64,000 bases of DNA from Pseudomonas phage PaBG. The stretch lies in sequence record KF147891.1. One strand, written 5' to 3'. Made by a program: the position numbers and the translations under genes. The notes below the pieces were generated by a model that was not told the origin of the DNA, did no database searches, and saw nothing but the letters and a program-made list of their open reading frames with translations. Of the stretch, positions 1 through 64,000 are shown piece by piece (positions within the stretch are counted from its first letter, which is position 1; each line of letters opens with the position of its first letter).

Positions 1-110
1 GTCCTTGATGAAGTCCGGGTTCTGGGCGTTCTGTTGGCAGATGATCAGCGCCTGAAACTGATGGTCTGTCATCTGAGACTGCGGGTACTGATACAGCAGC
101 TTGAGTTCGT

Positions 111-845
111 TCACGGGCGCTTCCTCACGTTACCTTGGTGCGGGAAATACTCAGCCAGTTCTTCTTCGGTGATTTCCTGACGCAAGGTCAGGTACACCTT
201 GTAGGCGACAGCTTCGACATCCGCCTCGATGTTGTCCGCAAACACCAAGTTGCCGTATTGCAAGATGATGTCGTCGGTGTGCGCGTTGTGCGCCAGTGCA
301 ACGAGGTCTGCGCCATCAGGTCCGTACGCATACACGTCGATGTAGTCAGGGCTGCCCTCGTAGAACTGTTCCTTGCGAGAGCCAGTGAGTTGACGCTTGG
401 TCTTCACCCACTCATCGAAGTACAGCGTCCGATCAGGAGCACGCGAGTCGATAGCCAATTGGATGGCGTCTTCCGAGGCAATCGCAGCGTCCAGCGGAGT
501 GAGAGTGATCCAGGCGTCGCGCGGACGTGCTTCGCCGTGATGGGCGCTGCGCACATAACGCAGATAGGCCTGATACGCAGGCTCCATGCACAGGGCAGTG
601 CGCAGAGCATCAGCGTACGGGCAGTAGACCAAACCGATGACGATACGCTCAGCTCGACCACCGAAGGTTTGGCCACACTCGATCAGCCAGTGGGTTACGT
701 GTTCTTCACCGTCGTAGTCCTCGTTGCGCATGTTGTGGTATGCGCGGGTGAAGTTCGGGTCGGTGATGTCTGCGGCGAGCATGGAGCTCAGCGGGATGCC
801 GCTCTTGACGTGCAGGGTCTTTGCCAGTTGTCGATGCAGGTTCAT
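111..845 (-). CDS. hypothetical protein (244 aa)
   Basis: Long minus-strand ORF; GGAG RBS 9 nt before ATG at 845; no recognisable motif. Confidence 0.5.
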   Translation of the reverse strand: MNLHRQLAKTLHVKSGIPLSSMLAADITDPNFTRAYHNMRNEDYDGEEHVTHWLIECGQTFGGRAERIVIGLVYCPYADALRTALCMEPAYQAYLRYVRSAHHGEARPRDAWITLTPLDAAIASEDAIQLAIDSRAPDRTLYFDEWVKTKRQLTGSRKEQFYEGSPDYIDVYAYGPDGADLVALAHNAHTDDIILQYGNLVFADNIEADVEAVAYKVYLTLRQEITEEELAEYFPHQGNVRKRP

Positions 846-918
846 ACTACGTTCTCCAGTAGGTTATGGTTCCTGTGTCCAGTTATCAGGAACCATGTTG
901 TTGCCGGGCGCGGCAGAT

Positions 919-1194
919 TTAGCTCAGGTCAGCATTGACCAATTCGATGATTTGAGGGATCAGCTCGGACGCACACACGTTGCCGAGTTCACGCTGCATG
1001 GCGCGCAGCGGATTGGGTGTGCCATCTTCACGCAGAGTGAACGCCAGAGGAGCGTCGCCTGCCAGCTTCACGGCTTCCTCGGCGTTTACGTCACTGTGCG
1101 AAACGAACAGCGTGCGCTCCTCGCCTCCGTCAGTGTAGGTCAGTGCCAGATTTGTTGCGCGAGGTGCCACAGTTGCGATTACAAGACGGACCAT
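919..1194 (-). CDS. hypothetical small protein (~92 aa)
   Basis: ATG at 1194 with AGGAG RBS, overlaps stop of upstream gene (TGATG); N-terminal extension to 1239 lacks RBS. Confidence 0.45.
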   Translation of the reverse strand: MVRLVIATVAPRATNLALTYTDGGEERTLFVSHSDVNAEEAVKLAGDAPLAFTLREDGTPNPLRAMQRELGNVCASELIPQIIELVNADLS

Positions 1195-2066
1195 CAGATA
1201 CTCCTTACGATGCTTGGGAATTGTACGCCCTCTACCCATTGCAGAGGTACGTTGAGGTTGTTGTGATAGTAGCGAGCCAACACGCGCTGGAAGCTGATGT
1301 CGGCTTGTGTGTAGTCACGGTTGCGGCCGCCAGGCACGCTGTTCAGATCGCACTGCATACGGCGTTGCATGTGCCCGTAGAACTCAAACACCTTGCGAAC
1401 GAGCCCGTCGCGGAGCAGAGTGTCTGCTGGCAGGTAGTGATTACCGCGCAGGTACTGTACCGTGGCGTTGACTGCGGACACGCTACCGAAGGCGCTGTAG
1501 TTCTCCATGTCATTGCGCTCGGTCAAACGCGGTTTGATTTCGTGCGTTTCGAGGATATGCTCGACCATGAGACCATAGCGCAGCGCATGGATGATGCCCT
1601 TGGCGGTCAGCTTGTTCTCGCGCTTGGGCTCCAGGTTACGGTGCATCTGCGAGAAATACGCATCGACCATGGCGCGCAGATCGATGTACGCGGCAGCCGT
1701 AGCGGAAATGTGGTCGATGCAATCGCCATGGGCGAGGATCGAACCGCCTGCGAGGATTTCGTGGATGAACGCATCGCTGCGCACCAGCATGCCCATGAAC
1801 TTGCGGAAGTCGAAGCCTTGCAGCTCGAAACGCAGTCCGCCTTCGTTCGGGAACTCCAAGTCCTGGCGGAAGGTATCGTCGGTGTTGGTGACGGTGCCCA
1901 TCCAAGGCTTCTTGATGTAGACGAAGCGGATGTCGTAGTCACTGCGGTCGGTACTGTAACCCCAACTGCGACTGCCAGCTTCCCACACTGCCATGGTCAC
2001 CAGGCCGTGATCCCGCTCCAGCATTGCGATGATGCCTTTCAGGCGATCAGTAAGTGAGTATTTCAT
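1194..2066 (-). CDS. Pol-beta-superfamily nucleotidyltransferase (290 aa)
   Basis: Motif GSRSWGYSTDRSDYDIRFVY matches hG[GS]x9-13Dx[DE]h NTase signature; C-terminal helical domain; GGAGG RBS before ATG 2066. Confidence 0.55.
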   Translation of the reverse strand: MKYSLTDRLKGIIAMLERDHGLVTMAVWEAGSRSWGYSTDRSDYDIRFVYIKKPWMGTVTNTDDTFRQDLEFPNEGGLRFELQGFDFRKFMGMLVRSDAFIHEILAGGSILAHGDCIDHISATAAAYIDLRAMVDAYFSQMHRNLEPKRENKLTAKGIIHALRYGLMVEHILETHEIKPRLTERNDMENYSAFGSVSAVNATVQYLRGNHYLPADTLLRDGLVRKVFEFYGHMQRRMQCDLNSVPGGRNRDYTQADISFQRVLARYYHNNLNVPLQWVEGVQFPSIVRSI

Positions 2067-2629
2067 CAGGCCTCCAAGGCGAAGCTATCGTCGTCTGCGC
2101 AGTCAGTGTATGGGATGTTGTGCGATTCCAGGTAGTTGATGATACCTTCGCGCCGAGCGGATTTCAGATGACGAGCCAGATCGTGAGCGTTCATCCCGTC
2201 CCGTTCGACGCCACTGCGTGCTACCATGATTTGACTGTCGATTGCCTGACACAGTGCCGTGACATCCACAATAGGCACTTCAACTTTGGGACTCTCGCCC
2301 ACGACGTGCAGGCAGTTGAGCGCAATCGGTCCAAGATACTTGCGCTTGAGTTCGCGGATGCGGTCATTGTTGCGAATGACGTTGAGGCCGGAAGCATAGC
2401 CGCCAGAGGCGCTGCTGAGTGTCAGCTTCTCCAGTTCGGCCCACGGACACACAGGAACGGCAGCTTCCTTGTCCGCTGTCAGATACCACACATGCGGATT
2501 GTTTGGTGCCGGGAACGCAGCCCACATACGAACACCGCCGTGGTTGGTGTAGCGATAAGAGCTGGACTGGATGCCGAGTTCTTCGGCAGTGTAGATACGA
2601 ACCGGTGTTCCAGAAACGATTTTGGTCAT
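2066..2629 (-). CDS. hypothetical protein (187 aa)
   Basis: ORF with AAGGCAAGG RBS; start overlaps stop of downstream gene. Confidence 0.5.
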   Translation of the reverse strand: MTKIVSGTPVRIYTAEELGIQSSSYRYTNHGGVRMWAAFPAPNNPHVWYLTADKEAAVPVCPWAELEKLTLSSASGGYASGLNVIRNNDRIRELKRKYLGPIALNCLHVVGESPKVEVPIVDVTALCQAIDSQIMVARSGVERDGMNAHDLARHLKSARREGIINYLESHNIPYTDCADDDSFALEA

Positions 2630-2638
2630 GGCCTTGCC

Positions 2639-3352
2639 TTATCCGAAGGGGTTGGTCTTACGTTCTACCAGGATGCCGTACTTGTCCAGTCGCTCGTACA
2701 ACAGGTCGAGTTCCTCTGGCTGCAACTGGCTCATCAGGTTCTCCAGTACCTTGCGCCATTGCTCGACCAGAACTTTCGGTATCTGCTGTATCTTGCCGAA
2801 GCGATCCGGCGCGTAGATCGCTTCCACAGTGTCAGCGATAAACTCGATGGTCTGCCGGCGCAAACGCATCGGGTCGGTATCGGACCAGTGTTCGATGACG
2901 TGAGGCATCAGCAATTGCGGAAGACCGTGGTGGCCAATCTGCGAATGCTCTCGGTGTGCCCACATCATCTTGGTAATGCTGTCGATGTTGTCGCGCACGA
3001 CATCCAGCGCGGACATCACCTCGCCCGCCTTGTCGTACAGCCCGTCGTGTGCAGTTTGCACCAACTCTTTGGCGGCAGCCAAGCCTGCAGCACGCACGGT
3101 GTCCAGCCCTTCTGCACGAAAGCGGTGATCGGCGTAGGCTTTGGCGAGACGCGAGACTACTTCCTCGAAGGAGCTGATCGGCAGCACGTAGCCGTTGACC
3201 TCGATCTTCACCGACATGGACTTAACATCGTACCCGGGCACCTTGACAACTTTCTCGATGAACTCGTCGCCACTGTGCAACAACAACCAAGCCAGTACAC
3301 TTTGGCGGTTACGCTCGGCTGCATGGAAGTCAAACTGTTCAGTGTTGCTCAT
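2639..3352 (-). CDS. hypothetical protein (~238 aa)
   Basis: ATG at 3352 preceded by GGAG RBS; ORF-track N-terminal extension to 3523 overlaps neighbour and has no RBS. Confidence 0.5.
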   Translation of the reverse strand: MSNTEQFDFHAAERNRQSVLAWLLLHSGDEFIEKVVKVPGYDVKSMSVKIEVNGYVLPISSFEEVVSRLAKAYADHRFRAEGLDTVRAAGLAAAKELVQTAHDGLYDKAGEVMSALDVVRDNIDSITKMMWAHREHSQIGHHGLPQLLMPHVIEHWSDTDPMRLRRQTIEFIADTVEAIYAPDRFGKIQQIPKVLVEQWRKVLENLMSQLQPEELDLLYERLDKYGILVERKTNPFG

Positions 3353-3773
3353 ACGGGTTCTCCAGAGCACGGCGCAGCTCGACACTGCGGATGGGTTCTT
3401 GGTCAGCGACCGCTGCTGTGATTGCCATGCAGATGGCGTGCATTTCGGTGTAGTAGCCGCTGGTATCGACCTTGACGGTAAACTCACCACCACCAAGCCC
3501 GAAGCGCATGCCGATGACTTCAACGGAACACGGGTTCACCTTGAGGTCGTAACGCTTCGCAGCCAGCAGCATCATCGCCTGCTGGATATTGTTCGCAGGA
3601 TCAAACTCCAGCGTCAATCGGATGCTGCGATCAACGCTCATCGGGTCGATGTACGTCGCCATCCAACGGCCAGAGTTGGGTATCCCAGGTTGCAGCGGGT
3701 CGGGCTTCCACACAATCGGCAAGCCAACAGCCTTAGCTGCGCGTTCCACCATACGCTTGTATTGACTGTGCAT
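3339..3773 (-). CDS. hypothetical protein (~145 aa)
   Basis: ATG at 3773 overlapping stop of upstream gene (TGATG); Gly-rich central segment. Confidence 0.4.
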   Translation of the reverse strand: MHSQYKRMVERAAKAVGLPIVWKPDPLQPGIPNSGRWMATYIDPMSVDRSIRLTLEFDPANNIQQAMMLLAAKRYDLKVNPCSVEVIGMRFGLGGGEFTVKVDTSGYYTEMHAICMAITAAVADQEPIRSVELRRALENPYEQH

Positions 3774-4375
3774 CACTTCACCCCAGGCTTCTTGTCTTCG
3801 ATGGAAGTCCACTCAAACCACACCTCGTACTCGCCAGGTTCGTTCAACCAGTAACTGAGTTCGAGGCCGGTGATATGGCCGAGTTCGTTGGTCTCGTTCT
3901 GCAGGTGTGTGACCGCACCCCAGCTGCCGTCTTCCCGTTCGCGCTTGAGTTCGCTGATCGGACAGCCTGGAATCATCTTGCCATCGACGTTCTTGAGGAT
4001 GCTGACCTGCGTTTTCCACGGGTCGCATTCTTTCGGGTACGGCACCTGAACAGTGGCAGGCACGTCGATCTTGAACGCGCTAGAGATACGGCGCTGCACC
4101 TCGTACACAGGCTTGCAGGACATAACCACGGCAGGCGCAGTGATCAGTGTGTGCGTACGGCGATCGGTGCGAACGTAACGCGCATAACCGCCGTAAGTTG
4201 ACGCCAGATGACGCGGACATGCTTCGTTGCGCTCAAACTCGAAGATGGTCGGACCTAGGGCATACTCCTTAGGCCAGGTATAACCGCCGTTGTACCCGAA
4301 GCTAACGCCAATCAACAGGTAGTCTTTGTGGCGTTGGTCTACGCTCATGGCGCTGTGCGGAATAATCAAACTCAT
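3773..4375 (-). CDS. hypothetical protein (~200 aa)
   Basis: ATG 4375 with GGAG RBS (ggataaGGAGtttgcagATG); first gene downstream of conserved 23-bp box at 4453-4475. Confidence 0.55.
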   Translation of the reverse strand: MSLIIPHSAMSVDQRHKDYLLIGVSFGYNGGYTWPKEYALGPTIFEFERNEACPRHLASTYGGYARYVRTDRRTHTLITAPAVVMSCKPVYEVQRRISSAFKIDVPATVQVPYPKECDPWKTQVSILKNVDGKMIPGCPISELKREREDGSWGAVTHLQNETNELGHITGLELSYWLNEPGEYEVWFEWTSIEDKKPGVK

Positions 4376-4404
4376 CTGCAAACTCCTTATCCTTACCAAT
4401 AGGT

Positions 4405-4413
4405 GTAACCACT
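4405..4413 (-). promoter_or_regulatory. AGTGGTTAC box 39 nt downstream of conserved box
   Basis: Same 9-mer at identical spacing (40 nt) after copy 3. Confidence 0.4.
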
Positions 4414-4452
4414 ATGCCATAGAGAACTTGCGCTCTCGCACGTCCAGTTTAG

Positions 4453-4475
4453 CATAACTGCAATCAGTAGTCTAC
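4453..4475 (-). promoter_or_regulatory. conserved 23-bp box, copy 1 (GTAGACTACTGATTGCAGTTATG)
   Basis: Near-identical copies at 5160-5182 and 20624-20646; intergenic; ~80 nt upstream of ATG 4375. Confidence 0.5.
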
Positions 4476-4492
4476 GGCGATAGCGGTTATGT

Positions 4493-4954
4493 TTATTGCT
4501 GAGGTTTCTCTCGCACCGACTCGACGGTGAAGCGCAGGTTGCCTTGCAGCGACATAACCAGCAGGCGAATCAAATCGGCAGTGTACCCGAGCCGCCGATG
4601 GGCGTTGTTCAATGCGTTTGAAACGATGTTGGTTTCCGTCGTGGAAATCTCTGCCAGCACTTTGCCGATGGAGTTGCGCGCCTGCGTTGCAAAGATCGTG
4701 ACCTGCATCGCCAGCGCTTGATACAGTGTTGCCTGTTGCCTGACATCGAACTCGATCTGGATAGGCAAGCGATCTTGCCAACCGTTGTCAACAATGGCGT
4801 GCAGTCGGCGAACAGCACGTCCGGTTGGGCAGTTTCCGAGTACACCATACTGGCCAATTAGCGGCTGCAAGATGTCTACAGCCCAAGCGCGATGTATTAG
4901 GCACTCTTGTACAGCCTGACCGGCCTGATCAATTACTTTGAAGTTGAGGTTCAT
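4493..4954 (-). CDS. hypothetical protein (153 aa)
   Basis: Strong RBS AGGAGAAGG before ATG 4954. Confidence 0.55.
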   Translation of the reverse strand: MNLNFKVIDQAGQAVQECLIHRAWAVDILQPLIGQYGVLGNCPTGRAVRRLHAIVDNGWQDRLPIQIEFDVRQQATLYQALAMQVTIFATQARNSIGKVLAEISTTETNIVSNALNNAHRRLGYTADLIRLLVMSLQGNLRFTVESVREKPQQ

Positions 4955-5162
4955 TGCCTTCTCCTGCGTCGCTCCAGTAATACGCCATGATCGAAGTAAC
5001 AGTTCGTCCGACCTCGCGTTGCGCTTGCTGGTCGACCGTTGGCAGCTTGTTCCACCAGTTCATGGCAGCACGCATACGGTCTACGGTTGACGTGCATTTG
5101 GCGTTCCTAGCTCGATGAGCAGCCAGCCTATCGAACCATTCTTTCTCTGTCATCTGTTCCAT
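4929..5162 (-). CDS. hypothetical small protein (77 aa), possibly leaderless
   Basis: ATG is the last 3 nt of the conserved 23-bp box; no SD; overlaps next gene by 26 nt. Confidence 0.3.
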   Translation of the reverse strand: MEQMTEKEWFDRLAAHRARNAKCTSTVDRMRAAMNWWNKLPTVDQQAQREVGRTVTSIMAYYWSDAGEGNEPQLQSN

Positions 5163-5182
5163 AACTGCAATCAGTCGTCCAC
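5160..5182 (-). promoter_or_regulatory. conserved 23-bp box, copy 2 (GTGGACGACTGATTGCAGTTATG)
   Basis: Immediately downstream of terminator 5189-5228; its ATG coincides with start of ORF 4929-5162. Confidence 0.5.
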
Positions 5183-5188
5183 AGTGGA

Positions 5189-5228
5189 TAAGAAAAAGGC
5201 GGTGGGACCGCTAGATCGCACCGCCTTG
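5189..5228 (-). terminator. intrinsic terminator
   Basis: 9-bp stem AAGGCGGTG/CACCGCCTT with loop, followed on coding strand by TTTTTCTTATC. Confidence 0.7.
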
Positions 5229-5230
5229 GT

Positions 5231-5737
5231 TTAGTTGCTGACCCGATTGATCAGCCGATTGAAAAGCTGCGCCTCACGTTCGTGAGCCAGGTGCAGCCTC
5301 TCCATGGTAGCCTGCACGTCTGCAAAAGAGACGTTGCCGAGAATGACACGCGCCTCTTGGCAGTGAGTCTCGATGAACCGCAGTTTGTTTTGCACCACGT
5401 TGTGCCTGCCGCCGAGTTCTTGGTTCTCCAGCTCCTTCGCAACCATACTACGGGCGGCATCGATTTCGTTCAATAGCTGCATGGTCGCGGCAAGCGCCTT
5501 GGTGTACTGCTTGATGTCTTCCTGTCGGTACGCATAGAGCTCCGACGTGAAGGTCTGTGCCGTGGTGAGGGTGTCGTGGCACATGCTCTTTGTTTGATCA
5601 AACAGCGCCAGAGATTCGTTGCGTGCCGCGCGCAATGCGTTCTTGGCAATGCGCAGCTTGTTGTGCAGCACGGTCAGGTAGATCGCACCGCCAACAGCCA
5701 GGATGAGTGTGATGAAGTTGGCCCAGGAGAAGCTCAT
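5231..5737 (-). CDS. membrane-anchored coiled-coil protein (168 aa)
   Basis: N-terminal hydrophobic helix (ANFITLILAVGGAIYLTVL) then long helical region; followed by a strong intrinsic terminator. Confidence 0.5.
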   Translation of the reverse strand: MSFSWANFITLILAVGGAIYLTVLHNKLRIAKNALRAARNESLALFDQTKSMCHDTLTTAQTFTSELYAYRQEDIKQYTKALAATMQLLNEIDAARSMVAKELENQELGGRHNVVQNKLRFIETHCQEARVILGNVSFADVQATMERLHLAHEREAQLFNRLINRVSN

Positions 5738-5765
5738 AGATAGTCACCGTACTGTTTTCAGTAGT

Positions 5766-6131
5766 TCACAGTTTCTTGTACGCCTGCGGGTCTTCGCGTG
5801 TTGGGTCGATCACGTACCCGTGCTTGATGCACCACTGCTGCAACGGAGGGTACCGCACCTCTTCGATGCGCACACCGTCGTAGCCGTGTTCTTTAGCCAA
5901 GCGCTCGATTGCTATGACCAGTTCTTTGAAATAGCCCTTGCCCTTGTCGGCTTCGCGGGTCAGGTAAACATGGCTGATGCCGACAGCCCACTTCCACTGT
6001 CGCGTTTCAACATCCAGATGGTACTCGCCAGCACGAAGGTAAATGTGGATGTTGTGATCTTCAAACCAAAGGGACCGCGTGTGGCTTGCGGTCCTTTGAG
6101 TTTCGATGAATTGGCGAATTGCCTCCATCAT
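5766..6131 (-). CDS. small GNAT-like acetyltransferase (121 aa), tentative
   Basis: Segment KGKGYFKELVIAIERLAKEHGYDGVRIE resembles acetyl-CoA binding motif A region; weak. Confidence 0.3.
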   Translation of the reverse strand: MMEAIRQFIETQRTASHTRSLWFEDHNIHIYLRAGEYHLDVETRQWKWAVGISHVYLTREADKGKGYFKELVIAIERLAKEHGYDGVRIEEVRYPPLQQWCIKHGYVIDPTREDPQAYKKL

Positions 6132-6355
6132 ATGCGGATGACCTCAGGTTCGATGTCGAAGTTGTCGCGCACATACTGAACACCCATGCCTTTCGACACT
6201 TCCATGCTCAGCATCTGCGGACTTCCGTCGTACGGAAACACGGCGAGAGGCAGGTCCGTTTCGAGCCGCACAAGATCGGTACCGTGCTGCTCGATGACGA
6301 GGACTCGCGTGATCTTGAAGGGCGCGTTTGCACCCTTCCGATCTTTTCTACCCAT
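6128..6355 (-). CDS. hypothetical small protein (75 aa)
   Basis: AGGAG RBS before ATG 6355. Confidence 0.45.
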   Translation of the reverse strand: MGRKDRKGANAPFKITRVLVIEQHGTDLVRLETDLPLAVFPYDGSPQMLSMEVSKGMGVQYVRDNFDIEPEVIRI

Positions 6356-6364
6356 ACGCTCTCC

Positions 6365-6784
6365 TTAGCTACCGGCAGGCAGCGCTGCGCGATACAGGGT
6401 CGGACCCTTGGCGCCGTCTTTGCCCAGGTTGGTCAGGCCGGACGACGGCTCTTTCGCTGCCTTGGCGAACAGGCCGGCGTACTTGGTGACTTCTTTCGTC
6501 TCGGCACTCGCGAGCGGCTCGAAGCCTTCGATCAGGTCCTTGAAAGTGAACTTGCCTTCGCGCACGCGAGCCAGCGCCAGCAGTTGCTCGACGGTCTGCT
6601 GCTGCTCGGACTTCGGAGCTTCCGCCACAGTGGTCTTCACAGGAGCCAGCGTCGGGTCAGTAGTCAGCAGGAACTCGTTGAAGCGTTCGGCCAGGTGCTG
6701 GTTGAAGTCACGGCCGAGTTCTTCGGCTTCTTCTGCGGTTTTGATGATTGCACGATCTTCGACGATCAGGAGAATGAATGCCAT
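6365..6784 (-). CDS. hypothetical protein (139 aa)
   Basis: AAGGAA RBS before ATG 6784. Confidence 0.5.
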   Translation of the reverse strand: MAFILLIVEDRAIIKTAEEAEELGRDFNQHLAERFNEFLLTTDPTLAPVKTTVAEAPKSEQQQTVEQLLALARVREGKFTFKDLIEGFEPLASAETKEVTKYAGLFAKAAKEPSSGLTNLGKDGAKGPTLYRAALPAGS

Positions 6785-6798
6785 GATGCTTTCCTTTT

Positions 6799-6927
6799 TC
6801 AGAGTTTGTGGAACAGTGCCATTAGGCGATCCAGTTCGCAGCTTTGCGGCTGCGGTTTCTGGGGTTGCTGTACAACAGGCTTCGCAGCCTGTTTGGGTTG
6901 AATCGGTGTTGCAGGTTTCTGTTGCAT
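6799..6927 (-). CDS. possible small Q/P/K-rich ORF (42 aa)
   Basis: ATG 6927 with GGAA 6 nt upstream; MQQKPATPIQPKQAAKPVVQQPQKPQPQSCELDRLMALFHKL; lies in a 207-bp gap between terminator and next gene. Confidence 0.2.
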   Translation of the reverse strand: MQQKPATPIQPKQAAKPVVQQPQKPQPQSCELDRLMALFHKL

Positions 6928-6944
6928 TTTATTTCCATGCGGTA

Positions 6945-6975
6945 AAAGCGATGGGGCGATCCCATCGCTTGTTTA
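6945..6975 (-). terminator. intrinsic terminator (bidirectional-looking)
   Basis: Stem GCGATGGG/CCCATCGC (6948-6968) flanked by A-run and T-run. Confidence 0.6.
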
Positions 6976-6991
6976 CACTACAGCAATGGCG

Positions 6992-8608
6992 TCACTCCAT
7001 ACGATCCAGAATGTAGACCGTCTTACCCGTCTTGGAAGTCACACGCACGCGCACCTGCTGGTTGGTATGCCCGATGAAGTGCAGACCAGCCGCCTCCTGC
7101 TCATCGACGTGCGTGAGCTGACCGTCGTTGCTGTACGCTTCGATGGTGGAGCGGATTTCGTGCAGTTCGTGGCGCAGGTCTTCGGCGAAGATGGCCAAGC
7201 CCGCATCCGAGGTGTCTTGTGCACCGTCGAGCACGAACAGCACGCCGTTCTTCGGGAAGCCCTGCGGATCATTCCACTCCCAGGGCATCTTGGCAATGCC
7301 GACGACCTCGTTGAAGTCGCTTTCGAGCAGACCGAAGTGTCGCCCGAACTGACCCTTGGTGTGAACGTAGAAGCTCACAGGGTTGCGAGCATCTTCGCGG
7401 TCCCAGCGCACAAGCGGCGGCGCGTCCTTGTTGACGGCAGTCACCATGGCACCCAGTGCATGGCGAGAGGAGCCGATGTAGACTTCCATCTTGAGGGCAT
7501 CAGGCAGAACGGTACGGGCAAACTTCGCCCAAGTGATTTCACCACCTTTGATCGTCGGCAGCTCTTTCGCCTGAGTGCGCTTCTCATCCTTCGTCACCAG
7601 ATGACCGAACACACCGTCCTTGGGTTTGCTTTGTGCAACTGCCTTCGGCGTCCAGAGAGTTTGAATCTCGGACATACCGGCCCAGCGCCGCTCCAGTGCC
7701 AGCTCCAGATTCAACTGGGAAATCAGCACTTCGGCGCGGCTCACATTGCCGGCAGTGGGTGCAGCCGTCGGCCGCATGTACTTGTCAGGAGCCGTACGCT
7801 CGTTGAAGTCGGCAATCGCAGCTTCAACGCTTTCACCGCCGATCAGGTCGTCCAGCAGTTTACCCAGAACGGTCGTCCGCGGCGAACATAGCGCACTGTT
7901 GGCCGAGGCCACGATGCGCCACAGCACGTTCGTACGGCGCGACTTGACTTTGCTTGCGTTGGCGATCTTGTTCTTGGCTTCGATCAGGAACTGGATCGTC
8001 GGCAGAAACTCCTGATGGCGATTCAGCTTCTCGGTCTTGAGCAGATGTTCTACCTGCTCCAAGTACACCATGTCGTACTCGCTGAGCGCACGCTTGAGGG
8101 TCTTGAAGTCCTCGCCTTTAGAGGCTTCCATAGCCATGGCCGTAGTGAGACTACCTTTCGGCATCTGCACGTTGCCGCCATCGAGGATGATGCCGAAGTG
8201 CGGGAAGCCATTCGTTTCGATGTGACCCAGAGTAGCGTACTCGCTGTATGCGACGCCCGTGACTTGCGCACCCTTGAGTCGCGTCTCCAGATGATGGATC
8301 GCGTCCTGGTAGTCGTCAGTCGCCTCGTCTGCATCCCAGAACGCTGGGACCAGATCACCGGCGGGTGTGATGAACACCAGATTGCCCCACTGGCGCATGA
8401 ACTCGCGGCAGGCGGTGCAGTCGTGCTCTTTGCGCAGCTCCGGCGTATCGAACGTCTCCAGATAGCCGCTGCTCAGGTGCTTGACGTGACCAACGCGGAA
8501 CAGGTTAGGGCCGTACTTCGCCATCTTGGCGTGGAAGGCCGCGTGCAGGTTGGTCGCCGTTTCGCGGAAGGTGTCGATGCTGTGTTGCGACGGTGTCTTC
8601 GATTTCAT
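6992..8608 (-). CDS. large hypothetical protein (538 aa)
   Basis: Long ORF with RBS; no motif recognised by eye; followed by hairpin terminator 6948-6968. Confidence 0.55.
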   Translation of the reverse strand: MKSKTPSQHSIDTFRETATNLHAAFHAKMAKYGPNLFRVGHVKHLSSGYLETFDTPELRKEHDCTACREFMRQWGNLVFITPAGDLVPAFWDADEATDDYQDAIHHLETRLKGAQVTGVAYSEYATLGHIETNGFPHFGIILDGGNVQMPKGSLTTAMAMEASKGEDFKTLKRALSEYDMVYLEQVEHLLKTEKLNRHQEFLPTIQFLIEAKNKIANASKVKSRRTNVLWRIVASANSALCSPRTTVLGKLLDDLIGGESVEAAIADFNERTAPDKYMRPTAAPTAGNVSRAEVLISQLNLELALERRWAGMSEIQTLWTPKAVAQSKPKDGVFGHLVTKDEKRTQAKELPTIKGGEITWAKFARTVLPDALKMEVYIGSSRHALGAMVTAVNKDAPPLVRWDREDARNPVSFYVHTKGQFGRHFGLLESDFNEVVGIAKMPWEWNDPQGFPKNGVLFVLDGAQDTSDAGLAIFAEDLRHELHEIRSTIEAYSNDGQLTHVDEQEAAGLHFIGHTNQQVRVRVTSKTGKTVYILDRME

Positions 8609-8643
8609 GTTCTTCTCTCTTTTTCAGTAGATAGCACGACTGT

Positions 8644-9093
8644 TCACAGTTTCAATTGTTCGTTGCCGCGAATATGGTCGGGCGCTTTCAGCATCTGGTC
8701 ATACAGCAGACCAAGCAGATCGCCTGTGTATATCGGCGGCAGATCACGCAACAGGTCTATGGCGGCACTGCAATAAGCAATGCGCTCCCGTTCTCGATGC
8801 TTGGCCGCTGGCTTATAGCACTCGACATCATTGAAGGCATGGCCGGCAAGCGTCACGATAGCCGTGGCATGAAATGTGTGGCTGGTTGGGATGAACTTGC
8901 GCAGCTCTTCCTTGCTCGGCGTGTGGCAGATGCTCATGCCGTTGTGCCTACCGATGACAAGCGCGAAGTGGTCGGCGGTTGCCGCATCTTTGCCTACGCG
9001 GACCTGTGTCAGATAACGCCGCAGATCGTGTGCGCCGCGAGTGGAGTTGAAGTTGTCGAACGTCGAAAAGAACAAAACGGTAAGCAGGTTCAT
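8644..9093 (-). CDS. hypothetical protein (149 aa)
   Basis: ORF with start overlapping downstream gene; His-rich segments (HTPS...HTFHATAI), no firm assignment. Confidence 0.45.
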   Translation of the reverse strand: MNLLTVLFFSTFDNFNSTRGAHDLRRYLTQVRVGKDAATADHFALVIGRHNGMSICHTPSKEELRKFIPTSHTFHATAIVTLAGHAFNDVECYKPAAKHRERERIAYCSAAIDLLRDLPPIYTGDLLGLLYDQMLKAPDHIRGNEQLKL

Positions 9094-9392
9094 TGTTCGA
9101 TCCTCTCCAGCGCGTCGTTGACAAAACGGATGGCGCGCTCCTCGCCAAACGCTTCGATCAGACGCTCTTTGTCAAACGAGTCTGCGGGGACCTCTTCAAC
9201 GCCAACCTTGGCGGCCTTGGCATCTTCGGGAACGCGCATGATGGTGAACGTGTCCTGGACGAAGCTGCTGTTGACCTTTCGCAGCGCCGCAGTACAGGTA
9301 GCCGTCGCCAGTTCAGCTTGCGCCAGAGCCATTCGCTCATCGACGGAAGTAACGAATAGCTCCAGCTTGATCTTGTAGATGTTCGGACCCAT
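9090..9392 (-). CDS. hypothetical protein (~100 aa)
   Basis: ATG 9392 overlaps stop of upstream gene; alternative start 9464. Confidence 0.4.
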   Translation of the reverse strand: MGPNIYKIKLELFVTSVDERMALAQAELATATCTAALRKVNSSFVQDTFTIMRVPEDAKAAKVGVEEVPADSFDKERLIEAFGEERAIRFVNDALERIEQ

Positions 9393-10402
9393 TAGCGCAG
9401 CCTCATATCGTTGGTAAAGGTAAACTCGCTGTCGTTCAGGCAGCGAAACTCGATCAGTTTCCACAGCGGCTTGGCAATACTGGCAGAAGACTGCACCAGC
9501 TCATCGGGATTGGCGTATCCGGAAGGACCTGGGTCGAAACTTTCACCGAAAGTGCCGTCTTCGAGATTCAGCCAGACAAGTTTGCTGGGTTGGGCGTCGA
9601 AAGCTGCCAGCATTTCCCGTGCATCCTCGACGGCCTTGACGAACTCGGGCTTGAAGCCGATGCGCGAATCGTTCGGGTCGTTGCTCACGTCGGCAGGGAA
9701 CAGAGCCAGCACGGCGCGCAGAGCTTCGACCGGATTGGCGACCTTACGCGCCACTGCGTGCTTTGCCAGGTAGTTGCGATACTCAGCGAACGCCAGCTTT
9801 TCATCGGCATGGAAGCGTTCAGCTTCTTGGCTGAATAGCGGTAAGTCCAGCAGGGCGCACACCAGTTCGCTCCAACTGAGGCCACCACGGCGCGCCAGCA
9901 TATCGGCTGTCTGGTTGTGGTTCTTCTCAAGGCGCTTTTCAACCTTGAGAACGAGTTCGAACGGTACGGCCTGGTTGGTAGTCAGCGCCGACTGGATCGG
10001 AAAAGTGCGGCGAACAGGCTCGGCTGGTTGCTTCTGCTCTCCGTTCTGCCATGCTTCGATCTGCGCCTTGAGCTGTTCTTTCTTGACTGCACACTCCTCG
10101 CGTAGTTTGGCGGCAGGCCGCTCCACACGCCCGGTGAGTTCAAAGCAGTCCACGTCCTCGTATTCGGAGTAGAGTTCGTACCACAGCGACAAACGACGTA
10201 CGGTCAGTATCACTGTACGGTCTTGGGCCGTCAGGGAGTCTAGCGTTTGCTTCAACTCAGGCGCACAGCGACGCATGGACTCTACCAGAGTGTGGCGATT
10301 TTCATTCACCACGGACAGCAACCAATCAGGCACTGGACGGTTCAGTCGGGTCAGCACTTCGTTGAGTAAATGGGCGGCGACACTATACGGCGGCATTCTC
10401 AT
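9392..10402 (-). CDS. hypothetical protein (336 aa)
   Basis: AGGAAG RBS 8 nt before ATG 10402; helical, no motif. Confidence 0.5.
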   Translation of the reverse strand: MRMPPYSVAAHLLNEVLTRLNRPVPDWLLSVVNENRHTLVESMRRCAPELKQTLDSLTAQDRTVILTVRRLSLWYELYSEYEDVDCFELTGRVERPAAKLREECAVKKEQLKAQIEAWQNGEQKQPAEPVRRTFPIQSALTTNQAVPFELVLKVEKRLEKNHNQTADMLARRGGLSWSELVCALLDLPLFSQEAERFHADEKLAFAEYRNYLAKHAVARKVANPVEALRAVLALFPADVSNDPNDSRIGFKPEFVKAVEDAREMLAAFDAQPSKLVWLNLEDGTFGESFDPGPSGYANPDELVQSSASIAKPLWKLIEFRCLNDSEFTFTNDMRLR

Positions 10403-10465
10403 TGATCACTTCCTCGATGTTAGTGGTTTCCGATGGGCACTGTCGCCAATGCCCAAACGAAACGA

Positions 10466-10741
10466 CTAGCGCGCGGCAGAACGGCAGTAGCTGTCCGCGA
10501 TTTCATCGGCGGCAGCGTTTACTTTGTTGTTCTTGGCGTACCAGGCAGCTAGCTCCGGATCAGCTTTGAACACTTCGGCACGCTTGGTGTTACGCATCTG
10601 GTTGAGTGCGTCGAGCAGTTCCTTCTCTGCACGCTCACCGGAGGCGCGCTCGCCTGCGACGATTTCTTTGGCATACGCCGGCACCGACTTGCCCAGGCGA
10701 GTTTTCAGGTTGATCAGGTGTTGTGCGGCTTCTTTACTCAT
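10466..10741 (-). CDS. hypothetical small protein (91 aa)
   Basis: ORF in operon context, overlaps neighbour. Confidence 0.4.
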   Translation of the reverse strand: MSKEAAQHLINLKTRLGKSVPAYAKEIVAGERASGERAEKELLDALNQMRNTKRAEVFKADPELAAWYAKNNKVNAAADEIADSYCRSAAR

Positions 10742-11087
10742 GGGTGCGTCCCTCTACGCGGTTGGTTGCTTCGACGAAGGCCTCTTTCAGGCCGCAGCCG
10801 GTTGTTGCTCTGTACCACTTAATCCAATCGACATTTGGTCGACCGTTTGCTGCACGCAGCGCAGGCTCAGGTCCTGCGTTCTCGGCCTCTTCCCGACGAC
10901 GAGCAGCCTCACGTTCACGGTGAAGTTTAAAGTTAGCGCTCGCCGCCTCGTGGTGGAAGTCAATGCACAGCTTCGCCACTTCGACGGAGGGTACTTCCGC
11001 CACAGGAGTATTCTCCAAATAGACGCGCAGTTGGTCCTCTGCTTTGATGTTGAAGCCTCGGTAGTGCACCAGGGTGTACTCAGTCAA
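10734..11087 (-). CDS. hypothetical protein (117 aa)
   Basis: ORF with start-stop overlap to neighbours. Confidence 0.4.
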   Translation of the reverse strand: MTEYTLVHYRGFNIKAEDQLRVYLENTPVAEVPSVEVAKLCIDFHHEAASANFKLHREREAARRREEAENAGPEPALRAANGRPNVDWIKWYRATTGCGLKEAFVEATNRVEGRTHE

Positions 11088-11308
11088 CTTTTGCCTCCGA
11101 GCAATTGTGCCAGCATTTGCATTGGGTGCTGTTTGTCCCAGCCGACCTTGTTGCGAATCTCCATGGACTCGACAAGGTCTATGGCTTGTACGTGATCGGC
11201 GAGTTGCATTCGGTAGACGCTTTCGCTTTCACCTTCTACTGGCTCGCGGAACTTGTGGCGACGCGCAGCACCCACAAGGCTATCCATGTCAGGGAAGTCG
11301 CGAGGCAT
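11084..11308 (-). CDS. hypothetical small protein (74 aa)
   Basis: ORF with ATGA-type overlaps at both ends. Confidence 0.4.
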   Translation of the reverse strand: MPRDFPDMDSLVGAARRHKFREPVEGESESVYRMQLADHVQAIDLVESMEIRNKVGWDKQHPMQMLAQLLGGKS

Positions 11309-11850
11309 CAGTCGTCGTCCTCGCGGTAGCCGTCGGCAATCTTCTCGGCCAGCTCCGGATAGAGTTTGAAGATTTCGTCCTTGCGCGCGTTGAGCTCCTT
11401 GATTTCGCGGCTCAGACGCTTGCTGACCTTCATATCGCCGTAGCGACCTGCCAACTTCTCGCTGACCTTCTGGTCCTGCAGAAGCTCAGCCAGCTTCTGG
11501 TTGATGTCTTGCAGTTCAGTCACCGCCACGGCTTCGTCAACCAAACCAGCATAATGGACGAGCTGCTGCCAGTCGTAGCCCAGTTTCTTGAGCATGCCGC
11601 GGAAGCTGACTCGCGGATCGGTGCTTGGTCCGTCTGCGTGAGCCTTGCGCGGCTTTCTCGGCAGTTGGCGCAGCTCCAAGAACGGAGCGACCAGAAGGCG
11701 CAGTTGATCCGCGGTCAGAGGCGAAACGTGCGGCTGGAGCAGCTTCTCCATGGCATCCAGCACTTCGCCCATGTCCTCGCTGTTCATATACGGGTGCAGC
11801 AGATCGGCAAACTCGCTGCGCAGAATCAAAATGGTTTTCTGCGTGGTCAT
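11308..11850 (-). CDS. hypothetical protein (180 aa)
   Basis: ORF, helical, acidic C-terminus. Confidence 0.45.
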   Translation of the reverse strand: MTTQKTILILRSEFADLLHPYMNSEDMGEVLDAMEKLLQPHVSPLTADQLRLLVAPFLELRQLPRKPRKAHADGPSTDPRVSFRGMLKKLGYDWQQLVHYAGLVDEAVAVTELQDINQKLAELLQDQKVSEKLAGRYGDMKVSKRLSREIKELNARKDEIFKLYPELAEKIADGYREDDD

Positions 11851-12713
11851 TGCGCATTCTCCTTGTTATAGCTCGGCAGACTGGCCAGGTCTTCGCCGGT
11901 GATGAATTGGTAGAACTCGCGGCTGGGCAACACACCTGCTTTCAGGTAAGTGGAATAGCCAGCAGGCCAGCGCCAGTCGCGGAAGAAGAACTCAGTTGAG
12001 CCGTTAGCTTCGCCAGTCCAACGATGTTGACTCCAGCCGCGGTAACGATTCACCAGCGCCAGATGTTCAACTTCGGCGAGACGCAGCAGAAACTTACCCT
12101 TGGCAACCTTATCGTAGCCGCGCGCTGTGGTGACTACAGGGAACGGCAGCGTGTCGTCCCGAGTGAAGTTTACGTTCTGGCGCCAGAAGCCAGCGCGCTT
12201 GCCTTCCCAGTTGAGCAAGCGGCCATTGTCGTTGATAACGTCCATGGCCTGCTTACCTTTAGGTGCCTTACCCTTCTTGAAGAAGAACGCGGGCTTCACC
12301 TTGGTCTGGAGTTCTTTCGGACGCGGGTCCTTGGACGGACGCGCTTTGATTTCGGCGTTCAGGGCTTTAACGTCCTGCTGCGGCTTGATCAGCAGTTGAA
12401 GCACCTTATACTCGTCCAAGCGCAAGCCGCCGCGCTGCAAACATTTGACACCCCACGCATCGGTGAGGACCACGTCGTTGACTTCACCCAACACCTCGCA
12501 CTCGCAGAGTGTCGTCTTGCCCTTCACCTCGGTTTCCCACAGCGCCGTCAACGGGTCCATTTCTCCAGTTGGGGAATACACGGCGTGTGTGCAGCCCTTC
12601 GGGAGTTTCGGGATTTTGCCACGCAGCGCACCGTGCAGCATACGCATCAGCGCAGGCATGTTGATGATGTGGAATTTCGGCTCTTGGACTTTCTTGGCAG
12701 TCTTGACGCCCAT
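11847..12713 (-). CDS. lysine-rich basic protein (~288 aa)
   Basis: ATG 12713 with GAGG RBS; very K-rich (KGKAPKGK, KVKPAFFFKKGK) suggesting nucleic-acid binding; preceded by perfect 12-bp hairpin. Confidence 0.45.
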   Translation of the reverse strand: MGVKTAKKVQEPKFHIINMPALMRMLHGALRGKIPKLPKGCTHAVYSPTGEMDPLTALWETEVKGKTTLCECEVLGEVNDVVLTDAWGVKCLQRGGLRLDEYKVLQLLIKPQQDVKALNAEIKARPSKDPRPKELQTKVKPAFFFKKGKAPKGKQAMDVINDNGRLLNWEGKRAGFWRQNVNFTRDDTLPFPVVTTARGYDKVAKGKFLLRLAEVEHLALVNRYRGWSQHRWTGEANGSTEFFFRDWRWPAGYSTYLKAGVLPSREFYQFITGEDLASLPSYNKENAQ

Positions 12714-12749
12714 GTTCGTTAACCTCATCTATGATTGTCACCATTGAGC

Positions 12750-12783
12750 AAACTGGTAGTGGTTGCTCTCGCACTACCAGTTT
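12750..12783 (-). promoter_or_regulatory. perfect 12-bp stem hairpin in 5' region of gene 11847-12713
   Basis: AAACTGGTAGTG-N10-CACTACCAGTTT, no U-tract; contains AGTGGTTGC; second AGTGGTTAT at 12815-12823. Confidence 0.4.
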
Positions 12784-12832
12784 AACACAACCGCGATTCG
12801 ACGTATACCCAGTTAGTGGTTATATCCGTAGC

Positions 12833-13288
12833 TTAGGTATTCGCCCTACGGATGATCAGGCTGCCACGTTCGCGGATCGTACGGTAGCAGGCACGTTGTA
12901 TCGTGGCGTGCAGACGGCCGAGGCTAAATTCGGCGTTGCACTCGATGCTGGCGCAGATGTCCTCGCCCAGGAGTTTGTCACCGAGCATGGTGCGCAACTC
13001 GAAACTCAGGCGACGGTTGACGTTACTGGACGACTCGATTACCACGGAGTACAGCTCCAGAACTTCGCGCAGTTTGAACTCGACAACCAGGTTCTCGCCG
13101 CCGGCGGTATCATCCGCGAACTGGTGCAGCTCGGGAATCAGATCACGCAGATGGCTGGAACTGAACATCGGCACCACGTACGGGCGCAGCGCGTGTGCGA
13201 GCTTGGACAGGTTACTCGCCTCCATCGCAGCGACAGAGTGCGGGCGCTTGTCGTGCAGGCCCTTGAAGCAAAATTCGATCTGGCTCAT
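12833..13288 (-). CDS. hypothetical protein, tandem paralogue A (151 aa)
   Basis: AGGAGA RBS; shares KPYV and C-terminal SLIIR motifs with adjacent gene 13297-13764. Confidence 0.5.
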   Translation of the reverse strand: MSQIEFCFKGLHDKRPHSVAAMEASNLSKLAHALRPYVVPMFSSSHLRDLIPELHQFADDTAGGENLVVEFKLREVLELYSVVIESSSNVNRRLSFELRTMLGDKLLGEDICASIECNAEFSLGRLHATIQRACYRTIRERGSLIIRRANT

Positions 13289-13296
13289 GTTCTCTC

Positions 13297-13764
13297 CTAG
13301 ACGACCATTCTGAGGTCGGGTGTGCGATATTCGCGGATGATCAACGACTTGCCGCCTTCAAGGAAGTGGTGTAGGCTACGCAACACCATACCCAAAACCA
13401 GCAGTTCTTCGTACTCGGCACTTTCGACAAAATCAACCACGCTGTTCTTGTCGATGGCCTTGGTTTTCAGAAGTTGGCTTGCATCGTAGGCAAGCGTATC
13501 GCACAGATCATGCAGCGCCATCTGTACGGCGTAGAACAAGGAGAGCACACCGCGGCGACCCAGCTGGACGCACTCGACCGGGCGTCCAGTGTACTCGTTG
13601 ATGCGGCAAACCGCTTCGAGCTTGCGACGAATGCCGGAGTACGGCAGCTTCTTCACGTACGGCTTAATCGCTGTAGCCAGCAGTTCGAGGTCGGCAGGGT
13701 AGAACGTGTTTACGTCAACCAAGCCGTTTTTGGACTTGGCAGAAAACTTCACCGTGTGCGACAT
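13297..13764 (-). CDS. hypothetical protein, tandem paralogue B (155 aa)
   Basis: GGAGG RBS; paralogous to 12833-13288. Confidence 0.5.
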   Translation of the reverse strand: MSHTVKFSAKSKNGLVDVNTFYPADLELLATAIKPYVKKLPYSGIRRKLEAVCRINEYTGRPVECVQLGRRGVLSLFYAVQMALHDLCDTLAYDASQLLKTKAIDKNSVVDFVESAEYEELLVLGMVLRSLHHFLEGGKSLIIREYRTPDLRMVV

Positions 13765-14079
13765 TCAGTCCTCCAGGCTCACATGAACGGTGACTAGGAA
13801 ATACACGCCCGACGTAGGTACAGGTTGTGTCGGGTCTTCTGCCATGAGTTCGATTACTGGATGGTAGCGAACGAGCTGAGCTCCGATACGCTTCTCCTCC
13901 TCATCGATCTGGCGACTGATCTTCATGTACGCCTCGGCCAACCCTTCGTTTACTTCACACGGGATGCCGAGCAGCTTTGGCACGCCGCCATCCATGACAA
14001 CACCCCATTCGATGTTTGGGGTATACGCTGCTGCGTGAAATTCTGTTTTGTAGTGGGGTTGTTCGTATTCCATGTTCAC
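13765..14079 (-). CDS. hypothetical protein (104 aa)
   Basis: AGGAG RBS before ATG 14079. Confidence 0.5.
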   Translation of the reverse strand: MNMEYEQPHYKTEFHAAAYTPNIEWGVVMDGGVPKLLGIPCEVNEGLAEAYMKISRQIDEEEKRIGAQLVRYHPVIELMAEDPTQPVPTSGVYFLVTVHVSLED

Positions 14080-14100
14080 TCCTTACATACTGCGCGTGTT

Positions 14101-14496
14101 TTATACAACACCCAATTCTTTGAGGCGTTCTTCTACCAGCTCACTGGCGATGGCTTCGATACGTTCGCGGCGCTTGGTCTTCTTGATCTTCTTCAACGCC
14201 TTCACGCGGCGCTTCATCAGGCGGTCATGCGCCATCATACCGATGACCCAACCCACACCGGAACCTACGGCAGTGAAAGCGATAACGGCAGGCTCGCCGG
14301 TACGCGCCAGCATCAGCATAACCAGACCTTCAAACGCCGTCATCATGGCGCCACAGAAGAACGCCAGCTTCTTGTGCCCGCCCGCCACGTTCTTGTTCTG
14401 GAAGCCACGCAGAAACGTGGTTGCAAACATTGCAGCGAACGCCAAACCGAAGACAGCCAGCTTGTCGAAAGGTATCAGTGCGGGTAGGGTTTCCAT
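14101..14496 (-). CDS. small integral membrane protein (131 aa, 3-4 TM) with basic tail
   Basis: Hydrophobic segments LAVFGLAFAAMFATTFL, FFCGAMMTAFEGLVMLMLA, VIAFTAVGSGVGWVIGMM; C-terminal KKIKKTKRRER. Confidence 0.45.
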   Translation of the reverse strand: METLPALIPFDKLAVFGLAFAAMFATTFLRGFQNKNVAGGHKKLAFFCGAMMTAFEGLVMLMLARTGEPAVIAFTAVGSGVGWVIGMMAHDRLMKRRVKALKKIKKTKRRERIEAIASELVEERLKELGVV

Positions 14497-14506
14497 GTTC
14501 GTATAC

Positions 14507-14851
14507 CTAGAGTTTGCGATAGACCTTGTAGGTGTCCTTGTACACGCCTGTGTACTCGGCCAGTACAGTTCGTCTGGCGATCAGCAGTGCCAGTACCTGC
14601 CCGTAGTTGCGACGCTGCTTCGGGTCGCGCTTGTGTACAGAGTCCATCGTATCGAGTACGGTGAACGTGGCACCAGACGCTATGCCCTTCATGTTGCCGA
14701 GGATGATTTCCTTATGGCTGGGTAGCGACTTGTCGTACTCCGCCTGAAAGTGGGCGTAGAGGACGTTTGACACGAAGACATCGGGCGTTATCTCGTCTTT
14801 GGCCGCAGCGCCTTCGACCTGTCGCATCAAATGCGGATGGAGCTTGATCAT
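14507..14851 (-). CDS. hypothetical protein (~114 aa)
   Basis: ATG 14851 with AGGAG RBS; ORF-track start 14881 is upstream. Confidence 0.45.
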   Translation of the reverse strand: MIKLHPHLMRQVEGAAAKDEITPDVFVSNVLYAHFQAEYDKSLPSHKEIILGNMKGIASGATFTVLDTMDSVHKRDPKQRRNYGQVLALLIARRTVLAEYTGVYKDTYKVYRKL

Positions 14852-15114
14852 TCTTTCGGCTCCTGCTTTTCGGCACGCCACGATTCGCGTATTGCCAACG
14901 CCTTGTGCAGCTCATACGCAGGCTTCAACGCGAAGTAGCCGAGAATTGCGAAGAAGACGACGATGCCGAGATAGACCCAATCACCGTTGTGGACAATCTC
15001 CAAGATGGCTCGCGCCAACATCAGCGCAATGGCCAGACCAGCAATTGGCCAGACCAGATGGAACACACCGGCCGGGTGCTTCTTCCAGTTGAAGACTTGA
15101 TCGAAGAATTTCAT
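14848..15114 (-). CDS. small membrane protein (~88 aa, 2 TM)
   Basis: ATG 15114 with strong AGGAGG RBS; two hydrophobic helices. Confidence 0.5.
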   Translation of the reverse strand: MKFFDQVFNWKKHPAGVFHLVWPIAGLAIALMLARAILEIVHNGDWVYLGIVVFFAILGYFALKPAYELHKALAIRESWRAEKQEPKE

Positions 15115-15407
15115 TTCCCCTCCTTCGCTTGGCGTTCTTGGTACCATTCTGGTTTGGCAAAGCGGTCGGAGAACGAGTAGCTGTCCTCAGGATCGCCGCC
15201 CATGTCGATGTTGAGAGCATCCGGCCACAGCTTGAGGAGTTGCTCCTTGCTTTCGACGTAAGCGATCAGGATGGAACCCTCGGCGCTGTAACCACTGCAC
15301 CAGTACGGGTGATCGATCGGCCAGGTGACCGGACGATAGTCATCTTCCGGCACCGTGAAGCGGGCGCGATATACAGGCTTGCCGTTGTACGTCTTTTCGG
15401 TGTGCAT
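15111..15407 (-). CDS. hypothetical protein (98 aa)
   Basis: GGAG RBS. Confidence 0.45.
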   Translation of the reverse strand: MHTEKTYNGKPVYRARFTVPEDDYRPVTWPIDHPYWCSGYSAEGSILIAYVESKEQLLKLWPDALNIDMGGDPEDSYSFSDRFAKPEWYQERQAKEGK

Positions 15408-15427
15408 TCAAATTCTCCACGCGCCCG

Positions 15428-15730
15428 TTAGAAAGGCGCTGCCTCGGGTGAGGTCATTAGTTTCATCAGGCTCGGACTCGACTTAGCCAGCGTGCTCATT
15501 TCGATGTCCCACTTGCCGCCCTTTTTGATGCGCATGATGCCCAACTGAAAGCCCAGCTCATCAGCATGGAACTCCACGAAGTCGCCTTCGTTTGCGTAGT
15601 TCATTGCGAGCTGCACCATGCGCGGTAGAGCTGTATCGAAGTACGCGAACCGTCGCGTCAGGATCAGGTCCTTGGACAAGCCGCGATACATTGTGGCGAC
15701 TACGCGCCTTCTGTGTTTTACTTCCATCAA
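15428..15730 (-). CDS. hypothetical protein (100 aa)
   Basis: ORF overlapping stop of upstream gene. Confidence 0.4.
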   Translation of the reverse strand: MMEVKHRRRVVATMYRGLSKDLILTRRFAYFDTALPRMVQLAMNYANEGDFVEFHADELGFQLGIMRIKKGGKWDIEMSTLAKSSPSLMKLMTSPEAAPF

Positions 15731-16017
15731 GGGTTCTCCACTTTCCAGCGCAAGAAGTGTTCTGGGCGATGATACATTGTGTTGCCACCGCCCGTAGATC
15801 GGATCAGGATTCCTGCGGCCTTGCCGTCATCCACGAAGAACACAGAGTCTGTGTCGGGCTTGGTCAGACGGACAGGACGACGCACAAACACCAACTGATA
15901 CTCTGCCGTGGGTCCCATCTGCTTTTTCATGGAGCGTGCCATGACTTGCACACCAACCAGATACAGAAGAACGGGAGAAACAACGGCACCAGCCACGAAG
16001 CCAATGAGGAGGCTCAT
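15727..16017 (-). CDS. small membrane protein (~97 aa)
   Basis: ATG 16017 overlapping Nudix stop; N-terminal TM MSLLIGFVAGAVVSPVLLYLVGV. Confidence 0.4.
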   Translation of the reverse strand: MSLLIGFVAGAVVSPVLLYLVGVQVMARSMKKQMGPTAEYQLVFVRRPVRLTKPDTDSVFFVDDGKAAGILIRSTGGGNTMYHRPEHFLRWKVENP

Positions 16018-16460
16018 TAGTCCATCAACTCCCGTGCTTTGCGAGCCTCGTGCTCGAAGTTGGCCTCGATGGCGTCCAGCACGTCGTAGATGTACGGGGC
16101 CAGATACTGGTCGACCTTGTCCATGGCTTTCTCGGCCTTGAACCACTTGCGCTCACGCTTTTCCATTTCCGGCCAGTCGTCAGCGTCTTTGACGTACTGC
16201 ATGGCGTACATGGTGACTTCTTGCATCTGGCCATTCTTGACGTAACGGTAGCTGCCGAGCTTCTGGCCAACATCGCCGAGGACGCCGGCCTCTTCGTAGA
16301 CTTCTTTCGCCGCGCTGGCGCGCTCAGTCAGATTGATTTCGACACCGCCCTTGGGGAACACCCATTCTTTGCCGTTGCTGGAAGTGACCAGCAGAATTTC
16401 AATCTTGTTGGAGTCAGTGATACGGAAAACCACACAGCCGGAAGATTTACGAGTACGCAT
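16017..16460 (-). CDS. Nudix hydrolase (147 aa)
   Basis: Nudix box PKGGVEINLTERASAAKEVYEEAGV (GX5EX7REUXEEXGU); GGAG RBS. Confidence 0.8.
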   Translation of the reverse strand: MRTRKSSGCVVFRITDSNKIEILLVTSSNGKEWVFPKGGVEINLTERASAAKEVYEEAGVLGDVGQKLGSYRYVKNGQMQEVTMYAMQYVKDADDWPEMEKRERKWFKAEKAMDKVDQYLAPYIYDVLDAIEANFEHEARKARELMD

Positions 16461-16474
16461 GTTTGAAACTCCAA

Positions 16475-17008
16475 TTAGTTGTCGTAGTCTTCGATGTCAT
16501 CACGATCATCGATTGGGCGAACGAGTTTGATGGTGATTGGTTGGGTGTTTTCGTCGATTTCCAACACATTGCCCACTAGGCGAGGGAACCCACGGTTGGT
16601 CTCGGTATCGACTTTACCGTTTGCGATCTGCCAGGCGCGGTAGCGGGCTTGGAGTGCGTTGAACTCAGCCTCTTCCTCGGGAGACTCAAAGATAGGACCT
16701 CCGAACTCCCAGGCTTCCGTGTCATCGAACGGGTCGCCATTCTCCTCGTCCTCTTCCGAGAAGAGGTAGTCAATTGGGTCTCCGTCCTCCTCTTTGTCTT
16801 CTTCGTCCGTGGCAAACTCATTTTCGTAGGCACGCACCGAATGCAGCTCGTTGATGTAAGCGTGGTAGTATGCCTCAGCCCGAGCTTTCTCGTTCTCGAT
16901 GCGCTTACCTTGGTAGTGGATTGCAAACTGCTGGGCTACCGCCATAACGCAGAGCGTAGGAATCAGGAAGTAGCCAGAGTTCTCAAACAGTGCGATCAGA
17001 AATTCCAT
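16475..17008 (-). CDS. highly acidic protein with N-terminal hydrophobic segment (177 aa)
   Basis: Runs of D/E (DEEDKEEDGDPIDYLFSEEDEENGDPFDD); AGGAAA RBS. Confidence 0.5.
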   Translation of the reverse strand: MEFLIALFENSGYFLIPTLCVMAVAQQFAIHYQGKRIENEKARAEAYYHAYINELHSVRAYENEFATDEEDKEEDGDPIDYLFSEEDEENGDPFDDTEAWEFGGPIFESPEEEAEFNALQARYRAWQIANGKVDTETNRGFPRLVGNVLEIDENTQPITIKLVRPIDDRDDIEDYDN

Positions 17009-17017
17009 GTCGTTTCC

Positions 17018-17518
17018 TTATTCGGGCATAACCACGAGTTTGTTTGGTGCAGACATACGCAGGCGCGCAACCGGTACGACTAGGCCATTGTCGAGACGCA
17101 CAGAGCGCTCACCACTTCGGCGGACAACACCCACCACAGTGTGTTTCGAGTAGCGCGACGTGTACACATTGCATTTCATCAGGGTGCTTTTCGTCAGCTT
17201 GCCTTCGATGACTGTTTCGATAGCCTTGTGGACATCTTCGTTGCGCTTACGGCGATCAGTCTTGGACTCGCGCTTGACGGTTTGGCTGCGATCCTTTTTC
17301 TCGCGCTCCTTCTCGACCACTTTGGTGACGACCTTGGCCTCGACCGTCTTGGTGCCTGCCAGTTCTTTGCGGCGGTCGCTGCGCCATTTGAGCAGCTCCT
17401 TGGCGGACACGTCCTCGTCTTCAAACTCCGACAGGTCGAGGTCAGTGTTACGACGAACCCGGTAAAGGAGATTCGTTGCAGCAACCAGCATACGTTCCAG
17501 CTCTTTAACCTTGCTCAT
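17018..17518 (-). CDS. K/R/E-rich basic protein (166 aa)
   Basis: Charged low-complexity centre (KEREKKDRSQTVKRESKTDRRKRNEDVHK). Confidence 0.45.
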   Translation of the reverse strand: MSKVKELERMLVAATNLLYRVRRNTDLDLSEFEDEDVSAKELLKWRSDRRKELAGTKTVEAKVVTKVVEKEREKKDRSQTVKRESKTDRRKRNEDVHKAIETVIEGKLTKSTLMKCNVYTSRYSKHTVVGVVRRSGERSVRLDNGLVVPVARLRMSAPNKLVVMPE

Positions 17519-17777
17519 GATCGTTCCTCGCTAGTTTGTCCAGCTCAATGTGGGCACGTTGAGCGATTTCCCGATGTTCGGCAGCCCACTTGGCCAAGTC
17601 ATCGGACGGTCCTAATTCTTTAGCCACAGCCTCAAACGAATCAGCCAGGCGACTGTGGTAGGATGCAGTTTCGATCAACCTGCGTTTACGCCACTGTTGG
17701 AAAAGTTTGCGCAGGTTCACGATTGCACCGTGGTCGTCCAGACCTTGTGTCCGGTAGTGCTGTCGTATACATCCCAC
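17505..17777 (-). CDS. hypothetical small protein
   Basis: ORF only; start uncertain (possible GTG near 17720). Confidence 0.25.
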   Translation of the reverse strand: MGCIRQHYRTQGLDDHGAIVNLRKLFQQWRKRRLIETASYHSRLADSFEAVAKELGPSDDLAKWAAEHREIAQRAHIELDKLARNDHEQG

Positions 17778-17941
17778 CCGACAGGGTTGACTTCGAGCAA
17801 CTTTTGGGCGCAGGTTATCGCGAGGCTCAGACTATCAAACTCCGCGACGTCCAGATCGTAACCCGCGCGACTCAGCGAGGGTCCGCGATAGCCTTGCTCG
17901 GAAAACACACGACTACTTTTGAGCACACAGTACCGCTTCAT
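17717..17941 (-). CDS. hypothetical small protein (~75 aa)
   Basis: ORF; internal ATG chosen to limit overlap with 17913-18302. Confidence 0.25.
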   Translation of the reverse strand: MKRYCVLKSSRVFSEQGYRGPSLSRAGYDLDVAEFDSLSLAITCAQKLLEVNPVGWDVYDSTTGHKVWTTTVQS

Positions 17942-18302
17942 TATACAGGCCCTCGTTTCTGCGGGTTTCATAAATTTCGTGGTCGTACCGTTTAACTTCC
18001 AGTACCTTGACCTTGTAGTCTTTCGCACCGTGCATCCAAGAGCGATCTTTACCTAAGTCGAACTTGCGGTGTACCCGATAGTTGCTGCTGCCGCGACGAT
18101 TCGCATACGCGCCCATAATGGAAAGAGCTTCTGTCAGAAAGTTTGCGCGGACGTGGCCTACGAAAAAGTACTCCTCGCCGTCTATCGTGGAGATGAACTC
18201 TATTCTGAAAAGCGACAGGATTTGCTGGGCAGTGCTCAAGCTGCGGGCTTTTGGTGTGGCACTGCGAATGCTGCGGCGATTCAGGTCTTTTCCAAAGAGC
18301 AT
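17913..18302 (-). CDS. hypothetical protein (129 aa)
   Basis: AGGAA RBS before ATG 18302. Confidence 0.5.
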   Translation of the reverse strand: MLFGKDLNRRSIRSATPKARSLSTAQQILSLFRIEFISTIDGEEYFFVGHVRANFLTEALSIMGAYANRRGSSNYRVHRKFDLGKDRSWMHGAKDYKVKVLEVKRYDHEIYETRRNEGLYNEAVLCAQK

Positions 18303-18373
18303 CGTGTTATTCCTTATGGCATGTTCGGTACAATCCCACTAGCCACTCGTTGGAATGGCTAGGCTGATTTATC

Positions 18374-18748
18374 CTACTTCAATTCAAACGGCTTCGGCAG
18401 GGTGGAGAGCAAGACGTCCTCGAGAGTTAGCGGCACGTAGTCACTCATAAACCCGTCACGCCCATGCAAGGCATCGTTCACGATCTTGTAGGCGTCGCTG
18501 CCTGCGAGTACGTGCTGACCGCGTGCATTCTCGTTGATGACCTTCACCACGGTCTGGCTGGTGTCCGCCGGCACCACAGTGTGGATCGAGTAGCCTTGAC
18601 TGCGGAGTTCGTCGGCTTCACGGGCCATCCGCAGGCGACCTACGATGAAGCGCAATTCATCCGCAGCTTGGCGCTGCATGATACGATCGGCGACTTGAGT
18701 GCCGAATTTGGTGAGCGCGAAGTTGTACTCGTCTCGGGTAAGGCGCAT
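18374..18748 (-). CDS. hypothetical protein (~124 aa)
   Basis: Strong AAGGAGG RBS before ATG 18748. Confidence 0.55.
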   Translation of the reverse strand: MRLTRDEYNFALTKFGTQVADRIMQRQAADELRFIVGRLRMAREADELRSQGYSIHTVVPADTSQTVVKVINENARGQHVLAGSDAYKIVNDALHGRDGFMSDYVPLTLEDVLLSTLPKPFELK

Positions 18749-18809
18749 GATAACCTCCTTATGTGTTCGGTTCATTCACGCTGCCCACTCCTCGAATGGG
18801 CAGAAAGAA

Positions 18810-19433
18810 TTATCCGTCAGCAAACTCCTCACGGTCCGCAGCACGGTTGCGGTCGCGGCAGGTCGTACACAACTCGTACAGTCGGCAGTTCCCCTCGGTA
18901 GGGTCACGATACTGCACGCGCTTGTCTACGCGGAGTTTGCACTTGTCGCAGTGCCCAGGGTTGTTCACCCGCAGGTAGTAGTGCTCACTCTTACCTTGTT
19001 CGTCGAACACAGGCAGCGGGTACTGGTCACCGTCGTCGTGGTGCGTGGTGATATAAGGCTCACCCAGCGACGGATTCACCACGCGGTAGTATTGCGCACG
19101 TGGCAAGCCTTTCGGTGTCACCCAGAGCACGCCCGGCTTCTCGGCGTACGGGTCAATCTCCGCCTCTGTATCAACCAGCTCCTCGATCGGGAGCGGGTTG
19201 TTATCGGCAAACGTGAAGATCGGAATCCACTCGTCTGTCTCGTAGCGATACTTCCAGAGGCTGTCAGCCATGCCCGGCACTTCGAGAAGCTGCGCTTCGG
19301 TGCAGTGCGAGTTCTGGATGACCTGGCGCGTATCGTTGGCCATGAAGCCCAGGTGCGGGCTGTCGCGCAGTTCCAGCTCTACGAAAATCTGGCGCAGTGT
19401 ATACACGTGGCCGGACTTGGGGTAGTTTTTCAT
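18810..19433 (-). CDS. Cys-rich (zinc-finger-like) protein (207 aa)
   Basis: C-terminal HCDKCKLRVDKRVQYRDPTEGNCRLYELCTTCRDRN; AGGAG RBS. Confidence 0.5.
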   Translation of the reverse strand: MKNYPKSGHVYTLRQIFVELELRDSPHLGFMANDTRQVIQNSHCTEAQLLEVPGMADSLWKYRYETDEWIPIFTFADNNPLPIEELVDTEAEIDPYAEKPGVLWVTPKGLPRAQYYRVVNPSLGEPYITTHHDDGDQYPLPVFDEQGKSEHYYLRVNNPGHCDKCKLRVDKRVQYRDPTEGNCRLYELCTTCRDRNRAADREEFADG

Positions 19434-19463
19434 GTGATTCTCCTAGCTCATCTAGTTGATTGG

Positions 19464-19907
19464 TTACTTGCCGATGTTGATGCTGCGTTCCTCGAAGATT
19501 ATCTCGGTCATCCCGTGATGCAGCGAGGGGCCGAAGAAGTTCATGAACTCCCACATCGGCATTTCCATGCGCCCGTCGTTGTCAGTAACGATCTGGCGCG
19601 GTTGAAGTTTGGTGCCTTGCACTTCGGCACGCGCCAGGGTCTTGAACAGGCGGCGACCATCTTGCGTTAGTTTGAACATCACCGCACTGTTCAGCGAAAC
19701 GACACGCGACGGTGTGATCGTGGTGCGCAACTGCGGGACGCGAATCTCCACGTCGTGCGGGATGACCACCCAGCGTTCGCAGAAGCACTGGAAGGGCTCG
19801 CCGATGCGGTGCCCGTCACTGCCCATAGACATCACGGTGTTGCAGTGCGGGCAGCGGAAGTTGATACTGGTTGCAGCGATTTCGGTGATCGGACGAATAT
19901 CTTTCAT
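19464..19907 (-). CDS. zinc-ribbon protein (~148 aa)
   Basis: CPHCNT...CFCERW motif; AAGGAGA RBS before ATG 19907. Confidence 0.5.
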   Translation of the reverse strand: MKDIRPITEIAATSINFRCPHCNTVMSMGSDGHRIGEPFQCFCERWVVIPHDVEIRVPQLRTTITPSRVVSLNSAVMFKLTQDGRRLFKTLARAEVQGTKLQPRQIVTDNDGRMEMPMWEFMNFFGPSLHHGMTEIIFEERSINIGK

Positions 19908-19917
19908 GGTCGTCTCC

Positions 19918-20508
19918 TTACTCGCCACGACGATGGCGAGTGTGCAGTGCAACGAGCAGGTCATCTACCAGTTCGCCAACGTCGTCTTGGATATACGCAC
20001 GCAGGTCACGAACTTTTGCAGCCACGGTAACAGCATCCGAATTTTCAAGGATGCGCTTGAACGAAAGGCTGCGACCGTAGGTGTGGCTGAACGGCTTCAA
20101 CACCGCCTTGTTGTTGATCAATTGTGCAGTCAGAACACGACTGCCGTTAGATTGCAGCTCCAGTGTAACTGTGGCGACCGCACGCCCAAACTTCTTGGAG
20201 ACGATGCTCAGGACGTTGTCCTTACGCACAAGGCGGAACATTGCATCGTCACGAACCAACAGGCGCAGCTCGGACATACCGAACAGGCGGGTGATGCTCA
20301 GACGCGAAAGCAGCGCGCTGGTCTCGGCAGCCCGTTGTTGTGCGCGGGTCAGCGGCTTGGTCGAGGCAGCAGGCTTGCGTACTTGAGGCTTACGCGGTGC
20401 TTGCTTCTCCATGCGCAGTTCGCACGCAGCGAGGTGCTTCTTGTTGCCGAGTACAAACTTGTCGGCAGCGGCTTTCATGGAGGCGATAACGGATTCGGTA
20501 GTTTTCAT
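19918..20508 (-). CDS. hypothetical protein (196 aa)
   Basis: AAGGAG RBS; first gene downstream of conserved box + AGTGGTTAC box. Confidence 0.55.
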   Translation of the reverse strand: MKTTESVIASMKAAADKFVLGNKKHLAACELRMEKQAPRKPQVRKPAASTKPLTRAQQRAAETSALLSRLSITRLFGMSELRLLVRDDAMFRLVRKDNVLSIVSKKFGRAVATVTLELQSNGSRVLTAQLINNKAVLKPFSHTYGRSLSFKRILENSDAVTVAAKVRDLRAYIQDDVGELVDDLLVALHTRHRRGE

Positions 20509-20574
20509 GGAGAGACTCCTTACATGTTCGTAATGTGCAAACTTTTTGGCGTCTGCTTTACCTTAACTAAGATC

Positions 20575-20583
20575 GTAACCACT
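20575..20583 (-). promoter_or_regulatory. AGTGGTTAC box 40 nt downstream of conserved box
   Basis: Matches 4405-4413 arrangement; an inverted copy lies at 20711-20719 on the plus strand. Confidence 0.4.
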
Positions 20584-20623
20584 ACTGGTTGAGCAGGGTC
20601 AGACTTTCGTAGTGTCATTATCT

Positions 20624-20646
20624 CATAACTGCGATCAGTCGTCTAC
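20624..20646 (-). promoter_or_regulatory. conserved 23-bp box, copy 3 (GTAGACGACTGATCGCAGTTATG)
   Basis: In 256-bp intergenic region downstream of terminator 20731-20764. Confidence 0.5.
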
Positions 20647-20730
20647 AGACTTAATGGAAATATTTGTAGTTAAGGTATGTAGCGACCGTACTGCGGTGAC
20701 TCGCAAACGCAGTGGTTACGGAGATAGCTG

Positions 20731-20764
20731 AGGAAACGAAAAAGGGAGCCCGAAGGCTCCCTTG
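20731..20764 (-). terminator. conserved-family intrinsic terminator
   Basis: Perfect hairpin GGGAGCC-CGAA-GGCTCCC preceded on plus strand by ggaaacgaaaaa. Confidence 0.75.
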
Positions 20765-21100
20765 TCATAGCACCATGCCGATGCGAACCAGATACAGCTT
20801 GCCTTGGACGTGCAAACTTTTCTGGTCAGTGATTTCGTATGGCAGCAACAGGCCGGCATACTTGCGCCACTTCTTGTCCAGATACTTCACAGCATCCGGC
20901 TTGGTGATCGCGGCATTGAACACCTCGAACCGCTTCCACTGCTTCTCAGTCAGCTCATCCCCGTTGACTGTCAGACCGCGCAGAGCTTGCAGCGCTTTGA
21001 GCACCTTCTTATCCAGCTCCTTGTGGTCTGGGATGAAGAACATCTGGATGCCCTCGGGGATGGTTTCGTAGGTCAGCAGAATCGAACGGGACTCACTCAT
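20765..21100 (-). CDS. hypothetical protein (111 aa)
   Basis: ORF followed by perfect hairpin terminator. Confidence 0.5.
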   Translation of the reverse strand: MSESRSILLTYETIPEGIQMFFIPDHKELDKKVLKALQALRGLTVNGDELTEKQWKRFEVFNAAITKPDAVKYLDKKWRKYAGLLLPYEITDQKSLHVQGKLYLVRIGMVL

Positions 21101-21641
21101 AGTCGAGTGCCTCGTAACGGTGCGTTGTGAACAGCTTGTGCTCTGCTATCTGCTCCACTTGGTGGAACTTCGGAGGCAGCGGCGGCATGAAGGTATCGCC
21201 GACGTAGCTGTACGTCAGGTGCGTGATGATCGCCTCATCGACGTGCACCTTACCTTCGAAGGCCGCTTCGTACAGGCTCTTACCGCCGATGATAAACACT
21301 CGGCCGTCTTCGCTCAACTGCACGGCTTGTTCGACCAGGCGATTCAGGTCGTCGCTGACGGTGAACAGCTTGATGTGGTCGAAGTTGACAGAGGTGACGT
21401 CCTGCGTGAGCACGCACGGGGCTCGCGTCTGCCAGACCGAACGCGGCATGGACTCGAACGTGCGGCGACCACAGATCAGTGGACTGGTGCCAGTGATCTT
21501 CTTGAACAGCGCCAGTTCTTCTGGGATGTGCCACGGCAGTTTGCCCTTGTCGCCGATGCAGTCGTTTGCAGCCACTGCGGCGATGAGGATAACCTTCGGA
21601 GTCTTCTCAGCTTCCACTGGTTGTTTCTTCTTAGTAGGCAT
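21093..21641 (-). CDS. folA: dihydrofolate reductase (~182 aa)
   Basis: VILIAAVAANDCIGDKGKLPWHIPEELALFKKITGTSPLICGRRTFESMP ... VFIIGGKSLYEAAF are hallmark DHFR motifs; AGGAAG RBS before ATG 21641. Confidence 0.85.
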   Translation of the reverse strand: MPTKKKQPVEAEKTPKVILIAAVAANDCIGDKGKLPWHIPEELALFKKITGTSPLICGRRTFESMPRSVWQTRAPCVLTQDVTSVNFDHIKLFTVSDDLNRLVEQAVQLSEDGRVFIIGGKSLYEAAFEGKVHVDEAIITHLTYSYVGDTFMPPLPPKFHQVEQIAEHKLFTTHRYEALDYE

Positions 21642-22086
21642 CCGGGTCTTCCTCGCTGTGTGCGCGACGCAAAGCCGAGAAGCCTTGCTGCAGGTGAGTG
21701 TTGGCAATGTTCAGCCAGCGGCCGTGTCCGCCCTGAACCAAATTGCGCGACATATCGACAGCATCTTTCGACAGTTGCGCGGCTGCATCAATCAGCAGCT
21801 CGATTTCCGCACGTACGGCTTCTTCGCGCTCGCGGATTTCGTTACCATCGATGGCGACTGTCATGCGGTTACCGCCAGTGAAGAACTCGACGTTCACACC
21901 GCCAGATCGAGGATTCCCAGCGACGGAGAAGCCCTGCCCGATCATCGGATGCACGTTGGCATTCAAGTGCGCACTCATTTCACGGTACAGCACTTCGTCC
22001 ATTTGCTGACCCTGGAAGACAGCCAGACGATCAGCCAGAATCAACTTCGCTACGTCGGCAGAGACGTTCAGATTGAGATGGGTCAT
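21631..22086 (-). CDS. hypothetical protein (~151 aa)
   Basis: Strong AGGAGG RBS before ATG 22086. Confidence 0.5.
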   Translation of the reverse strand: MTHLNLNVSADVAKLILADRLAVFQGQQMDEVLYREMSAHLNANVHPMIGQGFSVAGNPRSGGVNVEFFTGGNRMTVAIDGNEIREREEAVRAEIELLIDAAAQLSKDAVDMSRNLVQGGHGRWLNIANTHLQQGFSALRRAHSEEDPDAY

Positions 22087-22523
22087 TATACCTCCTGAAG
22101 GGTGTTGACGCGCCACGGGGCGGAAACAGATGAGGGCGACAGATCGGGCGAACCTGGCAAGCACATATCGCCACGTTGCAGCGACTTGTTCATGGACTCT
22201 GCGAAAGCCATGCCTGTTGCTTCGAGTTTACCCACAGGCATGGCACATGCGTAGATCGCAATGCCAATTCGCGGATCACTGTGGTAGGCATTCTTGGGCG
22301 CTACGATATTGCTGGGTAGCACATGGCGACCTCGCTTATCGATGCCAAGCTGCGAACTCACTGCGACCAGTTTGAGCTGGGCGTCTTCATCGATGTGTAG
22401 CACGACGAAAACATCCACAAGCGTCTGGCCATTCGCTTGGTGCAAACCCTTGGGATGGTACCAGGTGATTCTGCGACTAGCCCGACGACCGCACAGAGTG
22501 GTGCGATAGCGTTCCTGTTTCAT
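22086..22523 (-). CDS. hypothetical protein (145 aa)
   Basis: AGGAG RBS. Confidence 0.5.
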   Translation of the reverse strand: MKQERYRTTLCGRRASRRITWYHPKGLHQANGQTLVDVFVVLHIDEDAQLKLVAVSSQLGIDKRGRHVLPSNIVAPKNAYHSDPRIGIAIYACAMPVGKLEATGMAFAESMNKSLQRGDMCLPGSPDLSPSSVSAPWRVNTLQEV

Positions 22524-22659
22524 TTGGTTCTTCGCTCCTTTCGCATACGAGCCTTCTCGCCCTTACTTCTTTTCCTGGGCTGGTGCGGATCGTCGGCGAC
22601 GTGCTGTGGGTTGGCAATGGCTTGAGCTAACGCCAAAGCGCTGAGCTTCATCATGAGCC

Positions 22660-24198
22660 TCATCCCATGAGAATCCAGTCGAGCGAGACCACCTCGTCGA
22701 TGGCTTCGGCTATCGCTTCGTCCACGTCAATCCGCAGATCGCCGCGCTCCATGAAAACCCCAACGTCGAACGAACGATCCTGAGCTCCGTTGATTGCGGA
22801 CATCGGGAACTTCAGGTGCAGCACGCAGTTCTGCGCATCCGCCTGGAAGAACCGCTCGACGGGTGGTGTGACCATTCGATGGGTCACGAAGTGGTGCATT
22901 ACTTCCGACGCACGCTGCTGCAGGCTGAACCAGAAGCTGAGGTCGAACGGGCTGCCTTTGTCGCTATAGTCGCGGACATACTTGCTGACTTCGCGCAGCA
23001 CCGACACAACAACGATCAAGTCTGGAAGGACACCGCCGCGAACTGTTCGATTGCCCCAGACAACAGGGCCGCACATAGGCACCTGCCCGACGTAGTTCAT
23101 GCCATTCAGCGCGACGGTGTCACGCCAAGCTGCCGAACGCGGTTGCTTCCAGTCGAATTTGAATCGATCCAGGGCTTTGTCCGTCTTAGCTCCTGCAAGA
23201 GTACCGCCGACCTCCATCAGAATTGAGCGGATGGCCTCACTCGCCTGATCGATGAATATGTCGTTCGCGTTGATGCAGTACCACAGACCGACCTTGGGTT
23301 TGAGAGTTGCGTCGGTCGTGACATTGATCTTGAGAGGCGGGAACTCGATCTGCGAACTGGATGCGCTTTGGACTTCAACGATCTTCTGAATAGGATGCGT
23401 ATCCAGAGTCGCCACGTGCTTGGTGCAGCCGCGCAAGTTGTCGCGCCGAGTCTCCCACGGTCCTTTGGATTTCAGAGTGCGCTCTTGCACAGTGATCGAC
23501 TTCATGAGGACCATAGCCTCGTCGTAAGTCAACACGTCCTCACTCGCAGAACCCCAGCAATGCCTCCAGAGGTTCCACACCTCTTGGTACCCTGCAGGAT
23601 TCCAGCGACCAATCGCGTAATGTCCAGCCACACCATCCGCACGATCTACCAGATACGGCACCCAAGGCGTTTTGGTTTTCGCAGGCTTATCGGCATTGAT
23701 GCACGCAGGACACGTCGGACGAGAACCGCCCCAGAGTTCTTCTGGAGTGTACTCGCCGGAGTTGAGCAGCTCCAGATCACGCGCGGTTGGAACGCAGCAA
23801 AGAACGGCACTACTGTTCGTATGCGTGAACAGCAAGGCACGGAAGTCTTCGTGTTCAACGATCTGTGCAGCTACCCGTTCGTGCATGTTGCCGGCATCTT
23901 CACCTTGAGCGAAAGCGCGCTTCCACGCTTCTGCGGACAGCGCACTCGGGACCTGCAATATCGGCACGAAGCCCCACGCATCTGGACTGGGCTCCATGCG
24001 GTCCAAGAAATTGGCAAGCGACTTGCTCCACTTCTTGCCATTCATGCCGATATAGCTCACCGTGATCGGGTATTCCTCGTTACGGCCCGGATCAGCTTCC
24101 GCGTTCGTGATGTCATACACGGTGTAGCTGATCTTGTTCTTTTTGTGCACCCACGGACTACCGATTCGTGGAATGCCATTCTCGTCGCAGTTCATCAT
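22660..24198 (-). CDS. large protein with DUF1653-like N-terminus and uncharacterised ~430-aa body (512 aa)
   Basis: N-terminal ISYTVYDITNAEADPG...EYPITVSYIGMNGKKWSKSLANFLDRMEP resembles DUF1653; remainder unassigned. Confidence 0.5.
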   Translation of the reverse strand: MMNCDENGIPRIGSPWVHKKNKISYTVYDITNAEADPGRNEEYPITVSYIGMNGKKWSKSLANFLDRMEPSPDAWGFVPILQVPSALSAEAWKRAFAQGEDAGNMHERVAAQIVEHEDFRALLFTHTNSSAVLCCVPTARDLELLNSGEYTPEELWGGSRPTCPACINADKPAKTKTPWVPYLVDRADGVAGHYAIGRWNPAGYQEVWNLWRHCWGSASEDVLTYDEAMVLMKSITVQERTLKSKGPWETRRDNLRGCTKHVATLDTHPIQKIVEVQSASSSQIEFPPLKINVTTDATLKPKVGLWYCINANDIFIDQASEAIRSILMEVGGTLAGAKTDKALDRFKFDWKQPRSAAWRDTVALNGMNYVGQVPMCGPVVWGNRTVRGGVLPDLIVVVSVLREVSKYVRDYSDKGSPFDLSFWFSLQQRASEVMHHFVTHRMVTPPVERFFQADAQNCVLHLKFPMSAINGAQDRSFDVGVFMERGDLRIDVDEAIAEAIDEVVSLDWILMG

Positions 24199-24818
24199 GG
24201 CTTCAACCCCAAAATGTTGGCGTAGATACCGACATCGCGGCTTACACGGCCGCTCCAGCCGTAGTAAAATTCCTCGTCCTTCTGGCGCTTCTGGACGAGC
24301 TGCAGGTAGTGATGGCCTTGCTCAGCAAGTAGCGCGATGAGCATTCGGTTGACACCTTCAGCACCGCGCTTGGCGATGTAAGCATCGAGCGCTTTGAGGG
24401 TCTTGTCTCCGATCCAGCCATCGACTTTCAGGTCGGCGTACAGCGTACCCTGATTGTTGTTGGCGTTGAGCACCTGCTGGAAATACGACCCGGCGGTGGT
24501 CACGCCCATGTTGATCGCCATGTCGAACAACTTGTCGGCAAACAGCGCGTGACGCTTCATCAGATCGTCAGCATACAGGCGCGACCAGAAGTGGGTCTCG
24601 TACAGCCAGTAGGCCATATCGATGCTCAGGTTGCGCATCGTGCCGTCCCAGCCGAACTGCACAACTAGCTGGTCACGGTAGTCGTTGGCGAGAGCAGCAG
24701 TAATGCCATGGTTGGTCTCACCGCCGCTGTCCTTCTTGTTGTTGACGTAGCCGCCTTCGACCGCAGTCTTGTCTGCGATGATGGCACGCGGAGTGAAGTC
24801 TGCGTACTTGGAGAGCAT
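24195..24818 (-). CDS. endolysin, GH108-type muramidase with PG_binding_3-like C-terminus (~207 aa)
   Basis: TPRAIIADKTAVEGGYVNNKKDSGGETNHGIT matches GH108 signature (EGGY...D.GG.T..GIT). Confidence 0.7.
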   Translation of the reverse strand: MLSKYADFTPRAIIADKTAVEGGYVNNKKDSGGETNHGITAALANDYRDQLVVQFGWDGTMRNLSIDMAYWLYETHFWSRLYADDLMKRHALFADKLFDMAINMGVTTAGSYFQQVLNANNNQGTLYADLKVDGWIGDKTLKALDAYIAKRGAEGVNRMLIALLAEQGHHYLQLVQKRQKDEEFYYGWSGRVSRDVGIYANILGLKP

Positions 24819-25387
24819 CAGTACAAGCCTCCGTCTACGCCAGTCTCGAACGTGGTCTTCACGCTCTCGGACATGATGACAGGATAATCGTCCGGACCGC
24901 CGGCACAGCCGATGTTCAGCGTGGGCATACCCATGAGGCCGAGAATCCACTTGTCCGGTACTTGGCGAGCGCGCACGCAGGCGATCTGCTTGCGGTCAAT
25001 CAGCATCTTCTCGGCGTTCTCGAAGCCGCTGCGGCCCACGTCGATGATGTTGATGATCTTCTGGTAGATGGCAGGATCGGGCGCGACGTTGTGCTCTTTC
25101 AACATCAGGACGTAAGCCTTGTAGCCGCCATCGCCGGAACGCGCCTTGATCTGCTCGGTAACGGTCTGCTTGATGTCATCCACGCTGAGCTGGCGAATGC
25201 CGATCACCTCTTTCACCTTCTGGCTGAGGTTGTTCAGCACGGTTTGGCGCGAACGGTCGGAAGCAATGATGCCTTCCTCGATGTTCACGTAACCGTTGTA
25301 CTTGGAGACGAAGACGATCAGCAACAGTGCGGTCAGCGCACCGAGGACCATAGACACGACGAGGCCGGAGCCTTTTTGATTGTTCAT
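24818..25387 (-). CDS. LemA-like membrane protein (189 aa), tentative
   Basis: N-terminal TM (GLVVSMVLGALTALLLIVFV) then SKYNGYVNIEEG...QTVLNNL pattern resembling LemA family; lysis-cassette position. Confidence 0.35.
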   Translation of the reverse strand: MNNQKGSGLVVSMVLGALTALLLIVFVSKYNGYVNIEEGIIASDRSRQTVLNNLSQKVKEVIGIRQLSVDDIKQTVTEQIKARSGDGGYKAYVLMLKEHNVAPDPAIYQKIINIIDVGRSGFENAEKMLIDRKQIACVRARQVPDKWILGLMGMPTLNIGCAGGPDDYPVIMSESVKTTFETGVDGGLY

Positions 25388-25404
25388 TCTGGAAATTCCT
25401 TTGA

Positions 25405-26433
25405 TCAGTAACGGTAACGGCGAAGGCCGTAATTGCGACGGCGGTATTCACGGACCGCGACAAACATCGCCAGTCCGATGATGAGTATGTGCAACGCAAC
25501 GGTCCACAGTGGAGGACGATAGGCGTCTGCCATGAAGTTGTATTTCGACAGGTCTTCACGCTCGAAGAACGGCAGCGCCGAATCCAACGCAGCGACTATG
25601 TGCTCCTCATTGAACACACCGATGCGAGAAGCCTGCTCACGCAAAATCAGGTTGAAGTCTGCGTACTCTGCGTTGCGCTTGTTGGACGTGCTTCTGCCGA
25701 AGACATCGGCGCGCTTAACCGTAAGGTCTTTGTCCACATACAGCACCAGCACCGTGTCGTTCTTCTTACCTCCAGTCCACTCGTTGCGCAGAGCATCTGC
25801 GAAGCCTGCTGCCTTCTCATGGACAATGGCGACCATGGCATTCACTTGATACTTAGGTCCCCATTTCTGGTGTGCGACTCGCAACTGCCTGCCGAGTTCT
25901 TCGCAGTCTACGACGTTGCTCATGCAGCGATTGATGTGGTAGCCGTAGTAGATCGACGGGTACTGCGGCAACCAGCCGGCGTAACGAGCGTCCTTGTCGA
26001 ACAGCACGCTCTGGTCGTGGACATACTGGAAGTTAAAGAACAGCTTGTTACGAGCGAACGGTTGGCCTTTTTGGGCGGCATCCCAGATGTCAGGCGAGGT
26101 CTTGACGTAGGTGTACTCAGTGTAAGGGGCGCCAGTGTCAGAGTGGACGTCCCAGCGCCAGCGTGGTATCTCGCGGTAGCAAGTGTCTTTGCCGTCAGTG
26201 CCGCAACTGTACGACTCTTCCTCTGGGTCATAGGCCCAGGACTTCCCAGTAACACTACCGGACAACACCTCGAACGAAGACGCCTGTAGCATCAGCGAGC
26301 CGAAGTAAACCACGAATGCGGTGAGGATACCAACGCCGATGCCCAGAGCAAACTCCGTCTTGTCCTTGTATCGTTGGTAGACGAGGCACATGACGATAAT
26401 AGACAACAGGCTGTAGAAGAAAATTTCAATCAT
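25405..26433 (-). CDS. membrane protein with N- and C-terminal TM helices (342 aa)
   Basis: IFFYSLLSIIVMCLVY, GIGVGILTAFVVYFGSLML, C-terminal LWTVALHILIIGLAMFVAV; adjacent to endolysin. Confidence 0.5.
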   Translation of the reverse strand: MIEIFFYSLLSIIVMCLVYQRYKDKTEFALGIGVGILTAFVVYFGSLMLQASSFEVLSGSVTGKSWAYDPEEESYSCGTDGKDTCYREIPRWRWDVHSDTGAPYTEYTYVKTSPDIWDAAQKGQPFARNKLFFNFQYVHDQSVLFDKDARYAGWLPQYPSIYYGYHINRCMSNVVDCEELGRQLRVAHQKWGPKYQVNAMVAIVHEKAAGFADALRNEWTGGKKNDTVLVLYVDKDLTVKRADVFGRSTSNKRNAEYADFNLILREQASRIGVFNEEHIVAALDSALPFFEREDLSKYNFMADAYRPPLWTVALHILIIGLAMFVAVREYRRRNYGLRRYRY

Positions 26434-26849
26434 TTGTCAGCGTTCCTCATCATTGGAAACACGCAGTTATCTGGGACACGGGCGATAACGTAGATTGCGT
26501 TGTCTGCCACGGGGATCGCAACATCGAAATCGTGTGTTACACCGGAGTGTACACCTATGGCAATGCCTTCCACGGTCTTCACTTCTCGAACGGCCTGTTC
26601 GTCTTCCGGGTCGCTATCGAGCATGACCACGACTCGCCAGCCTATCTGAATACGTGCCGGCAGTGCTTCGGAGTTTTTGGCTTCGGCGATAATCTCCAGC
26701 AGCGCAGCGTGGTTGATGAAGGTGCCGTTGAGCCAACACATCGACATCGGAGGTTCCTCGTGCTGAGACTCCTCTTCCTGTGCAGCTTCCCGAGCAGCTT
26801 TGAGTAGTGCCTCGCGCTTCGAGTCCAACTCGATGATATTGCCGTCCAT
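26430..26849 (-). CDS. hypothetical acidic protein (139 aa)
   Basis: GAGG RBS. Confidence 0.45.
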   Translation of the reverse strand: MDGNIIELDSKREALLKAAREAAQEEESQHEEPPMSMCWLNGTFINHAALLEIIAEAKNSEALPARIQIGWRVVVMLDSDPEDEQAVREVKTVEGIAIGVHSGVTHDFDVAIPVADNAIYVIARVPDNCVFPMMRNADK

Positions 26850-26857
26850 AGATCACC

Positions 26858-27322
26858 TCAGAACATGCGGAAGATAATGTCGGAGCTGTAGAGCTTGGCG
26901 TAGTGTGACAGCGATACCATGCCAATGCCATCGCGTATCTGCTGCTTAGCCCACACTGGAAGCAAGCCGCCTTCGAACTGGAAGTCTTTCTGGTATGTCA
27001 GAGTGCCGCTGCCGATGAGGCGCCGACCGGTGAACGTAACCCGCGCAGCACCCTTGGGCAGACTGCGAATCGAGTAGTCAGTAAACACTGCCGCCGTGAC
27101 CGTGTGTACCACGCGCATGGTCAGCAAATGACACAACATATCGCGCAGTGCGGCCTCCATGCAGCAACGTGTCACTAGGTCATGCGGCTCGAATATTGCC
27201 TGAGCCTTGATATTCTCTATCGCCTCGATCACCACATTCTCGACCGTGGTCTGCTCCAGACGAGTGCGCAAGTCAAACGCTGGGGCGCCAACGTCATCGC
27301 GTATGCTAATCGGCAAGCTCAT
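26858..27322 (-). CDS. hypothetical protein (154 aa)
   Basis: ORF with overlap to neighbour. Confidence 0.45.
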   Translation of the reverse strand: MSLPISIRDDVGAPAFDLRTRLEQTTVENVVIEAIENIKAQAIFEPHDLVTRCCMEAALRDMLCHLLTMRVVHTVTAAVFTDYSIRSLPKGAARVTFTGRRLIGSGTLTYQKDFQFEGGLLPVWAKQQIRDGIGMVSLSHYAKLYSSDIIFRMF

Positions 27323-27531
27323 ACGAGTATCGTCCCTTCTTCGTAGTAAATCCAGTTTGGGTCGGCAGTTGGGTCTTTTGCCAACTCTTCCGCGACAATG
27401 CGCTTGGCAATTTCCTCGTCTTCGACTTCTTGGATGATGTCGCGCGTCAGATCACCTTCTCGGCCTTGCGAACCATCGTGTACGCGGTTCTTATACACGA
27501 TGAAGCCCGGGACAGACATAAACTCAGCCAT
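27319..27531 (-). CDS. hypothetical small protein (~70 aa)
   Basis: GGAG RBS before ATG 27531. Confidence 0.4.
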   Translation of the reverse strand: MAEFMSVPGFIVYKNRVHDGSQGREGDLTRDIIQEVEDEEIAKRIVAEELAKDPTADPNWIYYEEGTILV

Positions 27532-27985
27532 TGATGTTCTCCGCATCGACCGTGATCTTGAGTGCAACTTTGGGCTGCATGTCATAGTCGATGTTTACAA
27601 TTCCGCTGTTGGTCAACTTGCGAACCAAGCGAGCGGCATGTCTGGCGCTACGGGCGTGCAGTGTCGAATGCTGCGTGCCATCATCATACAGCACGTGGGC
27701 GACGACACCTCGCTTTTGAAACACCAGACGGAACCGATCAACGATGCCGCCGGTGATGTTGGTGTATCCTTGGACTTTCAGGTGCTCCTTGAAGGCAGCA
27801 GTGACCCTGCGCAGTTCTCGCAGATCATTCGACGCTTGCCTGCGCTTCAAGTGAGCCGCAAGGTCGCGCTTGAGTCGGGTCAACAAGCGTCGAACCTGAA
27901 TCTGTTTCAGCACTTCTTGCTGCTCTGGCGATACCGCCACTTTATCACCCCAGAGCAAGTGCCCCTTCGAAATCGAATTTGACAT
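27524..27985 (-). CDS. hypothetical basic protein (153 aa)
   Basis: ORF; R/K-rich. Confidence 0.4.
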   Translation of the reverse strand: MSNSISKGHLLWGDKVAVSPEQQEVLKQIQVRRLLTRLKRDLAAHLKRRQASNDLRELRRVTAAFKEHLKVQGYTNITGGIVDRFRLVFQKRGVVAHVLYDDGTQHSTLHARSARHAARLVRKLTNSGIVNIDYDMQPKVALKITVDAENING

Positions 27986-28358
27986 CCAGCACCACCGATT
28001 CTGTGTACTCGAATTGAAGATCGTGCGCGCTGGGTTCTCCTTCGGCAGCGCGGACGCTAGTGGGGAAGCAGCCCTTGAACACCGTCACTTTGATACGGTC
28101 GAGCTGCTGGCGCATGTACTTCTTGGCGATGCGGCGCTTGCGGAATCGACGCTGGAGCAACTGGTCGCCGGTCATGCGCACTTCAAAGCGCTGACGTCCG
28201 TTGGATTCAACGAGGACTGACATCGTGCCTTTCTTGAAAAGCGGTTCAGACACGGCGATGTCTCTTCGGTACTCATCCAGATTCGGAGCTGGCCGGCCGA
28301 GCTTGAGCCACTCTTTCATCCAGTTCTCCAGTATAGGATTTTCGATGCTGCTATCCAT
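27945..28358 (-). CDS. hypothetical protein (137 aa)
   Basis: ORF; overlaps neighbours. Confidence 0.4.
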   Translation of the reverse strand: MDSSIENPILENWMKEWLKLGRPAPNLDEYRRDIAVSEPLFKKGTMSVLVESNGRQRFEVRMTGDQLLQRRFRKRRIAKKYMRQQLDRIKVTVFKGCFPTSVRAAEGEPSAHDLQFEYTESVVLDVKFDFEGALALG

Positions 28359-28644
28359 AGTAAACCTCGCAGTGCGAAAGGGTTATGGGAAATCTGCTGG
28401 TGTCGAACATCGAGTCGAAGAACTCCTGAGCACCAAAGCCAAGGTCGAACGCAAAGCGCGTGGCAGCATCAGGCACGACATCGATGTTGCGTACCTTACC
28501 GACGGCACAGTTGCGCAGGTTGTACAGCCAGATGCCGTATTCGACATCCTCGTCAGGCTGCTTGGAACAAGTCTTCTGCAAGGACTTGTGCTCCGTGCTC
28601 TTTCGAGAAGTGCATGCCTGAGGTGTGGTCGTAGTGGAGACCAT
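28351..28644 (-). CDS. hypothetical small protein (97 aa)
   Basis: AGGAAA RBS before ATG 28644 but 92-nt overlap with SLOG-like gene; uncertain. Confidence 0.3.
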   Translation of the reverse strand: MVSTTTTPQACTSRKSTEHKSLQKTCSKQPDEDVEYGIWLYNLRNCAVGKVRNIDVVPDAATRFAFDLGFGAQEFFDSMFDTSRFPITLSHCEVYYG

Positions 28645-29194
28645 ATTCGTTTTCCTTTTTCTGACACCAGCGCACCACTTTTGCCCTGTGGTCTTTGCGC
28701 TGCAGGTTGAGTACGTTTACCTTGTAGATGCTTGCGACGTTGATGGCGATGCCAGTGCCGCCTGTGATACCCACCTGATAATCGTCTATACTCACAGCAC
28801 CATCAGGTGTCCAGCATACAACGTAGTCGCTCTTAACGACATCGGACTCCGTCTCGCACACACCAAGGACTTGCCAGCAGTTGCGACGGAAGAACTCGCG
28901 GGTCTGCTGCGTCTGGATGTCGTACGGGAACACCTCTTTCAGCAACCGATCTGCGAAGTCTATGGCAGCATCGCTCCAGCGCCAGAAGCCTTCCTTGCCG
29001 CGCCACTTCATGTGCGGCAGGTAGATCATAGGGTCCCAGTTGGTCTCAAAGGCTTCGTCAGCGCCGCGGGCACCTCCTGTCCTGCACTTGCGACGCTGTA
29101 GTCGAGAAAAGCGACTCATGAGCCTGAGGATCACATACGGTGTATCTCGACTACCCACGCCTGTGAAGAAGCGGTCATCGTCTACCACGATCAT
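28553..29194 (-). CDS. SLOG/DprA-like Rossmann-fold protein (~214 aa)
   Basis: FTGVGSRDTPYVILRLMSRFSRLQRRKCRTGGARGADEAFE resembles DprA/Smf/LOG GxGSR...GGAxGxD motif; GGAAG RBS before ATG 29194. Confidence 0.45.
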   Translation of the reverse strand: MIVVDDDRFFTGVGSRDTPYVILRLMSRFSRLQRRKCRTGGARGADEAFETNWDPMIYLPHMKWRGKEGFWRWSDAAIDFADRLLKEVFPYDIQTQQTREFFRRNCWQVLGVCETESDVVKSDYVVCWTPDGAVSIDDYQVGITGGTGIAINVASIYKVNVLNLQRKDHRAKVVRWCQKKENEYGLHYDHTSGMHFSKEHGAQVLAEDLFQAA

Positions 29195-29438
29195 GGCGAG
29201 GCTTCCAATTGTCCACGATACCAACGGAGTAGCGGCCGAGTTCCCAGTCGAGTTCGCACTGCAGGTCTTTGATCTTCTCTCTGACCATGACCTGCTTGCA
29301 GATCAGGTTGCAGTAAGACAGGCGCTCCCACATGGTCTTGTTGTCACCTTTCTCGGAGAGTTCGGCGCAACGTGCGGTTATGTGAGCCAGCTTGCGCTTA
29401 CCGCGCTTGATTCTCCAGCGAAGTATTGACGCTATCAT
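29175..29438 (-). CDS. hypothetical small basic protein (~87 aa)
   Basis: AGGAGA RBS before ATG 29438. Confidence 0.45.
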   Translation of the reverse strand: MIASILRWRIKRGKRKLAHITARCAELSEKGDNKTMWERLSYCNLICKQVMVREKIKDLQCELDWELGRYSVGIVDNWKPRHDRGRR

Positions 29439-29607
29439 GTTCGGTCTCCTTTGCGAGAAGTTTCTCGGCACACTCAAGGCAGCAAGATGCGCGCTTGTCG
29501 CAGTCGATGGCAGGATGATCCCCAACTCGACATACGATCATGTAGCCGCCGGGCGCGTAGCCGAACTTTCGCAAGTCTTCGCGCAGCGGCAGATCAGAGT
29601 GGGACAT
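29398..29607 (-). CDS. small Cys-rich protein (~69 aa)
   Basis: CRVGDHPAIDCDKRASCCLEC pattern; weak RBS. Confidence 0.35.
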   Translation of the reverse strand: MSHSDLPLREDLRKFGYAPGGYMIVCRVGDHPAIDCDKRASCCLECAEKLLAKETEHDSVNTSLENQAR

Positions 29608-29857
29608 CGCCGCGCACCTTGTGTTGCGCCGAGACGAACACACCACCCTCGAAAACGAGCTGGTCGCCAGCACCTACGAGAGTGGCTGCCGGGAACTCGC
29701 GTTTGTTGAGCTTGTTGTCCTTGTCGAACCAGATACAGCACACGTTGCCCATGCGCGATACGCAGTGTACCGTCATGGCGATGTTGGTGCCCTTGACCGC
29801 AGTGAGCAAGCCCGTGCGGAATTTGTCTTTGATGCCGTCAAGTTCGAGCTGTTCCAT
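29594..29857 (-). CDS. hypothetical small protein (~87 aa)
   Basis: GAGGTG RBS before ATG 29857. Confidence 0.45.
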   Translation of the reverse strand: MEQLELDGIKDKFRTGLLTAVKGTNIAMTVHCVSRMGNVCCIWFDKDNKLNKREFPAATLVGAGDQLVFEGGVFVSAQHKVRGDVPL

Positions 29858-29864
29858 AATCACC

Positions 29865-30242
29865 TCACAGTGCTTTGATGTATGCGTTTGGGTTGTGTTC
29901 TTGGTAGAGGAACACGCGGAAGCGCAGCGCCAGAGTGGCTTGACGCTGGCCGTTCTTCTCCAGGTACGCGAAGGCGAGTACGCCAGCCGCCGAATACTTG
30001 TCTTCCGGGTCCACAGCTAGGCGGTCGTACTGAATGTTGTACACGACGATACGTTGGCTGTTGTCATGTGCCTCTTCGCCATTATCCATGACGGATACAG
30101 GCAGATGGTGCATGTTCTCTGGACCGCTACCGCGCAGCTCAACCTTGCCATCGTACAAGCCAGAGATTTGGCGCAGGACGTCAGCGCGAACGTAGCCAAC
30201 GAACGATGAAGGTAGAACCAATGTAGAGTGAGAAAGAGTCAT
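29865..30242 (-). CDS. hypothetical protein (125 aa)
   Basis: AGGAAA RBS. Confidence 0.5.
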   Translation of the reverse strand: MTLSHSTLVLPSSFVGYVRADVLRQISGLYDGKVELRGSGPENMHHLPVSVMDNGEEAHDNSQRIVVYNIQYDRLAVDPEDKYSAAGVLAFAYLEKNGQRQATLALRFRVFLYQEHNPNAYIKAL

Positions 30243-30256
30243 CTGGGTTTCCTTGA

Positions 30257-31018
30257 TTAGACCACGTCGAAGTTGTCGCCGACTGGCTTTGGCTCCACGG
30301 TTTCGGCATACGCCAAGAACGCTTCTTTCAACGACGGCAGGAGCGCTTCGTGAAGCTGCTTAGCGGTGTCGGTGAAGAACTCGATGCCGTCCAAAAACTT
30401 GAGCTGGCCCTCAGCCATTTCTCGGCGACTGATCTGCTTACCCATGGAGACCTGCATTTCAGTACGCAGACCTTCCATGATGATCGACACGCCGTCAGGC
30501 TCGAAAGACTGCATGGCGTCCGCATCACGCAAGCATGCCTGCTCCATGTTCTGCGGCGTATACACGAAGGGATACTGCGTGCAGCGAATGTGCTGGATGA
30601 CTCGGTCCGTGAAGCCTTTACCGAACTGGTTTTCCAGGGATTCGTACATTTCACCGATGCCGGTTTCGATGGCGATTTCGATGTTCTTCTCGTCGTCCGC
30701 CTCGCCGGCGGTGTGTCCGTAGTCATGCAAGAGCGCAGCAACCACAATCTCTGCCAATCCGGTCTCCTCGTAGCCACCACGAGGGATGTTCTCCATCATG
30801 TAGAGCTGCGCTGCGGAGAGGGCAACGTACTGCATGTGCGTGTTGCTGTGATACGGGTTACGCCCACCTGGATTGTTCTCCAGCACCCATTGCCAAATCC
30901 AAGTGATGCGCAGTTGCTCCAACAGGCGCGTAAACTGAACCTTTTTCGCTACCTGCGTGGAGCGCAATGGATGCGCCATGGTTGTTTGTACTGCCGTCAG
31001 GTTCATATCGAACTCCAA
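30257..31018 (-). CDS. HD-domain phosphohydrolase (253 aa)
   Basis: H..H (YHSNTHM), HD (ALLHDYGH), downstream D (LRDADAM) in HD-family spacing; GGAG RBS before ATG 31018. Confidence 0.7.
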   Translation of the reverse strand: MEFDMNLTAVQTTMAHPLRSTQVAKKVQFTRLLEQLRITWIWQWVLENNPGGRNPYHSNTHMQYVALSAAQLYMMENIPRGGYEETGLAEIVVAALLHDYGHTAGEADDEKNIEIAIETGIGEMYESLENQFGKGFTDRVIQHIRCTQYPFVYTPQNMEQACLRDADAMQSFEPDGVSIIMEGLRTEMQVSMGKQISRREMAEGQLKFLDGIEFFTDTAKQLHEALLPSLKEAFLAYAETVEPKPVGDNFDVV

Positions 31019-31535
31019 GGTGAATGGCTGGATAGTTGCGAGTTGAAATGCCGAACAAGAACTCAGGCACTTCGCGGCGGGTGAAGCAGGTACGCATAGG
31101 CTTAGGGCGCTTCTGCCATGAAGCGAGCTTCGCCCTGAGGTATCGTCGATACGCTAGATGTGGTTTGTTGCTGCGGAACTCTTCCGGCATTGCCTGTGCG
31201 AAAGCTGTCATACCGACGTTAGGCAGGTCAGGGATCGCGCGCAGTGCTTCGGCGTGTACAGTAGTTGCGTGGATTTTGTTGAAGCGGAAGGTGTACTCGT
31301 CCAGCAGCGCGTCTAATAGTCGGACGGTCCATTCGTAGTTGTATCGAGATTGCCGTAACCAGACCGCACACGGATGATGCTCATGTGTCTTTCGGTAAGC
31401 CACTTGTTGGCCGGTGACAACAACGTGCGTGGTCGAGAGTAACTGTGCCGTTTCCACGATCATCTTGATGACATGGACATCGCAATGCTGGCGAGCGCAA
31501 ACAATCGGGTTATGATGCGTCGCAAAGATGTTCAT
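30858..31535 (-). CDS. T4 endonuclease V (DenV)-like pyrimidine-dimer DNA glycosylase, with C-terminal extension overlapping HD gene
   Basis: N-terminus ARQHCDVHVIKMI vs EndoV ADQHLMAEYRELKMI; ...FRSNKPHLAYRRYLRAKLASWQKRPKP vs T4 ...[35 protein letters not shown] RBS; last ~70 aa Ala/Gly-rich and overlap next gene by 160 nt. Confidence 0.4.
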   Translation of the reverse strand: MNIFATHHNPIVCARQHCDVHVIKMIVETAQLLSTTHVVVTGQQVAYRKTHEHHPCAVWLRQSRYNYEWTVRLLDALLDEYTFRFNKIHATTVHAEALRAIPDLPNVGMTAFAQAMPEEFRSNKPHLAYRRYLRAKLASWQKRPKPMRTCFTRREVPEFLFGISTRNYPAIHLGVRYEPDGSTNNHGASIALHAGSEKGSVYAPVGATAHHLDLAMGAGEQSRWA

Positions 31536-31556
31536 AGTTCACCTCTGACTGTAGTT

Positions 31557-31592
31557 TACAGAAAGCGAAAAGGCGACCCTAAGGCCGCCTCT
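31557..31592 (-). terminator. conserved-family intrinsic terminator
   Basis: GGCGACC-CTAA-GGCCGCC preceded by cagaaagcgaaaa. Confidence 0.7.
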
Positions 31593-31596
31593 TGCG

Positions 31597-31839
31597 TCAG
31601 TCAGATACTGGAACCCAGCGTTGTTCGCACTTCACGCCGTACTTCTCCGCACATGCCTTACTCTCGCTGAGCGTGTTGAGGTCCGCAATAAGTGGAATCA
31701 CGACGAATACCATCAGCAGGAACAGCAAGAATGACCAGGCTATGGCGTCGGCCATCCAGAGCTTCCACTTAGGAGCACCGCGCCAGTCTTTCTTTTTAGC
31801 ATACTCCAGGAAGTGGGCGAGCACATACAAGGCCTTCAT
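31597..31839 (-). CDS. small membrane protein (80 aa)
   Basis: TM AIAWSFLLFLLMVFVVIPLIA; followed by conserved terminator. Confidence 0.45.
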   Translation of the reverse strand: MKALYVLAHFLEYAKKKDWRGAPKWKLWMADAIAWSFLLFLLMVFVVIPLIADLNTLSESKACAEKYGVKCEQRWVPVSD

Positions 31840-32639
31840 TGTCTAATCTCCACGGCCTTCTGCTCACACGGCTTGCTGTCGAAGTACGCGATCCGCCGGG
31901 CGTCCCCTTCCAGGTAGTTGTAGATGTTGCGCCACACATCGAAGTGCAGCAGCACATTCAAGCCAGTGCTACGCAAACCAGTTGCCAGTTTGAACAGCAG
32001 GCTGCCGTCGAGCACTGACAGGCTTTCGTGCATGTGAACACGGCATCCGGAACCGACAGGGCCGTCAGTGCAGATGAATTGCTCGACTGCGACATTTGCG
32101 GCGCGGAGCTTAACGTAGTCGTCGAATGTGAATACGGAGCGGTCGTCGTCCGAGGCCTTTTCGTGGGACTCTGCACCAGGCACTTGGACAAAAAACTCCC
32201 CGTTGTTGCGTCCCATGTAGGCGATCATGTCCTCCATGAGTTCGTAGTAGCCGACCGTGGCAGGCAGCAGTACCGTCAGGTCGTGCTCATGCTTTGAAGC
32301 GTTGGCGAGTGTGTTGAGGGTCTCAATCACGTTACGGCGGGTACGGTCATTCGCAAAACCGAGTTCCGGCGTAAGAATCACCATGCCCTTAACAGGGGCG
32401 AGGTCTTGGTCTGGGACGTGATCTACGCCCAAGCAGACAATGTTCGAGATTTCCCATTGAGAGCGCAAGTGCTCAGACACGAACGCACGTGCGGTTGATG
32501 CCAACGTGCCGATTACAAACAAGGTAGAGCGCACGTAATTCGGATCAGCGTACTCGTTAGCGCTGTCCTTCTTGTGCCCGATGATCCAGCCGTTGACTGT
32601 GATCGAATACCGCTCTTTTGCGGCCGTGATGATTTGCAT
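31836..32639 (-). CDS. hypothetical protein (267 aa)
   Basis: AGGAG RBS. Confidence 0.5.
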   Translation of the reverse strand: MQIITAAKERYSITVNGWIIGHKKDSANEYADPNYVRSTLFVIGTLASTARAFVSEHLRSQWEISNIVCLGVDHVPDQDLAPVKGMVILTPELGFANDRTRRNVIETLNTLANASKHEHDLTVLLPATVGYYELMEDMIAYMGRNNGEFFVQVPGAESHEKASDDDRSVFTFDDYVKLRAANVAVEQFICTDGPVGSGCRVHMHESLSVLDGSLLFKLATGLRSTGLNVLLHFDVWRNIYNYLEGDARRIAYFDSKPCEQKAVEIRQ

Positions 32640-32722
32640 ATGTAGCTCCTTCGCTTTTGCGATTGCGGATGCTTGGATACACGCACCAGACTGTGCCTAG
32701 TGCGTGTGGTGTTGCCAACCGA

Positions 32723-33550
32723 TTACTCGGCGTCGATCATTGCCTGTGCAACGATACGGGTCCAGTTCTCGATCTTCGGGTTGTCGAGAATCTGACGTGC
32801 GGTAGCCAGTGGACGTGCGAGCAGTTGTGCTTCACGCGGCACGGCAGTGATGCCGGACGGGATGTCGATGACGCTCACGATGCCCAGGTGCAGATGGCCG
32901 ACATCGTCGCTCTGGTCCCAGATCAGGCCCTTGAACTTCGGCTCCAGCTTCGGGCGCTCGGTGAGTTCCACGCCGTTGCTGTCCAGCAGCAGAACTTCCT
33001 GATCGAACTCACGACCGGCGCTGATGCTCAGGGTTGCGACGACATCCACGGTGCTGTACGCTTCTTCGGTGATGTCGCCGAAATCTGCACCGTTCTCTTT
33101 GGCGACCAACTGCAGGTCACCCACGGACATGAAGTCGGCATGATCGACGTGGCCGCCGTAGCCGACACTGTCGTTACCTGCGAGGCGCGATTCACCGACA
33201 CCCTTGCCGCGCTGGTACATGAAGTAGTAGTACGTGCCTTCGATGATGGTGCGAAGAACGCGATACGGAAGCAGTTGCAGCTTGGTACGGTCGCCCAGGT
33301 AGTTGATCGGCGGGACGCGCTTGTAGTCAAGCTCGATGCCGTGCATGTTGGCGATGTGGTCGATCAGGCCGATGATTTCTTCGCGGCCGGTCTTGCGGTT
33401 GTCGAGTACGTCGCGCAGGCCGCTGATCAGGTGGGTACGAGTCGCTGCGAGGAAATCATCCTCGAATACGGAGTTGAACCCGTTACGCAGACCGAGCTGC
33501 TTGATGAACGGGAAGGCCTCAACGGCCAGAATGTGTTGTGGGTGCTTCAT
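32723..33550 (-). CDS. hypothetical protein (~275 aa)
   Basis: ATG 33550 with GGAAG RBS (upstream in-frame start 33565 lacks RBS). Confidence 0.5.
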   Translation of the reverse strand: MKHPQHILAVEAFPFIKQLGLRNGFNSVFEDDFLAATRTHLISGLRDVLDNRKTGREEIIGLIDHIANMHGIELDYKRVPPINYLGDRTKLQLLPYRVLRTIIEGTYYYFMYQRGKGVGESRLAGNDSVGYGGHVDHADFMSVGDLQLVAKENGADFGDITEEAYSTVDVVATLSISAGREFDQEVLLLDSNGVELTERPKLEPKFKGLIWDQSDDVGHLHLGIVSVIDIPSGITAVPREAQLLARPLATARQILDNPKIENWTRIVAQAMIDAE

Positions 33551-33600
33551 TCGATTGGCTTCCATGTTGGGTTGAACAGCGATACTCGTTTACAGTTCCG

Positions 33601-33637
33601 CAGAAACGAAAATGGGAACCCGAAGGCTCCCATTTTC
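33601..33637 (-). terminator. conserved-family intrinsic terminator
   Basis: TGGGAACC-CGAA-GGCTCCCA flanked by cagaaacgaaaa and TTTTC. Confidence 0.75.
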
Positions 33638-33919
33638 TTACGCTGTGGTCGTCGGTGCGCAGAGGACTTGCACACCCTGGAGAAAGAACGAGGTGATCTT
33701 CTCGTTGGCGTCGTTCTGAATGTGCATCAGCGCAGGCACGTCAGCATCGCCGTAGAACTTACCGACACCGCCCTTGAACGGATGCTTGGCGATGAACTCG
33801 TCCATTTCGGCGCGGGTCAGAACGATGGAGCTCACCGTGGACAGTGGGCCTTCGAGGTACGCCGCGTTGATGGCATCGATGACTTGCTGCACGATGCCAG
33901 TGTGGTTGTTGATTTCCAT
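33638..33919 (-). CDS. hypothetical small protein (93 aa)
   Basis: GAGGT RBS; followed by conserved terminator. Confidence 0.5.
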   Translation of the reverse strand: MEINNHTGIVQQVIDAINAAYLEGPLSTVSSIVLTRAEMDEFIAKHPFKGGVGKFYGDADVPALMHIQNDANEKITSFFLQGVQVLCAPTTTA

Positions 33920-33940
33920 GGTTTACCTCTGGAGTGAATG

Positions 33941-34486
33941 TCAGCCGGCTACGGCATTCAGGAAGATCGTCGGGAGCATGTGTTCTTCGACATCGACGGC
34001 GAGAATGCGGGCCTGGCCATTGGTTTCACGAATCAGGCGCTCGGCCGCCAGGATGCCGTAGTAGTCAGCGATAGGGTCGCTGATGGTCTTGACTTCGTGG
34101 CGACTGTCACCGGAGCGTGCCGTTTCAGCAAAGCGGCTACGGTACGCCGAGAGCGTTGGGTACACGTCCGCCGCGTGGGCGTTGATGTCGCCAGGACCAG
34201 CAATGCCGAGCTGGACCATATGCTCGTTGGTCTGCACCTGCTCACGGACGCAGTCCATAAGCGGGTTGTCGCTGTCCGCGATCAGAGTGTACAGGACGGA
34301 CACGGAGAACATGCGGATGCCGGTGTGCATCGTGATTTCTTCGGCGAACGGAGAGTCCGTGAACTGGTGTTCTTTCGGAACTTCTCGCGCATACGCCTCA
34401 CGCACAGGAGCGGTTTTCTTCGGACCCGCCTTTACGGTAGCGGACTTGCTGGCGGCTTTACCTTGCTTCTTGTCTTGGTTACGCAT
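33941..34486 (-). CDS. hypothetical protein with basic N-terminus (181 aa)
   Basis: GAGGT RBS; N-terminal KKQGKAASKSATVKAGPKK. Confidence 0.5.
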   Translation of the reverse strand: MRNQDKKQGKAASKSATVKAGPKKTAPVREAYAREVPKEHQFTDSPFAEEITMHTGIRMFSVSVLYTLIADSDNPLMDCVREQVQTNEHMVQLGIAGPGDINAHAADVYPTLSAYRSRFAETARSGDSRHEVKTISDPIADYYGILAAERLIRETNGQARILAVDVEEHMLPTIFLNAVAG

Positions 34487-34536
34487 TTCGATTACCTCAT
34501 GAGAGTTTCTTACGATTTACACTTCACTCTATGGTG

Positions 34537-35103
34537 CTAGTGCATGTGGACTTCCAACCAACTCGGCATTTCAGGCAACTCGCCGCGACGGATCAGTTCG
34601 ATGTCTAGGCGTGCCTTGCACAACTTCTGGACGAGCCGTTCCAGCAGATCGATTGCTTGGTTGAGTGTTGCTGGCCGAATCGGCGCTGGGTTTGCGCACA
34701 CGGTAATGCCGTACGCTCGGCGCCCTTCAAACTGCAACTCAACGAACTGCTGATGGACCGTTTCGACGCGCCCCAGGATAGCGATAAGAGCCGGGTCTTG
34801 CTGGTCAATGTCTATCTGGGCGAGAATGCCGAGTTCGTTCGCAATCGCAACAATCTCTCGGCCGGGGTCTTCCGACGGGGCCGGGTGTTTGCATTCCCGC
34901 AGATTTGCGATCTGCAAGGTGACGATGTTTATCTGATTGCGAACAGAGCGCAGTTCGTGCAGTACGGAGGAAAGCGATTGGTAGTAAGCCTGACCACGCG
35001 GACCACGCACGCCTTCATGTGTCAAACGCGCCCGTTCATCGATCAGCGCATCCAGCTTGGTGTACGCTGCATCCAGAAGTTTGTGAGCGTAGGAGATTTC
35101 CAT
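34537..35103 (-). CDS. hypothetical protein (188 aa)
   Basis: ORF in operon. Confidence 0.45.
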   Translation of the reverse strand: MEISYAHKLLDAAYTKLDALIDERARLTHEGVRGPRGQAYYQSLSSVLHELRSVRNQINIVTLQIANLRECKHPAPSEDPGREIVAIANELGILAQIDIDQQDPALIAILGRVETVHQQFVELQFEGRRAYGITVCANPAPIRPATLNQAIDLLERLVQKLCKARLDIELIRRGELPEMPSWLEVHMH

Positions 35104-35106
35104 AGG

Positions 35107-35433
35107 TCACCCGACGAGTCGATTGGATTTGACCAACATGTGGCGAATTGCGTGCAGGGCACTTTTCACCTCGACATCTTCCAAGCGCATCATCACCAAA
35201 GCATCCGGCTCAAGCAGGCTAGCAAGCGCCTGGGCATGATCAAGCTCCAGAACGATCGGCTCATCTTGCTCCTCAGCAGGCGCGTATTTCACCGCGGTCT
35301 GATGCCAGCCGTCGCCGCTTCTTGGCTGGGCGTGACCAATAGGTTGCCAACCAGCAGCTAGGTGCTCACGCATTTCTCGATTCAGGTCAGCAATGGTTAT
35401 GCCGTGAACGACGCAGTAGTCAATGACTTTCAT
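35107..35433 (-). CDS. hypothetical protein (108 aa), DUF1737-like
   Basis: DYCVVHG...GWQPIG pattern. Confidence 0.4.
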   Translation of the reverse strand: MKVIDYCVVHGITIADLNREMREHLAAGWQPIGHAQPRSGDGWHQTAVKYAPAEEQDEPIVLELDHAQALASLLEPDALVMMRLEDVEVKSALHAIRHMLVKSNRLVG

Positions 35434-35437
35434 GGCG

Positions 35438-36106
35438 TCACGCTTTCGGACGGGTCACACCCGTCTGGCCCTGGTATTTACCGCCGCGATCCTTGTACGA
35501 GATTTCGCAGTCCTCGTCACTCTCGAAAAACAGCATCTGCGCCACACCTTCGTTCGCGTACACACGCGCCGGCAGGTTGGTAGTGTTGCTGAACTCCAGA
35601 GTCACATGACCTTCCCACTCAGGTTCCAGCGGCGTCACGTTGACGATGATACCACAGCGCGCGTAGGTGCTCTTACCCAAACACACCACGAGGACGTTGC
35701 GCGGAATGCGGAAGTATTCGACCGTGCGTGCCAGAGCGAAGCTGTTCGGCGGAATCAGGATGCTGTCAGCCTTAACCGGCTGCAGGCACTTGGGATCGAA
35801 GTTCTTCGGATCAACCACTGCGCTGTTGATGTTGGTGAAGACTTCCCACTCATCGGCAGCACGCACGTCATAACCATACGACGAGTTGCCGTACGAGATA
35901 ACGTGCTGACCGTCGATGTTGCGCACTTGCGACTCTTGAAAGGGTTCGATCATCGGGCGCCAGTCACGCTGCCACTGGCTGGAAATCATCGACTCGATTG
36001 GCTCTGCCAGATTACCTTCGCCGAAGTTTCGGTTGTTCTGGAAGAACAGTTGACGGGTCGGGTGGATGCTCTTGCGAGCGATCCACTTGTCGGGTTTGAT
36101 GCTCAT
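35438..36106 (-). CDS. dcd: dCTP deaminase (222 aa)
   Basis: [59 protein letters not shown] matches dCTP deaminase/dUTPase-fold motifs; AGGAA RBS. Confidence 0.85.
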
Positions 36107-36130
36107 GTTATTCCTTTACGAATGATTAGG

Positions 36131-36556
36131 TCAGCGGTCGACGAATGGGCCGATCACCGCCTTTGGGTGGCTGATATACATTGGGTCGATCAATGACGAA
36201 TCTTCACAGGCCAGTACGTCCATGTACTGGAAGCGCAGATTGTTGCCAAGTTCGTTGTTCTCGAACACGGTGACACCACATACGGAACCGAGCATACCAC
36301 GCCAGCGCAGCGCCCGGTAACGACTGAGACGAAAGGCTGGAAACGCATGATGCAGCGAGACCAGTTCGTCAAACTTGTCCTTGGACATTTCCACGTGCCT
36401 GAGTCTGACACGTCCACACTCGTTCTTCAACGCTTGTCGCTGCCCGTGAGTACGGAAAGCCCTGACAAGAATATCTGCCGCATCTTCGTGGTGCTTCTGG
36501 TTGAACCGTAGCTCAACCTGGACAGTATTACTGCTTACGTCCATACGTACCGCCAT
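36131..36556 (-). CDS. hypothetical protein (~141 aa)
   Basis: ATG 36556 with GGGGAA RBS. Confidence 0.45.
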   Translation of the reverse strand: MAVRMDVSSNTVQVELRFNQKHHEDAADILVRAFRTHGQRQALKNECGRVRLRHVEMSKDKFDELVSLHHAFPAFRLSRYRALRWRGMLGSVCGVTVFENNELGNNLRFQYMDVLACEDSSLIDPMYISHPKAVIGPFVDR

Positions 36557-36574
36557 GTTCGATTTCCCCATTTG

Positions 36575-36835
36575 TCAGTTCTTCACAGTTTCGCTGACTG
36601 CCTTCTTATTGGCACAGTACAGCTCATACTTCCGAAGTTGTTCCAGCGCATTTTCGTAGCTAACCTTCTCGCCGATGGACTTCGTGTATTTCTCACGGAA
36701 GACGCAATGGCTTTCACCGACCACCGGAAAGCCTCCAACGGTCAGTGTGCAGACCGTGGTGGTGCCACGGTACTGGAAGGTTGTGTTCTCGATGAGACCA
36801 AGCAAGTAGTCCCTTGTTATCAGCTTTGCATCCAT
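36575..36835 (-). CDS. hypothetical small protein (86 aa)
   Basis: ORF only, no clear RBS. Confidence 0.35.
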   Translation of the reverse strand: MDAKLITRDYLLGLIENTTFQYRGTTTVCTLTVGGFPVVGESHCVFREKYTKSIGEKVSYENALEQLRKYELYCANKKAVSETVKN

Positions 36836-39294
36836 TTTTGTGTACTCTCGTTGAACTCTGTGGCGTTCCCGTTTGTCACGTCACCTGCTGCTATTGGCTC
36901 ACCCGGGAACTGGAACGGGAAGTTCCACTTATCCACAGCAGTTGCGAGCTTAGCACCCATTGAATAATAGGTGGCCCATGTGACCAAGTCCTTAGAGGTA
37001 GTTACGTCGTGATACTCGCCGTAGTCAACGATGCGTTCGACCGAATCAACAACAGGTGTGATGGTCGGGTCGCCAAACGTGAAGGCAATGTCCCGAGCGA
37101 GGTCGGCTTGGGCGCGGTCCGTCAGTCCAGAGTCAACGAGCAGTTCGTTGCGTCCGTACATCAGGCCTACTTCTGCCGCCAGCTTACCCAAGTCCGAGAC
37201 TTGTGTAGCTGCTTCTGTGGGAGATACATGTCCGAAGGTGTTGATGTATGCGCGGGCTCCTTGTTCTACCAAGAGTTTGGCTGGATCGGTTTCACGCGAC
37301 CAGCGTTCGATATTGCGTGCGGTCTGATACGGATGGATCAGGATGTTGCGTCCGTCGTAACCCATACCGGTTGCACTGTACAAGAACGAGCCGCCAGCTT
37401 TAAGCAGCGGGTTCTCGATCACTTCCAGCTGTATGGGCAGCGGGACGGTGACAGTGCTCGGACTGATGCCGGCAGCACGCAGGTCATCGGCCCAAAGACC
37501 ACCATTCAGCACGTCGCCTACAATGGCACCTGCATTCACCCTACGTCCAGATGCGGCTGACACAATGTTGTGCATACGCACGCCAGTGATGTCGCTGCCG
37601 ATGTTCGTCACTCGGTTGATCGCGGTGTTCTTCAGGTACTCTGGGTTGTTGCGGTAACGCTCAATCTGGCGAGCAATTGCAACCGGATCGTTCTGGTTAC
37701 CTGCGATACCCTTGATGAAGTCGGCCGCGTACTTCTTGAGCGTCATGTACCCGTCGAGTGTGCCAGTGCCGTTGCTGTTTACCAGTTGGTTGCGCAACGG
37801 GCCTTGCGACTGTGCGAACTGGGCAACCGAGTTGCGCAGCTTGTCCTGTGTTGCGAACAGATTGCTCGGAACACCAGAGCGGTCGATCGGGTTCACAGGG
37901 ACAATCGGGTTCTTGTTCCCGAATTCCTTGAGAGCGTTGAGCGTGTTCGATGCGCCCTGCGCAGCAGGCACGGCCTTGGGCGTTGCCGTCGATACAGCAG
38001 GCGGCGTAGCCACGGTTGTCTCAGCCTGTGCCACCTGCTCTTCGGCGAGGTTGATCGGGCCGTTGTTTGCCTTAGCGTTCTGCTGGCTGCTCGATTTCTC
38101 AGCACCTGCTGCACTGCTTTCGCCTGTCTCCATGACAGCGGGACGGTACAGGTAGTAGATTTCGCTGTACTTGTGACCAGCTTTGATCCACATGGTCTTG
38201 CCGCCAATCAACCATTTGCCACCGAGCGCCTTGGAAGGCTTGAACTCTTGGTTGTCTTGGTCAGCGTGTTGATACTCGCAGCAGTCGAACGTGGTGACTT
38301 CCGTGTACTCATCGGACAGCAGGTTGATGCGCTCGCTGAACAGCGCCAGATACCGAGCGTTCTGGTACAACGCCTTCTCGTAATACTGGTGCAAGTTGGA
38401 TGCAGGCGCAGGTTCAGTGCCTGTGTCGAAGCCAGTGTAGTTGACCTTGGCGCCACGTTCTGCGACTTGGCCGCGCACGTCCTCGTTCACAGGAAGCGCC
38501 GAACCCAGCAGAGGAGCGTCCAGTGTCAGGGTGTTCAACTGGCCGCTGTTATTCAAGCTGTGCTCGTACTGCTTCTGACCGTAGTTCATCATGTGCGTGC
38601 CGAAGCCCGCGGACGACGCATCCTGAGTTTCGCGGATCACGACCGGAGTAGCTTTCGCTGCCTCTTCGGACGTGTTCTGCAACATGCTCCACTTCGGCTC
38701 TTTCTTGAGCACGTCGAACAAATCCTTGTACTTCAACTCGTAGTCCATGGTGACCAAGCGCGCCATGCACGTCTGGTTGCTGCCATAGCCGCGCATCGCC
38801 ACGTCTTCGCTGAACGCGCTGCGAGTTTTGTTGACGTTCAACCACGTCATCACGTCATCCGTGGACGTAGGTCCGTCGTACTTCAACCCGGCGCGAGCGG
38901 CGAGCTGCCCCATGACAGAGCTGCTGGTGCCGCGGAACGATTCGGTGAACACACCTGCTGTCCACTTGGGTGCGTCGAGAATGCACGTCACCACGAGCTT
39001 TGGACCTGCTGCCGTCGTCTCTTTCTTGAAGGAGAACACCCTGAACTTGCGGGTCACCGTCTTCTCACGGGTCTTGGCGAGCTTGATCGTAACCAGCGTA
39101 CCATCCTGCAGGTTCATATCCTCGGACAGGGTGCCGCGCTGATCGTTCAGGATCATTTGCAGCACCGGAATCGGGATAGCGAACCCGTCTTGGATGAAGA
39201 TGGTGTCCACGAAGTTCATCGTCGGAGGGACTCTCGATCCCTCAATATCTAGCGTGCAGTACGCGATGTTCTGCACATCCAATGTCGCTTCCAT
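36820..39294 (-). CDS. large tail/baseplate protein, gpD (late control D)-like hub candidate (824 aa)
   Basis: Position immediately after gpU-like and LysM gpX-like genes as in P2-type tail modules; sequence not directly recognisable. Confidence 0.4.
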   Translation of the reverse strand: MEATLDVQNIAYCTLDIEGSRVPPTMNFVDTIFIQDGFAIPIPVLQMILNDQRGTLSEDMNLQDGTLVTIKLAKTREKTVTRKFRVFSFKKETTAAGPKLVVTCILDAPKWTAGVFTESFRGTSSSVMGQLAARAGLKYDGPTSTDDVMTWLNVNKTRSAFSEDVAMRGYGSNQTCMARLVTMDYELKYKDLFDVLKKEPKWSMLQNTSEEAAKATPVVIRETQDASSAGFGTHMMNYGQKQYEHSLNNSGQLNTLTLDAPLLGSALPVNEDVRGQVAERGAKVNYTGFDTGTEPAPASNLHQYYEKALYQNARYLALFSERINLLSDEYTEVTTFDCCEYQHADQDNQEFKPSKALGGKWLIGGKTMWIKAGHKYSEIYYLYRPAVMETGESSAAGAEKSSSQQNAKANNGPINLAEEQVAQAETTVATPPAVSTATPKAVPAAQGASNTLNALKEFGNKNPIVPVNPIDRSGVPSNLFATQDKLRNSVAQFAQSQGPLRNQLVNSNGTGTLDGYMTLKKYAADFIKGIAGNQNDPVAIARQIERYRNNPEYLKNTAINRVTNIGSDITGVRMHNIVSAASGRRVNAGAIVGDVLNGGLWADDLRAAGISPSTVTVPLPIQLEVIENPLLKAGGSFLYSATGMGYDGRNILIHPYQTARNIERWSRETDPAKLLVEQGARAYINTFGHVSPTEAATQVSDLGKLAAEVGLMYGRNELLVDSGLTDRAQADLARDIAFTFGDPTITPVVDSVERIVDYGEYHDVTTSKDLVTWATYYSMGAKLATAVDKWNFPFQFPGEPIAAGDVTNGNATEFNESTQKWMQS

Positions 39295-39295
39295 G

Positions 39296-39631
39296 TCAGA
39301 TGCTCACTATGCGATTGCCTGTGGGCTGTTCGGAAAGAATTCCGTTGAGGGCCGAAACAACCAGGGCGAGGTTCGGAATCTTTAGTCGCATGCCTTCCTT
39401 GACAGCGAACATGTCGGCGATGTCGTTGTAAATCTGGATGACTCGCCAGTATTCCTCGTTGAGGTAGGCGTTGTACGCGATCAAAGGCAAGTTGAACTGC
39501 TCACCAGCCTTGACCGTGTAATACTGGAACGAAGTTACGCCACGAATAGCCTCGAAAGACTTGTCGCGCAACGGGTCCACGCCAAACTCATCGATGACAG
39601 CAAAGGTTCGGGCGCGTGTGATGTCAGCCAT
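39296..39631 (-). CDS. tail protein X-like (LysM-like) (111 aa)
   Basis: YTVKAGEQFNLPLIAYNAYLNEEYWRVIQIYN...VKEGMRLKIP resembles LysM / P2 gpX; GGAGGTG RBS. Confidence 0.5.
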   Translation of the reverse strand: MADITRARTFAVIDEFGVDPLRDKSFEAIRGVTSFQYYTVKAGEQFNLPLIAYNAYLNEEYWRVIQIYNDIADMFAVKEGMRLKIPNLALVVSALNGILSEQPTGNRIVSI

Positions 39632-40377
39632 TAAGCACCTCCACCAGCACCAGCGCCACCACCAAGAGAAGGAGCGAAGAATCGATCCAAGTCCTCCTGC
39701 GTTGTGGTGAAGAAGCTGATCACCGAGACGTTGATGGTCACGCCGATCGGATTACCTTCTCGGTCGAACTGGGTATCGAACGTCTCCGTCACGTTGTCGA
39801 TAATGCACGGTGACATCGTGAAGAACTGGCCGATGTTTACCGTAATCATATCGCCAGCTACGCCACCCGAATTCGGGGCACGCATGTACGGACCGGGCGC
39901 TCGCAGGAATTGCCCAGCGTATTCACTAGGCGCAACCAGCTTCATCAGGTCACGCATCTTCTTGACGACCTCTTCGCGCGGATTCTCATACGCCTGAATG
40001 ACGAATGGGATGTCCAGCTTCATCATCGAGCCGCCAGTCCACACGCCGCCCGACAGCCACTTGTTCAGAGTGGTGAAGCCGGTTGCCGCAGTTACGCCCG
40101 TAGACGCAATGTCAGCAGCTTTACCCGGAAGACCACCTGCACCTGTAGCGAAGTTGGACAGAGGTTGGTTGAACGGGTTATCCCACGACGTTGCAAGCGA
40201 GAGCATGTAGTTCTCAGGCAAGGGAGTGTCGATGCGGAGAAACTCCGCACCATCACGTTGCACGATTAGCTCTGCCCGATAGATCGGTGGGACGTTGGGT
40301 TTGACTGCACCTACGCGACCTGCGGGGTTTTCCGCAAAGAGCAACGTAGGCGAGTGCATACTTCCAATTTCTGCCAT
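39631..40377 (-). CDS. tail protein, gpU-position (248 aa)
   Basis: Directly downstream of tape measure; Gly-rich tail GGGAGAGGGA. Confidence 0.4.
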   Translation of the reverse strand: MAEIGSMHSPTLLFAENPAGRVGAVKPNVPPIYRAELIVQRDGAEFLRIDTPLPENYMLSLATSWDNPFNQPLSNFATGAGGLPGKAADIASTGVTAATGFTTLNKWLSGGVWTGGSMMKLDIPFVIQAYENPREEVVKKMRDLMKLVAPSEYAGQFLRAPGPYMRAPNSGGVAGDMITVNIGQFFTMSPCIIDNVTETFDTQFDREGNPIGVTINVSVISFFTTTQEDLDRFFAPSLGGGAGAGGGA

Positions 40378-43300
40378 CAGATATACCCCGTCTGGAGAAG
40401 TACCAGACCAGAATCGCTAATGACCGCAGGTGCGTCGTCCAGCGTCTGACGAATCGAGTTACCCTCAGATACGCCGCGCGCGGAGATACGCTCACCTGCA
40501 GGCTTAAAGCGATCAGGCATCATGGTATTTTGTTGTTTAGGCTCAAGCGCCATGACCGTCTTCACCGGCTCGTACGGAGTGCGCTCAACGGGCTCAGCGC
40601 TACCACCGACAGAGGTCACAGGACTAGGCGTTGCTGCTGCGGCTGTCGAAACAGCACCAGCGGGCACAGGTGCGGAAAGCGCACTCGCCTGCGGCGAAAC
40701 ATCTGACCCTGTGTAGAACCCAGGGTTGGCTGGGCTGTTCAATGGGACATTCTGTGACGACGCAGGCGCCGTAACAACTGGAGAGTTGGCTTGTGACGAC
40801 GGCAGCTGGGGCTTGTCCGCAGGGTTTGCAACTGGTGCGGTAGCCACGTCCGATGTAGTCTGCGAAGACAACGGAGACTGGTAGTTGGCAAACGGCACTG
40901 GAGGCGTCGAATTGATACCCTTACCGTTACCAGACATCGCAGAGTCGATTTGCGCCTGCGCACCAGCATACCCGGAAGCAATCTCGGACGCCCAGCCTTC
41001 AGGCAATCCCATACCTGCAATACCGCTCGCAACGCCTGCAACTGCACCAGCAACCTTGGACAACATACCGCTGCCGGTCTGCGTCGTTTGTGCTGCCAGA
41101 TTCGTCACATTGGGTACAGCAGGCATTGCAGAAGACACAGCACTCGTGGCCGCTGCCGTAGTCGCAAGCGCGGCAGCCGTCGTAGACATTGCTTGGTTTG
41201 CATCCGCCACGATTGGCTTAGCAGCATCCGCAGCGATCTGAGCAGCTTGTGTCGTTGCATCGGCGACGTTGACACCTGTGTCGGTTGCCTGAGTCGTCTT
41301 ACCTGTTGCCTGGTTCACCGCAGTTGCGACTGTGTTGCTGATCTGGTCTGGCGTAAGTGGCTTGTCGGACTGCACAGTAGCCGTCACTGGCTTGATCGAC
41401 GCAGCAGCTTGCGTGGCTGTTTGTCCAGAGTCGTTCGCCGCCATTGGGAAAACTAGAGGCGTTGTAGGTACAACGGATGCACCGGACACTGGAGCGTTTG
41501 CTTTGGCTGCTTCCGCTGCTGCCTGCTCTTCCGGGGTACCCGCGGCTGCATCATAGATTGCACCACCGGCTTCGGAACCTCCCCAGTACCCGAGGGCGCC
41601 ACCACCAAGACCTCCGATGAATCCGCCGATAGCCGCACCCGGGACAGCACCCACTCCGAAGAAGAAGGAGCCAATGCCGGCACCAAGGGCAGCACCGCCT
41701 GCGGCACCCGCCTTAGCACCAACAATCATACCGGCTGTGCCACCAGCAAGCTCACTGCCAGCGCGCTCTTTCTCGGCACGGGTGGCCTCTTCGTCCATCA
41801 GGATAGAAGCGCCTTCTGCTGCGGTGATAGCAGGCCCAACGTATGGGATTGCCTTACCGACGGTCCTAGCTGTGCCTTTAAGCAAGCCCTTGCCTGCGCC
41901 CTTCTCAGCAGCTTCTAAAACAGGAGCAGCCGCGGACGAAGCAGGCGTTGGCGTAACGCGCGGAGCCTCCAGATCAATCTTCGGAGGTGTCCGCGTCCGA
42001 GTCATGAAGTCGCCTGGGCCACCTACCCCGTCATCCGGAAGGGCGCCTGCTTCGGCAGTCGTCTCATCCGATTTCATCGGAGCGAGTAGCGGTGGGACAG
42101 TGGGTGTGGTGCTTGTTACTTCACCTGCAGGCTTCATCGGGGCGAGCATCGCCGGCACTTGCGGTGTCGTAGTAGAAGGATGACTAGCAGCCGCAGCTTG
42201 CGTGCCTGTCACACCCTCAGCGCCAGTCAGCGCTTCCTGTTTCTTCTCATCCTCACCATTCGCTTTGGCTTGCAGCTCTTGCGTGTTCAACGCCAGCAGC
42301 TTCGCCTTCTCCCGAGCTGTGCGGTTAGCAATCGACTGCTGTACGTTAGGTGCCGAGGATCGGAAATACTGACCGACTGTTGCGCGCTTGTAGTCCTGCA
42401 CGGCGATGATCAGGTCAGCATCGCTCATTCCAGCGACGTTTTTCCCTTTCAAAGCGTTGGCGATAATCGAGGTGCTACCGCCATACTGCACGCCTGTCGA
42501 GTACAGCATTTCCTGCACAGCCTTGCCGCGCGTGGACATATCGACACCGGTCGAACGGCTAACCTTCTCCAGCTGCGGCTGATAGTGCGTACGGGCAATG
42601 TAGTCGCCCTGCGCCTTCTCAAAGCCGGCTGCGTCGCGCTGTGCGATTTCACGGTACTTCTGCGTGAACTGGGCACTACCCGGCTGCATGCCTGCAAACT
42701 CGGCTGCATACTTCTGCCCTTCTTGGGAGTTCAGGAAGCGCGACATACTGCCGTTACGCGAAGCCAGCTGGTGCTTGCCATAAGACACGCCACCATGATC
42801 GCCCTTGCCGGACGAGACAGTGAACACGCCTTTGTTACCTGACTCTTCGGAAGCACTGATGCTGCCGAGACCGGAGTAGTTGACCGTACCAGACAGTACA
42901 GGGTTGTATCCGTAGTCGTTCTGCTTGCCTGCGGGGGTCGGGAACACACTGCCCTGAGAGGACTGAGAGGTCCAACCAGTGGGCATGTACGCGCCACCCG
43001 AGTACGGGTTGTACATCTGGTTCGCGTAGTGCTGCCACGGAACATTGCTACCCATACCGCCCATGGCACCCAACATGTGGGCACCGCCATTCATGGCTTG
43101 GCGCTTCGGGTCTATATCGGAGCCTTCTTCCTCGTCTCCAGTGATCCAGTCCCAAAGTTCGCTACCGCCATACGCTACACCGCCGAGCAGCGCTGCGATG
43201 GCTGCGGCTTTACCTCCGCGAGGCAGTTTGATGCGCGAACCAGCACCACCGCCTCCGATGCGAGCTTTGATCTTGTCCCACATACCTGGGGAACCAGCGC

Positions 43301-43907
43301 GACCACTGCGGCCAGTCCTACCACTGCGACCCCCACGGCCGCTGCGACCTCCGCGCCCACCGCGGCGATTTCCACGACCGCCGAGCAAGTCACCTAGACC
43401 ACCACCGAGGCCACCGAACAGATCACCAAGGATGCTGCCCATCTTGTCGATCATGCCGTCTTCAGGAGTGCCGAAGTACGGATCGTTGGCTTCACCTTTG
43501 GCAAACTGCTGGTAGTTCGGGCTGAGCTTGTTCTGCTCCTTGGTCAGCAACTGCAGGATTTGCTCCATGGTCTGATGGACCTGGCGCATCGTCATTGCTT
43601 GCTGCTTGGCCAGACCTGCCTGTTGGTGCATCAGCTTGGTCTGTTGGTTGGCAGCATCCAGTTGCTTATCACCGGTGAGCGCTGCACGCTGTTGCGTCTT
43701 GAGCGCCTGTGTAGCCTGATTCGATGCTTTGACCGTATGCTCTTGGCGCTTAGAGTACGAACCAAAGACGGCGCCACGCTTACCTTTGCTGGATGCGTTG
43801 CGAACGTCAACAACGTCTTTCTGATCGTAGGACATATCCTGCATCAGGTCAGACGACTGCTGGAACTTCTCCTGCACGCCTTTCATTTTCTCAAGTGCGG
43901 ACGCCAT
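40377..43907 (-). CDS. tail tape measure protein with lysozyme-like (GH108-like) domain (1176 aa)
   Basis: Position between tube/chaperone-like genes and gpU/X/D-like genes; Q-rich helical N-terminus, RGG repeats, GDHGGVSYGKHQLA motif, glycine-zipper TM segment (GAALGAGIGSFFFGVGAVPGAAIGGFIGGLGGGALGYWGG). Confidence 0.6.
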   Translation of the reverse strand: MASALEKMKGVQEKFQQSSDLMQDMSYDQKDVVDVRNASSKGKRGAVFGSYSKRQEHTVKASNQATQALKTQQRAALTGDKQLDAANQQTKLMHQQAGLAKQQAMTMRQVHQTMEQILQLLTKEQNKLSPNYQQFAKGEANDPYFGTPEDGMIDKMGSILGDLFGGLGGGLGDLLGGRGNRRGGRGGRSGRGGRSGRTGRSGRAGSPGMWDKIKARIGGGGAGSRIKLPRGGKAAAIAALLGGVAYGGSELWDWITGDEEEGSDIDPKRQAMNGGAHMLGAMGGMGSNVPWQHYANQMYNPYSGGAYMPTGWTSQSSQGSVFPTPAGKQNDYGYNPVLSGTVNYSGLGSISASEESGNKGVFTVSSGKGDHGGVSYGKHQLASRNGSMSRFLNSQEGQKYAAEFAGMQPGSAQFTQKYREIAQRDAAGFEKAQGDYIARTHYQPQLEKVSRSTGVDMSTRGKAVQEMLYSTGVQYGGSTSIIANALKGKNVAGMSDADLIIAVQDYKRATVGQYFRSSAPNVQQSIANRTAREKAKLLALNTQELQAKANGEDEKKQEALTGAEGVTGTQAAAASHPSTTTPQVPAMLAPMKPAGEVTSTTPTVPPLLAPMKSDETTAEAGALPDDGVGGPGDFMTRTRTPPKIDLEAPRVTPTPASSAAAPVLEAAEKGAGKGLLKGTARTVGKAIPYVGPAITAAEGASILMDEEATRAEKERAGSELAGGTAGMIVGAKAGAAGGAALGAGIGSFFFGVGAVPGAAIGGFIGGLGGGALGYWGGSEAGGAIYDAAAGTPEEQAAAEAAKANAPVSGASVVPTTPLVFPMAANDSGQTATQAAASIKPVTATVQSDKPLTPDQISNTVATAVNQATGKTTQATDTGVNVADATTQAAQIAADAAKPIVADANQAMSTTAAALATTAAATSAVSSAMPAVPNVTNLAAQTTQTGSGMLSKVAGAVAGVASGIAGMGLPEGWASEIASGYAGAQAQIDSAMSGNGKGINSTPPVPFANYQSPLSSQTTSDVATAPVANPADKPQLPSSQANSPVVTAPASSQNVPLNSPANPGFYTGSDVSPQASALSAPVPAGAVSTAAAATPSPVTSVGGSAEPVERTPYEPVKTVMALEPKQQNTMMPDRFKPAGERISARGVSEGNSIRQTLDDAPAVISDSGLVLLQTGYI

Positions 43908-43918
43908 GATGCCTTCCT

Positions 43919-44866
43919 TTATGCCAAGGGCTTGAAGCCGTTCTTCCGCTCAGCGGCGTCACGTCTGTCCTTGGCAAGGCTGCTGTAGTTGAACAGGAAG
44001 AGCTTGGCAGGCATGTTCATGTCGAACGGCATACCGAACTCTGACAGCAGGTTGTATTGGATTTTGAAGATGTCCTCTTCCGTGTTGTCGGCGAAGAACG
44101 AAAGGATGTGCGGTGCTGTTTGGTGCTCCCAGCGATGGTCGCAAACACGGCAGCGCAGGTTCATAACCTCGATCACACCATGATGGTAGCGCTTTCTGCA
44201 TTCTTGGATGCGCTCATACAGGTCGTTATCCCGCATGTTCAGCAGATACACCATCTTGGCACGGAACGTCGAACCTTTCTTTACCCAACGCGCGCACTCA
44301 GCCATGTGGCGGTCGTGCGGGTTTTCTTCAACGTGCATGTGGAAGTCAGACATTGTGGCGACACGCGGAAAGTCGATGTCGTCGTATGGCAGATACAGGT
44401 CGTCATCATCCAGACTGACAATCTTCGTGCGATACGCCTGCACCGTCTCCACGTTGTTCGTTTGGCACACCTCAAGCTCGATGCCTTTGAGAGCCATGTC
44501 TCTCGGGCTTAGCTTTGGTCCACGCCAGAAGTCGCGCCCTTTCTTGTAGACAAGGTTCTCCTTCATGCACTTCCAATTGACCTGCAGGGGAGCTTTTGGA
44601 TAGCTGTGCATCCGCAACCATGCCAGCAGAAACTCGAAGTCGCCGTCGGTCAGTTCTCCAACTGGGACTGTACAGCAGTGCTGCACGGCACGGACTATAT
44701 GCTCGATTGGCTTGGTCCGACTGTGCATACCAATGTACAGGAGCTTCAACTCGGCGAGCGTGAACTCGCGGACGTATAGCTCCTTGAATCCGTACGGCGT
44801 GAATCCTGTAGGCAAGTCTCCGATGTTGACGAAACGCACGTCCAACGCGGGAGGCTGCATCGTCAT
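43919..44866 (-). CDS. tail-module paralogue 2 with C-terminal Cys motif (315 aa)
   Basis: Shares LTxGDFxxLLAW(L/Q)R(M/I)HS, NW(K/E)C, DFPR(V/C)AT and C-terminal CxxC(D/G)H(R/K) with adjacent gene. Confidence 0.5.
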   Translation of the reverse strand: MTMQPPALDVRFVNIGDLPTGFTPYGFKELYVREFTLAELKLLYIGMHSRTKPIEHIVRAVQHCCTVPVGELTDGDFEFLLAWLRMHSYPKAPLQVNWKCMKENLVYKKGRDFWRGPKLSPRDMALKGIELEVCQTNNVETVQAYRTKIVSLDDDDLYLPYDDIDFPRVATMSDFHMHVEENPHDRHMAECARWVKKGSTFRAKMVYLLNMRDNDLYERIQECRKRYHHGVIEVMNLRCRVCDHRWEHQTAPHILSFFADNTEEDIFKIQYNLLSEFGMPFDMNMPAKLFLFNYSSLAKDRRDAAERKNGFKPLA

Positions 44867-45648
44867 AGGAAGAACGCTCGCGGGTCAATGGTGAAGGTCA
44901 GCGGATGCTTATGTCCGCACGCGGCGCACTCTTTGTTAAAGGTGCGCAGGATGCCGTGCTTGATGTCACGGTTTGCTTCACACGCCAGCTCCAGCAGCTC
45001 GGTATCTTCCGAGTCCAGGAGCATTTGAATGCGCTCTTGCAGGGTACCTGGGTGCTTGATCCACTGCGCAGCTTCTGCCAGCATACCCACGTCTGGGTCG
45101 CGCTGGAGCTTGACGAACTCGGCGAGCGTGGCACAGCGAGGGAAGTCGAGGCGTGGGTCCAGAACAACGTCAGCATCCAGCTTGACGTAGGAGAAGTCGC
45201 TCATCTTGACTTCGGTGTAGTTCTGGTGGTTGCACTGATCGCCGTCGAGAATGATCTTGTCTGGGTCGCGCAGTTCCTTACGCGCTTCCTCGTCAGCACT
45301 CTCCCAGTTTTCGACCATGACTTGCAGGCTACGTGGCGTCAGTACCTCATCAGTACCTCGCACAACGAACACCGCCCCAGGGCACTCCCAATTCGTGAAG
45401 ACGGGATTGCGCTTGAGGCTGTGAATGCGCTGCCAAGCCAGCAGGTAGAAGAAGTCGCCAGTGGTCAATTGGTTGACGTCCAGGTTGGACATACACTGAC
45501 CCATCGCATCGATGGCCGGCTGGTAGTCGTCGAGCATGACTGACTTGGACATCAGTGCCAATTGCTTGGGGCGAAACTCGCGCAGGTCGATCTGCTTGAC
45601 AGGATATGGGCGAGTTACGGACGGGAGATTCGTTTCGTCGAAGATCAT
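44863..45648 (-). CDS. tail-module paralogue 1 with C-terminal Cys motif (261 aa)
   Basis: AGGAA RBS; paralogous to 43919-44866. Confidence 0.5.
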   Translation of the reverse strand: MIFDETNLPSVTRPYPVKQIDLREFRPKQLALMSKSVMLDDYQPAIDAMGQCMSNLDVNQLTTGDFFYLLAWQRIHSLKRNPVFTNWECPGAVFVVRGTDEVLTPRSLQVMVENWESADEEARKELRDPDKIILDGDQCNHQNYTEVKMSDFSYVKLDADVVLDPRLDFPRCATLAEFVKLQRDPDVGMLAEAAQWIKHPGTLQERIQMLLDSEDTELLELACEANRDIKHGILRTFNKECAACGHKHPLTFTIDPRAFFL

Positions 45649-45660
45649 TTCTGGATTCCT

Positions 45661-46164
45661 TTAGGCCGTGAGCTTGATTCCATCACACGAGAAGTTTTGG
45701 TGCACCTTGATCAGTCCATTGGTCGAGGTGTAGTTCAAATCCCAGTTGCCCTTTGTGCTGGGCCAGCAGTTCTTGCACGTCGCCGTTAGAATGGGCGAGT
45801 TGTTGTTGCTCAACAACTGAAACACGAGGTCGTGCTTGTAGTTGGTAGGCAGGTAGAAGGCACCAGTTTCAGGATCGCGGATGCGTTCCTTCCACGATGT
45901 CAGCCACTTCATTGTGCGCAGCGCTTCGTCTTCGTGGAACTGGCAATCGAATGCCTGAATCTCCTCGAAGCCTGGGTAGTAGGTGAACGTACCAGCGCCG
46001 AACAAGGGCTTGATGTTGAACGACGGGAACGGCAGGCTAACTGACTCGCAGTAGTCAGTGTCCATGCCAAAGGGCAAGCTGATGCAGTGCCACTTCCAGT
46101 CGTGGATCGGCTGTCTGTCTCCGGACCGCCGTTGTACAAATTCTTCGATGTCGTAAATGGGCAT
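45661..46164 (-). CDS. hypothetical tail-module protein (167 aa)
   Basis: ORF right after tube-gene terminator. Confidence 0.45.
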   Translation of the reverse strand: MPIYDIEEFVQRRSGDRQPIHDWKWHCISLPFGMDTDYCESVSLPFPSFNIKPLFGAGTFTYYPGFEEIQAFDCQFHEDEALRTMKWLTSWKERIRDPETGAFYLPTNYKHDLVFQLLSNNNSPILTATCKNCWPSTKGNWDLNYTSTNGLIKVHQNFSCDGIKLTA

Positions 46165-46180
46165 GCTGCACCCCGCAGAA

Positions 46181-46224
46181 AGGAAAAAGGCCCTGAGCCC
46201 GTTACCGAGCTAGGGCCCATTTCA
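46181..46224 (-). terminator. intrinsic terminator after tail tube gene
   Basis: GGCCCT(G)AGC stem with 10-nt loop, preceded by cagaaaggaaaaa. Confidence 0.6.
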
Positions 46225-46731
46225 TCAGGTGCGCTTGTAGTAGTCGTAGGCGAAGGTCGCATCGACTGTCATCGCGGTACCACCCGAACCATCGAACTGA
46301 GCGTCAGGAACTTCTGTCGGCCAGATGTTGTAGATGGTGTAGTTCAGAGCCTCAGCACCAGTCTGGTCGTAGATGGTCATGACGGCGTTCGTGGCGTAGT
46401 CGCGCTTGAAGTTGCCGGACTGCGTGTCGGTCTCCCGGCACATTTCGCTCCAGTCTTCCAGCGTGGTGTTGATGACACCGTCGTAGGATTCGTGGAAGGA
46501 AATGCTCATGGAGTTGCTGAAGGTCTTGCGGGCAGCGTGGACAGTCTTGTGACCGAACAGCTCCATTTCAGCTTGTTGCACCGACATACCGGGTTTTACG
46601 CCGGACTTACATTGCACGCGCAGCGTACGGTTGTCACCGCCGCCAGGCACTCGCGTGAATACCAGGTCGAAGTTGTCGTTGAGCATCGGGTCGCCGACGT
46701 TCAACACCTCGTCAAGAGACGGCTTGGGCAT
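46225..46731 (-). CDS. tail tube protein (168 aa)
   Basis: Size and position immediately downstream of sheath; GAGGT RBS; followed by terminator. Confidence 0.6.
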   Translation of the reverse strand: MPKPSLDEVLNVGDPMLNDNFDLVFTRVPGGGDNRTLRVQCKSGVKPGMSVQQAEMELFGHKTVHAARKTFSNSMSISFHESYDGVINTTLEDWSEMCRETDTQSGNFKRDYATNAVMTIYDQTGAEALNYTIYNIWPTEVPDAQFDGSGGTAMTVDATFAYDYYKRT

Positions 46732-46752
46732 AGATCACCTCAGAAGTGTGGA

Positions 46753-48339
46753 TTACTGCGTACGGTCGTTGACGCTGATGGCGTACTGAATCTGACCGGT
46801 GCGCGGCACGATTGCGTTCAGGTGGATACGCTTGGCAATCATCATCGGATCGACGTAAACGTCGAGGACACAATCACCGGACGCTTCCAGCTCGGGCGGG
46901 TTGTTGCTGGAGTCGCAGATGATCTCGTAGCCATACAGACCACGGCCACGCTTGACTGGACCCAGAATGTCTTCGGCGATACCAGAGAGCTGCAGGCGCA
47001 GCGTGGCATCGTTTTGCTCGAACACACCCGCGAGGGCAGCGATCTTCAACTGGGCCATCAGGCTGTTCATCAGGCGGCGAACGTGAATGTTCGATAGCGC
47101 AGACGCGAAGCCTTGCAGGGTCTCTTGCGACCACAGTACCAAACCGTAGTTCGGCATCTTGTGGATGAAGTTGACCTGGTTCTGATCCAGCGTGTCACGG
47201 TCGCCTTGCTTGTACACTTGGCGAACGCCGTTTGCCAGAATCTTACCGCGGGTCACACCCGCAGGTGCGAACCACTCGGCAGCGACGCGATCGGTCCGAG
47301 CGTAGCACGCGGCGACATAGCCCGAGGGCGGGCAGAAGATCGTCACGTTGTCTTCGTTGGTGATCGACAAATCCGGCGTGTAGATGCCGGCGAAGGAGCT
47401 GCTCAGGTTCAGCGTGTTGCGGCGGTAAGCCACAGCTTGCTGGGTGCTCTGGAAGTCTGAAGGCATATCGAGAATGGCGAACGCATCGCCACGCTGTTCT
47501 GCCACTTCCGCCATCTTCAGGTGCACTGCCGGAGAGGCATAGCCGCCGTTGATCAGCAGGGTGACAGTGATTTCCTCGGTGTCCGCGTAGGCGTCCCAGC
47601 CATCGATGATGTCGTCCATCGTGATGGCGTCACCGTCATTGCCGTGAGTCAGATCACCAGCGATAACCGAGTTCACCAAGCGCACGCGCTCGTTGTCACG
47701 GTACTTCGGATGGTCACGATTCACGCGGGCGCGCAGGCGGGAGCTTTTCTGCTCCAGTTGATCTTCGATGCTCAGTTGGCGGCCGTAACCATCGACAGTC
47801 TCGCGCAGGGTAGCGCGGTAACTTTCGACGGCGATAGTGGCGCTGCCTTCGTAGACATCGAGGACGAACAGTTCGTTGGCGATATCGGAAGTGTCCGGGT
47901 ACGCCACGATGCGCAGGTCGTTGTTCCAGTTGCCAGGGTCAGCAGCGTACAGGAACAGGACATCGTTCTCGTTGAAGGAGTAGTCGTCGGGAGTATCGAA
48001 ACCCTCGACGCTGTTCTGGATGGTTGCGAACTCGTTGACAGTGGCGATCCGTACAGAACCGAACTTGGCGTTGCGGGCCACGCGCAGGTAGTACAGTTGG
48101 CTGGCTTCCGACAAGAACTGCTCCGCACAGAAGTGTGCGAAGGTCAGCTTAGCGTCAGGCGCGCCGAACTTGGATCGGAAGTTTTTCTTGTCAACCGTGA
48201 GTGTCGGTACACCGACAGGGCCGCGCTTCGACGGGCCCACCATGGCACCAATCGACGACGAAACGGCGACACCGCGGACCGACTGGTCATCGATGGCACC
48301 GTAAACGCCGGCGCTGGAGCTGCTGCCGTTGTTCAACAT
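46753..48339 (-). CDS. contractile tail sheath protein (528 aa)
   Basis: Sheath-family signatures (GVYGAIDDQSVRGVAVSSSIGAMVG; ...MPNYGLVLWSQETLQG...); GGAGA RBS. Confidence 0.85.
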   Translation of the reverse strand: MLNNGSSSSAGVYGAIDDQSVRGVAVSSSIGAMVGPSKRGPVGVPTLTVDKKNFRSKFGAPDAKLTFAHFCAEQFLSEASQLYYLRVARNAKFGSVRIATVNEFATIQNSVEGFDTPDDYSFNENDVLFLYAADPGNWNNDLRIVAYPDTSDIANELFVLDVYEGSATIAVESYRATLRETVDGYGRQLSIEDQLEQKSSRLRARVNRDHPKYRDNERVRLVNSVIAGDLTHGNDGDAITMDDIIDGWDAYADTEEITVTLLINGGYASPAVHLKMAEVAEQRGDAFAILDMPSDFQSTQQAVAYRRNTLNLSSSFAGIYTPDLSITNEDNVTIFCPPSGYVAACYARTDRVAAEWFAPAGVTRGKILANGVRQVYKQGDRDTLDQNQVNFIHKMPNYGLVLWSQETLQGFASALSNIHVRRLMNSLMAQLKIAALAGVFEQNDATLRLQLSGIAEDILGPVKRGRGLYGYEIICDSSNNPPELEASGDCVLDVYVDPMMIAKRIHLNAIVPRTGQIQYAISVNDRTQ

Positions 48340-48390
48340 GAAATGGTCTCCATGGGTGGATAGGTATAGTTCTTCATACCTGCATAGAAA

Positions 48391-49776
48391 TTAGCTTGCC
48401 TGCAGGATGGAACACCGTACAGTTTCGTCTTCTTTGGCGTACAACTTGACGATGCCGCTAAACTTTCCGTTGAGGGTGAACAAGCCGTTGATTTCCAGTT
48501 GCAGTGCAATTTGCTGCACGACATCCGTCTCAGGCTCGTCCGGTGTTTCTGGCTGCTCTGGTTGCACAGGACCGCTACGAAGAATGGGCGTCTCTTCCCG
48601 AATGATCGTAGGCGCTCCGCCAACATTGGAGTCGGCGTAGGTGACAGTCAGCACGGTGTCTTGGTCGAAGATCGAACCCAGCGTGTAGCGTGCCTCGTAG
48701 ATGCCTGTGTTCAACCCGACACGATTGGCACGCACGCGGACAAACTTGTTGGTCTGCTTGCCTGCGATAACCAGATCGACGTACTCTGTGAGGACGTCCG
48801 GATCATCCACACGGAACACGGCTTCCAGAGTAGGCTGCACATTCTCCGGCACCGTGAGCACACCCAGAGTGGGTTGCTGTGTGATCTGGATTTGCTTGGT
48901 AATCGTCTGGAGACTACCGTACATGTCGGCGAAAGCGTACTCAGTGATCAGGGTGTCGCCTTCTTGGGTGTCGAGCAGGTGCTGCGACAGATCAACGCTC
49001 TGTGCCCAATGGCCACCATCGGCAGGCATCAGGTACGACACCAACCGCTCGCCTGTGCGCTGTAGTGTCAGAGTGACGAATGGCGTACTGCCGTTGTTCT
49101 CAGCAAACAAGGCAATGCCGAGTCGACCATTCGGAGGGCACGCCCGACGCGCTTCCAGTACAGGCATCTGGAACGCGCTAACGACAGTGATGTTCTTCAC
49201 CACGTTCACAGGTTCACCGGAGCTGCCGCGGCCGTCTTGGTAGATGACCCGTAGGACATCATCAGGTGAGGCGTGCATGATCCCGTCGAAGTCTTCGCCT
49301 CGGATAGGCTTGAGTTCGATGTAGATGGTGCTGCGGTACATGCTGTCCGCAATCTTATCCAGCATCAGGTACTCGGTCTCGCCCGTTGTCGCATTGAACA
49401 CCGTGACCTGTAGCTTGTCCTTGACGACATCAGGATCGTACACTGCAATCTGCAGGTGGGCGTTGGTATTGACCTCACTCTCCGCATAGATCACACCAGT
49501 CGTATAGGTCGTACCGGGCTCTTCCGGATACTCCACGTCGGGTGGGCCGGGGATCAAGTGTGCGATCACCGGGAAGGCAGTGGCGATCTGCAAAAACTTG
49601 TTGGAGTTGCGTGTGATGATATGCGGCTTGGTGCGTGTGACTTCGACGTCCAGTTGGCTGATCGAGCTGGACTTGGCGCTCACCATGGCACGCTTGGCGC
49701 TTTTCTTACCCAAGCGATCCACTAGATACGTCCTGGATTCAGTGACGACTGTGGTGTCTCCGAGTAGCTTATCCAT
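48391..49776 (-). CDS. virion structural protein (461 aa), neck/tail-completion candidate
   Basis: Between head genes and sheath; beta-rich composition. Confidence 0.4.
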   Translation of the reverse strand: MDKLLGDTTVVTESRTYLVDRLGKKSAKRAMVSAKSSSISQLDVEVTRTKPHIITRNSNKFLQIATAFPVIAHLIPGPPDVEYPEEPGTTYTTGVIYAESEVNTNAHLQIAVYDPDVVKDKLQVTVFNATTGETEYLMLDKIADSMYRSTIYIELKPIRGEDFDGIMHASPDDVLRVIYQDGRGSSGEPVNVVKNITVVSAFQMPVLEARRACPPNGRLGIALFAENNGSTPFVTLTLQRTGERLVSYLMPADGGHWAQSVDLSQHLLDTQEGDTLITEYAFADMYGSLQTITKQIQITQQPTLGVLTVPENVQPTLEAVFRVDDPDVLTEYVDLVIAGKQTNKFVRVRANRVGLNTGIYEARYTLGSIFDQDTVLTVTYADSNVGGAPTIIREETPILRSGPVQPEQPETPDEPETDVVQQIALQLEINGLFTLNGKFSGIVKLYAKEDETVRCSILQAS

Positions 49777-50428
49777 TCTTCACCTCAATGCCGGTGGTGA
49801 CTTCGCCGCGATTGTTGACCTTCGGCACGTCGCGCATCGCACCAAGCTTGGTGTTGATTGTGAAGGACAGTACGAGGTCCATGCCCTCAGGGTCGGCCTC
49901 GAGGTCCTTGTCCGAACGAGGAATCGGAATGCTCTCCGAGTCCAGTTTGACTTCAACGATCCACGACACGCCTTCGTATTCAACTCGGGCGTTCATCTTA
50001 CCCGAATGGGCGACGATGAGGGCACGAGTGCAGAAGTTCATGGCATCGATGATGTCTTTGGTGACGTAGTGCACCTCGGCCTGAATAGAGCACGGGAACA
50101 GAAACGCCTTCTTGAGTACAGCGTTTGCCAACTCATCGAATGTGGCGCCCATGCTATGGCGAGCTGCTGTCTTGACTGCTTGCTGGTCCTTGACCAATCC
50201 AAGGCTACCCAGCGAGTAGTACGAATACGGGTAAAGGTCGGCGACGTTGATGTTGGCGTCGTCCACACCTTTTTTCAGGTGACGCTTGACGTCCTGCGAT
50301 TGCACCAGAGGCAATGCCTCAAGAGCGAAGAACCGCTTCACCGCTTCACGGAACGTGTATAGCGTGATGTATGCAGGACTGTTCTTTTGGAGAATGCGTT
50401 CCGTGTTATCGGTGAGCTGTAACGACAT
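49769..50428 (-). CDS. virion structural protein (~219 aa)
   Basis: ATG 50428 just downstream of terminator 50441-50474; ORF-track start 50479 would run through terminator. Confidence 0.45.
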   Translation of the reverse strand: MSLQLTDNTERILQKNSPAYITLYTFREAVKRFFALEALPLVQSQDVKRHLKKGVDDANINVADLYPYSYYSLGSLGLVKDQQAVKTAARHSMGATFDELANAVLKKAFLFPCSIQAEVHYVTKDIIDAMNFCTRALIVAHSGKMNARVEYEGVSWIVEVKLDSESIPIPRSDKDLEADPEGMDLVLSFTINTKLGAMRDVPKVNNRGEVTTGIEVKNG

Positions 50429-50440
50429 GGAAAATACCCC

Positions 50441-50474
50441 AGAAATGAAAGTGGCGACCCTAAGGCCGCCACAG
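50441..50474 (-). terminator. conserved-family intrinsic terminator
   Basis: GTGGCGACC-CTAA-GGCCGCCAC preceded by cagaaatgaaa. Confidence 0.75.
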
Positions 50475-50475
50475 T

Positions 50476-50949
50476 TCAACTCTTGTACCGAATCGGACCA
50501 CTCAGGACAGCCTGGGCGGTAGAAGCCACAGCTTCCTCTTCTTCGTCCGCTTCTTCCTCATCCTCTTCGAGGTCTTCGTCGACCCCGTTCACGTCTTCGT
50601 CGTCTTCGAGGAAATCCTCGTCGAGCGCTTCATCCGCGAAGTCATCACCGTCCAGCTCATCACCCTCGTCGAGGAACGACGCAGTTGCGAGTTGGCGAGA
50701 TACACGATTGGACAGGGAAACGAAATCAGTTGCGGAGGCTGCTGCCAGAGACGGCGCAAGTGTGTTTTCCGCTTGTGGCGTAGAGCCATCATTCCGCACC
50801 GCAGTGGGCGCAGGCTTCATCACCTCAGACACGAACTGGGTAAGGTCGTCACCGAACTCACCAGCTTTGGCCATGTACTTGAGGCAGTCTTCCTGGTTGC
50901 CCTGCTGAAGGGCGATAACGGCAAGCGCGAGAAACTGTTTGCCGCTCAT
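50476..50949 (-). CDS. acidic head-module protein (~157 aa)
   Basis: ATG 50949 with GGAG RBS; C-terminal D/E-rich tail; followed by conserved terminator. Confidence 0.5.
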   Translation of the reverse strand: MSGKQFLALAVIALQQGNQEDCLKYMAKAGEFGDDLTQFVSEVMKPAPTAVRNDGSTPQAENTLAPSLAAASATDFVSLSNRVSRQLATASFLDEGDELDGDDFADEALDEDFLEDDEDVNGVDEDLEEDEEEADEEEEAVASTAQAVLSGPIRYKS

Positions 50950-51055
50950 CGTTCGTACTCCTGCAAAGGGTGTAGACTGAAACGCAGGCGGGTCGGAGGG
51001 CGCTCTCCTAACCGCCTGCATCATGTACTACACGCAGCACGCTGTCCCAGTGGGA

Positions 51056-52162
51056 TTAGGCGCGCTTGCCCTTGACGACGGAGCGAACGTTGGCCAGGAC
51101 GAGCGAGAACGGCTCGACCATGAACCAGCCGCGGGTGCTGTTACCGGCATCGGCGCCGTTGGTCGGGGTGGACTGGATGCCGCCACGAGTGGAGTAGGCA
51201 CCGTGGTTACGCGGATCGGAGACCACGTAGATTTCGCCCGGGTTCAGGACCTTCTGGTTCGGCTGGCGGAAGGCATCGGTGATGATGTTCATGCCGACCA
51301 GGGTACCGATCTGACCGTTCAGCACCAGGTCATACTTGGTGATCGGGTCGAAGAAGGTGGCGAAGTCGTTGCTGCCGATCACGTCGGCCCAGTAGTCGTT
51401 GGCCAGCAGGATGTGAGTAGCCGGCAGGCCCCACTTGGCGATTTGCTGACGCAGACGACCCAGGTTCTTGGTGGTCAGTTCGCCGGCGATCAGCTCCAGG
51501 TTGTTGACGACGCCGACGGTCTGGTCAGCGGCCTTCTTCCACAGGCGGTCTTCGGCAACCATGATGGCTTGCAGACCGTCGTTGTAGGCGTGGTCCAGCA
51601 GGTCACCGTTGACTTGTTGGATGTCCAGGTTTTCAACGCGAACGTTGGCCTGAATCTCGAACTCGTCCGGGGTGAACACGCGCTGACGAATGGTCTGGTA
51701 GCCGGTGTTGCTGGAGCTGGTGGCGACCACGGCCATGGTGTCGTGAGCGGGCATCGGAACGCGCTGTACTTCGCCTTGCTTGAGGGTGTTACCCACCATC
51801 AGCTTGCGGACGAAGCCTTCGCGGTCAGCTTGGTCGCTGATCTGCTGAGCCAGGCTGGCACCCAGAGCGGACCACTTCTGCGGGTCAACCATGGCTTCGC
51901 GCAGCACTTCGCGGCGAGCTTCGGCAGCAGCCACAGCTTCTTCGCGGGCGCTCGGAGCGCGACGTTGTTCGATGATTTCGCCGGAAGCGTAGGCGGACAT
52001 CATCTGGCCGATGACCTGCATGGCCTCCTTGACGGAACCGGCGTTGATTTCGCCAGTCGAGGAGCTCAGGGCCAGCTCGCGGCCTTTGCCGAGACGCAGG
52101 TCTTCCAGGGGCGAGCCGTCCTTCAGGACCATGCGGGCGCCGGTGAATGCGTGTTGAGTCAT
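51056..52162 (-). CDS. major capsid protein (~368 aa)
   Basis: Size, position after scaffold-like acidic protein, high expected expression (GGAGA RBS, codon-typical), HK97-like composition; ATG 52162. Confidence 0.65.
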   Translation of the reverse strand: MTQHAFTGARMVLKDGSPLEDLRLGKGRELALSSSTGEINAGSVKEAMQVIGQMMSAYASGEIIEQRRAPSAREEAVAAAEARREVLREAMVDPQKWSALGASLAQQISDQADREGFVRKLMVGNTLKQGEVQRVPMPAHDTMAVVATSSSNTGYQTIRQRVFTPDEFEIQANVRVENLDIQQVNGDLLDHAYNDGLQAIMVAEDRLWKKAADQTVGVVNNLELIAGELTTKNLGRLRQQIAKWGLPATHILLANDYWADVIGSNDFATFFDPITKYDLVLNGQIGTLVGMNIITDAFRQPNQKVLNPGEIYVVSDPRNHGAYSTRGGIQSTPTNGADAGNSTRGWFMVEPFSLVLANVRSVVKGKRA

Positions 52163-52213
52163 GTTCGTTTTCTCCAAAAGGAATTGATGCGACGCAGACG
52201 GACTGGCGCGCGA

Positions 52214-52900
52214 TTACACGTTGACGCGCAGGACCAGCGCGGCGTTCTCGGCGCTCGGGGCGCTGATGATCTGGACGTTGGTCAGCAGGGTGCCGCTACC
52301 GCCGACGGTGAAGCGACCGTCCGGGCCGAGGCGCGGAGTGATCTGACCAGCGAAGTCGGCACTGGCGTCGAAGAAGGTGGTAGCCACTTCGCCGCGGGTG
52401 ATGACGCCGGTAACGCCCTGGTAGGAAGCGGAGATACCGCCGATCGGTGCGTCGCCCAGAATCTGACGAGCTTCGCTCAGGGTCGGCTCGTAGGCCATCT
52501 GGATGCTGTAGGAAGCACCGACGTGATCGCCGTGGAAGGTCACGACTTGGCCAGCCAGTTGAACGGCAGTGGCATCAGCCGGAGCGCCAGCACCGACGGT
52601 AACCTTGGTGCCTTCGACCTTGACCAGCACTTGGCCAGCCAGCGGCAGACGCGGCAGTTCGATGGCGCCCGAAGCCGGGACGACGCCTTCGCCAACCCAG
52701 GGCAGGATTTCCGGCGGGCTATTGCGGGTCATGGCGATACCAGCGAAGACTTCGCCGCTCGCGCCAGTGGACGGCTTGACGACGGTCTCGTTGCCTTCGA
52801 CCACGTTGACCAGGGCAACGCCTTCTTCACGGATGATGCTGCCAGTTTCGACTTTGCGGTGCTCGGTCAGGAACAGGCGAGTGTATTTTTGAACCAGCAT
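52214..52900 (-). CDS. head structural / decoration protein candidate (228 aa)
   Basis: Gly/Val/Thr-rich beta-type protein between scaffold-like and capsid genes; GGAGA RBS. Confidence 0.4.
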   Translation of the reverse strand: MLVQKYTRLFLTEHRKVETGSIIREEGVALVNVVEGNETVVKPSTGASGEVFAGIAMTRNSPPEILPWVGEGVVPASGAIELPRLPLAGQVLVKVEGTKVTVGAGAPADATAVQLAGQVVTFHGDHVGASYSIQMAYEPTLSEARQILGDAPIGGISASYQGVTGVITRGEVATTFFDASADFAGQITPRLGPDGRFTVGGSGTLLTNVQIISAPSAENAALVLRVNV

Positions 52901-52917
52901 GGTGTGTTCTCCAGGTA

Positions 52918-54849
52918 TTAGCGCTTACCGAGACCAGCCAGTGCGAGAGTCATACGCGCGGCGAAGTCTTGGGGCTGATGGGTGGACGCAGTGGCTTCTT
53001 CGCGCACCGTTTCCTTCTTCTCGACCTGCACCGGACGACCGAGTGGCATCGGGGCAGAAGACGCGTTGGCTTCTTCGCTGGCATTGGTGCCGGCGAGAGC
53101 CTCGGCGATTTCGTTCTGGGTTTCGAGGCTGTAACCCATGATCTGGTTCGCCTTGGCGAGCAGCATCGAGTGGTAGGCGTCGCTGTGTTGCGCGAAAGCC
53201 TTGGCCACCAGGGCGGAAGCGTTGTCGAGACCCACAGAGGACAGCGATTCGATCAGCGATTGCTGGATCGGGTTCGACTGGCCTTTGAAGAAGTTCTTGC
53301 TGTAGCCCAGGGCGGCAGTAGCGAGGGCGCCGTTCAGACGGTCCTGCAGTTCTGCTTTGTCGCGCTCGGCGCTGGCAGTGACTTCTTGGGTACGTGCAGC
53401 GACTTGCTGGGCAACCTCGGCCTGGACATAGTCCGCGACCTGGATTTCAGGCTTGATTTCCTGGAAGCCCATGTTCTCCAGCGCGGCAGGAACACCGTGC
53501 TGACTGGCTTGCGCTTTGAAGGCGCGGCCGAACACTTCGCTGTTGAAGATTTCCTTGTGCTTGTCGCAGGCGGAAGCCATTGCGATAGCCATCGGAACGC
53601 GGTCGTAGAAAGCGACCCAGGCGTTTTCGCCTTGAACGTTGGCATACGCCACGTCCAGCTTGCTCACGTCCATGTCGCCGCTCAGGGCAACGAAGGAGGC
53701 GGCAACGGCGACCATGCGCTCAGGCTCTTGGACGGAAGCAGTAGCTTCTTCGACACGAGGCTTACGATTGCGAGCGCGGCCGTTGTCGGCGTAGCGGACG
53801 CTGGAGACGGACAGGGTGAGGGAATCGTCTTCCTCATCATCCTCTTCTTCGTCTTCTTCGTCGAGGTCATCCTCGTCCTCATCGGACTCGTCTTCTTCCT
53901 CTTCCTCGTCGTCTTCTTCCTCGTCTTCTTCGGACTCATCGTCCTCTTCGTCGAGGTCGTCCTCTTCTTCCTCATCCTCATCCTCGTCGTCCTCATCGGA
54001 CGCCAGGGCAGGATTCAGATCGTCGCGGACTTCGCCAACATCGGAGTCGTCTTCGACACCGGCAGTGGCTTCTTCGTCTTCCGGGTCCAGCAGGCCGGAC
54101 GAGCAGCTCGGGCAGAAGACCGGCATGTCGTCGCTGGATACCACGTGGGCACCGCAGGCGCTGGAGGCGCAGACGAAGTGGTGGGCGTCCAGCTCGGCGC
54201 CGGAACTGGAGAGGGACTCCAGAATGCTCGGCTGCTGGTCAGCGACCACAGTGGCTTCATTGCCGGTGTACACGTCGTAGTTGGCGTCGCCAGCTACAGC
54301 GATCAGCACGTCGCCAGACTTGATGGTACGGGTTTCACCTTCACCGCTGATAGCGGCGCGGTAGGCGGCAACAGCTTCTTCCAGGGTCTTACCGGAGGCG
54401 ATGGCGCTTTCCTGAACCTGGCAGCCGTCGCATTCGCCGTCTTCTTCACCAGCCGACAGGGCAGCGATCTGCTCGTCGGTCAGGTCTTCGAGAACGGAGG
54501 CGCAGGCAGGGCAATGCTTGAGCAGCTCGGCGTCATCCGCGAGGATGTGCGCGTTGCAGCCGGCGGTGCACACGGTGTAGTTGACGTTGACGGCGTCGCT
54601 GTCGGACGACAGGAACTCCATTTGCTCGACCAGACCATCACCAACTTTCAGGTCATCCACGCCGGTCAGCGGGTTGAGCATGTTGATGTCGGAGCTAGCG
54701 GACGACAGGACGACGAAAGAATCGTCTGCGGTGTGCAGGGCCTGTGCGTCTTGGCCAGTGGCCACAGCGCGATAGAGTTCTTGAACGTCTTCCAGAGAGT
54801 TGCCGGCAACCACGATACCGCGGATGGGGGTACGTTGATGCTTGGACAT
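52918..54849 (-). CDS. scaffold-like protein with two Zn-ribbons and ~55-aa poly-D/E tract (~644 aa)
   Basis: ATG 54849 with GGAGA RBS; CxxxC...CPAC, CDGC, CASSACGAH...CPSC; DDEDEDEEEEDDLDEEDDESEEDEEEDDEEEEEDESDEDEDD...; immediately upstream of capsid genes. Confidence 0.5.
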   Translation of the reverse strand: MSKHQRTPIRGIVVAGNSLEDVQELYRAVATGQDAQALHTADDSFVVLSSASSDINMLNPLTGVDDLKVGDGLVEQMEFLSSDSDAVNVNYTVCTAGCNAHILADDAELLKHCPACASVLEDLTDEQIAALSAGEEDGECDGCQVQESAIASGKTLEEAVAAYRAAISGEGETRTIKSGDVLIAVAGDANYDVYTGNEATVVADQQPSILESLSSSGAELDAHHFVCASSACGAHVVSSDDMPVFCPSCSSGLLDPEDEEATAGVEDDSDVGEVRDDLNPALASDEDDEDEDEEEEDDLDEEDDESEEDEEEDDEEEEEDESDEDEDDLDEEDEEEDDEEDDSLTLSVSSVRYADNGRARNRKPRVEEATASVQEPERMVAVAASFVALSGDMDVSKLDVAYANVQGENAWVAFYDRVPMAIAMASACDKHKEIFNSEVFGRAFKAQASQHGVPAALENMGFQEIKPEIQVADYVQAEVAQQVAARTQEVTASAERDKAELQDRLNGALATAALGYSKNFFKGQSNPIQQSLIESLSSVGLDNASALVAKAFAQHSDAYHSMLLAKANQIMGYSLETQNEIAEALAGTNASEEANASSAPMPLGRPVQVEKKETVREEATASTHQPQDFAARMTLALAGLGKR

Positions 54850-54997
54850 GTGGTTGTCTCCAAGGAAGTTTGCAGGGTTGGCAGGACCAACAGCCTGCGA
54901 CTTGTTATCGCAACTTCTGTCACGATACGCATAAATTGCAAAAAGCAAAAATGCGCTCCAAATCGCAGATTGTCAGCAAGTTGTATAAACAGCAGAA

Positions 54998-55960
54998 TTA
55001 GGCCTTCTGCTGCTTGTTGCGCATCCGAGTGAGTTTCTCCAGCAACGCCTTGCGTTCAGCCTTGTTGGTGGCCTTACCGATGGTAGTAACAGCAATGCTT
55101 CCATCGAGGCGCCGGCGAGCACCTGCCTTGTTGCGGAAGACGTGAAGGTCCCCGTTCGGATGGATAACGATTGGCAGGTAACCAAAGGCGGTAGTCAGTA
55201 CGCCTTCGATGGCATAGGGCGTACGGCCGCCAGGATGCTTCTTGAACACGTTTTTGATTCGGAAACCGTATTCCTTGAACTCAGCTTTGATCGGATCGAC
55301 CACGCTCTTGGGTGCAGTTACCCAAGTAGACGGTTTCTTATCCGGCTTGGCTACCGAAGCCTTGGGTGTGATCGTCGCTTTCGGCTTGAACGTGTCCGCG
55401 GAGAGGCGCTTAACGGCACGATTCGGTCGCACACCCATACGGGATTCTGCGGCGGCTTTGTCCGGATATGGACCAGAGAGCGGCGTTGCAGGGCGCGTGG
55501 ACGTATCCACCACGAACCAAGCTTTGTCACCAGCGGGTGTTGCAGCTTTCGCCTTCGCTTTCAACAAAGCCAGTTTGTTCTCCAGCTTGGCACGATCTTC
55601 AACCTTCAAGCGAACTCCTGTGATCTTTCCGTCGAGGGCGGCTTTTATCAGGCCCTTTAAGTCGGTACGCTTGAATTTTTTCAGCTGGGTATCTGACAGA
55701 ATGTGCCGCTTGCTGCTCCACATGTTACGAAGGTCGCCATCAGCCAGATAGTGCGTATAGCACGGAGAGGCTGCGAAGCCTTCGATCTTGATGCGATCCA
55801 CTTTCGGGTCACCGATACCACGAGCTGCACTGGTGCGACGGGCGCCCAGTTTCCAGACATTCATGGAATCGATTTTGCCGTTCTTTTCCGTGTAAACGAT
55901 GTCACCTGACTGGAGCGCTTTCGCAGCCACCGCTTCCAGAAGATTGATTTTGATGAGCAT
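54998..55960 (-). CDS. basic K/A/P-rich protein (320 aa), possible DNA-binding/internal head protein
   Basis: AAGGA RBS; N-terminus MLIKINLLEAVAAKA shared with adjacent small gene; K-rich low complexity. Confidence 0.45.
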   Translation of the reverse strand: MLIKINLLEAVAAKALQSGDIVYTEKNGKIDSMNVWKLGARRTSAARGIGDPKVDRIKIEGFAASPCYTHYLADGDLRNMWSSKRHILSDTQLKKFKRTDLKGLIKAALDGKITGVRLKVEDRAKLENKLALLKAKAKAATPAGDKAWFVVDTSTRPATPLSGPYPDKAAAESRMGVRPNRAVKRLSADTFKPKATITPKASVAKPDKKPSTWVTAPKSVVDPIKAEFKEYGFRIKNVFKKHPGGRTPYAIEGVLTTAFGYLPIVIHPNGDLHVFRNKAGARRRLDGSIAVTTIGKATNKAERKALLEKLTRMRNKQQKA

Positions 55961-55969
55961 GGTAGGTCC

Positions 55970-56212
55970 TTATTGGTTGTACGCTTTGGAATTTTTCATC
56001 AGACTGTCGTATACGACAGGTGAGATGGCAAACACCTCGTCGTTCAGTTTGATCTGACGACCCTTATTAGTGATCGCTAAGCTGAACACTTGGCCGGTTT
56101 GTACCGTACCGATGTCCAGCTGAGTGTCGCGTCCTTTGTACACGCGATGGAACCATCGCGGCTCATCGCCGGCCAGGGCTTCATTCAGGTTGATCTTGAT
56201 GCGCACGATCAC
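55970..56212 (-). CDS. small protein sharing N-terminal motif with 54998-55960 (~80 aa)
   Basis: Likely GTG start overlapping upstream stop (AAGGAAGAGTGATCGTG); VRIKINLNEALAG. Confidence 0.35.
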   Translation of the reverse strand: MIVRIKINLNEALAGDEPRWFHRVYKGRDTQLDIGTVQTGQVFSLAITNKGRQIKLNDEVFAISPVVYDSLMKNSKAYNQ

Positions 56213-57897
56213 TCTTCCTTCTTGGTGGAGTCGATGGCTTTCTGCACCTTGGCACTCGGGCGAATGCCCAGCTTGGTGTAAAACTCCGCCAGAATCTCCG
56301 GGCTGATGTAGTTTTGAATAGCCGTGTTGCTGGTGATCTTGTCGCCACTCATGTGACCAAGCTCGGCACCGATCTTGAGCAGTTCGGTCTCCAACCACTT
56401 GTGGACATCACGATCTTTCCAGTTGCCGCCTTTCTTGAACGGGCTGTCCTTGAGCAGCGCCAGTGCCATCTCAGTACCGCGCGCCGTACGCAGCTTGTGC
56501 ACCGTGAAGGCTTTCGGGAAGCCTAGGGTACGCATGTAGCGGTTGATCATGGCGCCAGTGACCTGAGCGTTCTTGAAGGTGAACACGTGGTCGTTCGAGC
56601 CTTTGCCTTCGATCAGCTTGTGCAGAGCATCGCCCAGTTGCTTGCCACGCGCCGAAGTGAACTTGAGCTTGTGGGCCTGCTTACCGCCGGACTTGCCGAT
56701 GTAGGTAACAGTGGCGCCATTGCCTTGGGTGTTGAACTTGAAGTGCTTGACCAGAAGCTGCGTGGCGCCGTACGTCTTCTCGCCACCTGTGGCTGCATTC
56801 TTGTTGCCGACGCGAGCGCTGGTGTCGTAGATGAACTCGCACAGTGTCGCCAGCACACCTTCTTTCGACTTGTTGACCTTGCGCAGATCAGGCAGCCACT
56901 TCTTGGTCAGTTGGCTGAGCTTCGGCATGACTTCGGCCACGACGTTGAATTTCTCGGCCTTGGCGCCAGTACGGTACGACTCGGTGTAACCGCGGGTCGC
57001 GTTCTGGGCGAACGGCGGCGTGAACTCGCAGACGTATGCGTTGTCCTCGTCGGCGTTGTACTTCGGATTCATCTTCACTTCACCGCTGGGGCTTTGCAGC
57101 AAACGCTTGCCGGCAGTGGTGTAGAAGCGGCCCAGGTCATCGATGTTGCCAACGAATCCAGTAGGTAGGTTGTGGACGATACCCAGCGACTTGAGCTGGG
57201 AGATAACGTCACGCAACGGCAGATATGGCTGGCCAGATGCACGCACCAGATTCGCCAGAGCCTTCTTGAAGATGTCGTTGACTTCCCGGCGGAGCTTCAG
57301 GTACTCGGTATGGCCCTGGGTTTTCTCACCCTTGGCTTTGTTGTGTGCCTGCCACTTCTCCAGAACTTCGGTGGGCATGATGTAGCCAGATACGCCACCA
57401 TGGCGCTTCACCAGAGCTTGCAGCTTCTTGTACACGTCGCCGGTATCGATGCCATCAACGTCGTGCGTGTAGAACTGCGTAACCATCGGATCGCCGATGG
57501 CCGTGACGCCGCGCAGCAGTCGCTTGGCGGCAGACTCGCTACCAAAATGCGCCAGACGGAAGTCTTTGAGTAGCCCGAGTTGGGCGCGGCTGATGTCCGT
57601 TTCCTTCTCGAATGCCTGGGTCTTGGCTTTCAGTGCTTCCAGCAGCTCGGTGATGGCAGCATCTGCGGTATCGTCTTCTGCTGGATTGGCGCCACCAACC
57701 ACAGAGCGCACGGCAGCGCTGGTGAGTTTGGTGAGTTTGAATTTGGTCAGAAACTCACCCGCATCGCGCTCCCACATGTTCATGCGGCGCAGTTGCTCTC
57801 GATTGAGCTTGATGTCGTAGGTGACGTAGAGGGTTGCCAGTAGCTTTAGGAAGGAGACAACCGAATCCTTCTGTACGGCGCTAAGACTGGTGTGCAT
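56209..57897 (-). CDS. DNA topoisomerase IB-like / tyrosine-recombinase-fold protein (562 aa)
   Basis: C-terminal LGHMSGDKITSNTAIQNYISPEIL (LGH...NYIxP resembles topo IB active-site SKxxY-xDP and recombinase box II), YIGKSGGKQAHKLKF, HKLRTARGT. Confidence 0.45.
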   Translation of the reverse strand: MHTSLSAVQKDSVVSFLKLLATLYVTYDIKLNREQLRRMNMWERDAGEFLTKFKLTKLTSAAVRSVVGGANPAEDDTADAAITELLEALKAKTQAFEKETDISRAQLGLLKDFRLAHFGSESAAKRLLRGVTAIGDPMVTQFYTHDVDGIDTGDVYKKLQALVKRHGGVSGYIMPTEVLEKWQAHNKAKGEKTQGHTEYLKLRREVNDIFKKALANLVRASGQPYLPLRDVISQLKSLGIVHNLPTGFVGNIDDLGRFYTTAGKRLLQSPSGEVKMNPKYNADEDNAYVCEFTPPFAQNATRGYTESYRTGAKAEKFNVVAEVMPKLSQLTKKWLPDLRKVNKSKEGVLATLCEFIYDTSARVGNKNAATGGEKTYGATQLLVKHFKFNTQGNGATVTYIGKSGGKQAHKLKFTSARGKQLGDALHKLIEGKGSNDHVFTFKNAQVTGAMINRYMRTLGFPKAFTVHKLRTARGTEMALALLKDSPFKKGGNWKDRDVHKWLETELLKIGAELGHMSGDKITSNTAIQNYISPEILAEFYTKLGIRPSAKVQKAIDSTKKEE

Positions 57898-58843
57898 GGC
57901 CTATCTCATCGTATTGGGCGAAGTAGTCGCGCAGGCGCACTGGACCTTTGTCGGTCACAACGCACCCGTCCTCGACCTTAACTGCCGATTGAATGGAACG
58001 GAAGCGGCACACATGGAATGCCATAAACTGGTCAAATTCATGCGTGCCAAATTCAGGAGCTTTCACCATGGCTCGCCACTTGACGAGAATCGGGTGCTCC
58101 AAATCGCAGGCCTCAGGCAGTTCGCCGTATGCGTAGGCATGTTCCAGCCACGACAGTACGTCCGTCTTCTTGCCGTCAGCAGAGTAGATTGGGCGTTGGA
58201 ATTTGAACAAGGCTGTGGTCGAGTAGTATCCGGTGTCCACGGAAGTTCGGCAGAACAGAGCCAGATCGTGGTAGTTGACCTGAGATACTATCTCGTCCAT
58301 GCTGTAGGCGCGCATGGACATAACGCGCCACATGGCGTCGTCAGGAACGATGAAGGCATACTGCTCTTTGCGGATGCTCTTTTCCTGAATACGCTTTAGA
58401 TCAGCCTCGTTGAGCTGTATCTCGAATTGCTGGTGTGCCAACGACAAAAGGTCACCCGACCTGCGGATAACCAGTTCTTCGTTGGGCATAATGCCGATGT
58501 TGTTCGTGAGGATAGGTGCGTTGGTCCGATACACCTCTTCGCTGCACTCACTTCGGTTTTGCTGCACTGTCTTGATCGGGATGATGTTGTTCAGGGTTAC
58601 GGCAATCACGTCATCGAGTCCGGCAAAAGGCACACCGGACTTCATGATGGCAGTAACGCGCATCTGCAAGACAATGAGGGATTTCACCACGTGCCTGTGG
58701 GAGAGAACGCTTCCAACCAACTCATACTGGGAAGTTTCCTTGGGCTTGATGCCCAGACTTTCCAGTAACTGCTGAGTCTCAGGCGTCAGAATGACGTCCT
58801 TGTTAAGGACGATTGAGACGGTGAAATTGTCGGCCTGAGACAT
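57881..58843 (-). CDS. hypothetical protein (~320 aa)
   Basis: ATG 58843 with GAGGTG RBS (ORF-track M at 58852 is GTG). Confidence 0.5.
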   Translation of the reverse strand: MSQADNFTVSIVLNKDVILTPETQQLLESLGIKPKETSQYELVGSVLSHRHVVKSLIVLQMRVTAIMKSGVPFAGLDDVIAVTLNNIIPIKTVQQNRSECSEEVYRTNAPILTNNIGIMPNEELVIRRSGDLLSLAHQQFEIQLNEADLKRIQEKSIRKEQYAFIVPDDAMWRVMSMRAYSMDEIVSQVNYHDLALFCRTSVDTGYYSTTALFKFQRPIYSADGKKTDVLSWLEHAYAYGELPEACDLEHPILVKWRAMVKAPEFGTHEFDQFMAFHVCRFRSIQSAVKVEDGCVVTDKGPVRLRDYFAQYDEIGHAHQS

Positions 58844-58853
58844 GATGTGCACC

Positions 58854-59324
58854 TCATAGATTGTCCAAGAGGTAGCTCATCCGCTCGAAGAGGCTCAGAT
58901 ATTTCATCTGATGGATGTCTTTCTTGGGAACACGGAAACCAAGGTAGTAAACCTTCATCTTGCTCCAATCGCGACCTTCTGTCGGATCGATGACGCGGTC
59001 GTCGTCTTTCCGAACACAGAACGAATGGGGTTCGATCTTCCATGGGATCATCGGCTCTTCTCGCCAGATGATGTACCCAACGCACAGGTCGAGTTCATCA
59101 GCATTGCGGCGCTGAAACTCTACGGCGTTTTCGTGCGGCGTGTTTTCCGGCATGGTGCCGATGTATCGGCCTTTGTGTACGACTGGGAGAATGGCCAAAC
59201 GCTTCGGCAGGTCGCGCCAAAACTTGCGATTCTCGATCAGCGAATCGATGATGTTCTGAGGCAGTCGGTTTGTGGACATGCTCAGGCTGGCCAGTCGTCC
59301 TTTGAGACTGAATGAGACCTTCAT
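58854..59324 (-). CDS. hypothetical protein (156 aa)
   Basis: ORF overlapping stop of tmk. Confidence 0.45.
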   Translation of the reverse strand: MKVSFSLKGRLASLSMSTNRLPQNIIDSLIENRKFWRDLPKRLAILPVVHKGRYIGTMPENTPHENAVEFQRRNADELDLCVGYIIWREEPMIPWKIEPHSFCVRKDDDRVIDPTEGRDWSKMKVYYLGFRVPKKDIHQMKYLSLFERMSYLLDNL

Positions 59325-59950
59325 GCAAAGTTCCTTAGGAAGTCATCAACGTGGCGGATGGATTCCGCAAAGACATCGTCCAGCGGCTTTGAGGCGTCGA
59401 TAATGATGAAGCTCGGATCGTCGGCGGCCCATGCGTGAAAATTAGCTCGGACCTTGGCGAAGTATTCAACGCCTCGGCTTTCGATCTGATCCAACTTGCC
59501 GTCACGATTTAGGACGCGCTGTTCGTAGATTTCGACAGGGATGTCATAGAACAGGGTCAAATCTGGCTTGACCAGCAGAGATTCCGCCAGCGCATGGACG
59601 GTCGGAACCTGTTCAGTACGCGCACCCTGGTACGCCGCAGTCGTGGCACAGTAGCGATCAGAGACCACCAGATAGCCACGATCCAAATACGGTTGAATGA
59701 TGTGCTTGGTGTGCTCGATACGGCTGGCGTAGAACAGCATGGTCTCGGTGATCGGGTCCAGCTGCGGATTTTGATTGTTCAACACCGTGCGAAGTTCACG
59801 ACAGAACTGGCTGTCCTTGTACTCACTGGCGACGAAGTGTGGAACATCTGAGTGGCTCAGGTAGTTTTCAATGTTGCGGGCATTGCTATCTTTTCCCGCC
59901 CCGTCGAGGCCCTCAAGCACAAGGAAGGCCCCACGTTTCTTGGCAGTCAT
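59321..59950 (-). CDS. tmk: thymidylate (dTMP) kinase (209 aa)
   Basis: P-loop FLVLEGLDGAGKDS, DRY...AYQG motif; GAGGAG RBS. Confidence 0.8.
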   Translation of the reverse strand: MTAKKRGAFLVLEGLDGAGKDSNARNIENYLSHSDVPHFVASEYKDSQFCRELRTVLNNQNPQLDPITETMLFYASRIEHTKHIIQPYLDRGYLVVSDRYCATTAAYQGARTEQVPTVHALAESLLVKPDLTLFYDIPVEIYEQRVLNRDGKLDQIESRGVEYFAKVRANFHAWAADDPSFIIIDASKPLDDVFAESIRHVDDFLRNFA

Positions 59951-59953
59951 ATC

Positions 59954-60442
59954 TTACTCCTCGAGGTAGAAGCGTTTGCGGCGTTTGCCTTCTGGGCAAT
60001 TTCTTCGTGAAGCACCGCCACGCCATGCCATCTTGATCAGCAGCTTCATCATCACCTTGTCGGCAACTTCGCGCCGTTTGGCAGGCTTGATGACCTTGAC
60101 GTTACCCATTGGAGTAAGCGTCATGACACCAACGCCGTAGGGCTTGATGTCGTTCAGGATTTGCTGATAGAACTTCGATTCGATCAACTTCGGAGGGAGG
60201 AATAGATACAGCTTGTTGGTGAACGGTAGGTACTCCATCCACTTGCTGTCCGACGTGTAGTCGGCTTTGCAGCTCTTAACCTCGACCCCAACAAGGTTCA
60301 TCTTGGTATTCATGCACAGCAGGTCGAGTCTACGCTCTCCTCTGCGGCCAACACCAAACTCGAAGAAGACGGCATACAGCTTTCGTATGTAGTAGTGCGA
60401 CGCAGCATCGGTCAGCACCTTTGTAACTTCCTTGCGACCCAT
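59954..60442 (-). CDS. PD-(D/E)xK nuclease-like protein (162 aa)
   Basis: GRRGERRLDLLCMN....LVGVEVKSCKADY fits D...(D/E)xK pattern; basic C-terminus. Confidence 0.4.
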   Translation of the reverse strand: MGRKEVTKVLTDAASHYYIRKLYAVFFEFGVGRRGERRLDLLCMNTKMNLVGVEVKSCKADYTSDSKWMEYLPFTNKLYLFLPPKLIESKFYQQILNDIKPYGVGVMTLTPMGNVKVIKPAKRREVADKVMMKLLIKMAWRGGASRRNCPEGKRRKRFYLEE

Positions 60443-60444
60443 GG

Positions 60445-61791
60445 TTAAATCCCCAACTGCGGGTACCGAAGCAGCGCATCCAGCTTGCGCCGTGTGATGA
60501 TTTCGCGCATCTTGGCGCGATAGTCGTACTGGGAGCAGCGCCCATCGAACCGTGCGAACACGGCTGTCAGCTTGCGTTTGACCTCTTGGTCGGCAAGCCC
60601 GCGAGCAATCGCCTTCTCGATGTCGATGAGTTCTTCTTCCGCATACGGGAAGATTTTGACAGCTGGGAAGTGCTCCCAGATGGCACGAATCTGATCGTCG
60701 GTACCAGAAGCCTTTTCCTTACGCATCCACGATGCAAACATCGGGAACGGCTGTGCGTAGTACGGCTCTTCCTTCTTCGACACCTTTAGCTTGCCAATGG
60801 CTTGCGAAGCGCCCTGCTCTTTGACATCGAACGTCTTTATCAGGCGACCTTTGGGGTCGACCACTTTCCACCAGAGCGGGAGCTTGCTCGGCGGAATCTT
60901 GCCGTTCTTGCTGATCTGTGGATAGTCGCGCATGGACGTCTGCGATGTGGTGACCAGGTCGATGACGTAGGACTTGGTAGGATCATTCTCACGTACCTGT
61001 CTGACCAGATCGTCGAACCTGTCTTCCAGGTCGAGGACGCTCCAGTAGTATTTGGCGTGGTTCGGATACTCAGGCGAGAACACGCGCAGGACGTGAGTCT
61101 CAACGTCGGAGGCCGCTTCTCGCTTCTCCCAGTCGAGGAGAATGCTGATGTTGAATCCGGCGCGATTGATCCGCTGCATTTCGGCTTGGAAGTATCGCCC
61201 GTGGCCGTCGTGCAGGATCGAGTTGTTGCCCTCGTCTATGCCTTTACGGAACAGATACAGGTGGATCATTTCGTGAAGCAGCGTGTCCACAAACAGGATC
61301 ATGTCCGCACTGATGCGCTTCATGTTCACGGTCATACGGTACAACGGCTTGCCACCCACAGAGTTGAACTGCGCCAATCCGAAGGGCGAGCTGGCGCCCT
61401 GGGACTTCTTGAACAGAAGGGACTTCGGGCACATGCCGTTGAAGTATTTCTCGTTGAAGTAGGCGTAGAGTTTCGGGATCAACTCGTAGGTCAGGTTGGG
61501 GATAAACGGGTAGGAAGGGTATTTCGGATGCGGAACGAATTGGAAATCGTCTGGCGTGCTGGACTTCATCAAGCGCAGATACGCTTTGTCCGTGGTGGTT
61601 GCACGAAATTTCAGCTTCGGCTCATCCAAGTGAATGATCGTGACCTTGGTGCCTTCGACCTTCACCTTGAATTGATCATTCGTCCCGACATCGATTTCGT
61701 ACTCATCGTTGTGCTTGTCGAGGACGATCGTGGCACGCCCATTATAGGTGTACGTCACGAATCCATTGTCGGATGCGATTGCAAGTTCCAT
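60445..61791 (-). CDS. SprT-like zinc-metallopeptidase-domain protein (~449 aa)
   Basis: HEMIH (HExxH) preceded by SprT-like region (YPFIPNLTYELIPKLYAYFNEKYFNGMCP...GKPLYRMTVNMKRISADMILFVDTLLHEMIHLYLF); GGAGG RBS before ATG 61791. Confidence 0.55.
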   Translation of the reverse strand: MELAIASDNGFVTYTYNGRATIVLDKHNDEYEIDVGTNDQFKVKVEGTKVTIIHLDEPKLKFRATTTDKAYLRLMKSSTPDDFQFVPHPKYPSYPFIPNLTYELIPKLYAYFNEKYFNGMCPKSLLFKKSQGASSPFGLAQFNSVGGKPLYRMTVNMKRISADMILFVDTLLHEMIHLYLFRKGIDEGNNSILHDGHGRYFQAEMQRINRAGFNISILLDWEKREAASDVETHVLRVFSPEYPNHAKYYWSVLDLEDRFDDLVRQVRENDPTKSYVIDLVTTSQTSMRDYPQISKNGKIPPSKLPLWWKVVDPKGRLIKTFDVKEQGASQAIGKLKVSKKEEPYYAQPFPMFASWMRKEKASGTDDQIRAIWEHFPAVKIFPYAEEELIDIEKAIARGLADQEVKRKLTAVFARFDGRCSQYDYRAKMREIITRRKLDALLRYPQLGI

Positions 61792-61834
61792 GACTGGCCT
61801 CCAGTAACTTACCGTTAAATTACTTTGGATGGTG

Positions 61835-61873
61835 CGGAAACGAAAAAAGGCGACCCGGAGGCCGCCTTTCATT
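61835..61873 (-). terminator. conserved-family intrinsic terminator
   Basis: GGCGACC-CGGA-GGCCGCC preceded by cggaaacgaaaaaa. Confidence 0.75.
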
Positions 61874-61876
61874 GCG

Positions 61877-62347
61877 TCATGTTTCGCTCTTGTGTTTAGA
61901 CTCCAAAGCCCAATGTCGGTGTTCGCGCCATCCGATGGTTTCAGCAACTCGGAGTAACGCAACCACGTCCATGCCATTCGCCGGATCGCACTTCACCCAC
62001 TTCGACGAATCGATAGGTGGAGCGCAATGCTCGTCGTCCAGCACCAGATAGTCTTCAGGATTGTCGTGCCTATCCAACCACGCAGCAATCTCGTTATGCC
62101 TGCCGTCAATGTGGTCGCCAGTTGACCAGTCATCATGAAGCGTGCAGAGTATCCCGCGATCCTGCAGGTGCTTCTGCATACGTTCACGCGACTTGCCTTT
62201 GCGGACTGTCGAACTCACCACCACTCGCACGCGTGGTAATGCGAACAATTGATTCAAGACCGCAACAGCGACCGGGTCCGAGACCATACCCGCTAAATCT
62301 GAGCGCGGGTGGACGAACACTCCATCCTGATCGAGGAAGACTATCAT
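61877..62347 (-). CDS. HAD-superfamily phosphatase-like protein (156 aa)
   Basis: N-terminal MIVFLDQDGV (DxDG motif I of HAD hydrolases). Confidence 0.5.
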   Translation of the reverse strand: MIVFLDQDGVFVHPRSDLAGMVSDPVAVAVLNQLFALPRVRVVVSSTVRKGKSRERMQKHLQDRGILCTLHDDWSTGDHIDGRHNEIAAWLDRHDNPEDYLVLDDEHCAPPIDSSKWVKCDPANGMDVVALLRVAETIGWREHRHWALESKHKSET

Positions 62348-62787
62348 CTACCTAGTGCCTTTGCCATGTTCGTGAGGACGGTTTTGAAGTCGCCCTCGTG
62401 GGCGTAGTTGAAATACACTACGGAGTTTCGTTCCGCAATGAAGGAGACCTTCATCTTGGGCTTCGGAACTGCTCTCACTGGACGCGGCATCCACGGCGGC
62501 GGCGTAATACGCATCACCGTGGACGTCGGCCAGACCTCGAACTGGAAGGTGTAGGTACACTCGTCCTTCTGCGGCGTTGCGAATCGGAACACTACCAGGA
62601 GTGCAGGACTCTTCGCCTCGAGGGTGTCCACGACGACCGCAGGCTGCTGAATCAGCGAACCTTCGATCTGGACATCCTTGAACAAGGCGTGGGCCATGTT
62701 GCGGAGCGCAATCTTTTCAAAGTCTCGAATAGACGACTTGACGACCACGTCCTGAACGACGGTGTTTATTGAACTAAGGGAATACAC
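62344..62787 (-). CDS. hypothetical protein (147 aa)
   Basis: Probable GTG start with GGAG RBS. Confidence 0.4.
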   Translation of the reverse strand: MYSLSSINTVVQDVVVKSSIRDFEKIALRNMAHALFKDVQIEGSLIQQPAVVVDTLEAKSPALLVVFRFATPQKDECTYTFQFEVWPTSTVMRITPPPWMPRPVRAVPKPKMKVSFIAERNSVVYFNYAHEGDFKTVLTNMAKALGR

Positions 62788-62808
62788 GGTCTACTCCATG
62801 CCGTTGTT

Positions 62809-63240
62809 TTACGGAGCAGGCTCTTCAGGAACCGGAATGAAGAACAGGACTACGTGACCTGCACTCGCTTCGAGCACCGTGATGGTAACCGTATTGGCTG
62901 CCACCACGATTTCGTCCGGCGTGAACGCCTTGCCATCCGCATCATATACGCTCACGGAGACGTTTACATTATTGCGGTTGTGAGTGATGGTCCACGTGGT
63001 CGCCGGAGTTTCCTGAACGAACGAAACGGCATCTGCACCAGTACCGCCAGCACCAGCAGCGACACCTTGCAGCACGCCGTCCTTCATACCCAGGACTTGC
63101 CCTTCACCGAGCACCACACCTTGCAGTTGACGAGGGCCCGCACCGCGACGAACGATCACGGACTCCTCTTGCACGTCTGCTGCCATCCAAGGACGCTTGG
63201 GGAGTTCCAGCTGGATGAAGTCTTCGAATGGATTGGCCAT
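62809..63240 (-). CDS. tail-fibre-associated / Gly-Val-rich structural protein (143 aa)
   Basis: GAGGAG RBS; directly downstream of fibre-like gene. Confidence 0.4.
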   Translation of the reverse strand: MANPFEDFIQLELPKRPWMAADVQEESVIVRRGAGPRQLQGVVLGEGQVLGMKDGVLQGVAAGAGGTGADAVSFVQETPATTWTITHNRNNVNVSVSVYDADGKAFTPDEIVVAANTVTITVLEASAGHVVLFFIPVPEEPAP

Positions 63241-64000
63241 TACAGGGTCTCCTCAACAAGAACTTGCAGGGTACCCGAAGTGTTGGAGCCAGCGAACGCA
63301 GCATCATTGAGGAACAGATGCGTACCGTTCGCGTCAAACACACCGCCGGAGTTGACGATGGTGAACGCAGCGGCCACGTCGGTGGTGTCCGAACGACGGG
63401 TGAGGTCGGTGCCCTGGCCGTTGTAGCGAGCACGCACTTTGGTGAAGTCCACGACGCTGGTACCAATTGCCATGAAGCGGGCGAAGGCGTCGAAGGTGAT
63501 TGCACGCTCAACGAAGCCGCCGATGGTGAAGTTGCCGTTGGCTGGGCTTTCAGCATTGGCCAGGTTGGTCAGCGTAGCGTCAACGGCAGTCACGCCGCGA
63601 GCGTCGGAGTCACGGATGAGCACCTGACGCGAGTACACGCCACCAGCGAAGCTCCAGTTGCCGGAGAACTCGCCTGCGGCGAGGACAACGACCGGTTCGC
63701 TCGCCAGTTCTTGGTTGGGCTGAACGCGCAGAGTGTACGCATTGCCAGCTTCGGAAGAGCGCAGACGCGACGGGTTGCCGAGGATGCTGATGGTTGCAGT
63801 AGCTGCGGCTTCGGCAATCTTGATGATGCCTTGACGCGAGGCGACCGCACCGTTCGACGCCTTGGTGGCCGTGACGGTGTAGTTGTTGGTGACGAAGTAC
63901 GTACCGTTGTTGAGGGTGACGTCCTTGCTGACGGCGTACACTTCCGGATCGGTGATCGACGCATCCTGGCCAGCAGCCGAGAACGAGTACGACACGCTGT
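63240..64000 (-). CDS. tail fibre-like structural protein, 5' end outside window
   Basis: S/T/A/G/N-rich beta-type sequence; ORF runs to window edge (M at 63995 is a GTG). Confidence 0.4.
   Translation of the reverse strand, partial: SVSYSFSAAGQDASITDPEVYAVSKDVTLNNGTYFVTNNYTVTATKASNGAVASRQGIIKIAEAAATATISILGNPSRLRSSEAGNAYTLRVQPNQELASEPVVVLAAGEFSGNWSFAGGVYSRQVLIRDSDARGVTAVDATLTNLANAESPANGNFTIGGFVERAITFDAFARFMAIGTSVVDFTKVRARYNGQGTDLTRRSDTTDVAAAFTIVNSGGVFDANGTHLFLNDAAFAGSNTSGTLQVLVEETL

Follow-up and report, generated by a model that had tools for sequence, protein, structure and literature searches.

T4-type phages carry mobile regulatory cassettes, the promoter-early stem-loops or PeSLs (PMC2839356, PMC4122927), in which the stem-loop forms a local terminator beside the promoter. 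The Correia repeat-enclosed elements (CREE) of Neisseria are likewise promoter-carrying and, in the outline given by PMC2649163, are enclosed by inverted repeats and co-transcribed as a hairpin that can be bound or cleaved by RNase III. CREE are chromosomal MITEs with 26-bp terminal repeats, target duplications and promoters formed at the element ends. Many lytic phages use sigma-70 extended -10 (TGn) promoters for their early genes. In P22, Arc binds an operator located between the -35 and -10 elements of Pant.

We compared these systems with a repeated element of the Pseudomonas jumbo phage PaBG. The window, that is, the whole stretch of DNA analysed, comprises 64 kb of the 258-kb genome. 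Neither PaBG paper reports promoters, and our literature search found no transcription-start, timing or polymerase-dependence data for this phage. The 2014 genome announcement states that PaBG encodes its own RNA polymerase, while the 2020 re-annotation describes phage sigma factor(s) and no RNA polymerase core; on the latter account the host core polymerase would therefore be needed for transcription.

Like PeSLs, the PaBG elements are repeated, composite and intergenic, carry a predicted sigma-70-like early promoter, lie in ORFan-rich plastic regions beside gene indels between relatives, and show possible signs of recombination in the form of chimeric leaders and assembly-breaking exact repeats. 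Two of them, copies 2 and 3, have a terminator-like hairpin ahead of them, and copies 1, 4 and 5 have none. They differ from PeSLs in that their arms enclose the promoter from both sides instead of forming a local terminator beside it; the phage lineages are unrelated and the motif sequence is different. With CREE, as outlined in the source cited above, they share an intergenic position, a length class of ~100-150 bp, enclosure by inverted repeats, promoter elements and predicted folding upon co-transcription. In contrast to CREE, PaBG has arms of 10-14 bp, or up to 30 if mismatches are allowed, around a promoter in the middle of the unit; signs of transposition are absent and RNase III cleavage is hypothetical. 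The element is best read as a repeated early-promoter/leader cassette of ~130-200 bp, PeSL-like and with a Correia-like RNA hairpin, and we put the probability of a promoter at roughly two in three.

The cassette is recognized by a 23-bp box, three copies of which were reported in the original prediction. A search of the window with the pattern GTAGACKACTGATYGCAGTTATG, allowing up to 3 mismatches, returns these three sites only, all on the minus strand, against a chance expectation of 0 and no match in 100 dinucleotide-preserving shuffles (Table 1). The consensus first given for the box fits copies 1 and 3 without mismatch and fails in copy 2, which reads GTGGAC. The original prediction missed a diverged fourth copy, GTATACGTCGAATCGCGGTTGTG, which together with its -10 spans 12779-12808, and a fifth lies ~3 kb beyond the window start and thus outside the window. 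A weight-matrix scan of the 64 kb finds only four copies, all at 4-21 kb in an ORFan-rich region, and no copy in the structural module. All copies lie on the coding strand, each ahead of a gene start, and a Shine-Dalgarno sequence follows 3' of every copy except copy 2. The claim that well-placed ribosome-binding sites follow the element is borne out for the genes starting at 4375 and 20508, and copies 2 and 3 do lie behind terminators, as had been noted.

Table 1 Components of the PaBG cassettes in the 64-kb window; transcription starts are predicted.
Feature	Position	Strand	Remarks
Copy 1 box GTAGACTACTGATTGCAGTTATG	4453..4475	-	0 mismatches to GTAGACKACTGATYGCAGTTATG; -35 TAGACT 4469-4474; dyad ACTG-ATTG-CAGT; TG 4453-4454
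Copy 1 -10 TAAACT	4446..4451	-	17 nt from TAGACT; nAnAnT kept in orthologues
Copy 1 predicted transcription start	near 4439 (+/-3)		
Small hairpin GUGC-GAGA-GCGC	4430..4441	-	predicted transcript 5' end
Copy 1 left arm IR-L ATAACCGCTAT	4480..4490	-	pairs with 4405-4415 (10 bp, one of them G.U)
Copy 1 right arm IR-R ATAGTGGTTAC	4405..4415	-	includes 9-mer; ~+25 to +35 of predicted transcript
9-mer AGTGGTTAC	4405-4413	-	39 nt 3' of box 1
Copy 1 outer upstream arm AACCTCAGCAATA	4494..4506	-	overlaps preceding gene's stop codon; pairs with 4391-4401 (minimum-free-energy structure)
Copy 1 outer downstream arm TATTGGTAAGG	4391..4401	-	directly 5' of Shine-Dalgarno
Copy 1 downstream gene	3773-4375	-	Shine-Dalgarno AAGGAG 4383-4388; ATG 4373-4375
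Terminator GGCGGTGCGATCTAGCGGTCCCACCGCC + T-run	5190..5225	-	intrinsic; immediately upstream of copy 2
Copy 2 box GTGGACGACTGATTGCAGTTATG	5160..5182	-	1 mismatch to GTAGACKACTGATYGCAGTTATG (GTGGAC); followed by AACAGA; last 3 bases, ATG, start 77-aa gene 4929-5162
Lone arm-like motif AACCACTA(AC)	10421..10428	-	19 nt upstream of ATG at 10402; no box; family membership uncertain
Copy 4 box GTATACGTCGAATCGCGGTTGTG	12786..12808	-	diverged; TG kept; -10 TAAACT 12779-12784; ahead of gp020 (11847-12713)
Copy 4 predicted transcription start	near 12772		
Copy 4 upstream arms	12813..12838	-	ACCTAAGCTA 12829-12838 (overlaps preceding stop codon); TATAACCACTAA 12813-12823
Copy 4 local hairpin AAACTGGTAGTG/CACTACCAGTTT	12750..12783	-	12 bp, perfect; at predicted transcript start
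9-mer AGTGGTTAC	15288-15296		within ORF; probably a chance occurrence
Terminator AAGGGAGCCTTCGGGCTCCCTT + T-run	20742..20763	-	intrinsic; upstream of copy 3 cassette
Copy 3 distal left arm TTTCCTCAGCTA...CGTAACCACTGC	20709..20736	-	inner 12 nt pair with 20574-20585
9-mer AGTGGTTAC	20711-20719	+	coding strand reads GTAACCACT; upstream of box 3
Copy 3 box GTAGACGACTGATCGCAGTTATG	20624..20646	-	0 mismatches to GTAGACKACTGATYGCAGTTATG; -35 TAGACG 20640-20645
Copy 3 -10 GATAAT	20617..20622	-	TG precedes; scan 9/12 plus TG
Copy 3 predicted transcription start	near 20610		
Copy 3 right arm	20559..20585	-	GTAGTGGTTACG 20574-20585 (contains 9-mer) and TAGTTAAGGTA 20559-20569
9-mer AGTGGTTAC	20575-20583	-	40 nt 3' of box 3

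We consider it likely that the box supplies two-thirds, namely the upstream part, of an extended -10 promoter of the sigma-70 family. It is comprised of a -35-like hexamer, TAGAC(G/T), and a 17-nt spacer with a terminal TG, and one base 3' of it stands a -10 hexamer with A2 and T6 in all copies but copy 2: TG-C-TAAACT in copy 1, TG-A-GATAAT in copies 3 and 5, TG-T-TAAACT in copy 4 and TG-A-TACACT in the L023 orthologue, with TG-G-AACAGA of copy 2 failing the A2/T6 pattern. The original prediction saw no resemblance to a sigma70 -35/-10 pair, having overlooked the hexamer that lies immediately 3' of the box and completes the predicted promoter; given TAGAC(G/T), a TG-ended spacer of 17 nt and TAAACT or GATAAT, that claim is wrong. 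Its proposal of a phage-specific promoter class accordingly loses the premise of being unlike sigma-70, but stands as regards both the promoter and its restriction to PaBG-like phages. The -35 (TAGACT or TAGACG) matches the consensus at 4/6 positions and lies exactly 17 nt from the -10 in copies 1, 3 and 5; in copy 4 it is TATACG, with 3/6 matches. Taken together the hexamers score only 7-9/12 against the sigma-70 consensus, the -35 carrying A in place of the consensus T in every copy. A promoter scan calls copy 3 (TAGACG-17-GATAAT, 9/12 plus TG), and sigma-70-like sites in general are not enriched in the window. TG-n-(nAnAnT) is nevertheless kept in copies 1, 4 and 5 and in all orthologues despite changes of the hexamer among TAAACT, GATAAT and TACACT. 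The cassette shares with extended -10 promoters the -35-like hexamer, the 17-nt spacer, the TG and A2/T6, as well as a coding-strand position with a leader and ribosome-binding site 3' of it; unlike typical extended -10 promoters, its spacer is conserved across paralogues and distant orthologues, and its -35 reads TAGAC rather than TTGAC.

Copy 2 departs from this pattern. As AACAGA has no T at position 6, copy 2 is without a -10, and we found no inverted-repeat arms around it. The boxes had been described as always intergenic, which does not hold here: the last three bases of the copy 2 box are the ATG of a 77-aa ORF, itself conserved, and were the promoter active, transcription would start within that gene. 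Copy 2 is probably a relic or a partial cassette.

In an alignment of 15 copies, box positions 4-6, 8-11, 13, 16-20 and 22-23 are invariant. Among five copy-1 orthologues, the leader from the 5' hairpin to the right arm is almost unalignable and the box is conserved, and the box is retained almost unchanged in a relative whose neighbouring gene is 58% identical at the protein level; these alignments indicate that the box is under purifying selection. Searches with the cassette and its region by megablast and blastn against 50,697 phage records, a collection that does not include PaBG itself, returned nothing, and Lu11 and HRDY3 have no cassette-like sequence in common with it. A 22-nt degenerate box has 0 matches in IMG/VR and the JGI metagenomes, and among 185,579 GTDB genomes the box is absent but for one match in a Cardinium endosymbiont chromosome, judged to be chance. 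A 16-mer core gives 16 IMG/VR matches, all of them single and none with the remainder of the box, and these were set aside as chance. The reading as a promoter is well supported, and the class is specific to one family, the PaBG-like phages. The neighbouring genes are almost devoid of Pfam or PHROG matches; homologues of the gene after copy 5 occur in unrelated phage genomes and are uninformative on the cassette.

A plain sigma-70 promoter needs no spacer this conserved, and something else therefore appears to read the spacer as well. Within it lies a dyad, ACTG-N4-CAGT, with invariant arms and a 4-nt centre that varies (ATTG, ATCG, TTTG, ATTA). It is possible, as the original prediction also offered, although we give this less than even weight, that the dyad serves mainly or additionally as the operator of a phage repressor, the candidate being an Arc-family ribbon-helix-helix protein that would shut off the cassettes jointly; such a role is compatible with a promoter. 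The invariance of the dyad arms around a variable centre fits an operator, as does the retention of the box in copy 2 in spite of its missing -10. As with the Arc/Mnt-type operators of P22, the short dyad lies between -35 and -10 and an Arc-family gene is found in a cassette-driven operon, namely that of copy 5, where an Arc-domain gene (Pfam E = 4.9e-20) is present in three lineages ~8 kb downstream of copy 5. However, a small hairpin would equally give invariant arms and a variable centre, copy 4 has lost the dyad and kept its promoter features, and the link to the Arc gene is one of co-location only. The P22 operator and the candidate operator of PaBG have no sequence similarity beyond chance.

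Less probable is that the promoter serves a phage sigma-70-family factor (PaBG gene 118, possibly gene 112), making the cassettes a middle class with the invariant -35 and spacer as the specificity determinant. PaBG-group phages do encode their own sigma-like factor(s), the box is conserved far beyond what host sigma-70 requires, the deviation of the -35 from TTGACA is identical in every copy, and no other site of comparable kind comes up when the window is scanned for generic sigma-70 promoters. Yet the -10 varies freely inside the sigma-70 pattern, and TG with a 17-nt spacer is classical housekeeping-type architecture. Early genes for host takeover are typically small ORFans, as are the genes driven here, and middle promoters would need another starter promoter, none of which is visible in the window. 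Most likely, the promoter would be read by the host RNA polymerase holoenzyme and fire early.

The second half of the original prediction concerned a 9-mer, AGTGGTTAC, placed downstream of box 1 by 39 nt and of box 3 by 40 nt, where we also find it; the window holds four occurrences against 0.22 expected. The bipartite arrangement at fixed spacing is real, as the TGGTT core of the right arm lies 41-42 nt from the box in 13 copies. For the 9-mer itself, however, the 3' arm of a promoter-bracketing inverted repeat is a better explanation than a second promoter box. Being on the plus strand and upstream of box 3, one of its occurrences is the inverted partner of the box-3 9-mer, overlooked in the original prediction, and more generally a 5' arm, ATAACC(G/A)CTA or GTAACCACT, lies upstream of the -35. 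The inverted repeat comprises 10-14 bp and can be extended to 26-30 nt at 73-77% complementarity; a repeat tool reports arms of 11-30 nt, 73-100% complementary, spanning the promoter in all copies except copy 2. Outer arms add ACCTnAGCTA near the preceding stop codon and TAGnTnAGGT beside or within the Shine-Dalgarno region, and the 8-mer TAGTGGTT occurs five times, always intergenic, against 0.75 expected. In copy 3 the whole left arm is a 26-nt inverted repeat of 73% complementarity, and TAGTTAAGGTA is perfectly complementary to TACCTTAACTA at 20667-20677. Copy 4 is without the right arm, in whose place its local hairpin stands; a downstream arm read from the sequence, TAGATGAGGT (12722-12731), is complementary to ACCTAAGCTA at 8/10 positions. 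The copy-5 arms of the ERR13718896 lineage are only partly complementary.

Several observations point to pairing of these arms in RNA. In the true register 71.9% of cells are paired, versus 29-46% with the register slid; CG, GC and UA pairs all occur in one helix column, some arm changes are compensatory, and RNAalifold picks the same helix independently. The covariation is modest, its observed score being reached by 29/500 shuffles with n=9 sequences. Compared with shuffles, read-through RNAs fold at z -3.16 for copy 1, -3.85 for copy 5, -2.90 for copy 3 and -3.24 for a copy 3 orthologue, with folding no better than chance in L023 (z -0.5) and L035 (z -1.6). For copy 1 and its orthologues the leader on its own has a z near 0, and only the hairpin of copy 4 stands out, on which grounds a structured 5' UTR alone was rejected. 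The small hairpin at the predicted 5' end has a stem that sequence comparison finds conserved in orthologues and paralogues, with a loop of 4 to 6 nt; since its changes are one-sided only, it displays no true covariation. RNA pairing alone does not explain the constant 41-42 nt offset between box and right arm. DNA looping between operator half-sites is not favoured either, because the arms, 77-78 bp apart in copies 1 and 5 and 136 bp apart in copy 3, share no helical phase and the compensatory changes would be left unexplained. A sigma-dependent pause or Q-type element at the 9-mer was rejected, TAGTGG and TATTGG lacking the T6 of a -10-like pause signal, and Rfam 15 gives 0 matches at the gathering threshold across the whole window.

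The same inverted repeats raise the question of whether the element is a promoter at all, as opposed to a MITE-like or structured-RNA repeat in which the box is kept for an RNA or recombination function. The arms enclose the element, the whole unit folds at z near -3, the box is partly paired in some predicted structures, and the copies may recombine: the copy-1 leader of L018 is a chimera with copy 5, in one lineage copies 1 and 5 share 32 identical nt, and Logan contigs L018-L020 and L030-L034 begin or end within the box. Beside copy 1, PaBG and its closest relatives (L025-L028) have a 153-aa gene, which has its 3' end visible in L022 and is absent from L017 and L023. The copies are few (4-5), however, and each has a syntenic position in relatives. 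We saw no target-site duplications flanking the arms, and the absence of Rfam matches and of the box from GTDB, IMG/VR and the JGI metagenomes likewise speaks against such a repeat. Moreover, the predicted pairing partners of the box differ between copies, so pairing cannot explain its sequence invariance, and it would be left to coincidence that every active-looking copy has TG-n-nAnAnT at the correct spacing of 17 nt. We regard a repeat without promoter function as improbable.

Far less credible is an inverton, in which a recombinase would flip the promoter between the repeats. Arms of 10-14 bp do bracket a promoter segment of roughly 55-125 bp, but the orientation is the same in every copy and in several independent assemblies, the arm sequences differ among copies and are ill-suited to a single recombinase, no recombinase domain occurs among the ~50 window proteins scanned, and as all genes run in one direction, a flipped promoter would be antisense. 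Least credible is that a single-subunit RNA polymerase of the phage uses the element as a T7-type promoter and starts inside the 3' end of the box: the contiguous 23-bp block has the size of T7-, T3- and SP6-type promoters and is repeated ahead of gene blocks as they are, the 2014 announcement credits PaBG with a polymerase, and the ATG at the end of the copy 2 box could give a leaderless mRNA, but the PaBG promoter is bipartite, sigma-type and variable in its -10, the 2020 re-annotation lists sigma factor(s) and no single-subunit polymerase, the conserved -10-like hexamer would fall downstream of the start without a role, and box-ATG ORFs are not conserved. Leaderless mRNA from the box ATG was rejected in its own right, the reading frame being 20 codons in copy 1 and stopping immediately in copies 3 and 5.

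Under the favoured reading, a repeated early-promoter/leader cassette, each copy would stand at the head of a group of small, functionally uncharacterized genes, with copies recurring at intervals of about 7.5 kb in a co-directional array. The predicted transcript would begin ~14 nt past the box, form a small GNRA-type hairpin at its 5' end and reach a strong ribosome-binding site after 55-100 nt. When transcripts from upstream genes read through the cassette, both halves of the inverted repeat could pair, looping out the promoter segment as a long interrupted hairpin; transcripts from the cassette's own promoter would lack the 5' half and stay open. Most likely, the helix would mark read-through RNA either for RNase III-type processing or for a change in the translation or stability of the first gene. 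The promoter itself is ordinary and its packaging is unusual: inverted repeats that enclose a promoter, keep a fixed geometry and show compensatory changes are uncommon.

More speculatively, the parts may form a dual-layer device in which the promoter sits in the loop of the helix, read-through RNA is cleaved, silenced or re-coupled, an Arc-like repressor shuts all cassettes, and the repeats shuffle ORFan blocks. Because the helix would form only in transcripts from upstream, the phage could thereby distinguish RNA initiated at the cassette from RNA that reads through it. We consider the complete device doubtful; if true, it is undescribed for phages, and if functional, the arrangement would reveal by what means internally initiated and read-through transcripts are kept apart in a phage whose gene arrays are long and co-directional.

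For PaBG and its 'Lupandier' relatives, neither promoters nor a transcription programme had been described, and the cassette offers a first concrete, testable promoter set that delimits the likely early, host-takeover gene blocks. A candidate second promoter class, CTGTAAAC, which lies 3' of two terminators, was rejected, its two occurrences being its only ones and not above chance. The cassettes may behave as recombining repeats, with chimeric leaders and a gene indel adjoining one copy, and the exact repeats fragment short-read assemblies of PaBG-like phages at predictable places.

Searched as a degenerate 23-mer, the repeated 23-bp element (the box) matches just the three originally noted sites at ≤3 mismatches, with 0 matches in shuffled sequences. 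The consensus first proposed for it holds for copies 1 and 3 and fails for copy 2, which has GTGGAC instead of GTAGAC. As described, the 9-mer AGTGGTTAC lies 3' of boxes 1 and 3 (at 39 and 40 nt, respectively), terminators precede copies 2 and 3, and copies 1 and 3 are followed by ribosome-binding sites. The claim that the element is unlike a sigma70 -35/-10 promoter overlooked a -10 hexamer one base 3' of the box (TAAACT in copy 1, GATAAT in copy 3). On the coding strand the box reads T-A-G-A-C-(G/T) followed by 16 conserved bases ending in TG; together, box and hexamer give a -35-like hexamer and a -10 hexamer separated by a 17-nt spacer that carries the extended -10 TG. Copy 3 was called independently by a promoter scan (TAGACG-17-GATAAT, 9/12 with TG), and copy 1 scores 8/12 with TG, slightly below the scan threshold.

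Additional copies exist. Reading all intergenic regions revealed the diverged copy 4 ahead of gp020 (GTATACGTCGAATCGCGGTTGTG, then T, then TAAACT), and L025, a Logan contig with identical PaBG proteins that reaches past the window start, bears copy 5 (ATAGACTACTGTTTGCAGTTATG and, after an A, GATAAT) at ~3.0 kb from position 1. The five copies are spaced by 7.8, 7.6, 0.7 and 7.5 kb along one co-directional gene array, and no further copy occurs in the 10.9 kb after copy 5. A weight-matrix scan of the 64 kb gave no additional copy above noise; since the matrix was derived from the known sites, this shows only the absence of further copies.

Contigs of relatives, reached through homologues of the flanking genes (58-94% protein identity), retain this sigma-70-type extended -10 architecture, repeated and in the correct orientation. 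In the 15 copies compared, the invariant positions of the box are 4-6 (GAC), 8-11 (ACTG), 13, 16-20 (CAGTT) and 22-23 (TG) and variation is limited to positions 1-3, 7, 12, 14-15 and 21, while the post-box hexamer alternates between TAAACT, GATAAT and TACACT, always keeping A2, A4 and T6. Among five copy-1 orthologues, the ~20 nt from the 5' hairpin to the downstream 9-mer are almost unalignable. Such a pattern would be expected if a sigma-70-family factor recognizes the element as a promoter and something further constrains the spacer. Box and -10 together are repeated exactly in several relatives, over a length sufficient to break k-mer assemblies: the box contains the starts of contigs L018-L020 and L030-L034 and the ends of L018 and L019, one of these breaks being the end of a 139-kb contig, so the cassette (promoter, leader and flanking arms) systematically fragments k-mer assemblies of PaBG-like phages. 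In a distant relative, L036, whose gp038 homologue is 38% identical, the box is absent from the 45 nt of upstream sequence present; this contig also carries three 209-aa and three 125-aa genes within 3.4 kb in a tandem-duplication-like arrangement.

Box copies and genes discussed in the text (window coordinates unless a contig is named)
Feature	Position	Strand
Box, copy 1	4453-4475	-
Box, copy 2	5160-5182	-
Box, copy 3	20624-20646	-
Box, copy 4	12786-12808	-
RlaP-family nucleotidyltransferase	1194-2066	-
153-aa gene	4493-4954	-
77-aa ORF	4929-5162	-
gp020	11847-12728	-
NUDIX hydrolase	16017-16460	-
gp038	19918-20508	-
DHFR	21093-21707	
177-aa protein	21631-22164	-
gp043	22660-24198	-
GH108 + PG_binding_3 endolysin-like protein	24195-24950	-
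Tail sheath	46753-48339	-
Arc-family protein (cassette-driven operon, outside window)	L028:17891-18307; L030:6514-6906; L032:7346-7729	

Exact protein matches, among them the tail sheath, gp043, gp038 and gp020, assign the window to PaBG. The PaBG genome comprises 258,139 bp, and its nearest records in the phage collection searched, from which PaBG itself was absent, are Lu11 and HRDY3 (~59% major-capsid identity). All plausible window genes lie on the - strand, with structural genes in the right half (about 36-64 kb) and, from ~21 kb down to position 1, nearly all small genes without family assignment. Assignable genes are rare in the non-structural half; among them are the nucleotidyltransferase, NUDIX hydrolase and endolysin-like genes. 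The 177-aa protein, encoded adjacent to DHFR on its upstream side, has a sub-threshold match to the hairpin domain of Acb2/Tad1, a family of anti-CBASS/anti-Thoeris sponges (23.8 bits vs a cut-off of 27, E = 5e-5).

The window contains five occurrences of the 8-mer TAGTGGTT, each of them intergenic, against 0.75 expected; three of the five lie on the + strand, so that the coding strand reads AACCACTA, and two of these three sit in the copy-4 cassette. Judged from sequence, the 9-mer belongs to an inverted repeat, of which it forms one arm. The arms of this repeat pair over 10 bp including one G.U in copy 1 (upstream TAACCGCTAT, downstream ATAGTGGTTA), 12 bp in copy 3 (CGTAACCACTGC and GTAGTGGTTACG), 11 perfect pairs in L022 and 12 perfect pairs in copy 5 (AACCAATAGCAC and GTGCTATTGGTT), where several positions have changed simultaneously on both sides relative to copy 1. 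With a repeat-finding tool, the complementarity could be followed outward over 26 nt in copy 3 (73%) and 30 nt in copy 5 (77%), with an outer upstream arm, ACCTnAGCTA, near or overlapping the preceding gene's stop codon and an outer downstream arm, TAGnTnAGGT, adjoining or inside the Shine-Dalgarno region. The outer helix of copy 3 is kept through different pairs in the window and in its orthologue L027 (AGCUA/UAGUU in one, CUAAG/CUUAG in the other). The box lies 41-42 nt from the TGGTT core in 13/13 copies having the core, despite loop lengths of 4 to 6 nt in the small leader hairpin; TGGTT stands 22 to 68 nt from the start codon. In copies 1, 4 and 5, 13 nt separate the start of the left arm from the box; in copy 3 the distance is 71 nt, and the canonical place keeps a decayed arm-like sequence. 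A lone left-arm motif, AACCACTAAC (coding strand, 10421-10428), lacking box and partner arm, follows a small GGGCA...TGCCC hairpin 19 nt upstream of an ATG at 10402.

RNAs spanning both cassette halves, as in read-through transcripts arriving from upstream genes, gave folding z-scores of -3.16 (copy 1), -3.85 (copy 5), -2.90 (copy 3), -3.24 (L027), -2.39 (L022), -1.6 (L035), -1.4 (copy 4) and -0.5 (L023). RNAs beginning at the predicted start gave values near 0 for copy 1 and its orthologues, and the extra stability is therefore due to pairing across the promoter: the inverted repeat encloses the promoter and confers excess RNA fold stability. In an arm-anchored alignment of nine copies, the true register gives pairs in 71.9% of cells vs 29-46% for slid registers, and RNAalifold chose the arm helix as the main feature of six whole cassettes. 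A single column shows CG, GC and UA pairs, and 29/500 shuffles matched the observed covariation score, which makes support for the helix suggestive, not decisive. Non-Watson-Crick pairs in the arms are mostly G.U in the sense strand, which, though their count is small, fits RNA better than DNA.

Copy 2 departs from this plan. After its box comes AACAGA, lacking T at position 6, and the flanking arms are absent; in the closest relative its box carries 3 changes vs 0-2 in other copies. The boxes had been described as always intergenic, which fails here, as the terminal ATG of copy 2 opens a conserved and clearly coding 77-aa ORF (third codon positions hold 24/32 differences vs L017), within which a start ~14 nt past the box would land. 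We take copy 2 for an incomplete or decayed cassette that may have been kept as an operator. The 77-aa gene overlaps the next gene by 26 nt and is overlooked by gene callers in several relatives. That next gene, of 153 aa and directly upstream of copy 1, is an indel among relatives: PaBG and its closest relatives have it, L022 shows its 3' end, and L017 and L023 lack it. Short AACCTCA direct repeats flank it. In the relative from sample ERR13718896, copies 1 and 5 have 32 identical nt in common, including GATAAT where PaBG copy 1 has TAAACT, and the leader of copy 1 resembles copy 5 towards the 5' end and copy 1 towards the 3' end; the L035 copy-5 leader bears a copy-3-like right arm. These mosaics, the 32-nt identity and the indel are apparent signs of inter-cassette recombination.

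Taken together, the cassette is a real, previously undescribed family of predicted promoters of PaBG-like phages. An early-type sigma-70 promoter cassette is nothing out of the ordinary, but the conserved inverted-repeat packaging is unusual. The 2014 PaBG announcement reported no regulatory elements, and the 2020 PaBG paper mentions promoters once, in a general sentence. At its core the cassette has a predicted extended -10 promoter of ordinary type. The cassette's closest likeness is to the PeSLs of T4-type phages, which are likewise promoter cassettes repeated within ORFan-rich, plastic regions, although PeSLs combine a promoter with a local terminator hairpin (PMC2839356, PMC4122927) whereas here arms enclose the promoter. 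In its enclosing arms and its RNA hairpin the cassette is reminiscent of the Correia elements of Neisseria (PMC2649163), but it bears no sign of transposition. An inverton and a known RNA family were rejected as identities, as was a T7-type promoter; the 2020 paper reports a sigma-70-like factor of the phage (gene 118 and perhaps gene 112) and no RNA polymerase core.

We propose that host RpoD holoenzyme would initiate ~14 nt past the box early in infection, giving a transcript whose 5' end would form a GUGC-GNRA-GCRC hairpin, with 5'-end protection possible. Read-through RNA would instead fold the cassette into a long interrupted hairpin and might be processed or translated unlike promoter-initiated RNA. 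The invariant spacer dyad ACTG-N4-CAGT may be an operator, for which an Arc-family ribbon-helix-helix protein (Pfam E = 4.9e-20), which three lineages encode ~8 kb downstream of copy 5, may be the regulator, linked to the dyad by position only; it appears to be the protein that the PaBG paper names AlgZ-like. The main value of these results is a testable map of PaBG early transcription units, along with a candidate mechanism distinguishing read-through from locally initiated transcripts.

The motif CTGTAAAC at 31554-31561 and 33588-33595 (-) follows two terminators ahead of gene starts and may represent a further promoter class consisting of a -10 alone, but its two occurrences are not above chance. 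Two pairs of near-identical intrinsic terminators, 20742-20763 with about 33600-33625 (-) and 31568-31593 with 50451-50472 (-), have the sequences GGGAGCCTTCGGG(C/T)TCCC and GGCGGCCTTAGGGTCGCC and similar T-rich tails (TTTCGTTTC, TTTCGCTTTC, TTTCATTTC), so the terminators are likewise a repeat family.

Follow-up and report, generated by a model that had tools for sequence, protein, structure and literature searches.

Genes and hairpin elements of the window

The window analysed here, a 64-kb stretch of DNA, is part of the genome of a jumbo myophage of the Lu11/PaBG/NCTB group. Megablast with 12 kb of the window gave no match in the phage collection. In a protein search, the tail sheath of the window is 44-46% identical to the sheaths of Phage NCTB and of Pseudomonas phages HRDY3 and Lu11, whose genomes measure 258-314 kb; the PaBG description gives these jumbo myophages the name 'Lupandier' group (PMC7412058). 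Protein families represented in the window include a tail sheath, a major head protein, an ATPase and a tail-associated lysin. The minus strand carries 80 of the 81 genes called with codon-usage scoring, packed nearly end to end, and independent gene calls on near-identical metagenomic contigs agree with this minus-strand layout. No Rfam family matched the window at gathering thresholds, and no tRNA genes were found in it.

Seven short elements (A to G) are built alike on the minus strand, each with a GC stem capped by a stable tetraloop (UUCG, UUAG, UCCG or GUAA) and, past the stem, a T-tract such as TTTTTCGTTTC. They are listed below with their predicted folding energies and the genes that they follow.

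A, 20731..20763, minus strand: putative terminator, hairpin GGGAGCC-UUCG-GGCUCCC (20744-20761) and tail TTTTTCGTTTCCT (20731-20743; tabulated as TTTTTCGTTTCC); begins 3 nt past the stop of gene 20765-21100, itself the next after a DHFR gene; -18.2 kcal/mol, z = -4.0.
B, 33601..33636, minus strand: putative terminator, GAAAA-UGGGAGCC-UUCG-GGUUCCCA-UUUUC, a stem of 13 bp including one G.U pair, tail TTTTCGTTTCTG (33601-33612); begins 5 nt past the stop of gene 33638-33919, with the next start codon at 33565; -21.4 kcal/mol on the minus versus -16.2 on the plus strand.
C, 31559..31593, minus strand: putative terminator, hairpin GGCGGCC-UUAG-GGUCGCC (31572-31589), tail TTTTCGCTTTCTG; begins 7 nt past the stop of gene 31597-31839; -20.9 (minus) versus -13.2 kcal/mol (plus).
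D, 50440..50472, minus strand: putative terminator, hairpin GUGGCGGCC-UUAG-GGUCGCCAC (50451-50472), tail TTTCATTTCTG; begins 3 nt past the TGA of the 157-aa gene that comes after the major head gene, with the next ATG (50428) 22 nt beyond the hairpin; -18.4 (minus) versus -13.1 kcal/mol (plus).
E, 61835..61870, minus strand: putative terminator, GAAA-GGCGGCC-UCCG-GGUCGCC-UUUU with its core at 61849-61866, tail TTTTTTCGTTTCCG; begins 10 nt past the stop of the HAD-domain gene 61877-62347; -19.4 (minus) versus -12.7 kcal/mol (plus, z -0.66).
F, 46176..46218, minus strand: putative terminator, a longer, imperfect stem with a GNRA loop, GGGCCCUAGCUCG-GUAA-CGGGCUCAGGGCC (46189-46218), tail TTTTTCCTTTCTG; begins 6 nt past the stop of the tail tube gene 46225-46731 (a match to the T4 gp19 family), with the next ATG 24 nt past the hairpin; -26.8 (minus) versus -19.6 kcal/mol (plus).
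G, 5186..5225, minus strand: putative terminator, hairpin GGCGGUG-CGAUCUAGCGGUCC-CACCGCC (5198-5225), tail TTTTTCTTATCC; begins 5 nt past the stop of gene 5231-5737; -20.4 kcal/mol, z = -5.25.

The six sequences quoted in the initial annotation are all present where it placed them; G (5186-5225, minus strand) was absent from its list and came to light on reading the intergenic regions. A strict scan of the window for a perfect stem plus T-tract gave five candidates, all of them on the minus strand, while the plus strand yielded none; the scan missed D, F and G; an earlier perfect-stem scan missed B and C, and the set was completed by reading the intergenic regions.

Two gene starts are corrected by this reading. 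The longest reading frames at 60445-61977 and 49769-50479 run across E and D, respectively. The real start of the gene after E is the ATG at 61791, which has a GGAGG ribosome-binding site; the family match of this gene begins at residue 63 of the longest frame, consistent with a start at that ATG. The real start of the gene after D is the ATG at 50428.

The minus strand also carries short repeats with the appearance of promoters. GAC(G/T)ACTGAT(Y)GCAGTTATG occurs in three exact copies, at 4453-4472, 5160-5179 and 20624-20643, against 0.03 expected, and reads as a sigma-70-type promoter (-35-like TAGAC/TGGAC, 17 nt, then an extended -10 such as TGnGATAAT or TGcTAAACT). The copy at 5160-5179 lies within a few bases of the tail of G, and that at 20624-20643 some 85 nt downstream of A. 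Another minus-strand repeat, TAAACTGG-NN-GTGCGAGAGC, is found twice (4432-4451 and 12765-12784, against 0.03 expected), at and just past the -10-like box, and may be a shared transcript leader.

Strand, structure and placement of the elements

The minus-strand RNAs of all seven elements fold at -18 to -27 kcal/mol, with z scores of -3.2 to -5.3 against shuffled sequence, and for B to F the minus-strand RNA is more stable than its plus-strand counterpart by 5-8 kcal/mol. The stems of B, C, D and E each hold a G.U pair that becomes an A.C mismatch if the element is read on the plus strand. The loops point the same way. On the minus strand UUCG, UCCG and UUAG belong to the YNMG class and GUAA to the GNRA class, while the plus-strand readings (CGAA, CTAA, CGGA and TTAC) fall into no stable tetraloop class. 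C(UUCG)G, first seen in phage T4 mRNA, is the classic tetraloop of extra stability (PMC4371310).

A T-tract lies 3' of the hairpin on the minus strand only, with six to nine T among the first 11 nt past the stem in every element; among the matches listed for the same hairpins in unrelated viral contigs, the tails average 7.7 T over the same distance. The first TTTTC of the tail has a pairing partner as well, GAAA(A) 5' of the stem, in B, E and F. The U-tract of D (UUUCAUUUC) is the weakest of the set, short and interrupted, and D may for this reason be a weak terminator. An elemental-pause reading of the tail (G at -10, Y-1/G+1) was rejected by inspection, G at -10 being absent.

Placement relative to genes is equally uniform: every hairpin begins 3-10 nt past a stop codon of the minus strand and lies ahead of the next start codon. 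Since the 64 kb contain about 81 stop codons, some 1% of positions would qualify, and the placement of all seven elements there would be far beyond chance.

The initial annotation is borne out in part. Its identification of intrinsic terminators is supported, the elements having a GC hairpin and a U-tract, lying just past stop codons and facing in gene orientation. Its placement of the hairpins on the coding strand is not, since the minus strand has 80 of the 81 called genes and the plus-strand sequences that it quoted are therefore non-coding. The 'conserved upstream A-box' that it described is the complement of the T/U-tract 3' of each hairpin on the minus strand; the tract follows the stem and the G.U pairs fit on that strand, so that the A-box is best read as the U-tract of minus-strand terminators. 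The claim that a motif, cagaaaNgaaaa, precedes each hairpin survives in part. The motif is exact at 33601 and 46176 and has one mismatch at 50440 and 61835, but sites A and C deviate: A reads gaggaaacgaaaa in its place, and the motif at C carries a 1-nt insertion. By itself the motif is weakly significant (four matches against 0.91 expected, equalled in one of 100 shuffles), and its significance comes from its constant placement beside the hairpin. In sum, the earlier reading was right about terminators, misread the strand and over-read the conservation.

Taken together, the evidence makes it very likely, at a probability of roughly 0.9, that the seven elements are canonical intrinsic (Rho-independent) terminators of minus-strand transcripts in a jumbo myophage. 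That transcription ends at these sites, with what efficiency and by which polymerase, is something that we infer from the sequence. In the mechanism proposed, RNA polymerase would pass the stop codon and the nascent RNA would fold into a very stable GC hairpin with a tetraloop of the C(UUCG)G or GNRA type; the weakness of the rU:dA hybrid along a U-tract of the form UUUU(U)CGUUUC would then lead to release of the transcript about 7-9 nt past the stem. The polymerase would most likely be the host core enzyme, acting with host or phage sigma factors, because sigma-70-like factor genes are reported for this phage group in the PaBG description (PMC7412058). The available portion of that description names no RNA polymerase core gene.

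D and F lie inside apparent operons. The next ATG is so close to them (22-24 nt) that the genes downstream would need either read-through or internal promoters that have escaped recognition. D and F would probably act as leaky attenuators, giving more transcript of the upstream genes (tail sheath, tube and capsid region) than of the downstream ones, and would also give the upstream mRNAs a protected 3' end. A and G, for their part, would close a transcription unit ahead of the sigma-70-like promoter repeat. For annotation, the elements fix the direction of transcription (minus strand), mark seven likely ends of transcription units and point to attenuation past the tail tube gene and in the capsid region. 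They reveal no new mechanism, and the kind of feature is already known.

Relatives and the same design in other phages and bacteria

Related viral contigs found by way of the hairpins show 50-86% protein identity to the window across the structural genes, and the comparison across diverged relatives covers sites C, D, E and F. The relatives carry GGCGGCC-UUCG-GGUCGCC at the junctions orthologous to C, D and E. At the orthologous C site, contigs L021 and L103 have the same stem, a UUCG loop and the tail tttttcgtttctgtaaag; the D stem is present at the orthologous site in L066, L098 and L054, and the E stem in L106. The relative L066/L098 has the same F hairpin as the window but with the loop GCAA, which is also of the GNRA type. 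Farther away, at the D junction in Lu11, HRDY3 and NCTB and at the F junction (past the tail tube gene) in Lu11 and HRDY3, a terminator is present with an unrelated stem; NCTB has no terminator past its tube gene. The tails of the terminators in these distant relatives are similar to those of the window, for example TTTTTTCGTTTCAGGAG in NCTB.

At closer range, the D and F hairpins are unchanged in five strains at 88-97% nucleotide identity, the tail of D varying only between C and T, and A is unchanged in four near-identical strains. For the genes upstream of A and B, exact-protein look-ups gave only strains with identical terminators, and no relatives of the 280-aa and 111-aa proteins neighbouring A and B were found among the viral contigs searched. 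Over the roughly 20 kb compared, the five strains are collinear around D and F, and the sole indel seen is a homing-endonuclease gene beside the major head gene, not bordered by terminator hairpins.

The suggestion that the module is mobile or duplicated divides. Terminators held at orthologous junctions imply that function and position are old and conserved and that the copies have not recently been mobile, and the copies do not behave as a REP- or MITE-like mobile element would: C to F sit at orthologous junctions, and there is no presence/absence polymorphism among the strains. Duplication is another matter, since the identical stems could reflect old copying.

The homing-endonuclease gene is of the GIY-YIG type (Pfam LEM-3_GIY-YIG) and lies between the major head gene and the next gene in some near-identical strains (L239 4551-5606, L240 4829-5665 and L242 4067-4903). 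It is absent from the window (about 51025-51055) and from strains L238 and L241.

The design is also widespread beyond the relatives. Each of the exact hairpins with its T-run, GGCGGCCTNNGGGTCGCCNTTT and GGGAGCCTTCGGGYTCCCNTTTT, was found in no fewer than 118 viral contigs. Grouped by upstream context, the viral matches listed form 104 clusters of 31-67% GC; a reading frame ends just upstream of the hairpin in 81 of 109 and 96 of 108 cases, and the T-tract of the tails has the same two parts, TTTT(T)(T/C)N TTT. In bacteria, the pattern CCTTCGGGNNNCCNTTTTCGTTTC (CC-UUCG-GG-NNN-CC-N-TTTTCGTTTC), which has 20 fixed bases and about one match expected in the 596 Gb scanned, was found at no fewer than 120 loci (a lower bound, hence at least 120) in alpha-, beta- and gamma-proteobacterial genomes. 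The bacterial matches listed have stems of 7-15 bp, and 95 of 115 lie just past a reading frame.

A phage-specific tail, T{3,6}C.C?TTTC, at first looked nearly unique to the window (7/123 and 0/120 of the other viral tails listed) and was rejected, TTTTCGTTTC being widespread 3' of UUCG hairpins in bacteria. A sequence element setting these copies apart from host-type terminators was accordingly not found, the hairpin with its TTTTCGTTTC tail being common to both.

A counterpart is annotated in T7 itself, where GGCTCACC-TTCG-GGTGGGCC-TTTCTGCGTTTATA is given as "E. coli transcription terminator TE" (V01146 7555-7595). As RNA, T7 TE is GGCUCACC-UUCG-GGUGGGCC with a UUUCUGCG tail and has the same architecture as the window elements. 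The stem, of 7-9 bp, is GC-rich and includes one G.U pair, the tetraloop is C(UUCG)G, and the U-tract is interrupted (UUUCUGCG in TE, UUUCUGCGG at sites B and F). Both lie just past a stop codon and are read by a bacterial polymerase, as is presumed for the window. We see no difference in kind, although the stems of F and G are longer and imperfect, and three of the window loops are UUAG, UCCG and GUAA in contrast to the UUCG of TE.

Two further claims of the initial annotation yield to these comparisons. It had taken the whole cassette to be conserved beyond a generic hairpin, yet the same hairpins with the TTTTCGTTTC tail are common in unrelated phages and on proteobacterial chromosomes. It had also proposed recognition by a phage factor, which is not supported, given that the hairpin and TTTTCGTTTC tail are widespread in phages and bacteria and that T7 TE, built to the same plan, is a terminator for E. 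coli polymerase.

A parallel in position for D and F is offered by T-phi of T7, a leaky terminator after capsid gene 10 that acts on T7's own single-subunit polymerase. Similarly, F lies past the tail tube gene and D one gene past the major head gene, and in both cases essential genes lie directly downstream, implying partial read-through; unlike T-phi, the window elements are presumed to act on the host multisubunit polymerase. Recurrent terminator motifs across a giant phage genome have a precedent in 201phi2-1, in which 132 3' ends were mapped and most share at least one of a small set of motifs (PMC11512511). That set was mapped experimentally and includes factor-dependent sites, and its likeness to the window is one of description.

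Alternative readings and other hairpins

Termination is compatible with a further possibility, which we regard as unlikely: that the copies also form a duplicated cassette homogenised by recombination or gene conversion, serving, together with the repeated sigma-70-like promoters, as substrates for module shuffling of the kind proposed for PeSLs, the composite promoter/terminator cassettes of T4-type phages (PMC2839356, PMC4122927). Within the window the likeness between copies is considerable. The 14-nt stem is the same to the letter in C, D and E, its G.U pair included, A and B are identical at 17 of 18 nt, and the loop UUAG is found in both C and D, against UUCG in every copy of the relative. 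Tails drawn in random sets from unrelated contigs that have the same hairpins are less alike than the seven of the window (the observed value is reached by 10 of 5000 sets), and TTTC at offset 5-9 is found in six of seven window tails against 18 of 236 tails among the unrelated-contig matches listed. Simple convergence towards U-richness would not account in full for this likeness of the tails, which in D and F is partly the ribosome-binding site that directly follows and may partly reflect the composition of terminators typical of the host. Resemblance to PeSLs lies in the repetition of stem-loop terminators within one myophage genome and in the promoter-like repeat that follows G and, loosely, A, matching the PeSL terminator/promoter layout (PMC4122927).

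Other observations tell against this possibility. In PeSLs the terminator is directly joined to an early sigma-70-type promoter, while here only G is close to one, A is about 85 nt away and B to F, five of the seven elements, have no adjoining promoter repeat. C, D, E and F occupy orthologous junctions inside conserved structural modules, D and F show no presence/absence polymorphism in five strains, no terminator is involved in an indel within the roughly 20 kb compared between strains, and the one indel seen, the homing-endonuclease gene, does not have these hairpins at its borders. The same stems also occur in about 100 unrelated contexts among the matches listed, so that convergence in a small sequence space is plausible. 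That the C/D/E hairpins and the A/B pair in particular are kept alike by copying or gene conversion, as PeSL-like shuffling cassettes with the sigma-70-like repeat, seems to us slightly more doubtful still. Were it so, identical intragenomic copies reflecting concerted evolution or PeSL-like shuffling would be a point of modest interest in a little-studied jumbo-phage lineage.

The hairpins might otherwise be mainly stabilisers or processing sites of mRNA 3' ends, protecting against exonucleases or marking RNase cleavage, with little real termination. D and F lie so near the next start codon (22-24 nt) that a promoter would not fit between and much read-through would be required, the stems are very stable and carry tetraloops, and the intergenic hairpins at 32679-32707 and about 50968-51056, which have no U-tract, suggest that the phage also uses hairpins other than terminators. 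A pure stabiliser, though, has no need of the T-rich tract found directly past the stem in all seven elements, and the hairpin-plus-tail format is that of the annotated terminator TE in T7 and sits past the ends of reading frames in many bacteria. We consider this reading improbable, and far more so the one in which the elements act in the plus-strand direction and the conserved upstream A-box is bound by a phage-encoded factor. The A-rich motif beside the hairpins is real on the plus strand, and a few T residues also follow the B and E hairpins there. The strand evidence nonetheless already contradicts a plus-strand action: there are essentially no plus-strand genes to terminate, four stems gain an A.C mismatch and 5-8 kcal/mol is lost (E reaching a z of only -0.66), most copies have no T-tract past the hairpin on that strand, and the motif exactly complements the kind of standard U-tract known from unrelated phages, bacteria and T7 TE. 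Nor is a phage RNA polymerase core named in the available portion of the PaBG description (PMC7412058). Intrinsic termination on the minus strand thus remains the preferred reading.

Several other hairpins were seen on the minus strand of the window. At 32679-32707, in the gap past gene 32723-33565, lies a perfect 13-bp hairpin, ACACGCACUAGGC-ACA-GUCUGGUGCGUGU (-19.9 kcal/mol); since no U-tract follows, it is not a standard terminator. A long nested hairpin at about 50968-51056, directly past the stop of the major head gene, folds at about -52 kcal/mol on 126 nt and likewise has no U-tract. Its tip, GGAG(A)GCGCCC(U)CC, is found at the same position in Lu11 and HRDY3, in a close relative and in strain variants whose outer stem differs, although the consensus-fold alignment is poor; its counterparts are the following.

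L243, 3186-3270: counterpart of the nested hairpin.
L371, 3192-3278: counterpart of the nested hairpin.
L098, 2570-2680: counterpart of the nested hairpin.

Past a 538-aa gene, the hairpin AAGCGAUGGGAUCGCCCCAUCGCUU (6946-6970) is followed by only a short T-run, TTTTACC, and preceded by TGTAGTGTAAAC. TGTAAAC is also found past B (33588-33594) and C (31554-31560); as a promoter motif past these two elements, TGTAAAY was set aside, as it is not enriched in the window (eight matches against 6.7 expected). Inside gene 57881-58852, a terminator-like sequence at 58450-58472, GGUUAUCCGCAGGUCGGGUGACC plus UUUUGUCGUU (-11.2 kcal/mol), is probably fortuitous, or else a weak attenuator within the gene.

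Finally, two consecutive small genes are preceded by twin intergenic hairpins, at 18339-18362 and 18781-18803. Each has GGATAA(T/A)TC before the stem and ACCGAA after it, with no U-tract, and the core pattern occurs twice against 0.04 expected. The two stems differ by two compensatory pair changes (CUGCCCA...UGGGCAG and CUAGCCA...UGGCUAG), and the hairpins may be regulatory RNA or operator sites.
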